Assembly (NCBI RefSeq): GCF_039654945.1
Contig: NW_027361940.1
Location: forward strand, 2,232,001 to 2,296,000
DNA: 64,000 nucleotides
Direction of reading: 5' to 3'
DNA from: Dendrobates tinctorius
Lineage: Eukaryota
Part shown: positions 1-64,000 of the stretch, piece after piece
How positions within the stretch are numbered: position 1 is the stretch's first letter
Layout: the number at the start of each line of letters is the position of its first letter
The notes under the pieces: generated by a model
Seen by the model: the letters and a program-made list of their open reading frames with translations, nothing else
Databases searched by the model: none
What the model was told of the DNA's origin: nothing
Program-made: the position numbers and the translations under genes

Positions 1-1775
1 TCATTAGCCATGATCAGCCCCCCACCCCCCTGATCTGACCTTGCCTTAAACCCAGTCAAAAGCTTCATTCCAGCCCACACTTCTCTGGAGTTGTTATGTG
101 ACAATTTATTTTCCAATTTAATTCTGAATGCTTCACGGGCAATCCTAATTTTCCCCTTTAAGTCTCTCTGAACAATTTTCATTTCCTCCTTGTCCTTCCT
201 TTCAAAAGCTTTTTTTTTCCTGTTTAGTAGATGTTTCAATTCTTTTGTAATCCAAGGCTTATTGTTTGCAAAACACCGAACCTCATGAATAGGTACAATA
301 TTGTCAGTACAAAAGTTGATGTAATCAGTAACTCTCCTGGTAACCTCATTAACATCATCATTAGGTTCCCTGGCACATAACACCTCCCAGTCTGTGCATT
401 CAAAGCAGTCTTGTAAAGTCTTTTCAGCTGCCGGAGACCATTTCCTTATCCGTTTAATTGTCGCTGGTTGTTTGCAGACAACTGGTTGATAAGCTGGAGA
501 CAATAGTATGAGATTGTGGTCAGATTTCCCCAGGGGGGGCAATGCAGATGATGAGTAAGCATCCTTAACACTGGCATAGAGGAGATCCAATATATAATTG
601 TCCCTTGTAGAACATTTGACATATTGATAGAATTTAGGTAATGAGATCTTGGCTCTATTAAAATCCCCAGAAATGACAGTTAGAGAGTTAGGGTGTTTCG
701 TCTGAAGCCGGGCAATCACCCCAGACAGTACATCCCCAGCTGCCTCTGGATTTGCAGATGGTGGTATATACGACACCACTGCAATAACAAGAGAGAATTC
801 TCTAGGCAGATAGTAAGGCCTGAGGCCCACTGCTAATAGTTCAATGTTTGGGCAACAATGTCTCTCCTTTACTGTTACATGCCCCTGATTACACCATCTG
901 TTGTTAATGTACAGTATCACTCCTCCACCCTTCTTCTTACCGCACTTCACTCTGTCCCTGTCAGCCCGAACCATTTGAAACCCCGGTACCGATATACTTG
1001 AATCCGGGACGTCCTCATGCAACCAGGTTTCTGTAAAGCACATGAGACTGCATTCCCTGAACTCCTTCTGGGTCTTACTCAGAGCCAGCAGTTCATCCGA
1101 CTTGTTACCAAGCGATCGTACATTACCCATGATGATGGATGGGACTGCAGGTTTAAACCTTCTCCTCCAGGACTTGGTCTTCTTGCCTGCTCTGCAACCT
1201 CTGAAAGGTCTCCTCATTTCCCGTGGAACATGTGGTATTGCAACTGCTGGAGAAGACTTTGTCCTGCGCATTTCCAGAAGACGACTCCTTGAATACACTA
1301 CTCGATTAGCGACAGACCTAGGGACAACCATCCGATCAGTGATTCCATCCATCCCGGGAGACCTCTCCGTGGCATACTGTATACGGTGCTCTCCGCTGAG
1401 CACATATGGCTGTATCACTGACACAGGCTGTGGGCAGCAGCATACATCCGTCGGTAGTATTAGCTGAGATGGACCATATTGCGTACCCCAAAGTGGCCAT
1501 GCCAGCAGGGGACTTGTGGGTGGTAGTGGAGGATCCGGGTAAAAACCATATGCAGTGTGCCCAGCGGCAGTAGAAAGTGTGGGGGTGTGCTGCATTTTCC
1601 ATCCCACAGCAGACCAGCGTGCAGGAACGTCGCAATCCACGAGATGAAAACGTTGCATAGATCCAAGGTTGAAATTAGAGGTCCAAAAAGACATCAGGAA
1701 AGGTATAAAAGACTGTAACAAACAAAATAAAATAAAATAATAGCTGCTGCAATGGGCTGCCACTAGCAAGGCGCC
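1..1775 (-). mobile_element. Rex1/Babar-type non-LTR retrotransposon (LINE), 5' part; continues past the left edge
   Basis: Minus-strand translation gives APE endonuclease motifs in order (PSIIMGNVRSL, CFTETWL, KKKGGGV, LRPYYLPREFS, YIPP, SGDFN, LDLLY, KSDHN), then the Rex-type linker RCFANNKPWITKELKHLLNRKKKAF. The 5' end is placed approximately at GGCGCC near 1770. Confidence 0.9.
3..1694 (-). CDS. LINE ORF2 (APE endonuclease, N-terminal half; RT lies outside the window)
   Basis: Read by hand, the frame has no stop from ATG 1694 to the window edge (564 codons). It is missing from the ORF track because it has no stop inside the window. In-frame ATGs at 1331, 1271 and 1130 are alternative starts. 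Confidence 0.85.
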   Translation of the reverse strand, partial: MSFWTSNFNLGSMQRFHLVDCDVPARWSAVGWKMQHTPTLSTAAGHTAYGFYPDPPLPPTSPLLAWPLWGTQYGPSQLILPTDVCCCPQPVSVIQPYVLSGEHRIQYATERSPGMDGITDRMVVPRSVANRVVYSRSRLLEMRRTKSSPAVAIPHVPREMRRPFRGCRAGKKTKSWRRRFKPAVPSIIMGNVRSLGNKSDELLALSKTQKEFRECSLMCFTETWLHEDVPDSSISVPGFQMVRADRDRVKCGKKKGGGVILYINNRWCNQGHVTVKERHCCPNIELLAVGLRPYYLPREFSLVIAVVSYIPPSANPEAAGDVLSGVIARLQTKHPNSLTVISGDFNRAKISLPKFYQYVKCSTRDNYILDLLYASVKDAYSSSALPPLGKSDHNLILLSPAYQPVVCKQPATIKRIRKWSPAAEKTLQDCFECTDWEVLCAREPNDDVNEVTRRVTDYINFCTDNIVPIHEVRCFANNKPWITKELKHLLNRKKKAFERKDKEEMKIVQRDLKGKIRIAREAFRIKLENKLSHNNSREVWAGMKLLTGFKARSDQGGGGLIMAN

Positions 1776-1845
1776 CTATTGTCTCCACAGTCTGGCAGAG
1801 AGCAGACAGGCACGTCTGCACACCTCTGAGTCCAGGAGATCAGAA

Positions 1846-2604
1846 GTTGAGGGTCCCTTCCGGTCCGCAGTGTGAGTTGGGGGTCCCTGCCAGTCCGCAG
1901 TGTGAGTTGGGGTCCCTTCCGGTCCGCAGTGTGAGTTGAGGGTCCCTTCCGGTCCGCAGTGTGAGTTGGGGGTCCCTGCCAGTCCGCAGTGTGAGTTGGG
2001 GTCCCTGCCGGTCCGCAGTGTGAGTTGGAGGGTCCCTGTCCGTCCGCAGTGTGAGTTGGGGGTCCCTGCCGGTCCGCAGTGTGAGTGGTCGGTCCCTGCC
2101 GGTCCGCAGTGTGAGTTGGGGGTCCCTGCCGATCCGCAGTGTGAGTTGGGGGTCCCTGCCGGTCCGCAGTGTGAGTTGGGGGTCCCTGTCGGTCCGCAGT
2201 GTGAGTTGGGGTCTCTGGAGGTCCGCAGTGAGAGTCGGGGGTCCCTGCCGGTCCGCAGTGTGAGTTGGGGGTCCCTGCCGGTCCGCAGTGTGAGTTGGGG
2301 TCCCTGTCGGTCCGCAGTGTGAGTTGGGGGTCCCTGCCGGCCCGCAGTGTGAGTTGGGGGTCCCTGCCGGTCCGCAGTGTGAGTTGGGGTCCCTGTCGGT
2401 CCGCAGTGTGAGTTGGGGTCCCTGTCGGTCCGCAGTGTGAGTTGGGGGTCCCTGCCGGTCCGCAGTGTGAGTTGGGGGTCCCTGTCGGTCCGCAGTGTGA
2501 GTTGGGGGTCCCTGCCGACCCGCAGTGTGAGTTGGGGGTCCCTGCCGGCCCGCAGTGTGAGTTGGGGGTCCCTGCCGGCCCGCAGTGTGAGTTGGGGGTC
2601 CCTT
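1846..2604. repeat. ~30-bp minisatellite, ~25 copies
   Basis: Unit GGTCCGCAGTGTGAGTTGGGGGTCCCTGCC; length varies from 29 to 31 bp through the G run. Confidence 0.97.
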
Positions 2605-2689
2605 TCCCCCTTTTTCAGTTTCTCTTATTGTTTCTATTCCTTATTATACTTTTGTGAAAAATTCAGAGACTTCACCTTGATCCGCGCAC

Positions 2690-3180
2690 CCCTATGAGTC
2701 ACTTGGACTGCGCCGCGCACACCCCTCTCACAGTGGTACATCCCGCACATCACGTGCTCCGTCTCAGCTCGATTCCAGACGATGGGGGCGTCAACGTAGT
2801 AGAGAGGGAGGAGCCAGCATTCTCCGTCACATGACCGTGACGTCATCAAGATGCTTCTCTAGTATGAAACCTCGGTGCGACCGTGAGGTGAGGAGCGGCG
2901 TTAACCCGTGCAGTCCCCGGGGATGGGGCGGGGTCTGTCCGTGCAGCAGCAGGGCTGACACATTAACCTGTGTAATGCTGGACTGTGCTGGAAAGCAAGA
3001 CAGCAGCGCTGGGGGGGAAGGAAGGGTCACTGCAGTGCATTCAATGCCGGGTCACTGAATGGCAGCGCCCACATACAACCCCCTCCACACTACACATGGT
3101 TTCATCCATACACATCATCCAATCATATCCTTGCATTCATTATGTGGTTGGTCTGTAAGCCGCCTCCTGATTGGCTGCAG
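2690..3180 (+). promoter_or_regulatory. Putative CpG-rich promoter of the zinc-finger gene
   Basis: Cluster of motifs: E-box CACGTG (2751), GTCACATGAC (2826-2835), full CRE TGACGTCA (~2838-2845), GC box GGGGCGGGG (~2925), CCAAT/ATTGG (~3119, ~3171). Local CpG density is high and the sequence is unique between two satellites. Confidence 0.55.
2850..2887 (+). other. Putative non-coding exon 1 of the zinc-finger gene (5' boundary uncertain)
   Basis: Strong donor GAG|GTGAGG at 2887/2888 just downstream of the CRE. The clear downstream acceptor is at 27612. Upstream ATGs are not in phase with exon 2, so the exon would be 5' UTR. Confidence 0.45.
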
Positions 3181-3183
3181 CTC

Positions 3184-6100
3184 CTGTGGTCATGTGACGT
3201 CCGTCATGGCGGAGCTCACGCTCTGTATTACTTCCTCTCTGTCGCTGTGGTCATGTGACGCCGTCATGGCGGTGCTCGCGCTCTGTATTACTTCCTCTCT
3301 GTCGCTGTGGTCATGTGACGTCCGTCATGGCGGTGCTCGCGCTCTGTATTACTTCCTCTCTGTCGCTGTGGTCATGTGACGCCGTCATGGCGGTGCTCGC
3401 GCTCTGTATTACTTCCTCTCTGTCGCTGTGGTCATGTGACGCCGTCATGGCGGTGCTCGCGCTCTGTATTACTTCCTCTCTGTCGCTGTGGTCATGTGAC
3501 GCCCGTCATGGCGGTGCTCGCGCTCTGTATTACTTCCTCTCTGTCGCTGTGGTCATGTGACGTCCGTCATGGCGGTGCTCGCGCTCTTTATTACTTCCTC
3601 TCTGTCGCTGTGGTCATGTGACGCCCGTCATGGCGGTGCTCGCGCTCTTTATTACTTCCTCTCTGTCGTTGTGGTCATGTGACGCCCGTCATGGCGGTGC
3701 TCGTGCTCTGTATTACTTCCTCTCTGTCGCTGTGGTCATGTGACGCCCGTCATGGCGGTGCTCGCGCTCTTTATTACTTCCTCTCTGTCGTTGTGGTCAT
3801 GTGACGCCCGTCATGGCGGTGCTCGCGCTCTGTATTACTTCCTCTCTGTCACTGTGGTCATGTGACGCCCGTCATGGCGGTGCTCGCGCTCTGTATTACT
3901 TCCTCTCTGTCGTTGTGGTCATGTGACGCCCGTCATGGCGGTGCTCGCGCTCTGTATTACTTCCTCTCTGTCGCTGTGGTCATGTGACGCCCGTCATGAC
4001 GGTGCTCGCGCTCTTTATTACTTCCTCTCTGTCTTTGTGGTCATGTGACGTCCGTCATGGCGGTGCTCGCGCTCTGTATTACTTCCTCTCTGTCGCTGTG
4101 ATGTGACTTTCGTCATGGCGGTGCTCGCGCTCTGTATTACTTCCTCTCTGTCGTTGTGGTCATGTGACGTCCGTCATGGCGGTGCTCGCGCTCTGTATTA
4201 CTTCCTCTCTGTCGCTGTGGTCATGTGACGCCCGTCATGACGGTGCTCGCGCTCTTTATTACTTCCTCTCTGTCTTTGTGGTCATGTGACTTCCGTCATG
4301 GCGGTGCTCGCGCTCTGTATTACTTCCTCTCTGTCGCTGTGATGTGACTTCCGTCATGACGGTGCTCGCGCTCTGTATTACTTCCTCTCTGTCGTTGTGG
4401 TCATGTGACGTCCGTCATGGCGGTGCTCGCGCTCTGTATTACTTCCTCTCTGTCGCTGTGATGTGACTTCCGTCATGGCGGTGCTCGCGCTCTGTATTAC
4501 TTCCTCTCTGTCGCTGTGATGTGATTTCCGTCATGGCGGTGCTCGCGCTCTGTATTACTTCCTCTCTGTCGTTGTGGTCATGTGACGTCCGTCATGGCGG
4601 TGCTCTCGCTCTGTATTACTTCCTCTCTGTCGCTGTGGTCATGTGACTTCCGTCATGGCGGTGCTCGCGCTCTGTATTACTTCCTCTCTGTCGCTGTGGT
4701 CATGTGACGCCCGTCATGGCGGTTCTCGCGCTCTGTATTACTTCCTCTCTGTCGCTGTGGTCATGTGACTTCCGTCATGGCGGTGCTCGCGCTCTGTATT
4801 ACTTCCTCTCTGTCGCTGTGGTCATGTGACGTCCGTCATGGCGGTGCTCGCGCACTGTATTACTTCCTCTCTGTCGCTGTGGTCATGTGACGCCCATCAT
4901 GGCGATTCTCGCGCTCTGTATTACTTCCTCTCTGTCGCTGTGGTCATGTGACTTCCGTCATGGCGGTGCTCGCGCTCTGTATTACTTCCTCTCTGTCGCT
5001 GTGGTCATGTGACGTCCGTCATGGCGGTGCTCGCGCTCTGTATTACTTCCTCTCTTTCGCTGTGGTCATGTGACGCCCGTCATGGTGGTGCTCGCGCTCT
5101 GTATTACTTCCTCTCTATCGCTGTGGTCATGTGACGCCCGTCATGGAGGTGCTCGCTCTCTGTATTACTTCCTCTCTGTTGCTGTGATCATGTGACGCCC
5201 GTCATGGCGGCGCTCGCGCTCTGTATTACTCCCTCTCTGTCACTGTGATGTGACTCCCGTCATGGCGGTGCTCGCTCTCTGTATTACTTCCTCTCTGTCG
5301 CTGTGGTCATGTGACGCCCGTCATGGCGGTGCTCGCGCTCTGTATTACTTCCTCTCTGTCGCTGTGGTCATGTGACGCCCTTCATGGCGGTGCTCGCGCT
5401 CTGTATTACTTCCTCTTTGTCGCTGTGATGTGACGCCCGTCATGGCGGTGCTCCCGCTCTGTATTACTTCCTCTCTGTCGCTGTGGTCATGTGACGTCCG
5501 TCATGGCGGTGCTCGCGCTCTGTATTACTTCCTCTCTGTCGCTGTGGTCATGTGACGCCCGTCATGGCGGTTCTAGCGCTCTGTATTACTTCCTGTCTGT
5601 CGCTGTGGTCATGTGACGCCCGTCATGGCGGTGCTCGCGCTCTGTATTACTTCCTGTCTGTCACTGTGGTCATGTGACGCCCGTCATGGCGGTGCTCGCT
5701 CTGTATTACTTCCTCTCTGTCGCTGTGATGTGACGCCCGTCATGGCGGTGCTCGCGCTCTGTATTACTTCCTCTCTGTCGCTGTGATGTGACGTCCGTCA
5801 TGGCGGTGCTCGCGCTCTGTATTACTTCCTCTCTGTCGCTGTGATGTGACGCCCGTCATGGCGGTGCTCGCGCTCTGTATTACTTCCTCTCTGTCGCTGT
5901 GATGTGACGTCCGTCATGGCGGTGCTCGCGCTCTGTATTACTTCCTCTCTGTCGCTCTGATGTGACGCCCTTCATGGCGGTGCTCGCGCTCTGTATTACT
6001 TCCTCTCTGTCGCTGTGGTCATGTGACGCCCGTCATGGCCGTGCTTGCACTCGGTATTACTTCCTCTCTGTCGCTGTGGTCATGTGACTCCCGTCATGGC

Positions 6101-9100
6101 GTGCTCGCTCTGTATTACTTCCTCTCTGTCGCTGTGGTCATGTGACGCCCATCATGGCTGTGCTCGCGCTCTGTATTACTTCCTGTCTGTCGTTGTGGAC
6201 ATGTGACGCCCGTCATGGCGGTGCTCGCGCTCTGTATTACTTCCTCTCTGTCGCTCTGATGTGACGCCCTTCATGGCGGTGCTCGCGCTCTGTATTACTT
6301 CCGGTCTGTCGCTGTGGTCATGTGACGCCCGTCATGGCGGTGCTCACGCTCTGTATTACTTCCTCTCTGTCGCTGTGGTCATGTGACGCCCGTCATGGCG
6401 GTGCTTACGCTCTGTATTACTTCCTCTCTGTCGTTGTGGTCATGTGACGCCCGTCATGGCGGTACTCGCGCTCTGTATTACTTCCTCTCTGTCGCTGTGG
6501 TCATGTGACGCCCGTCATGGCGGTGCTCGCGCTCTGTATTACTTCCTCTCTGTCGCTGTGGTCATGTGACGCCCTTCATGGCGGTTCTCGCGCTCTGTAT
6601 TACTTCCTCTTTGTCGCTGTGATCATGTGACGCCCGTCATGGCGGTACTCGTGCTCTGTATTACTTCCTCTCTGTCGCTGTGGTCATGTGACGCCCTTCA
6701 TGGCGGTGCTCGCGCTCTGTATTACTTCCTCTCTGTCGTTGTGGTCATGTGACGCCCGTCATGGCGGTACTCGCGCTCTGTATTACTTCCTCTCTGTCGC
6801 TGTGGTCATGTTTCGCCCGTCATGGCGGTGCTCGCGCTCTGTATTACTTCCTCTCTGTCGCTGTGGTCATGTGACGCCCTTCATGGCGGTTCTCGCGCTC
6901 TGTATTATTTCCTCTTTGTCGCTGTGATGTGACGCCCGTCATGGCGGTACTCGCGCTCTGTATTACTTTCTCTCTGTCGCTGTGGTCATGTGACGCCCTT
7001 CATGGCGGTGCTCGCGCTCTGTATTACTTCCTCTCTGTCGCTGTGATCATGTGACGCCCGTCATGAAGGTGCTCGCGCTGTGTATTACTTCCTCTCTGTC
7101 GCTGTGGTCATGTGACGCCCGTCATGGCGGTGCTCGCGCTCTGTATTACTTCCTCTCTGTCGCTGTGATCATGTGACGCCCGTCATGAAGGTGCTCGCGC
7201 TGTGTATTACTTCCTCTCTGTCGCTGTGGTCATGTGACGCCCGTCATGGCGGAGCTCACGCTCTGTATTACTTCCTCTCTGTCGCTGTGATCATGTGACG
7301 TCCGTCATGGCGGTGCTCGCGCTCTGTATTACTTCCTCTCTGTCGCTGTGGTCATGTGACGCCCGTCATGGCGGTGCTCGCGCTCTTTATTACTTCGTCT
7401 CTGTCGCTGTGGTCATGTGATGCCCTTCATGGCGGTGCTCGCGCTCTGTATTACTTCCTCTTTGTCGCTGTGATGTGACGCCCGTCATGGCGGTGCTCGC
7501 GCTCTGTATTACTTCCTCTCTGTCGCTGTGGTCATTTGACGTCCGTCATGGCGGTGCTCGCGCTCTGTATTACTTCCTCTCTGTCGCTGTGATGTGACGC
7601 CCTTCATGGCGGTGCTCGCGCTCTGTATTACTTCCTCTCTGTCGTTGTGGTCATGTGACGCCCGTCATGGCGGTACTCGCGCTCTGTATTACTTCCTCTC
7701 TGTCGCTGTGGTCATGTGACGCCCGTCATGGCGGTGCTCGCGCTCTGTATCACTTCCTCTCTGTCGTTGTGGTCATGTGACGCCCTTCATGGCGGTTCTC
7801 GCGCTCTGTATTACTTCCTCTCTGTCGCTGTGATCATGTGACGCCCGTCATGGCGGTACTCGCGCTCTGTATTACTTCCTCTCTGTCGCTGTGGTCATGT
7901 GACGCCCTTCATGGCGGTGCTCGCGCTCTGTATTACTTCCTCTCTGTCGTTGTGGTCATGTGACGCCCGTCATGGCGGTACTCGCGCTCTGTATTACTTC
8001 CTCTCTGTCGTTGTGGTCATGTGACGCCCTTCATGGCGGTGCTCGCGCTCTGTATTACTTCCTCTCTGTCGTTGTGGTCATGTGACGCCCGTCATGGCGG
8101 TACTCGCGCTCTGTATTACTTCCTCTCTGTCGCTGTGGTCATGTGACGCCCGTCATGGCGGTGCTCGCGCTCTGTATTACTTCCTCTCTGTCGCTGTGGT
8201 CATGTGACGCCCGTCATGGCGGTACTCGCGCTCTGTATTACTTCCTCTCTGTCGTTGTGGTCATGTGACGCCCGTCATGGCGGTACTCGCGCTCTGTATT
8301 ACTTCCTCTCTGTCGCTGTGGTCATGTGACGCCCGTCATGGCGGTGCTCGCGCTCTGTATTACTTCCTCTCTGTCGTTGTGGTCATGTGACGCCCTTCAT
8401 GGCGGTTCTCGCGCTCTGTATTACTTCCTCTTTGTCGCTGTGATCATGTGACGCCCGTCATGGCGGTACTCGCGCTCTGTATTGCTTCCTCTCTGTCGCT
8501 GTGGTCATGTGACGCCCTTCATGGCGGTGCTCGCGCTCTGTATTACTTCCTCTCTGTCGTTGTGGTCATGTGACGCCCGTCATGGCGGTACTCGCGCTCT
8601 GTATTACTTCCTCTCTGTCGCTGTGGTCATGTGACGCCCGTCATGGCGGTGCTCGCGCTCTGTATTACTTCCTCTCTGTCGCTGTGGTCATGTGACGCCC
8701 TTCATGGCGGTTCTCGCGCTCTGTATTATTTCCTCTTTGTCGCTGTGATGTGACGCCCGTCATGGCGGTACTCGCGCTCTGTATTACTTCCTCTCTGTCG
8801 CTGTGGTCATGTGACGCCCTTCATGGCGGTGCTCGCGCTCTGTATTACTTCCTCTCTGTCGCTGTGATCATGTGACGCCCGTCATGGCGGTGCTCGCGCT
8901 GTGTATTACTTCCTCTCTGTCACTGTGATGTGACTCCCGTCATGGCGGTGCTCGCTCTCTGTATTACTTCCTCTCTGTCGCTGTGATGTGACTTCCGTCA
9001 TGGCGGTGCTCGCGCTCTGTATTACTTCCTCTCTGTCGCTGTGATGTGACTTCCGTCATGACGGTGCTCGCGCTCTGTATTACTTCCTCTCTGTCGTTGT

Positions 9101-12100
9101 GGTCATGTGACGTCCGTCATGGCGGTGCTCGCGCTCTGTATTACTTCCTCTCTGTCGCTGTGATGTGACTTCCGTCATGGCGGTGCTCGCGCTCTGTATT
9201 ACTTCCTCTCTGTCGCTGTGATGTGATTTCCGTCATGGCGGTGCTCGCGCTCTGTATTACTTCCTCTCTGTCGCTGTGGTCATGTGACGCCCTTCATGGC
9301 GGTGCTCGCGCTCTGTATTACTTCCTCTCTGTCGTTGTGGTCATGTGACGCCCGTCATGGCGGTACTCGCGCTCTGTATTACTTCCTCTCTGTCGTTGTG
9401 GTCATGTGACGCCCTTCATGGCGGTGCTCGCGCTCTGTATTACTTCCTCTCTGTCGCTGTGGTCATGTGACGCCCGTCATGGCGGTACTCGCGCTCTGTA
9501 TTACTTCCTCTCTGTCGTTGTGGTCATGTGACGCCCGTCATGGCGGTACTCGCGCTCTGTATTACTTCCTCTCTGTCGCTGTGGTCATGTGACGCCCGTC
9601 ATGGCGGTGCTCGCGCTCTGTATTACTTCCTCTCTGTCGTTGTGGTCATGTGACGCCCTTCATGGCGGTTCTCGCGCTCTGTATTACTTCCTCTTTGTCG
9701 CTGTGATCATGTGACGCCCGTCATGGCGGTACTCGCGCTCTGTATTGCTTCCTCTCTGTCGCTGTGGTCATGTGACGCCCTTCATGGCGGTGCTCGCGCT
9801 CTGTATTACTTCCTCTCTGTCGTTGTGGTCATGTGACGCCCGTCATGGCGGTACTCGCGCTCTGTATTACTTCCTCTCTGTCGCTGTGGTCATGTGACGC
9901 CCGTCATGGCGGTGCTCGCGCTCTGTATTACTTCCTCTCTGTCGCTGTGGTCATGTGACGCCCTTCATGGCGGTTCTCGCGCTCTGTATTATTTCCTCTT
10001 TGTCGCTGTGATGTGACGCCCGTCATGGCGGTACTCGCGCTCTGTATTACTTCCTCTCTGTCGCTGTGGTCATGTGACGCCCTTCATGGCGGTGCTCGCG
10101 CTCTGTATTACTTCCTCTCTGTCGCTGTGATCATGTGACGCCCGTCATGGCGGTGCTCGCGCTGTGTATTACTTCCTCTCTGTCACTGTGATGTGACTCC
10201 CGTCATGGCGGTGCTCGCTCTCTGTATTACTTCCTCTCTGTCGCTGTGATGTGACTTCCGTCATGGCGGTGCTCGCGCTCTGTATTACTTCCTCTCTGTC
10301 GCTGTGATGTGACTTCCGTCATGACGGTGCTCGCGCTCTGTATTACTTCCTCTCTGTCGTTGTGGTCATGTGACGTCCGTCATGGCGGTGCTCGCGCTCT
10401 GTATTACTTCCTCTCTGTCGCTGTGATGTGACTTCCGTCATGGCGGTGCTCGCGCTCTGTATTACTTCCTCTCTGTCGCTGTGATGTGATTTCCGTCATG
10501 GCGGTGCTCGCGCTCTGTATTACTTCCTCTCTGTCGTTGTGGTCATGTGACGTCCGTCATGGCGGTGCTCTCGCTCTGTATTACTTCCTCTCTGTCGCTG
10601 TGGTCATGTGACTTCCGTCATGGCGGTGCTCGCGCTCTGTATTACTTCCTCTCTGTCGCTGTGGTCATGTGACGCCCGTCATGGCGGTTCTCGCGCTCTG
10701 TATTACTTCCTCTCTGTCGCTGTGGTCATGTGACTTCCGTCATGGCGGTGCTCGCGCTCTGTATTACTTCCTCTCTGTCGCTGTGGTCATGTGACGTCCG
10801 TCATGGCGGTGCTCGCGCACTGTATTACTTCCTCTCTGTCGCTGTGGTCATGTGACGCCCGTCATGGCGATTCTCGCGCTCTGTATTACTTCCTCTCTGT
10901 CGCTGTGGTCATGTGACTTCCGTCATGGCGGTGCTCGCGCTCTGTATTACTTCCTCTCTGTCGCTGTGGTCATGTGACGTCCGTCATGGCGGTGCTCGCG
11001 CTCTGTATTACTTCCTCTCTTTCGCTGTGGTCATGTGACGCCCGTCATGGTGGTGCTCGCGCTCTGTATTACTTCCTCTCTGTCGCTGTGGTCATGTGAC
11101 GCCCGTCATGGCGGTGCTCGCTCTCTGTATTACTTCCTCTCTGTTGCTGTGATCATGTGACGCCCGTCATGGCGGCGCTCGCGCTCTGTATTACTTCCTC
11201 TCTGTCACTGTGATGTGACTCCCGTCATGGCGGTGCTCGCTCTCTGTATTACTTCCTCTCTGTCGCTGTGGTCATGTGACGCCCGTCATGGCGGTGCTCG
11301 CGCTCTGTATTACTTCCTCTCTGTCGCTGTGGTCATGTGACGCCCTTCATGGCGGTGCTCGCGCTCTGTATTACTTCCTCTTTGTCGCTGTGATGTGACG
11401 CCCGTCATGGCGGTGCTCCCGCTCTGTATTACTTCCTCTCTGTCGCTGTGGTCATGTGACGTCCGTCATGGCGGTGCTCGCGCTCTGTATTACTTCCTCT
11501 CTGTCGCTGTGGTCATGTGACGCCCGTCATGGCGGTTCTAGCGCTCTGTATTACTTCCTGTCTGTCGCTGTGGTCATGTGACGCCGGTCATGGCGGTGCT
11601 CGCGCTCTGTATTACTTCCTGTCTGTCACTGTGGTCATGTGACGCCCGTCATGGCGGTGCTCGCTCTGTATTACTTCCTCTCTGTCGCTGTGATGTGACG
11701 CCCGTCATGGCGGTGCTCGCGCTCTGTATTACTTCCTCTCTGTCGCTGTGATGTGACGTCCGTCATGGCGGTGCTCGCGCTCTGTATTACTTCCTCTCTG
11801 TCGCTGTGATGTGACGCCCGTCATGGCGGTGCTCGCGCTCTGTATTACTTCCTCTCTGTCGCTGTGATGTGACGTCCGTCATGGCGGTGCTCGCGCTCTG
11901 TATTACTTCCTCTCTGTCGCTCTGATGTGACGCCCTTCATGGCGGTGCTCGCGCTCTGTATTACTTCCTCTCTGTCGCTGTGGTCATGTGACGCCCGTCA
12001 TGGCCGTGCTTGCACTCGGTATTACTTCCTCTCTGTCGCTGTGGTCATGTGACGCCCGTCATGGCGTGCTCGCTCTGTATTACTTCCTCTCTGTCGCTGT

Positions 12101-15100
12101 GGTCATGTGACGCCCATCATGGCTGTGCTCGCGCTCTGTAATACTTCCTGTCTGTCGTTGTGGTCATGTGACGCCCGTCATGGCGGTGCTCGCGCTCTGT
12201 ATTACTTCCTCTCTGTCGCTCTGATGTGACGCCCTTCATGGCGGTGCTAGCGCTCTGTATTACTTCCGGTCTGTCGCTGTGGTCATGTGACGCCCGTCAT
12301 GGCGGTGCTCACGCTCTGTATTACTTCCTCTCTGTCGCTGTGGTCATGTGACGCCCGTCATGGCGGTGCTTACGCTCTGTATTACTTCCTCTCTGTCGTT
12401 GTGGTCATGTGACGCCCGTCATGGCGGTACTCGCGCTCTGTATTACTTCCTCTCTGTCGCTGTGGTCATGTGACGCCCGTCATGGCGGTGCTCGCGCTCT
12501 GTATTACTTCCTCTCTGTCGCTGTGGTCATGTGACGCCCTTCATGGCGGTTCTCTCGCTCTGTATTACTTCCTCTTTGTCGCTGTGATCATGTGACGCCC
12601 GTCATGGCGGTACTCGCGCTCTGTATTACTTCCTCTCTGTCGCTGTGGTCATGTGACGCCCTTCATGGCGGTGCTCGCGCTCTGTATTACTTCCTCTCTG
12701 TCGTTGTGGTCATGTGACGCCCGTCATGGCGGTACTCGCGCTCTGTATTACTTCCTCTCTGTCGCTGTGGTCATGTTTCGCCCGTCATGGCGGTGCTCGC
12801 GCTCTGTATTACTTCCTCTCTGTCGCTGTGGTCATGTGACGCCCTTCATGGCGGTTCTCGCGCTCTGTATTATTTCCTCTTTGTCGCTGTGATGTGACGC
12901 CCGTCATGGCGGTACTCGCGCTCTGTATTACTTTCTCTCTGTCGCTGTGGTCATGTGACGTCCATCATGGCGGTGCTCGCGCTCTGTATTACTTCCTGTC
13001 TGTCGCTGTGGTCATGTGACGCCCGTCATGGCGGTGCTCGCGCTCTTTATTACTTCGTCTCTGTCGCTGTGGTCATGTGATGCCCTTCATGGCGGTGCTC
13101 GCGCTCTGTATTACTTCCTCTTTGTCGCTGTGATGTGACGCCCGTCATGGCGGTGCTCGCGCTCTGTGTTACTTCCTCTCTGTCGCTGTGGTCATTTGAC
13201 GTCCGTCATGGCGGTGCTCGCGCTCTGTATTACTTCCTCTCTGTCGCTGTGATGTGACGCCCTTCATGGCGGTGCTCGCGCTCTGTATTACTTCCTCTCT
13301 GTCGTTGTGGTCATGTGACGCCCGTCATGGCGGTACTCGCGCTCTGTATTACTTCCTCTCTGTCGCTGTGGTCATGTGACGCCCGTCATGGCGGTGCTCG
13401 CGCTCTGTATTACTTCCTCTCTGTCGTTGTGGTCATGTGACGCCCTTCATGGCGGTTCTCGCGCTCTGTATTACTTCCTCTTTGTCGCTGTGATCATGTG
13501 ACGCCCGTCATGGCGGTACTCGCGCTCTGTATTACTTCCTCTCTGTCGCTGTGGTCATGTGACGCCCTTCATGGCGGTGCTCGCGCTCTGTATTACTTCC
13601 TCTCTGTCGTTGTGGTCATGTGACGCCCGTCATGGCGGTACTCGCGCTCTGTATTACTTCCTCTCTGTCGCTGTGGTCATGTGACGCCCGTCATGGCGGT
13701 GCTCGCGCTCTGTATTACTTCCTCTCTGTCGCTGTGGTCATGTGACGCCCTTCATGGCGGTTCTCGCGCTCTGTATTATTTCCTCTTTGTCGCTGTGATG
13801 TGACGCCCGTCATGGCGGTACTCGCGCTCTGTATTACTTCCTCTCTGTCGCTGTGGTCATGTGACGCCCTTCATGGCGGTGCTCGCGCTCTGTATTACTT
13901 CCTCTCTGTCGCTGTGATCATGTGACGCCCGTCATGGCGGTGCTCGCGCTTAGTATTACTTCCTCTCTGTCACTGTGATGTGACTCCCGTCATGGCGGTG
14001 CTCGCTCTCTGTATTACTTCCTCTCTGTCGCTGTGGTCATGTGACGCCCGTCATGGCGGTGCTCGCGCTCTGTATTACTTCCTCTCTGTCGCTGTGGTCA
14101 TGTGACGCCCTTCATGGCGGTGCTCGCGCTCTTTATTACTTCCTCTTTGTCGCTGTGATGTGACGCCCGTCATGGCGGTGCTCCCGCTCTGTATTACTTC
14201 CTCTCTGTCGCTGTGGTCATGTGACGTCCGTCATGGCGGTGCTCGCGCTCTGTATTACTTCCTCTCTGTCGCTGTGGTCATGTGACGCCCGTCATGGCGG
14301 TTCTAGCGCTCTGTATTACTTCCTGTCTGTCGCTGTGGTCATGTGACGCCCGTCATGGCGGTGCTCGCGCTCTGTATTACTTCCTGTCTGTCACTGTGGT
14401 CATGTGACGCCCGTCATGGCGGTGCTCGCTCTGTATTATTTCCTCTCTGTCGCTGTGATGTGACGCCCGTCATGGCGGTGCTCGCGCTCTGTATTACTTC
14501 CTCTCTGTCGCTGTGATGTGACGTCCGTCATGGCGGTGCTCGCGCTCTGTATTACTTCCTCTCTGTCGCTGTGATGTGACGCCCGTCATGGCGGTGCTCG
14601 CGCTCTGTATTACTTCCTCTCTGTCGCTGTGATGTGACGTCCGTCATGGCGGTGCTCGCGCTCTGTATTACTTCCTCTCTGTCGCTCTGATGTGACGCCC
14701 TTCATGGCGGTGCTCGCGCTCTGTATTACTTCCTCTCTGTCGCTGTGGTCATGTGACGCCCGTCATGGCCGTGCTTGCACTCGGTATTACTTCCTCTCTG
14801 TCGCTGTGGTCATGTGACGCCCGTCATGGCGTGCTCGCTCTGTATTACTTCCTCTCTGTCGCTGTGGTCATGTGACGCCCATCATGGCTGTGCTCGCGCT
14901 CTGTATTACTTCCTGTCTGTCGTTGTGGTCATGTGACGCCCGTCATGGCGGTGCTCGCGCTCTGTATTACTTCCTCTCTGTCGCTCTGATGTGACGCCCT
15001 TCATGGCGATGCTCGCGCTCTGTATTACTTCCGGTCTGTCGCTGTGGTCATGTGACGCCCGTCATGGCGGTGCTCACGCTCTGTATTACTTCCTCTCTGT

Positions 15101-18100
15101 CGCTGTGGTCATGTGACGCCCGTCATGGCGGTGCTTACGCTCTGTATTACTTCCTCTCTGTCGTTGTGGTCATGTGACGCCCGTCATGGCGGTACTCGCG
15201 CTCTGTATTACTTCCTCTCTGTCGCTGTGGTCATGTGACGCCCGTCATGGCGGTGCTCGCGCTCTGTATTACTTCCTCTCTGTCGCTGTGGTCATGTGAC
15301 GCCCGTCATGGCGGTGCTCCCGCTCTGTATTACTTCCTCTCTGTCGCTGTGATCATGTGACGCCCGTCATGGCGGTACTCGCGCTCTGTATTACTTCCTC
15401 TCTGTCGCTGTGGTCATGTGACGCCCTTCATGGCGGTACTCGCGCTCTGTATTACTTCCTCTCTGTCGTTGTGGTCATGTGACGCCCGTCATGGCGGTAC
15501 TCGCGCACTGTATTACTTCCTCTCTGTCGCTGTGGTCATGTTTCGCCCGTCATGGCGGTGCTCGCGCTCTGTATTACTTCCTCTCTGTCGCTGTGGTCAT
15601 GTGACGCCCGTCATGGCGGTGCTCGCGCTCTTTATTACTTCGTCTCTGTCGCTGTGGTCATGTGATGCCCTTCATGGCGGTGCTCGCGCTCTGTATTACT
15701 TCCTCTTTGTCGCTGTGATGTGACGCCCGTCATGGCGGTGCTCGCGCTCTGTATTACTTCCTCTCTGTCGCTGTGGTCATTTGACGTCCGTCATGGCGGT
15801 GCTCGCGCTCTGTATTACTTCCTCTCTGTCGCTGTGATGTGACGCCCTTCATGGCGGTGCTCGCGCTCTGTATTACTTCCTCTCTGTCGTTGTGGTCATG
15901 TGACGCCCGTCATGGCGGTACTCGCGCTCTGTATTACTTCCTCTCTGTCGCTGTGGTCATGTGACGCCCGTCATGGCGGTGCTCGCGCTCTGTATTACTT
16001 CCTCTCTGTCGTTGTGGTCATGTGACGCCCTTCATGGCGGTTCTCGCGCTCTGTATTACTTCCTCTATGTCGCTGTGATCATGTGACGCCCGTCATGGCG
16101 GTACTCGCGCTCTGTATTACTTCCTCTCTGTCGCTGTGGTCATGTGACGCCCTTCATGGCGGTGCTCGCGCTCTGTATTACTTCCTCTCTGTCGTTGTGG
16201 TCATGTGACGCCCGTCATGGCGGTACTCGCGCTCTGTATTACTTCCTCTCTGTCGCTGTGGTCATGTGACGCCCGTCATGGCGGTGCTCGCGCTCTGTAT
16301 TACTTCCTCTCTGTCGCTGTGGTCATGTGACGCCCTTCATGGCGGTTCTCGCGCTCTGTATTATTTCCTCTTTGTCGCTGTGATGTGACGCCCGTCATGG
16401 CGGTACTCGCGCTCTGTATTACTTCCTCTCTGTCGCTGTGGTCATGTGACGCCCTTCATGGCGGTGCTCGCGCTCTGTATTACTTCCTCTCTGTCGCTGT
16501 GATCATGTGACGCCCGTCATGGCGGTGCTCGCGCTGTGTATTACTTCCTCTCTGTCACTGTGATGTGACTCCCGTCATGGCGGTGCTCGCTCTCTGTATT
16601 ACTTCCTCTCTGTCGCTGTGGTCATGTGACGCCCGTCATGGCGGTGCTCGCGCTCTGTATTACTTCCTCTCTGTCGCTGTGGCCATGTGACGCCCTTCAT
16701 GGCGGTGCTCGCGCTCTGTATTACTTCCTCTTTGTCGCTGTGATGTGACGCCCGTCATGGCGGTGCTCCCGCTCTGTATTACTTCCTCTCTGTCGCTGTG
16801 GTCATGTGACGTCCGTCATGGCGGTGCTCGCGCTCTGTATTACTTCCTCTCTGTCGCTGTGGTCATGTGACGCCCGTCATGGCGGTTCTAGCGCTCTGTA
16901 TTACTTCCTGTCTGTCGCTGTGGTCATGTGACGCCCGTCATGGCGGTGCTCGCGCTCTGTATTACTTCCTGTCTGTCACTGTGGTCATGTGACGCCCGTC
17001 ATGGCGGTGCTCGCTCTGTATTATTTCCTCTCTGTCGCTGTGATGTGACGCCCGTCATGGCGGTGCTCGCGCTCTGTATTACTTCCTCTCTGTCGCTGTG
17101 ATGTGACGTCCGTCATGGCGGTGCTCGCGCTCTGTATTACTTCCTCTCTGTCTCTGTGATGTGACGCCCGTCATGGCGGTGCTCGCGCTCTGTATTACTT
17201 CCTCTCTGTCGCTGTGATGTGACGTCTGTCATGGCGGTGCTCGCGCTCTGTATTACTTCCTCTCTGTCGCTCTGATGTGACGCCCTTCATGGCGGTGCTC
17301 GCGCTCTGTATTACTTCCTCTCTGTCGCTGTGGTCATGTGACGCCCGTCATGGCCGTGCTTGCACTCGGTATTACTTCCTCTCTGTCGCTGTGGTCATGT
17401 GACGCCCGTCATGGCGTGCTCGCTCTGTATTACTTCCTCTCTGTCGCTGTGGTCATGTGACGCCCATCATGGCTGTGCTCGCGCTCTGTATTACTTCCTG
17501 TCTGTCGTTGTGGTCATGTGACGCCCGTCATGGCGGTGCTCGCGCTCTGTATTACTTCCTCTCTGTCGCTCTGATGTGACGCCCTTCATGGCGATGCTCG
17601 CGCTCTGTATTACTTCCGGTCTGTCGCTGTGGTCATGTGACGCCCGTCATGGCGGTGCTCACGCTCTGTATTACTTCCTCTCTGTCGCTGTGGTCATGTG
17701 ACGCCCGTCATGGCGGTGCTTACGCTCTGTATTACTTCCTCTCTGTCGTTGTGGTCATGTGACGCCCGTCATGGCGGTACTCGCGCTCTGTATTACTTCC
17801 TCTCTGTCGCTGTGGTCATGTGACGCCCGTCATGGCGGTGCTCGCGCTCTGTATTACTTCCTCTCTGTCGCTGTGGTCATGTGACGCCCGTCATGGCGGT
17901 GCTCCCGCTCTGTATTACTTCCTCTCTGTCGCTGTGATCATGTGACGCCCGTCATGGCGGTACTCGCGCTCTGTATTACTTCCTCTCTGTCGCTGTGGTC
18001 ATGTGACGCCCTTCATGGCGGTACTCGCGCTCTGTATTACTTCCTCTCTGTCGTTGTGGTCATGTGACGCCCGTCATGGCGGTACTCGCGCTCTGTATTA

Positions 18101-21100
18101 CTTCCTCTCTGTCGCTGTGGTCATGTTTCGCCCGTCATGGCGGTGCTCGCGCTCTGTATTACTTCCTCTCTGTCGCTGTGGTCATGTGACGCCCTTCATG
18201 GCGGTTCTCGCGCTCTGTATTATTTCCTCTTTGTCGCTGTGATGTGACGCCCTTCATGGCGGTGCTCGCGCTCTGTACTACTTCCTCTCTGTCGTTGTGG
18301 TCATGTGACGCCCGTCATGGCGGTACTCGCGCTCTGTATTACTTCCTCTCTGTCGCTGTGGTCATGTGACGCCCGTCATGGCGGTGCTCGCGCTCTGTAT
18401 TACTTCCTCTCTGTCGTTGTGGTCATGTGACGCCCTTCATGGCGGTTCTCGCGCTCTGTATTGCTTCCTCTTTGTCGCTGTGATCATGTGACGCCCATCA
18501 TGGCGGTACTCGCGCTCTGTATTACTTCCTCTCTGTCGCTGTGGTCATGTGACGCCCTTCATGGCGGTGCTCGCGCTCTGTATTACTTCCTCTCTGTCGT
18601 TGTGGTCATGTGACGCCCGTCATGGCGGTACTCGCGCTCTGTATTACTTCCTCTCTGTCGCTGTGGTCATGTGACGCCCGTCATGGCGGTGCTCGCGCTC
18701 TGTATTACTTCCTCTCTGTCGCTGTGGTCATGTGACGCCCTTCATGGCGGTTCTCGCGCTCTGTATTATTTCCTCTTTGTCGCTGTGATGTGACGCCCGT
18801 CATGGCGGTACTCGCGCTCTGTATTACTTCCTCTCTGTCGCTGTGGTCATGTGACGCCCTTCATGGCGGTGCTCGCGCTCTGTATTACTTCCTCTCTGTC
18901 GCTGTGATCATGTGACGCCCGTCATGGCGGTGCTCGCGCTGTGTATTACTTCCTCTCTGTCGCTGTGGTCATGTGACGCCCGTCATGGCGGTGCTCGCGC
19001 TCTGTATTACTTCCTCTCTGTCGCTGTGATCATGTGACGTCCGTCATGGCGGTGCTCGCGCTCTGTATTACTTCCTCTCTGTCGCTGTGGTCATTTGACG
19101 TCCGTCATGGCGGTGCTCGCGCTCTGTATTACTTCCTCTCTGTCGCTGTGATGTGACGCCCTTCATGGCGGTGCTCGCGCTCTGTATTACTTCCTCTCTG
19201 TCGCTGTGGTCATGTGACGTCCGTCATGGCGGTGCTCGCGCTCTGTATTACTTCCTCTCTGTCGCTGTGGTCATGTGACGTCCGTCATGGCGGTGCTCGC
19301 GCTCTGTATTACTTCCTCTCTGTCGCTGTGGTCATGTGACGCCCGTCATGGCGGTGCTCGCGCACTGTATTACTTCCTCTCTGTCGCTGTGATGTGACGC
19401 ACGTCATGGCGGTGCTCGCGCACTGTATTACTTCCTCTCTGTCGCTGTGGTCATGTGACGTCCGTCATGGCGGTGCTCGCTCACTGTATTAGTTCCTCTC
19501 TGTCGGTGTGGTCATGTGACGTCCGTCATGGCGGTGCTCGCGCTCTGTATTACTTCCTCTCTGTCGCTGTGGTCATGTGACGCCCGTCATGGCGGTGCTC
19601 GCGCTCTGTATTACTTCCTCTCTGTTGCTGTAGTCATGTGACGCCCGTCATTCCGCTCTGTCGCTGTGGTCATGTGACGCCCGTCATGGCGGTGCTCGCG
19701 CTCTGTATTACTTCTTCTCTGTCGCTGTGATGTGACGCCCGTCATGGCGGTGCTCGCGCACTGTATTAGTTCGTCTCTGTCGCTGTGGTCATGTGACGCC
19801 CGTCATGGCGGTGCTCGCGCTCTGTATTGCTTCCTCTCTGTCGCTGTGGTCATGTGACGCCCGTCATGGCGGTGCTCGGGCTCTGTATTGCTTCCTCTCT
19901 GTCGCTGTGGTCATGTGACGCCCGTCATGGCGGTGCTCGGGCTCTGTATTACTTCCTCTCTGTCGCTGTGGTCATGTGACGCCCGTCATGGCGGTGCTCG
20001 CGCACTGTATTAGTTCGTCTCTGTCGCTGTGGTCATGTGACGCCCGTCATGGCGGTGCTCGCGCTCTGTATTACTTCCTCTCTGTCGCTGTGGTCATGTG
20101 ACGCCCGTCATGGCGGTGCTCGGGCTCTGTATTGCTTCCTCTCTGTCGCTGTGGTCATGTGATGCCCGTCATGGCGGTGCTAGGGCTCTGTATTACTTCC
20201 TCTCTGTTGCTGTGGTCATGTGACGTCCGTCATGGCGGTGCTCGCGCTCTGTATTACTTCCTCTCTGTCGCTGTGGTCATGTGACGCCCGTCATGGCGGT
20301 GCTCGCGCTCTGTATTACTTCCTCTCTGTCGCTGTGGTCAAGTGACACCCGTCATGGCGGTGCTCGCGCTCTGTATTACTTCCTCTCTGTCGCTGTGGTC
20401 ATGTGACGCCCGTCATGGCGGTGCTCGTGCACTGTATTACTTCCTCTCTGTCGCTGTGGTCATGTGACGCCCGTCATGGCGGTGCTCGCGCTCTGTATTG
20501 CTTCCTCTCTGTCGCTGTGATCATGTGACGCCCGTCATGGCGGTGCTCGCGCTCTGTATTGCTTCCTCTCTGTCGCTGTGATCATGTGACACCCGTCATG
20601 GCGGTGCTCGTGCTCTGTATTGCTTCCTCTCTGTCGCTGTGATCATGTGACACCCGTCATGGCGGTTCTCGCGCTCTGTATTATTTCCTGTCTGTCGTTG
20701 TGGTCATGTGACACCCGTCATGGCGGTGCTCTATATTACTTCCTGTCTGTCGCTATGGTCATGTGACACCCGTCATGGCGGTGCTCGCGCACTGTATTAG
20801 TTCCTCTCTGTCGCTGTGGTCATGTGACGCCCATCATGGCGGTGCTCGCGCTCTGTATTGCTTCCTCTCTGTCGCTGTGATCATGTGACGCCCGTCATGG
20901 CGGTGCTCGCGCTCTGTATTACTTCCTCTCTGTCGCTGTGATCATGTGACGCCCGTCATGGCGGTACTCGTGCTCTGTATTACTTCCTGTCTGTCGTTGT
21001 GGTCATGTGCCACCCGTCATGGCGGTGCTCGCGCACTGTATTAGTTCCTCTCTGTCGCTGTGATCATGTGACGCCCGTCATGGCGGTGCTCGGGCTCTGT

Positions 21101-24100
21101 ATTGCTTCCTCTCTGTCGCTGTGATCATGTGACGCCCGTCATGGCGGTGCTCGCGCACTGTATTACTTCCTCTCTGTCGCTGTGGTCATGTGACGCCCGT
21201 CATGGCGGTGCTCGCGCACTGTATTAGTTCCTCTCTGTCGCTGTGGTCATGTGACTTCCGTCATGGCGGTGCTCGCGCTCTGTATTACTTCCTGTCTGTC
21301 GCTGTGGTCATGTGACGCCCGTCTTGGCGGTGCTCGCGCTCTGTATTGCTTCCTCTCTGTCGCTGTGGTCATGTGACGCCCGTCATGGCGGTGCTCGCGC
21401 ACTGTATTAGTTCCTCTCTGTCGTTGTGTCATGTGACGCCCGTCATGGCGGTGCTCGCGCTCTGTATTTCTCAGGGCTGTGGAGTCGGAGTCGGTGCTCA
21501 TTTTGGTGGAGTCGGAGTTGGAGTCGGTATAAAATGGACCGACTCCGACTCCCAAAATATATAATAAATTGGGTACAGTAGTTCAATGCAGGATGTGCTG
21601 AATATTTTTTCATAGGAGTTTGGGAAAGTTATGAAATGTCCTATAAACGGCTGTTCTATTCCTGATCTAAGGCTACATTCACACACACTGTTTTTGCTGC
21701 GTTTTTTGAGGATACGTTTTTCAGCTGCAAAAGCTGATCATCTTTTTAAAAAACTGCATCACCTGAAAGGTTTTTGAGCTCATAGATAATGTTTTCAATA
21801 GCAAAAGCAGATTAGAAATCTGCTCTATCTATCCATTTATCCATATCTGTCTATCCATATCGTATCTGTACCAAAAAGAATGAAAACCGGGTAGTACACC
21901 AATATATACTGTTCTATCTAAATATCTTGATTATTGGATCATAAAAATGATTAAATGTCTGAGGTTCACATTGTACTACTATAAATTTTTCATTTAAATA
22001 TAAGCAATATGTGTGGGAGTCGGAGTCGTGGAGTCGGAGTTGGAGTCGGTGTAAGGGAAATTGAGGAGTCGGAGTCGCAGGTTTGGCTTACCGACTCCAC
22101 AGCCCTGGTATTACTTCCTCTCTGTCGCTGTGGTTCTGTGACGCCCGTCATGGCGGTGCTCGCGCTCTGTATTACTTCCTCTCTGTCGCTGTGGTCATGT
22201 GACGCCCGTCATGGCGGTGCTCGCGCTCTGTATTACTTCCTCTCTGTCGCTGTGGTCATGTGACTCCCGTCATGGCGGTGCTCGCGCTCTGTATTACTTC
22301 CTCTCTGTCGCTGTGGTCATGTGACGCCCGTCATGGCGGTGCTCGCGCTCTGTATTACTTCCTCTCTGTCGCTGTGGTCATGTGACTTCCGTCATGGCGG
22401 TTCTCGCGCTCTGTATTACTTCCTCTCTGTCGCTGTGGTCATGTGACTTCCGTCATGGCGGTGCTCGCGCTCTGTATTACTTCCTCTCTGTCGCTGTGGT
22501 CATGTGACTTCCGTCTTGGCAGTTCTCGCGCTCTGTATTAGTTCCTCTCTGTCGCTGTGGTCATGTGACGCCCGTCATGGCGATGCTCGCGCTCTGTATT
22601 ACTTCCTCTCTTTCGCTGTGGTCATGTGACGCCCGTCATGGCGGTGCTCGCGCTCTGTATTACTTCCTCTCTGTCGCTGTGGTCATGTGACTTCTGTCAT
22701 GGCGGTGCTCGCGCTCTGTATTACTTCCTCTCTGTCGCTGTGGTCATGTGACGCCCGTCATGGCGGTGCTCGTGCTCTGTATTACTTCCTCTCTGTCGTT
22801 GTGGTCATGTGACGCCCGTCATGGCGGTACTCGCGCTCTGTATTACTTCCTCTCTGTCGTTGTGGTCATGTGACGCCCGTCATGGCGGTGCTCGCGCTCT
22901 GTATTACTTCCTCTCTGTCGTTGTGGTCATGTGACGTCCGTCATGGCGGTGCTCGCGCTCTGTATTACTTCCTCTCTGTCGCTGTGGTCATGTGACGCCC
23001 GTCATGGCGGTGCTCACGCTCTGTATTACTTCCTCTCTGTCGCTGTAGTCATGTGACGCCCGTCATGGTGGTGCTCGCGCTCTGTATTACTTCCTCTCTG
23101 TCGCTGTGGTCATGTGACGCCCTTCATGGCGGTTCTCGCACTCTGTATTACTTCCTCTCTGTCGCTGTGGTCATGTGACTCCCTTCATGGCGGTGCTCGT
23201 GCTCTGTATTACTTCCTCTCTGTCGCTGTGATGTGACGCCCTTCATGGCGGTGCTCGCGCTCTGTATTACTTCCTCTCTGTTGCTGTGTTCATGTGACGT
23301 CCGTCATGGCGGTGCTCGCGCTCTGTATTACTTCCTCTCTGTCGTTGTGGTCATGTGACGCCCGTCATGGCGGTTCTCGCGCTCTGTATTACTTCCTCTC
23401 TGTCGCTGTGGTCATGTGACACCCTTCATGGCGGTGCTTGCGCTCTGTATTACTTCCTCTCTGTCGCTGTGATGTGACGCCCTTCATGGCGGTGCTCGCG
23501 CTCTGTATTACTTCCTCTCTGTCGCTGTGGTCATGTGACGCCCTTCATGGCGGTGCTCGCGCTCTGTATTACTTCCTCTCTGTCGCTGTGATGTGACGCC
23601 CTTCATGGCGGTGCTCGCGCTCTGTATTACTTCCTCTCTGTTGCTGTGGTCATGTGACGTCCGTCATGGCGGTGCTCGCGCTCTGTATTACTTCCTCTCT
23701 GTCGTTGTGGTCATGTGACGCCCGTCATGGCGGTTCTCGCGCTCTGTATTACTTCCTCTCTGTCGCTGTGGTCATGTGACGCCCTTCATGGCGGTGCTCG
23801 CGCTCTGTATTACTTCCTCTCTGTCGCTGTGGTCATGTGACGCCCTTCATGGCGGTGCTCGCGCTCTGTATTACTTCCTCTCTGTCGCTGTGATGTGACG
23901 CCCTTCATGTCGGTGCTCGCGCTCTGTATTACTTCCTCTCTGTCGTTGTGGTCATGTGACGCCCGTCATGGCGGTGCTCGCGCTCTGTATTACTTCCTCT
24001 CTGTCACTGTAGTCATGTGTCGCCCGTCATGGCGGTGCTTGCGCTCTGTATTACTTCCTCTCTGTCGCTGTGGTCATGTGACTTCCGTCATGGCGGTTCT

Positions 24101-27100
24101 CGCGCTCTGTATTACTTCCTCTCTGTCGCTGTGGTCATGTGACTTCCGTCATGGCGGTTCTCGCGCTCTGTATTACTTCCTCTCTGTCGCTGTGGTCATG
24201 TGACGTCCGTCATGGCGGTGCTCGCTCTCTGTATTACTTCCTCTCTGTTGCTGTGGTCATGTGACTTCCGTCATGGCGGTTCTCGCGCTCTGTATTACTT
24301 CCTCTCTGTCGCTGTGGTCATGTGACGCCCGTCATGGCGGTGCTCGCGCTCTGTATTACTTCCTCTCTGTCGCTGTGGTCATGTGACGTCCGTTATGGCG
24401 GTGCTCGCGCTCTGTATTACTTCCTGTCTGTTGTTGTGGTCATGTGACGTCCGTCATGGCGGTGCTCACGCTCTGTATTACTTCCTCTCTGTCGCTGTGG
24501 TCATTTGACGTCCGTTATGGCGGTGCTCGCGCTCTGTATTACTTCCTCTCTGTCGCTGTGGTCATGTGACGTCCGTCATGGCGGAGCTCACGCTCTGTAT
24601 TACTTCCTCTCTGTCGCTGTGGTCATGTGACGTCCGTTATGGCGGTGCTCACGCTCTGTATTACTTCCTCTCTGTCGCTGTGGTCATGTGACGTCCGTCA
24701 TGGCGGAGCTCACGCTCTGTATTACTTCCTCTCTGTCGCTGTGGTCATGTGACGTCCGTTATGGCGGTGCTCACGCTCTGTATTACTTCCTCTCTGTCGC
24801 TGTGGTCATGTGACGTCCGTCATGGCGGAGCTCACGCTCTGTATTACTTCCTCTCTGTCGCTGTGGTCATGTGACGTCCGTTATGGCGGTGCTCACGCTC
24901 TGTATTACTTCCTCTCTGTCGTTGTGGTCATGTGACGTCCGTTATGGCGGTGCTCGCGCTCTGTATTACTTCCTGTCTGTTGTTGTGGTTATGTGACGTC
25001 CGTCATGGCGGTGCTCACGCTCTGTATTACTTCCTCTCTGTCGCTGTGGTCATGTGACGTCCGTTATGGCGGTGCTCGCGCTCTGTATTACTTCCTGTCT
25101 GTTGTTGTGGTTATGTGACGTCCGTCATGGCGGTGCTCACGCTCTGTATTACTTCCTCTCTGTCGCTGTAGTCATGTGACGCCCGTCATGGTGGTGCTCG
25201 CGCTCTGTATTACTTCCTCTCTGTCGCTGTGGTCATGTGACGCCCTTCATGGCGGTTCTCGCACTCTGTATTACTTCCTCTCTGTCGCTGTGGTCATGTG
25301 ACTCCCTTCATGGCGGTGCTCGTGCTCTGTATTACTTCCTCTCTGTCGCTGTGATGTGACGCCCTTCATGGCGGTGCTCGCGCTCTGTATTACTTCCTCT
25401 CTGTTGCTGTGTTCATGTGACGTCCGTCATGGCGGTGCTCGCGCTCTGTATTACTTCCTCTCTGTCGTTGTGGTCATGTGACGCCCGTCATGGCGGTTCT
25501 CGCGCTCTGTATTACTTCCTCTCTGTCGCTGTGGTCATGTGACACCCTTCATGGCGGTGCTTGCGCTCTGTATTACTTCCTCTCTGTCGCTGTGATGTGA
25601 CGCCCTTCATGGCGGTGCTCGCGCTCTGTATTACTTCCTCTCTGTCGCTGTGGTCATGTGACGCCCTTCATGGCGGTGCTCGCGCTCTGTATTACTTCCT
25701 CTCTGTCGCTGTGATGTGACGCCCTTCATGGCGGTGCTCGCGCTCTGTATTACTTCCTCTCTGTTGCTGTGGTCATGTGACGTCCGTCATGGCGGTGCTC
25801 GCGCTCTGTATTACTTCCTCTCTGTCGTTGTGGTCATGTGACGCCCGTCATGGCGGTTCTCGCGCTCTGTATTACTTCCTCTCTGTCGCTGTGGTCATGT
25901 GACGCCCTTCATGGCGGTGCTCGCGCTCTGTATTACTTCCTCTCTGTCGCTGTGGTCATGTGACGCCCTTCATGGCGGTGCTCGCGCTCTGTATTACTTC
26001 CTCTCTGTCGCTGTGATGTGACGCCCTTCATGGCGGTGCTCGCGCTCTGTATTACTTCCTCTCTGTCGTTGTGGTCATGTGACGCCCGTCATGGCGGTGC
26101 TCGCGCTCTGTATTACTTCCTCTCTGTCACTGTAGTCATGTGTCGCCCGTCATGGCGGTGCTTGCGCTCTGTATTACTTCCTCTCTGTCGCTGTGGTCAT
26201 GTGACTTCCGTCATGGCGGTTCTCGCGCTCTGTATTACTTCCTCTCTGTCGCTGTGGTCATGTGACTTCCGTCATGGCGGTTCTCGCGCTCTGTATTACT
26301 TCCTCTCTGTCGCTGTGGTCATGTGACGCCCTTCATGGCGGTGCTCGCGCTCTGTATTACTTCCTCTCTGTCGCTGTGATGTGACGCCCTTCATGGCGGT
26401 GCTCGCGCTCTGTATTACTTCCTCTCTGTCGTTGTGGTCATGTGACGCCCGTCATGGCGGTGCTCGCGCTCTGTATTACTTCCTCTCTGTCACTGTAGTC
26501 ATGTGACGCCCGTCATGGCGGTGCTTGCGCTCTGTATTACTTCCTCTCTGTCGCTGTGGTCATGTGACTTCCGTCATGGCGGTTCTCGCGCTCTGTATTA
26601 CTTCCTCTCTGTCGCTGTGGTCATGTGACTTCCGTCATGGCGGTTCTCGCGCTCTGTATTACTTCCTCTCTGTCGCTGTGGTCATGTGACGTCCGTCATG
26701 GCGGTGCTCGCTCTCTGTATTACTTCCTCTCTGTTGCTGTGGTCATGTGACTTCCGTCATGGCGGTTCTCGCGCTCTGTATTACTTCCTCTCTGTCGCTG
26801 TGGTCATGTGACGCCCGTCATGGCGGTGCTCGCGCTCTGTATTACTTCCTCTCTGTCGCTGTGGTCATGTGACGTCCGTTATGGCGGTGCTCGCGCTCTG
26901 TATTACTTCCTGTCTGTTGTTGTGGTCATGTGACGTCCGTCATGGCGGTGCTCACGCTCTGTATTACTTCCTCTCTGTCGCTGTGGTCATGTGACGTCCG
27001 TTATGGCGGTGCTCGCGCTCTGTATTACTTCCTCTCTGTCGCTGTGGTCATGTGACGTCCGTCATGGCGGAGCTCACGCTCTGTATTACTTCCTCTCTGT

Positions 27101-27575
27101 CGCTGTGGTCATGTGACGTCCGTTATGGCGGTGCTCACGCTCTGTATTACTTCCTCTCTGTCGTTGTGGTCATGTGACGTCCGTCATGGCGGTGCTCACG
27201 CTCTGTATTACTTCCTGTCTGTTGTTGTGGTCATGTGACGTCCGTCATGGCGGTGCTCACGCTCTGTATTACTTCCTCTCTGTCGCTGTGGTCATGTGAC
27301 GTCCGTTATGGCGGTGCTCGCGCTCTGTATTACTTCCTGTCTGTTGTTGTGGTTATGTGACGTCCGTCATGGCGGTGCTCACGCTCTGTATTACTTCCTC
27401 TCTGTCGTTGTGGTCATGTGACGTCCGTCATGGCGGTGCTCCCGCTCTGTATTACTTCCTCTCTGTCGTTGTGGTCATGTGACGTCCGTCATGGCGGTGC
27501 TCGCGCTCTGTATTACTTCCTGTCTGTTGTTGTGGTCATGTGACGTCCGTCATGGCGGTGCTCACGCTCTGTATT
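3184..27575. repeat. 61-bp CpG-rich satellite, ~390 copies, with 58-bp variant and higher-order repeats
   Basis: Unit GTCATGTGACGCCCGTCATGGCGGTGCTCGCGCTCTGTATTACTTCCTCTCTGTCGCTGTG with 6 CpG. Interrupted only at 21472-22107. Confidence 0.99.
21472..22107. mobile_element. Non-autonomous hAT-type DNA transposon (636 bp) inserted in the satellite
   Basis: 17-bp TIR CAGGGCTGTGGAGTCGG ... CCGACTCCACAGCCCTG. 8-bp TSD GTATTTCT / GTATTACT (1 mismatch). Subterminal GGAGTC repeats and an AT-rich non-coding core. Confidence 0.9.
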
Positions 27576-27612
27576 GTTGCCTCGACTCTCACTGTTTCCT
27601 TCTTCTCCACAG

Positions 27613-28239
27613 ATGTGCCGGCCGCTGAGTCCCTGCCTGTGACCGCCCGTCTTGGTAGGATGGAGGCGGCGGGCAGTGCGCTGTGCTGCCCGGACTGTGG
27701 GAGGAGATTCAGTCAGCGCTCCGGCCTGAATCGTCATCAGAGATCGCGCTGTAAGCTCAGCATCACTTTATCCTCCAGAGCTGCTTCAGCTAATGCCCCC
27801 TCGCCCCACAAGTGCAGTGTCTGCCAGGAGACATACAAGAGCGCCAGCGAGCTGCGGAGACACCTGAAGAGCCATGGCAGCGAGGAGGAGGAACGCTACC
27901 TGTGCTGCCAGTGCAGTCGCACATTCAACAGTAACACGTCCTTGGCGCGGCATCAGAGGACGCACAGTGCTGAGCGCCCCTTCACCTGTCCACAGTGCGG
28001 CAAGAGTTTCAAGAGCAGCGCCGTCCTACTCCGCCACCAGAGCGTGCACACCGGGGAGCAGCCATACCAGTGCGACGTGTGCACCAAGGGCTTCTCCCAG
28101 AAGAGCAGCCTCATCATCCACCTCCGCACACACGCCGGTCAGCACCCTTACACCTGCACTTCCTGCGAGCGAAGGTTCTGCTCCAAATCTGACCTGATCG
28201 CCCACGAGCGAAGTCACCGAGAGACGCTGTCCCACGAAG
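27613..28239 (+). CDS. ZNF exon 2 (ATG 27660), finger cassette 1: 6 fingers
   Basis: Acceptor TTCTTCTCCACAG|A, donor GAAG|GTGCCA. One C2HC finger (CPDC...HQRSRC) followed by five C2H2 fingers. Confidence 0.88.
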
Positions 28240-31200
28240 GTGCCACCTGTCACTACGTCTCGTGCTTTCTGCTCCGGTGTCTGGAGCGTAATGCTTTATG
28301 ATCTCCTCCTGCTGCAGGTTCCAACTCAACCGAGGAGGACGACGAGGATTTCATCAAGCTGAAGATCATGGACGTGTCATCCGATGACCTCAAAGGACCT
28401 TTGACCTCGTCCTCCTCCGAAGATGATGATGAGGAGAAGAGGAAGGAGCCGGCGGAAGTGGCAGACAGGATGACGGAGGTGAAGAAGGAGAAGGACAAGG
28501 ACATAGGTAATTATGAAATGCTTGATGGGAGTTTTCTTAACGGCTCCAGATGCTGGTGACATATTGGAGGGCGATGGCTGCCGGCCGAGCCGTGGAGGGC
28601 GATGGCTGCCGGCCGAGCCGTGGAGGGCGATGGCTGCCGGCCGAGCCGTGGAGGGCGATGGCTGCCGGCCGAGCCGTGGAGGGCGATGGCTGCCGGCCGA
28701 GCCGTGGAGGGCGATGGCTGCCGGCCGAGCCGTGGAGGGCGATGGCTGCCGGCCGAGCCGTGGAGGGCGATGGCTGCCGGCCGAGCCGTGGAGGGCGATG
28801 GCTGCCGGCCGAGCCGTGGAGGGCGATGGCTGGCCTGAGGTTACTTCCCTTTACTTCCTCCCTCCTTAGTGATTAGTAGACTGTGAGAGAGAAGAGGCTT
28901 ATCTTTCTCAAACAATGGCAGACAGTGTATGCAGAAGGAGCTGGCTGGATGATGAAGTCCTGTGATCACAGCGGCCTCTTCATTGAGTAAAGCTGTGTGT
29001 ATGCGGCTAATGGTGGCAGTGGCCAGGAGCGGCTGTAGCTGGCCTACGTCTGTGAGAGACCTACAAGAACATTCACCATTATTTTATGCAACAAATAATC
29101 GTTACAAAAAAGACGTGATATATGTGATGGTGCTGCGACTACTTATCTGCTCCGTCTATCTGTATCTGACCTGTAGACCCGTCACTTATCTGCTCCGTCT
29201 ATCTGTATCTGACCTGTTGACCCGTCACTTATCTGCTCCGTCTATCTGTATCTGACCTGTAGACCCGTCACTTATCCGCTCCGTCTATCTGTATCTGACC
29301 TGTTGACCCGTCACTTATCTGCTCCGTCTATCTGTATCTGACCTGTAGACCCGTCACTTATCCGCTCCGTCTATCTGTATCTGACCTGTAGACCTGTCAC
29401 TTATCCGCTCCGTCTATCTGTATCTGACCTGTAGACCCGTCACTTATCCGCTCCGTCTATCTGTATCTGACCTGTAGACCCGTCACTTATCCGCTCCGTC
29501 TATCTGTATCTGACCTGTAGACCCGTCACTTATCCGCTCCGTCTATCTGTATCTGACCTGTAGACCCGTCACTTATCCGCTCCGTCTATCTGTATCTGAC
29601 CTGTAGACCCGTCACTTATCCGCTCCGTCTATCTGTATCTGACCTGTAGACCCGTCACTTATCCGCTCCGTCTATCTGTATCTGACCTGTAGACCCGTCA
29701 CTTATCCGCTCCGTCTATCTGTATCTGACCTGTAGACCCGTCACTTATCCGCTCCGTCTATCTGTATCTGACCTGTAGACCCGTCACTTATCCGCTCCGT
29801 CTATCTGTATCTGACCTGTAGACTCGTCACTTATCCGCTCCGTCTATCTGTATCTGACCTGTAGACCCGTCACTTATCCGCTCCGTCTATCTGTATCTGA
29901 CCTGTAGACCCGTCACTTATCCGCTCCGTCTATCTGTATCTGACCTGTAGACCCGTCACTTATCCGCTCCGTCTATCTGTATCTGACCTGTAGACTCGTC
30001 ACTTATCCGCTCCGTCTATCTGTATCTGACCTGTAGACCCGTCACTTATCCGCTCCGTCTATCTGTATCTGACCTGTAGACCCGTCACTTATCCGCTCCG
30101 TCTATCTGTATCTGACCTGTAGACCCGTCACTTATCCGCTCCGTCTATCTGTATCTGACCTGTAGACCCGTCACTTATCCGCTCCGTCTATCTGTATCTG
30201 ACCTGTAGACCCGTCACTTATCCGCTCCGTCTATCTGTATCTGACCTGTAGACCCGTCACTTATCCGCTCCGTCTATCTGTATCTGACCTGTAGACCCGT
30301 CACTTATCCGCTCCGTCTATCTGTATCTGACCTGTAGACCCGTCACTTATCCGCTCTGTCTATCTGTATCTGACCTGTAGACTCGTCACTTATCCGCTCC
30401 GTCTATCTGTATCTGACCTGTAGACCCGTCACTTATCCGCTCCGTCTATCTGTATCTGACCTGTAGACCCGTCACTTATCCGCTCCGTCTATCTGTATCT
30501 GACCTGTAGACCCGTCACTTATCCGCTCCGTCTATCTGTATCTGACCTGTAGACCCGTCACTTATCCGCTCTGTCTATCTGTATCTGACCTGTAGACCCG
30601 TCACTTATCCGCTCCGTCTATCTGTATCTGACCTGTAGACCCGTCACTTATCCGCTCCGTCTATCTGTATCTGACCTGTAGACCCGTCACTTATCCGCTC
30701 CGTCTATCTGTATCTGACCTGTAGACTCGTCACTTATCCGCTCCGTCTATCTGTATCTGACCTGTTGACCCGTCACTTATCCGCTCCGTCTATCTGTATC
30801 TGACCTGTAGACCCGTCACTTATCCGCTCCGTCTATCTGTATCTGACCTGTAGACCCGTCACTTATCCGCTCCGTCTATCTGTATCTGACCTGTAGACCC
30901 GTCACTTATCCGCTCTGTCTATCTGTATCTGACCTGTAGACTCGTCACTTATCCGCTCCGTCTATCTGTATCTGACCTGTTGACCCGTCACTTATCCGCT
31001 CCGTCTATCTGTATCTGACCTGTAGACCCGTCTCTTATCCGCTCCGTCTATCTGTATCTGACCTGTAGACCCGTCACTTATCCGCTCCGTCTATCTGTAT
31101 CTGACCTGTAGACCCGTCACTTATCCGCTCCGTCTATCTGTATCTGACCTGTAGACCCGTCACTTATCCGCTCCGTCTATCTGTATCTGACCTGTAGACC

Positions 31201-34200
31201 CGTCACTTTTCAGAATGGAAGCTGTGATTCTGCTTTCTCGCTTTGTGTCCTCAGCGGAGAGATTTGAGCAGCAGCCGCACAGTGAAGATTTGGGGATGAA
31301 GAGGTCGGGAAGTGACTGCTCAATCTCAGAGGAGAAGAGCCCACCATGGATTAAGCAGCAGATGGGCTCCGGGAACCTGCAAGGAAATCTGCTGGTAGAA
31401 GATCAAGATGGCAGGGGCCACGGCAGTGAGGGAGACGGTGGTAAGTTGTACGGCGTCCACAGCGTCCAAACACATTGCAGTGGTGGATCTAGTGCTATAT
31501 TATAGTGTAACAGCAGAATAGCGACTGCAGCTCTGGAGGTGACTGGAGGATAAGACAAGATGTAACAGAGGAATAGTGACTGCAACTCTGGAGGTGACTG
31601 TAGAATAAGACATGATGTAGCAGCAGAATAGTGACTGCAGTCCTGGAGGTGACTGGAGGATAAGACACATGATGTAACAGCAGAATAGTGACGGCAGCTG
31701 TGGAGGTGACTGGAGGATATGACACATGATGTAAAAGCAGAATAGTGACGGCAGCTGTGGAGGTGACTGGAGGATAAGAGATGACCGATTAGTGATTTAC
31801 CCCCTTTATCATGCAGGGACATCTCCATCTGCACACCGTCTAATAAAGCCTGAAGAAGTGTCCGGAGATCCTCGGGACAGCGAGTGGAAGCCTCCTTTAC
31901 CGGGTAACAAAGGTCCTTGGAAAGTGGAGAGTCAAGACTCAAAGGACGATGGCGGCATCATCTGCCCGGACTGTGGTAAGACCTTCCGGTCTGCACTGCT
32001 GTTCACGGAGCACCAGAGGATGCACGCCGGAGGGCAGCCCTTCCCCTGCATTGAATGTGGCAAGAGCTTCAGCTACCGCGCCACCCTCCTCCGACACCAG
32101 AAGTCTCGCTGCCTGAATGATAACATGAAGGTCCCCAGTGTCAGCCGGGTCCTCACCGACACCTCGGAGCTGGTCCAGAAATGTGGCATCTGCACCGCGA
32201 AGTTCCGGTGCCTGAGCGAGCTGAGGAAGCATCTGACCAGTCACATGAACGGCGGGCGGTACACGTGCCAGGACTGCGGCCGCGACTTCAACTGTAACTA
32301 CTTCTTGGTGAGACACCAGAGGACGCACACGGGAGAGCAGCCCTTTAAGTGTAAGCTCTGCTGGCGAGGCTTCTCCCAGAGGGCGAGCCTGGTCATCCAC
32401 ATCCGGACACATACTGGGGAGCGGCCGTACATCTGCTTCGTCTGCGGCAGAGCCTTCTATTCCCGCTCGGCCATGCTACGACACCAGCGCAGCCGCCATG
32501 ATATCATGAAGAACTGGAAAGGTAGGTGCTGGCTGAGAGATGCCCGCTGCTGCTCATGTGCTGGACATGGTGTGGGGGGAATCTTGGTCACGTGTTGATT
32601 GTGGGGGTTATCATTTTGCGTAGCAGTAAGATTGGCGCAGGCTTCTGGTTGTAGATTAATGGCGACCCAGTGACCCAATATTTTTATTTTGCAGGTGATA
32701 AAAAAAGGACGCCGGGGAGTCACAAGATCGCTCAGGTGGGTGATACGGACCCTGCAAGGACTGACCCCTTACCCGACAGGACCCTGGCGGTGACCCCTGC
32801 TGCAGAAGGTCCTGTCCTAGAAAAGAGACCTGAGGTTCAGGATGAAGGGAAGGAAATGAACGGTGGCAGAGAGGGGCAGGGGTCACAGGAGACTGGTTAC
32901 GACTATCGCAACTTCCTCGCAGCGCAGGAAAGTCTGCTCTATAACGTCAGCATTCGTTCCTTAGAGTCCCGGCCCAGCTACAGGTGCGGCGTCTGTCAGG
33001 TGCTCTGCCAAGACTCTGGGGAGATGAAGAGGCACCTGAAGAGTCATAGCGGGGATCAGCGCTACTTGTGTCGCCAGTGCGGCCGCACCTTCACTAGTAA
33101 CTTTTACCTGGTGCGGCACCAGAGGACACACACCGGCGAGCGGCCCTTCACCTGTCCGCAGTGCAACAAGAGCTTCAAGTGCAGCTCCGTCCTCCTCCGC
33201 CACCAGAGGATCCACTCCCCCGATCAGCCCTATCAGTGTGAAGTGTGCACCAAGGGCTTCTCCCAGAAGACGAGTCTCATCATCCACCTGAGGACCCACA
33301 CCGGTGAGCGCCCCTATAGCTGTTGGATCTGTGGACGGAGCTTCTGCTCCCGCTCTGCACTGATGCGTCATGAGCAAAATCACCTTCTTGAAGGACAAGG
33401 TGCGTGTGACACCGCGGCCATAATCAAGCGTTCATTCCACGCAACCTTGTGCGTAAAATCCATGGATTCCTGGCTCATCTAGAGGGTTTACTAGATCCCT
33501 GGCCCATTTACCGGGTTTACTGTATCCCTGGCCCCTCTAGCGGGTTTACTGTATCCCTGGCCCCTCTAGCGGGTTTACCAGATCCCTGGCTCATCTAGCG
33601 GGTTTACTGTATCCCTGGCCCGTCTAGCAGGTTTACCAGATCCCTGGCTCATCTAGCGGGTTTACCAGATCCCTGGCTCATCTAGAAGGTTTACCAGATC
33701 CCTGGCTCATTTATCGGGTTTACTGTATCCCTGGCCCCTCTAGCGGGTTTACTGTATCCCTGGCCCCTCTAGCGGGTTTACCAGATCCCTGGCTCATCTA
33801 GTGGGTTTACTGTATCCCTGGCCCGTCTAGCGGGTTTACCAGATCCCTGGCTCATCTAGCGGGTTTACCAGATCCCTGGGTCATCTAGCGGGTTTACTAT
33901 ATCCCTGGCTCATCTAGCGGGTTTACTATATCCCTGCTCATCTAGCGGGTTTACCGGATCCCTGGCTCATCTTGTAGGTTTACTATATCCCTGGCTCATC
34001 TAGCAGGTTTACCAGATCCCTGGCATATCTAGCGGGTTTACTATATCCCTGGCTCATTTAGCGGGTTTACCAGATCCCTGGCTCATCTAGCGGGTTTACC
34101 GGATCCCTGGCCCATCTAGCGGGTTTACCGGATCCCTGGCCCATCTAGCGGGTTTACTGTGTCCCTGGCCCATCTAGGGGCTTTACCGGATCCCTGGCTC

Positions 34201-37200
34201 ATCAAGGGGGTTTACCGGATCCCTGGCTCATCAAGCGGGTTTACCAGATCCCTGGCTCATCTAGCGGGTTTACCGGATCCCTGGCTCATCAAGTGGGTTT
34301 ACAATATCCCTGGCCCATCTAGCGGGTTTACTATATCCCTGGCCCATCTAGCGGGTTTACCGGATCCCTGGCTCATCTAGCGGGTGTACTATATCCCTGG
34401 CCCATCTAGCGGGTTTACCGGATCCCTGGCTCATCTAGCGGGTTTACCGGATCCCTGGCTCATCTAGCGGGTTTACCGGATCCCTGGCTTATCTAGCGGG
34501 TGTACTATATCCCTGGCCCATCTAGAGGGTTTACCGGATCCCTGGCTCATCTAGAGGGTTTACCGGATCCCTGGCTCATCTAGCGGGTTTACCGGATCCC
34601 TGGCTCATCTAGAGGGTTTACCGGATCCCTGGCTCATCTAGCGGGTTTACCAGATCCCTGGCTCATCTAGCGGGTTTACTATATCCCTGGCCCATCTAGC
34701 GGGTTTACTATATCCCTGGCCCATCTAGCGGGTTTACTATATCCCTGGCTCATCTAGCGGGTTTACTATATCCCTGGCCCATCTAGCGTGCTTACCGGAT
34801 CCCTTGCCCGTCTAGCGTGCTTACCGGATCCCTGGCCCATCTATCGGGTTTACCGGATCCCTGGCTTATCTAGCTGGTTTACTGGATCCCTGGTTATCGG
34901 GTTTACTGGATCCCTTGGTCATCTAGTGGGTTTAATAGATCCCTGGCCTCCTGGGGGTTTTACCGGATCCCTGGCTCATCTAGCGGGTTTACCGGATCCC
35001 TGGCTCATCTAGCGGGTTTACCAGATCCCTGGCTCATCTAGCGGGTTTACCATATCCCTGGCCCATCTAGCGGGTTTACTATATCCCTGGCCCATCTAGC
35101 GGGTTTACTATATCCCTGGCTCATCTAGCGGGTTTACTATATCCCTGGCCCGTCTAGCGTGCTTACCGGATCCCTTGCCCGTCTAGCGTGCTTACCGGAT
35201 CCCTTGCCCGTCTAGCGGGTTTACCGGATCCCTGGCTTATCTAGCTGGTTTACTGGATCCCTGGTTATCGGGTTTACTGGATCCCTTGGTCATCTAGTGG
35301 GTTTAATAGATCCCTGGCCTCCTGGGGGTTTTACCGGAATCCTGGCCTTCTAGCGGGTTTACCGGATCCCTGGCCCATCTAGTGGGTTTACCGGATCCCT
35401 GGCCCATCTAGTGGGTTTACCGGATCCCTGGCCCATCTAGTGGGTTTACCGGATCCCTGGCCCATCTAGTGGGTTTACCGGATCCCTGACCTCCAGCGGG
35501 GTTACCGTATCGTTGGCCCACCTAGCGAGTTTACCGGATCCCTGGCCTCTTAGTGGGCTTTTTTCCTATATTTTAAACTTAGTGTTAGCTTCTTTAGACC
35601 GTTGGCTGTAACAGATGAGCTCGGGGGCGTGAGAAGGATTGGACACCTCATTCTCATTGCTCGCTCCTTTTGATGCCTGAGTGATGAGCTTCCTTGAGGT
35701 GCCGGGTAGTGGATTAGTCTTCTCGCCTCATTAATAAGACATACGTCTCTGACAAGCTGAGGGCTCGTGTCTATATAGGGGAGCGGGTGATATGTTCTCG
35801 TATTTCTGTAATAACTAACACCTCTGGGGGTCTAGTGGGTAAATTTAATTCCATTCCTGGGTCTCGTAGGATAACTTAATTGCGCCCCTGGTGGTCTGGT
35901 GTGTCAATCTATGTACCATTGCTTGGTCTCCTAACACCTTGGTGTACTCGTGGGCTAATAGAACAGCCCTGGTGAGCCAGTAAGTACAGTGCCTTGCAAA
36001 AGTATTCGGCCCCCTGGAACTTTCCAACCTTTTCCCACATATCATGCTTCAAACATAAAGATACCAAATGTAAATTTTTGGTGAAGAATCGACAACAAGT
36101 GGGACACAATTGTGAAGTTGAAAGAAATTTATTGGTTATTTTAAATTTTTGTGGAAATTCAAAAACTGAAAAGTGGGGCGTGCAATATTATTCGGCCCCT
36201 GTAACTTAATACTTTGTTGTGCCCCTTTTGCTGCGATTACAGCTGCAGTCGCTTGGGGTATGTCTCTATCAGTTTTGTACATCGAGAGACTGAAATTCTC
36301 GCCCATTCTTCCTTGGCAAACAGCTCGAGCTCAGTGAGGTTGGATGGAGATCGCTTGTGAACAGCAGTTTTCAGCTCTTTCCACAGATTCTCGATTGGAT
36401 TCAGGTCTGGACTGTGACTTGGCCATTCTAACACCTGGATACGTTTATTTGTGAACCATTCCATTGTAGATTTTGCTTTATGTTTGGGATCATTGTCTTG
36501 TTGGAAGACAAATCTCCGTCCCAGTCTCAGGTCTTTTGCAGACTCCAACAGGTTTTTTTCAAGAATGGTCCTGTATTTGGCTCCATCCATCTTCCCATCA
36601 ATTATAACCATCTTCCCTGTCCTGCTGAAGAAAAGCAGGCCCAAACCATGATGCTGCCACCACCATGTTTGACAGTGGGGATGGTGTGTTTAGGGTGATG
36701 AGCTGTGTTGCCTTTACGCCAAACATATTGTTCGACATTGTTACCAAAAAGTTTGATTTTGGATTCATCTGACCAGAGCACCTTCTTCCACATGTTTGGT
36801 GTCTCCCAGGTGGCTTGTTGCAAACTTTAAACGACACTTTTTATGGATATCTTTGAGAAATGGCTTTCTTCTTTCCACTCTTCCATAAAGGCCAGATTTG
36901 TGCAGTGTACGACTGATTATTGTCCTATGGACAGACTGTCCCACCTCAGCTGTAGATCTCTGCAGTTCATCCAGAGTGATCATGGGCCTCTTGGCTGCAT
37001 CTCTGATCAGTCTTCTCCTTGTTTGAGATGAAAGTTTAGAGGGACGGCCGGGTCTTGGTAGATTTGCAGTGGTATGATACTCCTTCCATTTCAATATGAT
37101 CGATTGCACAGTGCTTGGGATGTTTAAAGTTTTGGAAATCATTTTGTATCTAAATCCGGCTTTAAACTTCTCCACAACAGTATCACGGACCTGCCTGCTG

Positions 37201-38730
37201 TGTTCCTTAGTCTTCATGATGCTCTCTGTGCATCAAACAGAACCTTGAGACTATCACAGAGCAGGTGCATTTATGATTACACACAGGTGGATTATATTTA
37301 TCATCATTAGTCATTTAGGACAACATTGGATCATTCAGAGATCCACAATGAACTTCTGGAGTGAGTTTGCTGCACTGAAAGTAAAGGGGCTGAATAATAT
37401 TGCACGTCCCACTTTTCAGTTTTTGTATTTCCACAAAAATTTAAAATAACCAATAAATTTCATTCAACTTCACAATTGTGTCCCACTTGTTGATTCTTCA
37501 CCAGAAATTTACATTTGGTATCTTTATGTTTGAAGCATGATACGTGGGAAAAGGCTGAAAAGTTCCAGGGGGCTGAATACTTTTGCAAGGCACTGTATTG
37601 TGACTACAGCCCTGCTGGTCTAGTGGAGATGTAGCTGAGCACCGTATTTGCGGTGCAGTGGTTTGTATGTCAGTCCGTTATGTCATCTTTACTGGGACGC
37701 GTAATGGTGACTGGTGCGTCATGTAAGAGACCAGGACAAACACAAATGTAAGTTGTTGTTTTATGTTTTTTTTTGTTTTCCTTTTTAAGGTTCGGAGAAA
37801 ATCTGCAAGAAAGGCGACAAACGGGAGAAGGAGAAACCTTCTGTGAAGCAGGAGCCCGGGTACCAGGAGCGAGACGGGAAGCAGCCACATACTGATAAAG
37901 GCAATGGGCCCCAGGAAACGCACGAGGAAGAACGGAATAGTGATGGCAATCATGGAGATGTTAAAACTGAAGTCCCAAGCGAGGAGAAGTCGCCACGGAT
38001 GGAGCGGGAAGCGTGCAGCAATTGCATCTGTCCAGTCTGTGGGAAGTTCTTCCGTTCTGAGTCTCTCCTCCATGAGCACCAGAAAATACACGAGGACAGC
38101 CCGTGCTATGTCTGCCCCGACTGTGGGAACAGCTTTGGTCATCGTTCGTCTCTCCTCCGCCACCGAAACTTGCACTGCAGACAGCAGCCGGGAATCGTCT
38201 ACCCTGATCCGGTGATCTCTGTCTCTCCTGGGCAGCAAGTCCATAAGTGCGGCATCTGTCACCTGAACTTCTCCAGCTCCAAAGATCTGAGGCGACACCT
38301 GAGGAGCCACAAAGGAGACGGCACGTTCATGTGCCGCGAGTGCGGCCAGACCTTCAACAGCAACTTCTCACTGGTGCGGCACCAGAGGACGCACACCGGC
38401 GAGCGGCCCTTCACCTGTCTGCAGTGCAACAAGAGCTTCAAGTGCAGCTCCGTCCTCCTCCGCCACCAGAGGATCCACACCGGGGAGCAGCCATACCAGT
38501 GCGACGTGTGCCAGCGCTGCTTCTCCCAGAAGCCTAGTCTCATCAACCACCTGCGGACACACACAGGAGAGCGACCCTTCAGCTGCCAGGTCTGTGGCCG
38601 GAGCTTCTGCTCTAGGTCCGCCCGGATGCGACACGAGCACACAAACCACCAACATCACGCTAAGAACAAAGAGGTGGCGGTGTCTGAGGCTGCGGACGGA
38701 GGGGTCGGCGAGCTGCTGCCCCCGCTGTGA
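27660..38730 (+). CDS. Multi-cassette C2H2 zinc-finger protein, spliced join(27660-28239,28318-28506,31255-31440,31817-32521,32695-33399,37790-38730), ~1101 aa, 24 fingers
   Basis: All five junctions are GT-AG with pyrimidine tracts and are phase 1. The joined frame is open for 3306 nt. Kozak context AGGATGG at 27660 and TGA at 38728-38730. Canonical HTGE(R/Q)P(F/Y) linkers. Confidence 0.85.
28318..28506 (+). CDS. ZNF exon 3, acidic/Ser-rich linker
   Basis: Acceptor CTCCTCCTGCTGCAG|G, donor ATAG|GTAATT. Encodes [24 protein letters not shown]...[14 protein letters not shown]. Confidence 0.8.
28565..28832. repeat. 28-bp GC-rich minisatellite, ~9.5 identical copies (intron 3)
   Basis: Unit TGGAGGGCGATGGCTGCCGGCCGAGCCG. 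Confidence 0.97.
29139..31207. repeat. 43-bp minisatellite, ~48 copies (intron 3)
   Basis: Unit ACCCGTCACTTATCCGCTCCGTCTATCTGTATCTGACCTGTAG; very homogeneous. Confidence 0.98.
31255..31440 (+). CDS. ZNF exon 4, low-complexity linker
   Basis: Acceptor TTTGTGTCCTCAG|C, donor GTG|GTAAGT. 186 bp, phase 1-1, open frame. Confidence 0.78.
31506..31782. repeat. ~56-58-bp minisatellite, ~5 copies (intron 4)
   Basis: Unit approximately TGTAACAGCAGAATAGTGACTGCAGCTCTGGAGGTGACTGGAGGATAAGACATGA. Related degenerate copies lie at ~39050-39170. Confidence 0.9.
31817..32521 (+). CDS. ZNF exon 5, finger cassette 2: 6 fingers
   Basis: Acceptor TTTATCATGCAG|G, donor AAAG|GTAGGT. 705 bp. Confidence 0.88.
32695..33399 (+). 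CDS. ZNF exon 6, finger cassette 3: 5 fingers
   Basis: Acceptor TTTTTATTTTGCAG|G, donor CAAG|GTGCGT. 705 bp. Confidence 0.88.
33464..35558. repeat. 29-bp minisatellite, ~70 copies (intron 6)
   Basis: Unit GATCCCTGGCTCATCTAGCGGGTTTACC(A/G), with CTAT/CTGT variants. Confidence 0.97.
35987..37595 (-). mobile_element. Full-length Tc1 transposon (1609 bp, ~210-bp TIRs), frameshifted transposase
   Basis: TA|CAGTGCCTTGCAAAAGTATTC ... GAATACTTTTGCAAGGCACTG|TA. Transposase pieces [29 protein letters not shown] and [11 protein letters not shown] are split over three frames. Confidence 0.96.
36200..37217 (-). pseudogene. Tc1 DDE transposase pseudogene
   Basis: ORFs 36765-37217, 36602-36823 and 36237-36644 are consecutive fragments of one transposase. 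Confidence 0.92.
37790..38730 (+). CDS. ZNF exon 7 (terminal), finger cassette 4: 7 fingers
   Basis: Acceptor TTTTCCTTTTTAAG|G, in frame with ORF 37843-38730; stop TGA. Confidence 0.88.
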
Positions 38731-39192
38731 TATCATCCGATCTGAACTCCACTTTTAGATCTAGGTTATACTTTTATTTAAGACTTTTGTTTTCTGTTGT
38801 TCCAAAAAATGTAAACCTGAATTGTTTCATCCTGAGGTGTGGCAATCATCCTAAAACTGTGCTCAGCGGCACATGACGGGAGGGAGTTGCTGCCGCACAT
38901 GCTCCATGCCTGGGAGCCCCCGGAGTTGTCGGCTCTGCAGCCTCTTCAACCCAAATCTTCAGCCTTCAGGCACAAAAATCTCCTCATCACATCGAGTAAC
39001 TGTGCAAATCCCGTCTCCAGATGTACTGATCCAACCACATCGGGTCCACTCCGCTCACATCCAGAGCTGCTGTTATGCAGATGACCGAACGGCTCTGGAG
39101 GTGGACTGGAGTATAAGAATTAAGGTAACAGCAGAATTGTGACTGCAGCTCTGGATGTCAATGGAGATAAAGGCTAGATGGAACTTTGGAAT

Positions 39193-39198
39193 AATAAA
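39193..39198 (+). terminator. Candidate polyadenylation signal of the ZNF gene
   Basis: AATAAA about 460 bp after the stop codon; no other support. Confidence 0.35.
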
Positions 39199-40341
39199 GG
39201 GAAGGTAGTCCAGACTTCTGACATGTTATTTCCAGTATTCCTACTTTTAGGTATTACGGTTCAGAGGAGTGGTCAGAGCCTCGACTCCATGATATCATTT
39301 GCATTAAGATGAATGTGCTCCATTTACCAGCATGTCACTTTATTGGTTGCAGTGTGACACCATGTACATACGGGGGTCAGAAGCTCTCCCCATAGCGATG
39401 TGTCAGCACAGCGTATTCTCCCATCATCATAGTGGTGACACAAAGACCAGAAGGAGGTCGGCTCCTCGGTGCAGGCATCTGCACCAACTGGCCCTGAATT
39501 AACACCAGATCAGCGTAGGGTCACGTCGGAGGAAGTCACCAGAGTTCTCCAGACCTTTACTTGGCTTGTTTTTGATAATTTTAGTCTTATTTTATTATTT
39601 TTGGGGGTTTGGGAAACACACAGTTTGGCCACTCTGTTACCCCTGGTGTGAGACAAGGGATCAGTGTGGAATCTGTCACCTTGTCTCGCCTCTCTCCCTG
39701 ATATCAGGACCATTGCATCTGCTTCGCGGTTGGCAGTAGCCTCTTTTTTGGCTAGCATCCCTCCCCCATATATTGGTACATTATTCTTGTTCACCTTTCC
39801 TCTCTTCTGAGTCAAGGTGACTCCATTCTGGACCCCGGCACGCCCCAGTTTTGTGTTTTTATAACAATATAAGAAGATTCAGTTGTCCGCCATCCCTCAC
39901 AACTAGTTTTTTTTCTGTCTCGTCCTCCCGCTCTCCTTTGCTGACTTTTTTGGAATAGTCTATCACCCCTTCATTCAGGTGTGATTGTCCCTCTTCAGGA
40001 AAAAGTTGCAGCTTTCTATTCGAACCTGTTTAAGGCACCCAAGAAAGATTTCTCATTCTGTCTCATTCTGAGGCATCTCCACAAACGCGTTCCATCTTGT
40101 CACCTCGGAATGGAATCTCGCATGACAAAGACGGATGGAGCAAAGTATGACATCTTAGAGACGCTCTCCACCACACCATAAGTAGTGGTGAACTCTTCTG
40201 CCACCTGAAGCTCGGTTACAAAGCCCATGGATATTTTGCTTGAGGGTTCTTGTTCAAAATGGCTGCAAAGAATGAAGACAAGAACGTAACATTAAGACTA
40301 GAGCGAGGCGTATTCAGAGCAAGATGCCATAAACTCCTTAA

Positions 40342-41391
40342 CCCCCGGACGTATTTTCATTTTTGCGTTTTCGTTTTTTGCTCCCCCCTCTTCCCAGAGC
40401 CATAACTTTTTTATTTTTTAGTTAATATGGCCGTGTGAGGGCTTGTTTTTTTTTTTTTGTGCGACTAGTTGTACCTTTGAACAACACCATTGGTTTTCAC
40501 ATATTGTGTACTGGAAAACGGGAACAAAATTCCATTTGCGGTAAAATTGCAAAAAAGTGTAATCCCACAGTTGTGATCTTCGGTTGGTTGCTTATTTCTT
40601 GCGCACCGAGCTGGCCTTTTTAATGATACTATTTTGGTGTAGATATGATCTCTTGATCGTCCATTATTGTATTTTAATGCAATGTTGTGGAGACCCAAAA
40701 TTCTGGCATTTTTACTTTTTTTCCCGTTATACCGTTTAGCGATCGGGTTAATTCTTTTTTTATTTATAGATCGGCAATTCTGAACCCGGCTATACCAAAT
40801 ATGTGCATATTGGAGTTTTGTTTTATTTTGAATGGGGCGAAAGGAGGGTGATTTGAACTTTTTATACATTTTTTTTTTTAATATTTTTAAAAACTTTTCT
40901 TACTTTTTGCATATTTCATTAGTCTCCATGGGAGACTATAAGCTGCCATAATACGATCGCCTCTTCAACATACAGGCTCTGATCAGATCGCCTGTATGTA
41001 ACAGAATTGCTCCCTTGCTATGAGCGCCGGCCACCAGGCGGCGCTCATAGTAACCCGGCAGTGACAACCATAGAGGTCTGCTGTGGACCTCTGGTAGTCA
41101 TGCCAACCCATCGGTGACCCGCGATCATGTGACGGGGTCACTGATGGGCAGGATTTCTGGTGCTTTCGGCAAGTGCGCAAGTTAAATCCCGCTGTCAGAG
41201 ATTGGCAGCTGCATTTAATGGATTAACAGCCGCGGGTGGATCGCAATTCCACCCACGGCTGTTCGAGGCACATGTCAGCTGTTCAAAACAGCTGACATGT
41301 GTCGGCAGAGAAGTGAGCTCAGCGCCGGAGCCCACATCAAAGGGAGGCATTCCGACATAGGCGTACTAATACGTCCGATGTCGGAAAGGGG
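40342..41391. mobile_element. TTAA-flanked piggyBac-type non-autonomous element (possibly partial)
   Basis: TTAA|CCCCC... and ...GAAAGGGG|TTAA ends. The AT-rich interior resembles parts of 57163-60068. Confidence 0.65.
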
Positions 41392-41599
41392 TTAATATCT
41401 TGTTTCTACTTTGGCCACCAAAAGAAATTAAAGAAAATTTCAGTTATTTGACTCCTGAGCAGCCTGAGTTGAGTGAAGAATGGACTCAAATGAAGACTTT
41501 TTGGCAAAATTGTTTTGGAGACATGATATGTTACCTTAGGAAGAAAATCAAAAGACCTAGAGATGGCAACCAAAAACATTCAGGCTTGATACTATGAGT

Positions 41600-42865
41600 G
41601 GGATCTTCTGGTAAAGTCAAATGTGTTGTTGAGGAGGTGACGAAAGTCCAGAGGTTCTTTCTTGCTGGATGGTAGGTGAGTATGAAGCAGACCAATAGGC
41701 AAAAAAACAACTATTGTACCCGATGAGGATTCAGTCTAGGAACGGATTGAAACTACTCCAGGTGTTTGTCGATAAAAATTATCAACGACAACTTAGTACC
41801 TTCCAGAAGATGCCGCCACTCATCTAAGGCTGATATTAGGGCCAGATGTGAATGATGTCCAAAAGAACAATTTGCCATGCTGGAACATAAGGCTTCTAGT
41901 CTCAAAAGTCTTAAAGAGAACAAATCCAACTCCTATTGAGGAGGCATCCACCTCAAGAAACAACGGCATGTAGACATCTGGCGATGTAGCACCAGAGGAG
42001 TAACAAGGCTGGTATTGCAGATTCTGTCTGGTTCTAGGATTCACGCCTTTTTGAGAAAGAACCATATGTAGAGAAACTATTTGTGAATACTTCTTGATGT
42101 CCTGCTGGTAATTGGTGAAGCCTCCAGGGATGATAACGTAACCTTCCGGCGCTCAAACTGGCACTTCACAAGTTTGGCTTACAAATTATTTAGTTGTAGT
42201 TTTCACAACTGAATACGTAAGCAATGAGTTCAGATCTCTGAAGAAAATTAAAATGTCGTAAAGATATACGTGGGTCTACTGATTCAGAACATTCCGGGAA
42301 ACTTTGTTTTCAAGTGCTGAAATAGAGCAGGAGCAAAAGGCTAGACCAAAGGGTATGACAAGATATTCGTAGCGTCTTCAGTTTATCGCCCTCCATAATA
42401 TGCGTATATTTAGTTTAGAAAAGATGAGGGCTCCATTAATTCGGTGAAAGAATTCAGGTATGAAGGGCAAAGTACAGCTGCCCCTTACAGTGATCTTACT
42501 CTGTTCCTGGTAATAAATACATGTGAGGAATCTATACTTTATGAACAAGGACCCTGCTCCTGCAGGTTGTGTAGATTCCGGAAAAAAGCCACGCTCTAGG
42601 TTCTTAAGCTGACACAGCCATTGTGTCTAGCAAAGAATACACTCTTCCTTGAGGAGGTTTTCGCCCAGTAAGAAGGGAAATTGCATAGTCCTAAGGGCCA
42701 TGAGGTAGAAACGTCTGCAAGGCCGGGGAATATACTTGATGTAATGCTGAATACAAGAAGAATCCCTTCTCGTAATCTGACTAGTAGACCAGTCGAAGGT
42801 AGGAGAGCGTTGTCTTCATCACGGCTGTCCCAAGATTACTGTAGTGTCCCTGAGGAGAGTATCCA
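41600..42865 (-). mobile_element. Decayed Gypsy LTR-retrotransposon pol remnant (protease end, RT start, RNase H)
   Basis: PLFLEVDASSIGVGFVL (RNase H, ORF 41820-42065), PAGAGSLFI (~42545-42566, RT start), VILGQP..PTFDWSTSQIT (~42770-42845). Many stops; boundaries approximate. Confidence 0.7.
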
Positions 42866-43327
42866 AAAAAAAAAAAAAAAAAACGGATTACTTACCGGTA
42901 ATACTCTTTTATAGAGTCCACGACAGCACCCACCGAGAGAGGGGATCCACCCCTGGGAACAGGAAACCTACAGAGAGATAAAAGGGGCGTGCTCCCTCAG
43001 TTGGATTACAGAGAATGAGAGGAACCGCCACACAAGCTTTAGTTAATTTGCTCCACAAGCCATTTAATGTATATACATATTTACACTTATTCACTATATA
43101 CAGTCACGTATCTATATACAAATAATCCCTCACCCACCACAGTGAACCGCGTGTAACTATAACTAAGGGAGGGAATTGAGTGGTTGCTGTCGTGGACTCT
43201 ATAAAAGAGTATTACCGGTAAGTAATCCGTTTTTTTTCTCTTCGCCACGACAGCACCCACTGAGAGATTTCCAGAGACAATCACCTGGGGGGACCACGGT
43301 GTCAAGGATTGATCTACCAAAGACTAA

Positions 43328-43723
43328 GGGTACCGTTACACCTAGCGATGCACCAGCCATCCCGACTAGCGATATGACGTGGTCAGGATCGCTGGTGCAT
43401 CGCTAGGTGGTCGCTAGTGAGCTGCCACACAGGCAGATCTCACCAGCGACATCGCTGGGGACGGGGATCGCTACTTACCTGTCAGACGCGGCGATGCTGC
43501 GTCCTCCCGCCCCAGCTCCACGCGTCGCTCATCGTCACAGCAGGAAGCTGACCGACGAGGAATGGTCCAGGAGCTTCTCGCGCGACCAGCGATTACCAGC
43601 GGGGGAGCCGGTCGGAGGTAAGTATCAGACACAGCGATATCGCTAGCAATATCGCTGTAACGTCACAAAATCGGTGACTTTACAGTGATATTGCTAGCGA
43701 TATCGCAGTGTGTAACGGGGGCT
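43328..43723. mobile_element. PIF/Harbinger-type MITE nested in the DIRS element
   Basis: TAA TSD and imperfect TIRs sharing CCGTTACAC...GTGTAACGG. Removing it rejoins the DIRS recombinase tail (FADLVFGRS). Confidence 0.8.
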
Positions 43724-43729
43724 TAAGTC

Positions 43730-44713
43730 GGCAAAGGAAGATAAATCTAGCCTGTAGTGACTATAAAAGGTAGAAGGCGAAGACCAGGTTGCGGACTTAC
43801 ATATTAAATCAATCTAGACATCTGCTCTTTCAGCCCAGGAGGAAGATACGGCTTGAGCAGAATGTGCCCTCACGCCCTGCGGTGGGTCTTCTTTTTTCCG
43901 AATATGCCAGTGTAATCGCGTCTCTGATCCATCGAGACAGTGTGCCTCTTGTGACTCTAGACCCCTTCTTGTTACCCTGGAAGGAGACAAAAAGAGCCCT
44001 GCTCTGCCTCCAGGGCCTAGTTCTATCTAGATAGGCTAAGACAGCTCTCTTTACGTCTAAGGTGTGATACCTTTCCTCCTCTGGTGTTGCCGGGCTATAA
44101 TAAAAGGTGGGAAGGTAGATTTCTTGGGATCTATGGAATTTAGTAGCCCTTTTAGGGAGATAGGATGGGTCTGTCTTTAACACTATTCTGTCCTGAAATA
44201 TTGACAGGAAGGGGGTATCTACTGACAAGGCCTGGAGATCACTCACTCTGCTGATACCAAGGCTACCAATAAGGCGGTCTTTAATGAAACGCACTTTATT
44301 GAGGCTGAGTGTAAGGGCTCGAATGGGGCCTGTGTGAAAGCATCTAGGACTAAGCTGAGGTCCCAAGGTAGTATCTGAGGCATATGAACAGGGTCTGGTC
44401 ACTGGCAAGCTGAGATAAATCTAGCTACCCATCTGTTGCCTGCAATGTCATAACTATACAAGGCCCCCAGAGCAGAAACTTGGACTTTTAGAGTGTTAAC
44501 TGAAAGCCCTAACCCATGCCCTTTCTGCAGGAACTCTAAGATAGTAGTGATAGGCACCCCGCTGGAAAGGCCCGCTGAATGGAAAGTTAGAAATTTCTTC
44601 CACACCGTGGTGTAGATTTTGGTTGTGGCTTCTTTCCTACTATGTAAGAGGGTATTAATTAGATTATCTGAGAATTCTCTTAGTTTCAGTAGCTGCCTCT
44701 CAAATTCCATGCC
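43730..44713 (-). pseudogene. DIRS tyrosine recombinase
   Basis: SRKEATTKIYTTVWKKF, SRVSDLQAL, HTLDVKRA, RAHSAQAVSSSWA, ATWSSPSTFYSHYRLDL. Frameshifts and a stop are present. Confidence 0.88.
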
Positions 44714-46146
44714 GTGAGGCGTAGGCCCTTGACCTGAGGATGGTAAGAGGGTCCTTGCAAGAGTAGGTTCTGATCCCAAGGGAGGATCCATGGGTCGGAG
44801 ACTGACATGGCCCTCAGCCATGAAAACCACGGCCTCTTGGGCCAAAACGGGGCTATTAAGATGACTCTTGCTCCTTCCTCCCTTATCTTTCTGATGACAA
44901 TCGGTAACAGTATCATCGGAGGGAAGGCGTAGGCCTGGTGAAATGTCCATGGGGTTTGAAGGGCGTCAAGTATATCTGGATTGTCTGTTCTGTACAGTGA
45001 AGCAAACCTTTCGACCTGCCTGTTGTCCCTTGTAGCGAACAGGTCTATCTCCGGCATGCCCCACATGACCGTTATCATCCTGAAGATATGCCGACTGAGC
45101 ACCCATTCCCCTTGATGCAGGGTATGGCGACTGAGAAAGTCTGCTCTGGAGTTGTCCACCCCTCTGACGTGCAGGGCTGATAGGAACAGGAGATGCTTTT
45201 CGGCCAGATTTAGGATTTTTTCCGCGATAGACATGAGGCTCTGATCGTGTGCCTCCTTGGTTTAGGTACGCCACTGAGGTAGTGTTGTCTGACTGAATCC
45301 TTGTATGGGTTCCATGCAGCTGTGGGAGAAAATTACATATGACGTGATATATAGCCTTTAACTCCCTCGCCTTTGACGAATTCTCGGCTTCGGCCTCGGA
45401 CCACTGTCCCTGAACTATGTTATCTAGATGTGCTCCCCACCCAAACGGGTTAACATCCGTAGTAACTATATTGGAGGGATCCACCACCCATGGGACTTCT
45501 CCCGAGAGGTTGTTTGGATCTTGCCACCACGCCAGGGAGTCAATTACCTCCGATGGTAGGGACATTATGCCCTCCAGCTGTCCCTGCAGTCTCGTCTTCT
45601 TGCAAGATGGCCCACTGTAACCTTCTAGAATGGAACTGGGCCCACTGAAATGCAGGGATACATGACATTAGGGAGCCAAGTAAGGACATGCCCTCCCTCA
45701 AGTACATTCTAGGACTGCTGATTGCTGTACGCACTTTATTAATTATAGCTACTTTTTTGAGACCAGAAACAAGGGGAGTAAAAGCCCTTTCCCCTTTGAT
45801 CTTCCGAAACCTCTACAAGAACGTGTTTGGACAATAGGCCTTTAATTTCCAACTCTAACGCCTCCTGCTGAGCCTGGGACTTTAGAGAAGTCAATAGGAA
45901 GGAGTCCGGAGGACTCTGGACAAACTCTAATCTTAAGCCAGATGTCATGATGTTAATTGCCCAGGAGTTACCTGTTATTGCCCTCCATTGATGGCAGAAA
46001 TGCAATAACCTGCCACCCACCGGTAGGTCAGCGCTATCGGGCTTTATCTCCAGATTTGAAGGGACGTTTACCAAACAGGTTTCCCTTCTGTTTGAAGTCT
46101 TTATTGCTCCAACGGTCTTGGGTTCTATAATCCTTCCTTTTGCCAA
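44686..46146 (-). pseudogene. DIRS pol (RT N-terminus, RNase H, methyltransferase-like domain), RT core deleted
   Basis: PVGGRLLHFCHQW..GFYS, then VTTDVNPFGWGAH..ARELKA..IQSDNTTSVAYLNQGGTRS, then IDLFAT..AYAFPP..VILIAPFWPKRPWF. No YLDD region is present. Confidence 0.88.
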
Positions 46147-46217
46147 ACGAAGGCTTCCTGAAGGCTGTCCTATAGAAGGGAATATATGGATTAGGGAACC
46201 CCTTTCCCCTGCTTTGG

Positions 46218-47058
46218 TCAGGATTTCATCCAGTACTGCACCAAACAGGTAGTCACCCTGACAGGGAGTTTGGATTTAGTCTGTGCGTCGCCTTTCCATC
46301 CTTTTAACCACAAGGCCCGGCGGGCTGCATTGGTTAGTCCTGCTGTTCTGGCCACCAGGCGGAGAGAGTCGGCTGAGGCGTCTGATAGGCAGGCTGCTGC
46401 ACCTCTGATTAGAGGGATGGCGGAACGCAGTTTGTCTCTGGACGTGCCGTTCTTTATATTCTCCTCTAACTGGTCTATCCATACTAGCATGGATCTCCCA
46501 GTAAACGTGGCCGATATTGCTGGCTTGAAGGCCCCTGAACATGTCTCCCAGGATCTTTTGAGGAGTGCATCCGCTTTACGATCTAGGGGGGTCAGAGAAC
46601 ATTCCTGAATCTTCCACTGGCAGGGAAGACCAGCGGGAATTGGAGGCTATGGCCGCATCCACCTTGCAGACCTTAGTCTAGGAGCCCAGGTCTTCATCAT
46701 CAAACGGATATCGCTACTTGGATGTTGCAGGCATGAACCCCCTTTTCCCCTGCTTCTCCCATTCCTTCTTTACCAGATCCTTTATTGTTGGGATTACCGG
46801 GAATGCTCGACCTTTCCGTTGGGAGAGGCCTGCAAACATAATCTCCTGAGGAGTCTTGGGGTCCTTAGTTTCTGACAACCCCATAGTATTCCGCACCGAC
46901 TTGACCAGGTTGTTAATGCTGTCGGTTGGAAAACACATGTGCTCCTCTTCCTCTGAGGACAATGACTCCCGGGATAAATCTGAGTCAAGTTCCCCGCTGT
47001 CTGAAGGGGATCTGGACCTAAGTGAGGTGACCTCCCTGTGGGGGCTTTCGCCCTCCAA
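46218..47058 (-). pseudogene. DIRS gag (ORF1) fragments
   Basis: FPVIPTIKDLVKKEWEK and ACLSDASADSLRLVARTAGLTNAARRALWLKGWKGD are typical of vertebrate DIRS gag. Confidence 0.8.
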
Positions 47059-48394
47059 TACTACTGGAACTCCTCAGGACCTGTAGCTCTTCTCTAATCA
47101 TCAGTCGGATGTCCTCTGCCCTTACTGAGGACTCTTCCTGCAGGGTATGCCTAATGCAGATTTAAAAAAAACCTTTTGGGATAACTATCCGGAAGGGGTT
47201 GGGAGCATAAGACACCTTCCTTATGTTTCAATTTTTCGGTCCTTTTAGCCTAAAAGGTATACAGAAAGAAGGGGCCATCAGCTTGACAGGTGTGATCAAA
47301 TAACTCACCCGGTGAAGCTTGTCAGCATGGTATCGGCTGCGGGGGCGAAGGCACAGGCTGAGACATGGAGCGACTTGACTTCCTCTCCTTTCCACTTTTG
47401 TCCGTGGACCCACTCTGCTTGGAGCGTCCACTGCCACTCTTTCTGCTACTGCTGCCTGCTGCGTGGAGGCACTACTAGCTTCCTCCAGTGGGCGCAAAAC
47501 AGGGTCACTTGGGGATGACATTGCTGCGTACCAGTATGCCCTCTGGCCAGTTCTTTTATGTAGCCTTTTCCCCAATACAGAGCTGGACTCATTTTTTTTT
47601 CCTTGTTTTATTTTTTCCTGTCACTCGGAAGTGCTGCGTCACTTCCGGGTCCTGTGCCCCCCGCTCTATGGGCCTGCGCGGCTGCTCTATCCATGCGACG
47701 CCGCTTCTCACTGGTACCCCCGGAAGTTCAAACCATCCACTTCCAGGTAAGCGCACTGCCGACCATCTGCGCATGTGCACGCCGGCTTCCTACTCCCGCC
47801 CGCATGCCTCTTTGTCACCGCTGGCATGCGGGACTCCCGACCCGCACCTCCTTACTGCAGTGACACCGGACCGGACTCGCGGCTCCCACCGTCACTCTGG
47901 GTCTCAGGTAGGGCTGCTTCTTGCCTACCTCGCAGCACTATGCCAGGCCTCTGGTACCCCCGGGCTCCTGGGTGCTGAACTGCACCATGCTGCACTATTC
48001 CTGCGAGCCATGGCGGCCTCTCTGTTCCTGGCCTCGCAATGTGCCCTCAGCTGAGGGAGAGCAAACATGGAAGCCATTCCTGGGCAAGTGACGGCTCCTC
48101 CAGCTGCACTGTGCTCCCGGCGTGAGCCAGGGAGGCCATACCCAGACCTTGGCCTCACGCTGTCCTTATCAGTCGAGGGGAGAGCTGATAACCAGGCCTC
48201 CACCGATGCTGCCTCTGGCACTGGAGCCTCTGCCGCTCTGCAGAAACCGTACAGATGGCATCACAGCCCAGGAATCCTCTCTACAGGTTCCCTTAGGAGA
48301 ATAGGAAACCAACTGAGGGAGCGAGCGGGCTGCCCCTTTTATCTCTGTAGGCTCCCTGTTCCTAGGGGCGGATTCCTGGCGAAGATAAAAGAAA

Positions 48395-48900
48395 TGTCCT
48401 CAACATAAAAAAGTCTCACTTAGAGAGTCACTCTCGGTGTAGAGATGTAGAAAGCCAAGTGGAATATCGGAACCATCTGTTGTAAAGAGTTTTAATAGAA
48501 ATTGTAGTGGAAAAAGAGGAAAATTCAGCTGCTCGGAAAAATAGATGAAATCCATAGCTCTGGAGTTCACGAATGTCTGTAGGAAAAACAAAGGACTTAA
48601 AGAAGGAATTAGACATTTTGCTTGGGCAGTATCGTAGGTATTGGTAAAACCTCCATGAGACTTGTGAGAAGCTGGCAGTAGCCAGTGATCCTTCTACTTT
48701 TCATTACTCTTGCCACTAAAGTAGATTTACATATCCAAGAAAGATGCAATCAGATAATGAAAGAAGTTGGCAGATCCCTCCTGGCTATTTCATCTTGTAT
48801 GACCAAAGGCTGTAATGATGGGATTGCAGTGGAGGAATGAAGGCTGTAGAGGTGACGTGGCAGCTGGAGGAGCGAAGTCTGTAGAACCAAGGAAGCAGTC
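48395..48900 (-). mobile_element. Upstream continuation of the Gypsy remnant (degenerate aspartic protease)
   Basis: ORF 48400-48591 LQTFVNSRAMDFI resembles the AFVDSGA..NFI active site, followed by TTDGSDIPLG. It joins logically to the fragment ending near 42865. Confidence 0.55.
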
Positions 48901-49051
48901 AACAATGCACAGTAGTCTCCTAGATGTAGCAGAGCTTAGTCGGTCATGCGGGTCATAGTAGAGAAGAAGCAAAGTGTTGTAGCAGAGCCCAATGGAGCTG
49001 AGAATGGTTGGCTGATTTGTGGTGATACACAAAAAACACGGTATGACAGAC

Positions 49052-49650
49052 TGACAAATGTGCAAAAATACTCTGTTGTAAAAAATATATAACAGTAGAC
49101 AGCCAGTGCCAGTAAAAAAAATAACAAAAACTGTATTTAGTTGATACGTTTTTTGCAAAAAATGTATACTGAGCCGCTCTACCAACGTCACGGTCTACCC
49201 ATCTCGGAGCAGTCCTATCTAATGTACTGTATTTAAAACCTGATCATGTGAACAGTACCTATATGAGCAGGATTCAGAAAGGCGCTTCCTGATATGGGCA
49301 CGCTGTGTAAGACGGCTCTTTATATGCATGTCACACGAGAGAGGGGCGGGAATCTCCCAAACCTTGCTGAGCAAGGAACTAACAGATTAAAAACACATGT
49401 GACATGCACAAAAGTGAACAGGTCGGTTGGACAGTGTCCACACCACCCAAAGACAGAAACACAAAGAAAAAACAGTATGACAAATGTGCAAAAATACTCT
49501 GTTGTAAAAAATATGTAACAGTAAACAGCAAGTGCTAGTAAAAAATGATAAAAACCGGGTATTTAGTTGATACGTTTTTTGCAAAAAATGTATACTAAGC
49601 CGCTCCACCATGTCATGGTATACCCATCTCGGAGCAGTCCTATCTAATGT
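49052..49650. repeat. Unclassified ~180-bp direct repeat pair
   Basis: TGACAAATGTGCAAAAATACTCTGTTGTAAAAAATAT...CCCATCTCGGAGCAGTCCTATCTAATGTA at ~49052-49226 and ~49478-49651. Confidence 0.85.
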
Positions 49651-50183
49651 ATTTACAACCTGTGGTGATGAGGCAGAGCTTAGAGTATATCAGTAGGTGC
49701 ACCTATAGCAATGTAGCATAGTCAAGTGAAGTAGGAGTGCTGTGTTTGTTAGGTGATGCACTTGCACGGGTAAGGTGGCCAGAGTGTAGTCGTGGATACT
49801 ATAAATGCGCAGGTGGCCTATAAAATCTGTGGACATGACATCAGAGGTTGCGACGCTAACTTGCAGCAAAAAGCAGATGTTATGAGTGTGTTTACACGGG
49901 TAACAGGAGGGAAAGAAATACCAAAGAGAGACGCCACGCCTGTACCCAACTGATCCCTGTACATTCTAGTAAAGGCCCTAGCTGCACAACTAAATACAAC
50001 TTCTCGGGCCTGGCTACCTAACAGGACGTTGAGGGTTTTCTCTTACCTTCTAAAGAACCACAGTGGAGGCTGCAACACAAATCCAAAAAAGGTAGAGGAA
50101 AGTGTGCACGGAGACGTGAAAACCCAGGGTAAGAAACTAAACCTGTTCACACAGGATATACCGGGATATATACAGAGAATTAA

Positions 50184-50531
50184 AGGGAATCTGTCACCCC
50201 ATTTTTCGCCTATCAGCTGCTGGGATTGACATCAGGGGCTTATCTCCAGCATTCTGTAATGCATTCTGTTATGCTGTAGATAAGCCCCCGATGTAACCTG
50301 ACAGAAGAAAAACGAGTTATATACTCACCCGGAGGAGGTCCGGGTCCGATGGGTGTCACGGTCCGGCGCCTCCCATCTTCTAACTGTGACGTCTTCTTTC
50401 CTTCCCGTCGCGGCTCCTGCGCAGGCGCACTGATTTGCCCTGTTGAGGGCAGAACAGAATACTGCAGTGCGCAGGTGCTGGACCTCTCCCGGCGCCTGCG
50501 CACTGCAGGACTCTGCTGTGCCCTCAACAGT
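50184..50531. mobile_element. T2/Kolobok-type MITE fragment (one end)
   Basis: TTAA|AGGGAATCTGTCA terminus and an internal hairpin CTGTTGAGGGCA...TGCCCTCAACAG (50440-50530). The second terminus was not seen. Confidence 0.6.
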
Positions 50532-50619
50532 TGAGTGTCACAAACAGCTCTCTACGGCCCCCTATCATCGGGACAATTCCACAACTGACCGACAATTTGT
50601 GGTAGGTACACTTTACCTG

Positions 50620-52024
50620 TGAGAGACAGAATCTAAAAAAAAAAAATCACATTGTATAATTTTTACATAATTAAAATGCAGTTATTGCATGAAATAAGTA
50701 TTTGATCACCGACAAACCAGCGAGAGTTCTCTCTCACAGACCTGTTAGTTTTTTTGTAAGAAGCCTCCTACGCCGTACTCATTGCTTGTATTAATTGCAC
50801 CTGTTTGACCTCGTTACCTTTATAAAGGCCACCTGCCCACACAATCACTCCAACCTCTCCACCATGGCCAAGACCAAAGAGCTGTTAAAGTACACCTGGG
50901 ACAAAATCGTAGACCTGCACTAGGCTGGGATCGGCTGCAGGACAATAGGCAAGCAGCTTGGTGAGAAGTCAACCACTGTTGTCACAGTCATTAGAAAATG
51001 GAAGAAACACAAGATTACTTCAATCCTCTGTGGTCTGTGGCTCCATGCAAGATCTCCCCTCATGGGGTAAAGATGATTCTGAGAAAAGATCAGGAATTGG
51101 CCTAGAACTACACAAGAAAACCTGGTCAATGACCTGAAGAGAGCTGGGACCACTGTCTCAAACCTTACTTTTGGTAGCGCGTTATTCCGTCATGGATTAA
51201 AGACCTGCAAGGCCATGTAAGGTCCTCCTGCTCATTCCAGCACATGTCCAGGCCTGTCTGAAGTTCGCCAGTGACCATCTGGATGATCCAGAGGAGGCAT
51301 GGGAGGGTCATGTGGTCAGATGAGACCAAAATAGAACTTTTTGGTATCAACTCCACTCGCCATGTTTGCAGACAGAAGATTAAGTTCAGCCCCAAGAACA
51401 CCGTCCCAAACGTGAAGCCTGGTAAGGGAAACCTCATACGTTGGGTTCTTTTTGCAAAGGGGACAGGACGACAGGATGGGGTCATGTATCATGAGATTGT
51501 AGCCAACAACCTCCTGCCCTCAGAGAATTGAATATGGGTCGTGGCTGGGTCTTGCAGCATGACAATGACCTGAAGCACACAGCCAGGGCTACTAAGGAGC
51601 GGCTCCGTAAGAAACATTTCAAGGTCCTGGAGTGACCTTGTTGGCCTCTGGACCGGAGCCCAATAGAACATTTTTGGAGGAAGCTAAAACTAAATATTGC
51701 CCAGCAACAGCCCCGATACCTGAACTGTATGGAGATGATCTGTATGGAGGAGGCCAAAATCCCTGCTGCACTGTGCAAACCTGGTCTAGAGCTACAGGAA
51801 ACATCTGACCTCTGTAACTGCAATGCTGTACTAAATATTAAGTCCTGTTTTTTTATTGTATCAAATACTTATTTTATGCAATAAAATGCAAATTAATTAT
51901 TTAAAAAATCATACAATGTGATTTTTCTGTTTTTTTATTTTTAGATTCTGTCTCACAGTTGAAGGTGGTATTAATGGAGGTGGGAAAACATCGGCAGCGG
52001 ATCAAATACTTATTTTCCCCACTA
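50620..52024 (+). mobile_element. Degenerate Tc1 transposon
   Basis: MAKTKEL start at 50864, [31 protein letters not shown]. Inverted termini ~50620-50707 / 51859-51955; left outer end eroded. Confidence 0.85.
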
Positions 52025-52079
52025 TATTATATACTAATATATACACATACTATATTGTTTTTTCATTTTAAAGCTACAC

Positions 52080-54920
52080 AAAGGCAGATGGATCAATATA
52101 AAGGTTTGAGCACCCTTGGAGATTAGTGTGCTCAGATAACTTTGGCCAAGGTTTCAGACCTTAATGATCCTGTTAGGTTATGGCTTGCTCAGCATCATCG
52201 TTAGGAAAGGCCAGGTGATGCAAATTTCCCAGCTTTGTAAAAACCCAGCCTTCTCTAACCTTGTGCCAAAACACAACAGCCATGGGTTCTTCTAAGCAGC
52301 GGCCGAGCACTCTGAAAATGGTGGAGGCCCACAAAGCAGGACAAGACTATAAGAAGAGAGCAAAGCGTTGCCCTTTCCTCAGTTCAATATGTAATTAAGA
52401 AATGGCAGTTAAATGAACATTGGAGGTCAAGATAAGGTCTAGAAAAGCAAGCAAAATTTCAGTGAGAGCTGCTCGAAGAATTCCTATAGAGACCAATCAG
52501 AATCCCTGTTTGACTGCAATGTACCTTCAGAAAGATTTAGCAGACTCTGGAGTTGGGGTTCAGTGTGCAGGTGTCTCTGAACAGTAAAACAGATTAGGCC
52601 TTCATGGAAGAGTCATCAGGAATAAACCTCTCCTGCATCCTCACTGTAAAATTCAGCTTCAGAAGTATGCAAAAGAACATCTAACCAATCCTGATGCATT
52701 TTGGAAACAAGTCCTGTGGACCGTTGAGGGTAAAATAGACCTCTTTGGCCACAATGACCAAAAGGTATGTGTAGAGAAAAAAGGGCAGAGAAATTCAGGA
52801 AAAAAACATCTCGCCAACATTAAGCATGGGGGGTGGATCAATCATGCTTTGGGGTTGTGATGCAGCCAATGGCACTGGGAGAAGGAAGAATGGATTCGAT
52901 TAAATTTCAACACATTTTTGATGCAAACATAACACCATCTGTAAAAAAGCTGAAGATGAAAAGAGGATGAGGATGTCTTCTACAAATGGAGAATGATAAT
53001 AAACACATCACAATCCACAAAAGGCACAAGATGAAGGTCTTACAATGGCCCTCATAGTCCCGTGATCTGATCATCATTGAAAATCTGTGGCGAGACCTCA
53101 AAATAAAAAAATACAACAGAAAAAGGGGCCGCACCGCTTACCTGCCCAGATCTCTGAACTAATGCGTTACAGGATGCAGCCAGCGCATGGAGCAAAGATA
53201 ACAAAAGAAAAATACAGCCGGAGTATAACTTGAATAACATGCAAGATGTAAAAGCATGTTCACACTGGCTAATGAAAATAAGGAAAAAAGCAATGCATTA
53301 AATAATTAACATAGGGTACTTGGTAAACACTGGTTTTGATGAAAAAAAGCCTAAAGCTGTCCCACCGCAGCAAGGTGTACCCCACTGGGACAGTAACTCC
53401 ACTCTCTAATGGTGAAACCTACCTAGTGTGAACAGTGGCAGAGAGTCAGCGGGCCCCAACCGGACACCCAGCTTTGGAGGGACTATATATGAGCGACCCA
53501 GCTCAGTAGAAGGGGGCTGCACCCTATTTGTACTGAATACAAAAATACTGAAGAAAAAAAAAATCAGAAAATTGAGCCAGAGTATGACCAGAAACCATGC
53601 ATGATGTTACCGCATGTTCACACTGGCCATAGAAACAAGCAAATCCAAAGAAAAGACAATGTGTGCATGCACCCTAAGGCCTCTTTCACACTTCAGTTTT
53701 TTGTATCAGTTAAAGTCCGCCAAAAAGGCGGAAAAGCGGATCCGTTCCTAACTGATGTGAACGGATGCCACAGGATCCGTTTTTTGATGGATCCGCAGAA
53801 TGAAGAATTTTAAAGGAACCGCTGGCCGGGAAAGAGAGAGAGAGAGAATGAATTTTTTCCGTCCGCCAGAAAGGTTCAGGGTTAATTTTCTCCCTGACAT
53901 CCTTTCTCGGGCATGTGCACTGGAAAATGCGAATCCAACAAGAAAAAAAACGTTGCAAGGTCTGTCCAGGCATGGCGGCGGTGAAAAAAAATTGGCGGAT
54001 CCTCACAAAAACGGATCCAACGGACGGCCATCCGTCAAGATCGGCCAGTAATGCAACTCAATGGGGAAAAAAACGGATCCGCAAAAAAAAATGGCGGATC
54101 CGTTTTTTTCAAAACCTGGCGGATTTTGACTGATGGTCAAAAACGGAAGTGTGAAAGAGGCCTAATGAAAATTAAAAAATAAAGTAAAAAAGCAAGTGCA
54201 TGAAATCTCTAACATAGGGTACTTAGCAAACACTGTTTATGATTGAAAACATCATGTGTCTGGTTCGAATACTGAGGGCGTGACTAATAGGCTGCGAACC
54301 AGACACTATGCATTACCGGCATGTGAACAGCGCCCTATACAGGCCTCTATTGTGCGAACACCTAGTAAGCAGTCGCCGCTCCATGGATTGGCAGGCTGAG
54401 TGGTGTCTAGTATTTTGCACCTGTGCTGCCGACATCTTTGCACCCTGTAGTGCATTTGCTCAGAGACCTGGGCGGGGACGCGGTGCTGCCCCTTTTTCTG
54501 CTGTATTTTTGGAGGATTTTCAGTCCTCTTTTGTGGCTTTGCTACTAGTTTAGACCCCAAAATAGCAGGGTCAGCAAAACAACCCAGGAATCTCATAGAA
54601 CTGGAAGAATAGAGGGAAATCCATCACACAATAAGACGCGTCGCCGGCTGCAAAAAGCGTTTACAAGCTGGGATACTTTCCAAACAGGGTGCAACTAGGC
54701 GCTAAACGTGCAGGGTGCCCTACCTCTTGCATCGGACCATTTTCCTTTTTGTAATTATTAAAATGTAAAACATGACAATATTTTTTTTTTTGCCTAAAAT
54801 GCAAAGGAAATTTGTCTTAAACTTTAGGCCCGTTAGAGATAATTTCATCTTTAACTTTCTTACCTGTTCATATTAACTGTAATTTCCTCCAGGGGTGCCC
54901 AAACTTTTACATGCCCTTGT
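52080..54920 (+). mobile_element. Degenerate Tc1 transposon interrupted by ~1.45 kb of younger insertions
   Basis: MGSSKQ at 52282, VLWTVEGKIDLFG, IKHGGG and DLIIIENLWRDLK (break at ~53103), resuming near 54560. TIR remnants AAAGGTTTGAGCACCC / GGGTGCCCAAACTTT. Confidence 0.75.
53678..54162. mobile_element. PIF/Harbinger MITE (485 bp)
   Basis: TAA|GGCCTCTTTCACACTTC ... GAAGTGTGAAAGAGGCC|TAA, with internal CGGATCCG repeats. Confidence 0.9.
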
Positions 54921-55190
54921 ATGTGCTTCCTTGCCTATCACATCGCACTGCTCCCAGGCCTGCCATGGCTATGTATTCACGAGCCCGTCCTAAACCGGAA
55001 ATCTGGTGTAGGGCTTTCTTGGGGACAGCCAGTGACATCATCTACTCTGCCACCTGCTTACTGGTCATGCGCTGATGTCTTTGAGAAGACGTTACCTCTA
55101 AATATAAATTTCAAAAACTGACTGTCACAGCCAAGCATAAACATTGTGTGAACAGGTGCTTAACCTAGAGTCACCAACTCATATACATGC

Positions 55191-55576
55191 AAGCAAAAAA
55201 GGAAGCACACTGTAGCGCCAAACCATGCAAACATGATAAATGAATTGCATCACTGCATTAGAAATATGAAAAACTGAGAAAGTTTAGCGCATAAAATGGC
55301 CAAGATATGTGTACCTGGAAGCCACGGTAAGGCGTTTCTCGTTTTCCAGGACCCTGTCTATGCCAATCCTCACTAAGGCTGAAGTCTCCATCTGAATGGG
55401 AACCTATGAAAAATCCTCTGTTTAGACTGAAGTCTATATCAACGTGGCTTCCAGGTACATATCTTGGCCATTTTATGCGCTAAACTTTCTCAGTTTTTCA
55501 TATTTCTAATGCAGCAATGCAATTCATGTTTCATATTTGCATGTTATGGCGCTACAGTGTGCTTCCTTTTTTGCTT
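55191..55576. repeat. ~135-bp inverted repeat with ~116-bp spacer
   Basis: 55191-55326 is the near reverse complement of 55443-55576. Confidence 0.9.
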
Positions 55577-55739
55577 GAAGTTACCTTTAGGCCTTACGGT
55601 TGTCTCATTGGTCTGCTCCAGGGATCCCCACCTCCCGAGGCCGTATCCTCTGGCGGAGACCCTAGCCATGTACGATTACATTAAGGAGAATCAGGCAAGG
55701 GGATTCATCCAAAAGTCTTCCTCACTGGCAGGAACTGGT

Positions 55740-56296
55740 TGTCACGCGCGGTGAGGGAAAACCAAGTGTAACATATAGGGGAAGGGGGCCCAGACACTAA
55801 GGAAGGGATTTGGAGACCCCCTAGGCGAGATCTAATTTCTCCCTAGAACTCCTACCGAGTCCCTATATTGGTTCCTCACCAATCGCCGAGCCGGAACCTG
55901 AGGCCCTGAACCTCCCTGGGGCCTAGTCCTGAATAGGGAACGTGAGGGAGATGCGCGCTAGGCAGTCTCCACTAAAGACGGTAAGGTGAGACAAACAGGG
56001 GAACACTTAGCGGAATCGCCAGATACGGATACCAGAAGAGGGATTCCAGACACCAAACTGGAGCACTCTGAGAAGGTCCAACATTCTAGCAAGCAGAAGT
56101 GGAAATGAAGCCATTACCTGCGCTGGGTCACAGCTGAGCCACCAACTAAATAGATCCAAACTTCTCAGGGCAGGAGGAGGTCGACGCTGGGTCCTAGAGG
56201 CAGATGGTTGAGGGAGCAGTCTGTATGGACAGGCGCTCAGACCTTCTGAGGCCTGACACAGGACGATAGCCTGTCACCTCCGAAGCGCTCGTGACA
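55740..56296. mobile_element. Solo LTR (557 bp)
   Basis: TGTCACG...CGTGACA termini with a perfect 5-bp TSD CTGGT. Excision restores the RT motif AGTG-F. Confidence 0.92.
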
Positions 56297-56416
56297 CTGG
56301 TTTCTGTGTTAGAAGGATGAAACTCCGGCCTTGTATAGATTATAGAGGTCTCAACCAGATCACGAGGAAATAACAGTATCTGTTACCCCTAATCCCAGAG
56401 GTGATTGATCGTCTTA

Positions 56417-56858
56417 GGCTAATTTCACACTAGTGTTTCACTGACCTGCGTTGATTTGCGCACGGCCGCCGCTAATCTCCGCCCCCGGCCGCTCCGCCTA
56501 TGGGCGCATGACTCTGCATGCGACCTGCGTACCCTATCCTTAGCATTGGGTAAGCAGGCCGCTCACAGGTATGCGTTTGCCGGCGCATGCATCCTTTTGA
56601 CGGTGCACCGACCTACGCCAGACGCACCGTGTTGCATTTTGGTGTGCTCGGCACACCGTCAAAAGGATGCATGCGCCGGCAAACGCATACCTGTGAACGG
56701 CCTGCTTACCCAATGCTAAGGATAGGGTACGCAGGTCGCATGCAGAGTCATGCGCCCATAGGCGGAGCGGCCGAGAGGAGGCGTGGCCGGGGGCGGAGAT
56801 TAGCGGCGGCCATGCTCAGATCGACGCAGGTCAGTGAAACACTAGTGTGAAACTAGCC
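56417..56858. mobile_element. PIF/Harbinger MITE, almost fully palindromic (442 bp)
   Basis: TTA|GGCTAATTTCACACTAG ... CTAGTGTGAAACTAGCC|TGA; the arms pair almost to the centre. Confidence 0.88.
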
Positions 56859-57162
56859 TGAGAGGTGCAGGATCTTCATCAAGCTCAATCTGAGAGGAGC
56901 CTACAACCTAATTCGCAAACACCAAGGAGTTGAGTGGAAGACTGTTTCCAACGCCCAGGACGACCATTATGACTGTCGTGTTGTGCCGTTTGGGCCCAGT
57001 GATGTCCCGCCTGTCTTCCAAGAGACTGTGAACGACATCTTCTGAGCTCTGCTGTACTCCTACGTATCTGGGTGATATCCTGATCTTCTCTCCAGATCAG
57101 CCTTCTCATAGGAGGGACCTTACCAGGTCTTACTGACTTAGGGAGAATTGTCTGTGGGTTAA

Positions 57163-60068
57163 CCCCTTCACGACGCCGATACGCCTTTTAATGGCGGCAG
57201 TTAACCCCTTAAGGACCAAGCTATTTTGTAGGTTAATGACCAGGCTTTAATTTTTGAAATCGGACCACCGTCACTTTATGAGGTTATAACTCTGGAACGT
57301 TTCGGCGGATCCCGCTGATTCCGACATTGTTTTTTTCATGACATATTTTACTTCATGATAGTGATAACATTTCTTCGATATAACTTGCATTTATTTTGGA
57401 AAAAAAAAAAAAAAAATATGTTGAAATTTTTTTTAAATTTTGCAATTTTCCAAGTTAATTTTTATGCCCTTAAATCAGAGATATGTCACAAAAAATAGCT
57501 AATAAATAACATGTCCCACATGTTTACTTTACCTCCGCACAATTTTGGAAACATAATTTTCTTTTGTTAGGAAGTTATAAGGGTTAAAAGTTGACCAGCG
57601 ATTTTCTCATTTTATTTTTAGGGACCACATCACATATGAAGTCACTTTGAGGGGCCTATGTGATAGAAAATACCCAAAAGTGACACCATTCTAAAAACTG
57701 CACCCCTCAAGGTGCTCAAAACCACATTCAAGAAGTTTATTAACCCTTTAGCTGCTTCACAAGAATTGAAGCAATGTGGAAGGGAAAAATGAACATTTAA
57801 CTTTTTTTTTCCCCAAAATTTTTCTTCGGACAGGAGAAAATGAACCATAATATTTGTTGTGCAATTTCTCCTGAGTACACCGATACCCCATATGTGGAGG
57901 AAGACCAATCATTAGGCGCATGGCAGGACTCACAAGGGAAGGAGCACCACTTGAGATTATGAATGTCAAATTGGCTGGAATCGAGATCGGACGCCATGTC
58001 GTGTTTGCAGAACCCCTGATGTACCTAAACAGTGGAAACCCCCCATAAGTGACCCCATTTTGGAAACTAGACCCCCCAAGGAACTTATCTAGATACGTGG
58101 TGAGAACGTTGAACCCCCAAGTGCTTCACAGAAGTTTATAACGTACAGCCGTACAATTAAAAAATCATTTTGTCCAAAAAAATGATCTATTTGCCCCCAA
58201 TTTATTTTCCCAAGGGTACCAGGGGAAATTGGACCCCAAAAGTTGTTGTGCAATTTGTCCTGAGTAGGCTGATACCCCATATGTGGGGGTAAACCACTGT
58301 GATCGCCTTACTGCTGATCATTAGGAGGCAGATTGAACAAATCCACAACAGGTGAAGAGTATTTTTTACGCCGTTCCTCGTGCGGTATAAGTGATTCGAC
58401 GACTTTATTCCTCGGGTCGGTGCGATTACAGCGATACCAGATTTATATCCTTTTTTCATGTTTAGCTTCCGTCACACTAAGGCTAGTTTCACACTAGCGT
58501 TCTGAGGCGCAGCGCAGGGCCGCTGCTAAGCTCCGCCCCCTGCCACGCCTCCTCCGGTCAGCTCCTCCTCTGGGCGCATGATGCTGCATGCCACCGGTGT
58601 ACCCTATATTTAACGGCTACGCTGGTATGTTTTTGCCGGCGCATGCGCCTTTTGCGCTGCGCCGAGTGCACAAAAATGCAACACAGTGTGTACCCAATGC
58701 AAAATCTAGGGTATGCTGGTCGCATGCAGCGTCATGCGCCCAGAGGAGGAGCTGACCGGAGGAGGCGTGGCCAGGGCGGAGCTTAGCGGCAGCCCTGCGC
58801 CTCAGAACGCTAGTGTGAAACTCGCCTATAAGACACTTTTTTTGCAAGAAATGTTTGCATCACCACATTTTGAGAGCTATATTTCCATATTTTGACCCAC
58901 AGAGTCATGTGAGGTCTTGTTTTTTGTGGGACGAGCGGACGTTTTTATTGGTACCATTTTCGGGTACATGACATTATATGATCGCTTTCTATTCCAATTT
59001 TTGTTGAGGCAGAATGAACAAAAATAGCAATTCATGAATTTTCTCTTTCACCGTTCCGGGTGCGGTATTACTGATATGGCGGCTTTATTCCTCGGGTCGG
59101 TACGGTTACAGCGATACCTCATTTATATCTTTTTTATGCTTTGGTGTTTTTTTACACAACAAAAACTTTTATATAAATATAATTATTTTTGCATCGCTTT
59201 ATTCTGCGAGCTATAACTTTTTATTTTTTCGCTGATGACGCTGTGTGGCGGCTCGTTTTTTGAGGGAGAAGATGACGTTTTCAGCGGTACCACAGATATT
59301 TATATCCCTCTTTTTGATCGCATTATTCCACTTTTTCCAAGCAGTAGGATGCCACTTGGAAAAAGTATAATTTGTTACTTTTTTTGTGTGTTTTTTACGG
59401 CGTTCAGTGAAGGGGTTCATTAGGGTGACACTTTTATAGATGGAATTTTTACGGACGCAGCGATACCAAACGTGCATTTTTTCTTACATAAGAATGTGTA
59501 TTTATTAAGAGAATTTTTTATATTATTTTTTAATATTTTGTTTTAAATTTTTTTACCTTGTCCCTTTATGGGACTTTTTTTTACTTTGATTTGCAGGTAT
59601 AATATATTGCAACGCTCCACCATTGCAATGCATTATACCCTATGGAGAAAGCTGCTGAGACCATGCTGTGAGCTGTGAGCATGGTCTCAGAGGCTTTCCG
59701 TAGCTGGATGACTTGGAGGTTGTGGGTCATCATGGCACAGATTGGGCCCGGCGATTACACCGTGGGGACGCCGATCTGAGGCAGGGGAGCCCCCGACCCT
59801 CTGCCTCCCCCCCAAACGCTGTGATTGCACCTGATTGCAGCAGTCAGGGGGTTAACAGCCAGAGGCGGTGCGGACGCCGCTCCTAGCTGTCAGTGCAGGA
59901 TGCTCGGCCACCGCAGCGCTGAACTGCACTGATCGGGCAAGAGATGGGGAAATTTCAGCGTCTCCTGCCCGATTGGGCTGTGGTCAGTCAGATTGACCAA
60001 TCACAGCACTCTTATCGTTCAGTTACACCGGCCATGATGGACTGTGCACGTGCATAGATGTTAAGGGG
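57163..60068. mobile_element. TTAA-flanked piggyBac-type non-autonomous element
   Basis: TTAA|CCCCTT ... AAGGGG|TTAA, with a second inner TTAACCCCTT at 57201. Internal repeated blocks and no transposase. Confidence 0.72.
58481..58826. mobile_element. PIF/Harbinger palindromic MITE (346 bp), related to 56417-56858
   Basis: TAA|GGCTAGTTTCACACTAGCGTTCTGAGGCGCAG ... CTGCGCCTCAGAACGCTAGTGTGAAACTCGCC. Confidence 0.88.
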
Positions 60069-60327
60069 TTAAGGGTTCTTATGCCTCAGCCATGCTTTAT
60101 TAATGGTGCTGAGGAATAAGGGGATAGCACCCCCCAGTGTCGGATTTTTCCGGGGTCTCGGCTGCCTGGGGTAGCTGAGACCTCAGAGAACATGATTCGG
60201 GTCGCTCTTTACCGACCCCAGTGTTGCGATCGCCGTTATTCACTGAATAATGGAAACCGCAAAAAAAAGTCAGATTTTCCATTTAATTTCTCACTTCTCT
60301 GGTGTGATCACACATCAGAGATGGGGT

Positions 60328-62562
60328 CCCCCGAGCCCCCCACGATACCTTATGTACTGGATCAGTAGTCCCCCGAGCCCCCCACGATACCTTATGTACT
60401 GGATCAGTAGTCCCCCGAGCCCCCCACGATACCTTATGTACTGGATCAGTAGTCCCCCGAGCCCCCCACGATACCTTATGTACTGGATCAGTAGTGCCCC
60501 GAGCCCCCCACGATACCTTATGTACTGGATCAGTAGTCCCCCGAGCCCCCCACGATACCTTATGTACTGGATCAGTAGTCCCCCGAGCCCCCCACGATAC
60601 CTTATGTACTGGATCAGTAGTCCCCCGAGCCCCCCACGATACCTTATGTACTGGATCAGTAGTCCCCCGAGCCCCCCACGATACCTTATGTACTGGATCA
60701 GTAGTGCCCCGAGCCCCCCACGATACCTTATGTACTGGATCAGTAGTCCCCCGAGCCCCCCACGATACCTTATGTACTGGATCAGTAGTCCCCCGAGCCC
60801 CCCACGATACCTTATGTACTGGATCAGTAGTGCCCCGAGCCCCCCACGATACCTTATGTACTGGATCAGTAGTCCCCCGAGCCCCCCACGATACCTTATG
60901 TACTGGATCAGTAGTCCCCCGAGCCCCCCACGATACCTTATGTACTGGATCAGTAGTGCCCCGAGCCCCCCACGATACCTTATGTACTGGATCAGTAGTG
61001 CCCCGAGCCCCCCACGATACCTTATGTACTGGATCAGTAGTCCCCCGAGCCCCCCACGATACCTTATGTACTGGATCAGTAGTCCCCCGAGCCCCCCACG
61101 ATACCTTATGTACTGGATCAGTAGTCCCCCGAGCCCCCCACGATACCTTATGTACTGGATCAGTAGTCCCCCGAGCCCCCCACGATACCTTATGTACTGG
61201 ATCAGTAGTCCCCCGAGCCCCCCACGATACCTTATGTACTGGATCAGTAGTCCCCCGAGCCCCCCACGATACCTTATGTACTGGATCAGTAGTCCCCCGA
61301 GCCCCCCACGATACCTTATGTACTGGATCAGTAGTGCCCCGAGCCCCCCACGATACCTTATGTACTGGATCAGTAGTCCCCCGAGCCCCCCACGATACCT
61401 TATGTACTGGATCAGTAGTCCCCCGAGCCCCCCACGATACCTTATGTACTGGATCAGTAGTGCCCCGAGCCCCCCACGATACCTTATGTACTGGATCAGT
61501 AGTCCCCCGAGCCCCCCACGATACCTTATGTACTGGATCAGTAGTCCCCCGAGCCCCCCACGATACCTTATGTACTGGATCAGTAGTGCCCCGAGCCCCC
61601 CACGATACCTTATGTACTGGATCAGTAGTGCCCCGAGCCCCCCACGATACCTTATGTACTGGATCAGTAGTCCCCCGAGCCCCCCACGATACCTTATGTA
61701 CTGGATCAGTAGTCCCCCGAGCCCCCCACGATACCTTATGTACTGGATCAGTAGTCCCCCGAGCCCCCCACGATACCTTATGTACTGGATCAGTAGTCCC
61801 CCGAGCCCCCCACGATACCTTATGTACTGGATCAGTAGTCCCCCGAGCCCCCCACGATACCTTATGTACTGGATCAGTAGTCCCCCGAGCCCCCCACGAT
61901 ACCTTATGTACTGGATCAGTAGTCCCCCGAGCCCCCCACGATACCTTATGTACTGGATCAGTAGTGCCCCGAGCCCCCCACGATACCTTATGTATTGGAT
62001 CAGTAGTCCCCCGAGCCCCCCACGATACCTTATGTACTGGATCAGTAGTCCCCCGAGCCCCCCACGATACCTTATGTACTGGATCAGTAGTCCCCCGAGC
62101 CCCCCACGATACCTTATGTACTGGATCAGTAGTCCCCCGAGCCCCCCACGATACCTTATGTACTGGATCAGTAGTGCCCCGAGCCCCCCACGATACTTTA
62201 TGTACTGGATCAGTAGTCCCCCGGCCCCCCACGATACCTTATGTACTGGATCAGTAGTCCCCCCGAGCCCCCCACGATACCTTATGTACTGGATCAGTAG
62301 TGCCCCGGCCCCCCACGATACCTTATGTACTGGATCAGTAGTGCCCCGAGCCCCCCACGATACTTTATGTACTGGATCAGTAGTGCCCCGAGCCCCCCAC
62401 GATACCTTATGTACTGGATCAGTAGTCCCCCGAGCCCCCCACGATACCTTATGTACTGGATCAGTAGTGCCCCGGCCCCCCACGATACCTTATGTACTGG
62501 ATCAGTAGTGCCCCGAGCCCCCCACGATACCTTATGTACTGGATCAGTAGTGCCCCGGCCCC
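60328..62562. repeat. 42-bp minisatellite, ~53 copies
   Basis: Unit CCCCCGAGCCCCCCACGATACCTTATGTACTGGATCAGTAGT with essentially one C/G dimorphism. Confidence 0.99.
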
Positions 62563-62762
62563 CTTCCTTCCTCCGGCAGAAAGAAGATGGCGGGCGCATG
62601 CACCCGGCGACCGAGGAGAATTTTCTCATTGGCTGCTGGGTTTTGATTACTGTGATATCAAAGTGATCAAACCCCCTGAATATTAGTAAATGTGGCAGCA
62701 CTCCAGTTACCTCCCCCGGTTCTCTTTATCATTTTTTAATAATTTTTTTTAGTTTTTTGCAG

Positions 62763-64000
62763 TTAGGCTTAGGGTTACACGTATTAGGGTTACATGTATT
62801 AGGGTTACGCTTATTAGGGTTACACGTATTAGGGTTACACGTATTAGGGTTACGCTTATTAGGGTTACACGTATTAGGGTTACGCTTATTAGGGTTACAC
62901 GTATTAGGGTTACACGTATGAGGGTTACACGTATGAGGGTTACACGTATTAGGGTTACGCTTATTAGGGTTACACGTATGAGGGTTACACGTATGAGGGT
63001 TACGCTTATTAGGGTTACGCTTATTAGGGTTACACGTATGAGGGTTACACGTATTAGGGTTACGCTTATTAGGGTTACGCTTATTAGGGTTACACGTATT
63101 AGGGTTACACGTATTAGGGTTACGCTTATTAGGGTTACGCTTATTAGGGTTACATGTATTAGGGTTACACGTATTAGGGTTACGCTTATTAGGGTTACGC
63201 TTATTAGGGTTACACGTATGAGGGTTACACGTATTAGGGTTACACGTATGAGGGTTACACGTATTAGGGTTACGCTTATTAGGGTTACGCTTATTAGGGT
63301 TACATGTATTAGGGTTACACGTATTAGGGTTACGCTTATTAGGGTTACACGTATTAGGGTTACACGTATTAGGGTTACGCTTATTAGGGTTACATGTATT
63401 AGGGTTACACGTATTAGGGTTACACGAATTAGGGTTACGCTTATTAGGGTTACATGTATTAGGGTTACACGTATTAGGGTTACACGTATTAGGGTTACGC
63501 TTATTAGGGTTACATGTATTAGGGTTACACGTATGAGGGTTACACGTATGAGGGTTACACGTATTAGGGTTACACGTATTAGGGTTACACGTATGAGGGT
63601 TACACGTATTAGGGTTACACGAATTAGGGTTACACGAATTAGGGTTACACGTATTAGGGTTACGCTTATTAGGGTTACACGTATTAGGGTTACACGTATG
63701 AGGGTTACACGTATGAGGGTTACACGTATTAGGGTTACACGTATGAGGGTTACACGAATTAGGGTTACGCTTATTAGGGTTACATGTATTAGGGTTACAC
63801 GTATTAGGGTTACACGAATTAGGGTTACGCTTATTAGGGTTACACGTATTAGGGTTACGCTTATTAGGGTTACATGTATTAGGGTTACACGTATTAGGGT
63901 TACGCTTATTAGGGTTACACGTATTAGGGTTACACGTATGAGGGTTACATGTATTAGGGTTACACGTATTAGGGTTACGCTTATTAGGGTTACATGTATT
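62763..64000 (+). repeat. 15-bp telomere-like tandem array (TTAGGGTTA + 6-nt variable part), >80 copies, runs off the window
   Basis: Units TTAGGGTTACACGTA, TTAGGGTTACGCTTA, TTAGGGTTACATGTA, TTAGGGTTACACGAA and TGAGGGTTACACGTA. The strict 15-bp period is visible as vertical register in the 60-nt lines. Confidence 0.97.

Follow-up and report, generated by a model that had tools for sequence, protein, structure and literature searches.

A frog zinc-finger gene with four paralogous C2H2 cassettes on separate phase-1 exons

Most vertebrate poly-zinc-finger genes evolve fast and hold all of their fingers in one exon. Among long human C2H2 repeats, 78% lie within one exon, and units of several fingers, for example six, can duplicate (Björklund et al. 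2006, PMC1553488). The window analysed here, a stretch of 64,000 nucleotides from Dendrobates tinctorius, carries four open reading frames with related finger sets, which raises the questions of whether they belong to one gene, how the sets arose and what a protein with four of them might bind. We put a probability of roughly 0.8 on a single protein-coding gene, on the plus strand at ~2.75–39.2 kb, whose product is a Krüppel-type C2H2 protein of 1,101 residues with four heads, one per cassette. It is the orthologue of the Eleutherodactylus coqui gene annotated as ‘zinc finger protein 11-like’.

The cassettes occupy exon 2 (27613..28239), exon 5 (31817..32521), exon 6 (32695..33399) and exon 7 (37790..38730), all on the plus strand, and their open reading frames align over a common ordered finger set, as the sequence-only reading had proposed. 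A regular-expression count gives 6, 6, 5 and 7 fingers, respectively (24 in all), in the order B, C, D, E, F, G for exon 2; A, B, C, D, F, G for exon 5; C, D, E, F, G for exon 6; and A through G for exon 7. The same count bears out the reported loss of finger E from exon 5, and exon 6 retains degenerate remnants of A and B. Relative to the exon-7 cassette, the other three are 45–49% identical, with the zinc ligands among the invariant columns. The fingers also group by position, as predicted: in a set of 31 (24 from the window plus 7 from Ascaphus), the nearest neighbor sits at the finger's own position for 30, and mean identity is 0.63 within a position vs. 0.37 between positions. The description of finger B as ending in H...C needs refinement: in exons 2 and 5 the second His is replaced by Arg and a Cys follows one residue later (H-x4-C), and in exon 7 finger B, like that of Ascaphus, has an ordinary H-x3-H and then a Cys. 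The four cassettes match PF00096 (zf-C2H2) with E = 6e-34, 2e-26, 3e-23 and 3e-32 and PF13465 (zf-H2C2_2) with E = 1e-22 to 1e-32, and in the alignment TGEKP-like linkers (HTGERPF, HTGEQPY) connect D to E, E to F and F to G. By its finger repeats and its linkers, the protein belongs to the Krüppel-type tandem C2H2 proteins.

The residues expected to contact a ligand (helix positions −1, +2, +3 and +6) are nearly the same in almost all cassettes, across the species compared: C/S-Y/F-F/Y/S-R in finger D, CSVR in E, Q-T/S-S-I in F and SSAR in G. Such near-constancy in most fingers suggests four heads of like specificity, although some of these positions have drifted in cassettes 1 and 2 (G is SSDA in cassette 1, for example), and because of this drift the heads may be non-equivalent. 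Since the D–G linkers are canonical TGE(R/Q)P and the contact residues are nearly constant, each head is predicted to bind DNA with a similar motif. We would put the odds near even that the D–G heads bind DNA and share a motif of ~12–15 bp, with the whole protein binding several copies of it at once, whether these are clustered, repeated or joined by looping; if so, the protein would illustrate how a transcription factor can naturally be built for avidity.

A different possibility is that the heads serve as a scaffold or as binders of RNA or proteins, the repeats having been kept for avidity toward a ligand other than a DNA sequence. At many contact positions the residue is small or hydrophobic (C, S, V, A, F, Y, I), which is uncommon for base-specific readout; the heads could therefore recognise RNA, a protein or the shape of DNA. 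The fingers have also been conserved for very long, unlike those of fast-evolving DNA-targeting KZFPs, and there are weaker Pfam matches to zf-C2H2_jaz and zf-met, finger types that bind dsRNA, but these score far lower than zf-C2H2. Sequence-specific DNA binding is suggested by the canonical linkers, by the Arg at +6 in D, E and G and by the nearest solved structures, all of which are DNA-bound tandem C2H2 arrays (ZNF568, PRDM9, Aart, CTCF). On balance, we consider a non-DNA ligand unlikely.

Comparison with known systems helps to place the gene. The KRAB-ZFPs, the typical tetrapod poly-ZNFs, share its Krüppel-type fingers and TGEKP-like linkers and are the kind of protein that supplies its top generic sequence matches. 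It is nonetheless not a KRAB-ZFP variant: Pfam found no KRAB (PF01352), SCAN or BTB match in the exon translations or in the orthologues' linker regions, and PF01352 is absent from the precomputed Pfam lists of orthologues P0118, P0211 and P0289. Nor did the exon translations show an effector domain of known type. Whereas KRAB-ZFPs keep their fingers in one 3′-terminal exon, here they are spread over exons 2, 5, 6 and 7, and the gene also differs in its slow evolution and its conserved contact residues. Polypeptides with more than one DNA-binding finger cluster, separated or duplicated, include HIVEP/Schnurri (two ZAS finger pairs), REPIN1/RIP60, SALL4 and MZF1, and HIVEP and REPIN1 have given rise to the idea of two or more heads that occupy similar sites or loop DNA. 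We treat these proteins as leads only; no specific sequence relationship to ours was shown. In our protein, the clusters are plainly paralogous copies of a seven-finger unit, and each occupies a symmetric exon of its own. A search of the ESM Atlas returned only generic non-KRAB ZNF clusters, with a feature match to those of REPIN1, ZNF775 and ZNF467.

The exon structure is regular. All of the coding exon ends that we checked on the sequence have canonical AG acceptors and GT donors, and, as had been reported, the coding introns from intron 2 onward are phase 1 and internal exons 3–6 are multiples of three (189, 186, 705 and 705 nt). Exon 2 contains the main ATG at 27660 and ends in a phase-1 donor; its acceptor has two candidates, 27613, which is strong, and 27659. 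Exon 3 (28318..28506, plus strand, 189 nt), defined by sequence check and contig letter count, encodes an acidic, Ser-rich linker, and exon 4 (31255..31440, plus strand, 186 nt) encodes a second linker with a conserved W-I/V-x-QQM motif that recurs in the proteins of Xenopus tropicalis, Rhinophrynus and E. coqui. No Pfam domain was found in these linker exons. Exons 5 and 6 are both phase 1-1, and their equal length of 705 nt is a coincidence, because the corresponding exons of the E. coqui orthologue have 690 and 723 nt. Exon 7 adds a C-terminal tail and a TGA stop, and the next AATAAA after it occurs at 39193.

For evidence that these exons are spliced together, we used spliced contigs from four public runs, which come from four studies and carry two organism labels. 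All four are Logan assemblies of transcriptome size (62–115 million letters), and their designation as RNA is a guess; contig depth and joints were mapped over 31209–33463 only, which sidesteps the long arrays. The GT..AG joints 31440>31817 (exon 4 to exon 5) and 32521>32695 (exon 5 to exon 6) are present in four of four runs, with a depth of zero over intron 5. A contig passes from the tail of exon 2 through exons 3, 4 and 5 into exon 6, another passes from exon 6 into exon 7, and positions 28059–28239 of exon 2 occur in RNA contigs that splice them to exon 3; no single contig in the four runs reaches from exon 2 to exon 7. The joins of exon 2 to 3, 3 to 4 and 6 to 7 were deduced from piece lengths and paralogue mismatches. 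Exon 3 accounts for 279 contig letters between the exon-2 tail and exon 4, and in an 875-nt contig found in three runs, exon-6 sequence (33186–33401) is followed by 538 letters and then by a piece with 12 mismatches to exon 6, which correspond exactly to 37792–38329 and 38330–38450. Both the intervening letters (279, 538) and the mismatches (14, 12) agree exactly with the gene model. The transcripts of the two organisms have 15 listed differences; read in the proposed frame, 11 of these are synonymous, and no finger is altered by any of the 15. A processed retrocopy in DNA runs was considered as a source of the spliced contigs and rejected, given the transcriptome-sized assemblies and the uncovered intron 5.

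These contigs, and the same structure in the seven-exon E. coqui RefSeq model, support the proposal of one gene with all four cassettes on separate phase-1 exons. Because exons 3–6 are multiples of three and all phase 1-1, skipping of any subset of internal exons would be arithmetically possible in frame, and the cassettes could in principle be mainly skippable exons, the functional products being proteins with one to three heads. Contigs lose rare variants, and three of the joints are absent from the listing; even so, the GT..AG joints listed in the four runs are the two constitutive ones, with no exon-skipping joint seen, and the two E. coqui RefSeq isoforms differ at their 5′ end only, so that we regard this alternative as decidedly improbable. 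That four or several tandem zinc-finger genes or pseudogenes were wrongly joined into one model is scarcely credible: each cassette's open reading frame does continue for 20–27 codons past its donor to a stop, the tail after the exon-5 donor (AGHGVGGIL) still resembles the exon-7 C-terminus and Bombina is annotated with a second zinc-finger gene 2 kb downstream, but contigs from 3–4 independent runs link cassettes 1-2-3 and 3-4, leave intron 5 without depth and represent one mRNA, the phases are kept in four frog lineages and all of the cassettes are under purifying selection. The likeness of the exon-5 tail to the exon-7 C-terminus hints that the unit which was duplicated had earlier formed a terminal exon.

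The single four-cassette gene has counterparts in other frogs. The automatic RefSeq models XP_066444634.1 and XP_066444635.1 of E. coqui (1119 and 1100 amino acids vs. 1101 here) are collinear with it, and that locus likewise has seven exons, phase-1 introns and identical finger losses per cassette, with a per-exon amino-acid identity of 48–76%. The introns differ: intron 1 is 657 nt in E. coqui vs. ~24.7 kb, mostly satellite, here, and intron 5 is 6.1 kb vs. 173 nt. The other frog orthologues differ from the window gene in cassette number and completeness. Leptobrachium (A0A8C5MWX0, 1112 amino acids) has 4 cassettes, Rhinophrynus (KAM4796281.1, 1433 amino acids) 5 and X. tropicalis (XENTR_v10007452, 888 amino acids) 3, all repeating the same A–G type; Hymenochirus (KAG8453132.1, 749 amino acids) has 3, with a phase 1-1 cassette exon of 831 nt; Bombina (XP_053561658.1, ‘zinc finger protein 25’, 679 amino acids) has at least 2 of the same type; and the partial Ascaphus protein (FKM82_021360) has at least 1, on a phase 1-1 exon of 900 nt. 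In the basal frog lineages, most cassettes are intact A–G units. In E. coqui and Hymenochirus, the orthologous locus is situated close to a chromosome end. For several frogs, automatic annotation breaks the gene up or cuts it short, and the cassette and phase rules allow such models to be corrected; the presence of an orthologue in X. tropicalis makes the system tractable.

A word search with the exon-7 protein was dominated by generic poly-ZNFs, from which only Ascaphus P0118 stood out (53% identity, 92% coverage), and one limited to A-B-spacer-C, with a length window that excludes longer relatives, returned only Ascaphus, Bombina and X. tropicalis. Only five frog proteins among the 150 best profile-search matches carry the cassette hallmarks; we do not claim restriction to frogs, because single-cassette relatives outside frogs would rank below those 150. 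On whether this is a known conserved ZNF, the answer is divided: the gene is already present, without characterisation, in genome annotations, and its layout is conserved across frogs, but a literature search found no paper on the gene or on the four-cassette layout.

The finger tree and the cassette tree support the proposed intragenic duplication of a seven-finger unit, but the duplications are not peculiar to this genome; they are ancient and common to Anura. Pairwise dS between cassettes is 0.67–1.85 and dN/dS 0.19–0.39; the cassettes are old and constrained, and all four are under purifying selection. Against their E. coqui orthologues, the cassette exons each have a dN/dS of 0.31–0.36 vs. 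0.64 for linker exon 4. The window and E. coqui cassettes pair one to one (support 100/99, 100/99, 95/98 and 100/99), the first of these pairs being cassette 1 of exon 2 with E. coqui cassette 1. Exon 5 falls in a clade with Ecoq_c2, Lept_c2, Rhin_c3, Xtro_c1 and Hyme_c1 (91/91), and this group of E-less cassettes covers Neobatrachia, Pelobatoidea and Pipoidea. Neobatrachian cassettes 1, 3 and 4 form one cluster (87/96), suggestive of gene conversion or of later duplication. On this evidence, an ancestral unit (A-B, spacer, C-D-E-F-G) on a symmetric phase 1-1 exon was duplicated within the gene early in frog history, four copies were kept here and are spliced with two short acidic linker exons into one mRNA, and the copies swap short tracts in a manner resembling gene conversion. 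The array grew by exon duplication, not within-exon slippage, through a fixed module copied as a whole in-frame exon and kept in 2–5 copies from Bombina to neobatrachian frogs.

The gene start had been placed too far downstream; the gene appears to begin ~25 kb further upstream, at ~2.75–2.89 kb, where a conserved promoter and predicted exon 1 (2730..2887, plus strand) contain a CACGTG, an ATG at 2831 and a perfect CRE (TGACGTCA, 2838–2845), with a GT donor following at 2888. Over the block 2701–2900, identity with the exon-1 region of E. coqui is 75%, and the exon-1 open reading frame, MTVTSSRCFSSMKPR, matches the N-terminus of isoform X1 from that species. The ATG of this exon is in frame in E. 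coqui, whereas a 1-nt indel puts it out of frame with the main open reading frame in the window.

Homology with the E. coqui locus extends to the promoter block, to the core of the intron-1 repeat and to the minisatellite of intron 3. Intron 1 is filled by ~400 copies of a 61-bp satellite (3184..27575, TRF), whose core agrees at 23 of 28 nt with a repeat from the corresponding intron of E. coqui (score 30; shuffled controls, mean 16.6, maximum 26). TRF also finds minisatellites in intron 3 (29141..31208, 43 bp x 48), homologous to a 46 bp x 45 array in E. coqui intron 3, and in intron 6 (33464..35546, 29 bp x 72). It is conceivable, if quite unlikely, that the four like heads work as a multivalent reader of tandem copies of a DNA motif, with the minisatellites of this chromosome-end region as possible targets; candidate targets may include the gene's own intron-3 array, which occupies the same place in two frogs at dS ~0.5. 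Such a protein would organise or regulate repeat arrays, might regulate itself and would be a dedicated repeat-array binder kept by frogs since early in their history. Intron 6 also contains, on the minus strand at 36240..37217, a Tc1/Sleeping-Beauty-like transposase remnant with split reading frames (Pfam HTH_Tnp_Tc3_2, 4e-23; HTH_SB, 5e-15; DDE_3, 5.5e-15).

Four ORFs on the + strand (27540-28301, 31792-32598, 32670-33482 and 37843-38730) each encode a related set of C2H2 fingers, and their finger regions can be aligned end to end. All four match Pfam zf-C2H2 (E = 3e-23 to 6e-34), and a Pfam scan of these ORFs found no other domain type. Exon bounds were taken from reading the sequence and then checked by script: on the + strand, exon 2 runs from the ATG at 27660 to 28239 (580 nt), exon 3 from 28318 to 28506 (189 nt), exon 4 from 31255 to 31440 (186 nt), exon 5 from 31817 to 32521 (705 nt), exon 6 from 32695 to 33399 (705 nt), and exon 7 from 37790 to the TGA at 38730 (941 nt). 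In this model all acceptors are AG and follow a pyrimidine tract, all donors are GT and all introns are in phase 1, in agreement with the earlier claim that the cassettes (exons 2, 5, 6 and 7) lie on phase-compatible exons. The coding sequence totals 3,306 nt and encodes 1,101 residues.

Counted by ligand pattern, the gene encodes 24 fingers, which can be assigned to the ordered positions A-G of a seven-finger cassette: six in exon 2 (B-G), six in exon 5 (A-D, F and G, with finger E absent), five in exon 6 (C-G, with A and B as degenerate remnants) and the full set of seven in exon 7. When these were compared together with seven Ascaphus fingers (n = 31), the nearest neighbour shared the same position for 30 fingers, and mean identity was 0.63 within positions vs 0.37 across them. 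The sequence-only reading had staked its cassette model on grouping by position, and that is what we find. Its description of finger B as ending in H...C in exons 2, 5 and 7 holds for the first two (H-x4-C) but not for exon 7, where an ordinary H-x3-H is followed by a Cys.

A run search found exons 5-6 in 18 runs from 8 studies, whose assemblies comprise 34-124 million letters, the size of a transcriptome. Four runs, covering two organism labels and four studies, were mapped to 31209-33463, a stretch without long arrays. Because all four contain both GT..AG joints (31440>31817 and 32521>32695) and have zero depth over intron 5, they represent spliced RNA in which cassettes 2 and 3 are part of one molecule. 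A 1,760-nt contig (1,763 nt in the second organism) continues for 279 (273) letters beyond the upstream edge of exon 4 and then matches exon 6 at 33225-33313 with 14 mismatches. Exon 2 at 28059-28147 differs from that segment of exon 6 at the same number of sites, 14, and is followed by 92 nt of exon 2 and 189 nt of exon 3, which, minus 2 letters (AG) compatible with either side, give 279. Similarly, an 875-nt contig found in three runs covers exon 6 at 33186-33401, then 538 letters, then a match to exon 6 at 33067-33187 with 12 mismatches; exon 7 at 38330-38450 differs from the latter segment at 12 sites and starts 540 nt into exon 7, which comes to 538 once 2 letters (GT) compatible with either side are taken off. 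Since these letter and mismatch counts equal those predicted by the model, exons 2-3-4-5-6 are joined, as are exons 6-7, each set separately, and the proposal of one transcript unit across the cassettes is borne out. A 148-nt contig spans the break at 33187 with zero mismatches. None of the four runs yielded the whole mRNA in a single contig, because identical paralogous runs of 36-58 nt break the assembly graph. Of the 15 differences listed between the transcripts of these two organisms, 11 prove synonymous when read in the frame of the model, and the remaining four are replacements located in linker regions.

A word search for relatives was dominated by generic poly-zinc-finger proteins and returned a partial Ascaphus truei protein (53% identity, 92% coverage). 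A profile built from the four window cassettes plus Ascaphus was scored against 1.84 billion representatives. Among the best 150, five long proteins match the full profile in a few stretches, all five from frogs: Eleutherodactylus coqui (XP_066444635.1 / XP_066444634.1, “zinc finger protein 11-like”, 1100 / 1119 aa), Leptobrachium (1112 aa), Rhinophrynus (1433 aa), Hymenochirus (749 aa) and Bombina (“zinc finger protein 25”, 679 aa); the cassette hallmarks were not found in further proteins of that set. X. tropicalis XENTR_v10007452 (888 aa) came from a search limited to one region. The E. coqui protein lines up collinearly with our model and shows identical finger losses in each cassette, and its gene likewise has seven exons and phase-1 introns, with internal exons of 210, 186, 690 and 723 nt. 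The cassette exons of Hymenochirus (831 nt) and Ascaphus (2775-3674, 900 nt) are phase 1-1, as in the window. In Bombina bombina the gene model extends over 278 kb, and 2 kb downstream of it stands a second zinc-finger gene model of 311 aa, which may be another cassette that annotation has separated from this gene. The gene already appears in several frog annotations as automatic models, so the sequence itself is not new; literature searches on the gene or its layout found no paper.

A maximum-likelihood tree of 26 cassettes joins every window cassette to its E. coqui counterpart of equal rank (support 95-100). The cassettes lacking finger E form a clade spanning Neobatrachia, Leptobrachium, Rhinophrynus, Xenopus and Hymenochirus (91/91), and Bombina cassette 1 forms another with the middle cassettes of pipoids and Leptobrachium (81/87); several duplications are therefore older than the divergence among these lineages. 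Cassettes 1, 3 and 4 of Neobatrachia group together (87/96), which would fit either later re-duplication or homogenisation. Homogenisation is supported by local high-identity tracts: exons 6 and 7 are 98% identical in DNA over finger E (33109-33190 vs 38372-38453, exact run 58 nt), and exons 2 and 7 are 94% identical at the E/F linker (28047-28082 vs 38476-38511, exact run 36 nt), against a background of 60-75% between cassette exons. These tracts resemble the outcome of gene conversion among the exons of a single gene. They also interrupt the transcript assemblies at these positions. Cassette-to-cassette comparisons give dS of 0.67-1.85 and dN/dS of 0.19-0.39, and comparisons of the cassette exons with E. 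coqui give 0.45-0.64 and 0.31-0.36; constraint acts on all four heads.

Exon-by-exon searches of the model found no KRAB, SCAN or BTB domain, and the acidic linker exons contain no recognisable domain. Canonical TGE(R/Q)P linkers are present at fingers D-G, and among solved structures the nearest are arrays bound to DNA. The predicted helix contacts are near-constant in almost every cassette of every species: H-S-S/T-R in finger B, C/S-Y/F-F/Y/S-R in D, CSVR in E, Q-T/S-S-I in F and SSAR in G. One protein would thus present four heads of similar specificity, which could together engage several copies of one motif; the putative binding to tandem repeats that the sequence-only reading suggested is compatible with such a model. 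Because many contact residues are small or hydrophobic, a non-DNA ligand is also possible. It is known that multi-finger units can be duplicated and that the majority of long human C2H2 arrays are confined to a single exon (PMC1553488). The unusual feature here is that a fixed seven-finger unit was duplicated as a whole exon, with its contacts preserved, and has been kept from a time before these frog lineages split.

A window ORF at 2831 matches the N-terminal sequence of E. coqui isoform X1 (MTVTSSRCFCSMKPR…), and the 200 nt around this ORF are 75% identical to E. coqui and include CACGTG and a perfect CRE. This match and the conserved 200 nt place the predicted exon 1 and promoter at about 2.75-2.89 kb. 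In E. coqui isoform X1 the exon-1 ATG shares the reading frame of the main ORF, but in the window a 1-nt indel shifts it out of frame, so we take 27660, equivalent to the start of isoform X2, as the main start. Across 2831-2887 and 27613-27660 of the window, this ATG would open a short upstream ORF that, depending on the exon 2 acceptor, ends at 27642 or overlaps the main start. Intron 1 is filled by a 61-bp satellite (3184-27575, about 400 copies, 24.4 kb) with a strong T-over-A skew, whereas that of E. coqui is 657 nt long and contains 2-3 units of a 118-bp repeat sharing the satellite’s core (TCATGTGACGC…ATGGCGG). The satellite appears to be an intronic element that underwent lineage-specific expansion.

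The intron-3 minisatellite (29141-31208, 43 bp x 48, 2,068 bp) has a homologous array of almost equal total length in the same intron of E. coqui (12421-14491 of L002, the orthologous locus; 46 bp x 45, 2,071 bp). Because the two are homologous (81% identity over two units) yet each is internally uniform (95-98%), this array is evidently long-lived and evolving in concert. The 57-bp repeat of intron 4 (31506-31779), to which a 55-bp repeat in the corresponding E. coqui intron (L002 15183-15424) is related, is a member of an abundant transcribed repeat family; in the RNA assemblies it shows many rearranged joints and a summed contig depth of up to about 78,000. Intron 6 contains a frameshifted Tc1/Sleeping-Beauty-like transposase remnant (36240-37217, - strand; HTH_Tnp_Tc3_2, HTH_SB, DDE_3). 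A run of ORFs of 135-199 aa each at 43830-46146 (- strand) looks like a decayed retroelement, and Pfam gave no match for three of them at E <= 0.001. The gene is also flanked by further arrays: one just upstream of the promoter (1845-2603, 30 bp x 25), one at 60326-62563 (42 bp x 53) and one at the window end (62769-64000, 82 copies of a 15-bp unit containing TTAGGG). A chromosome end lies 4.7 Mb away from the orthologous locus in E. coqui and 5.8 Mb away in Hymenochirus, suggesting that a position near the chromosome end is conserved.
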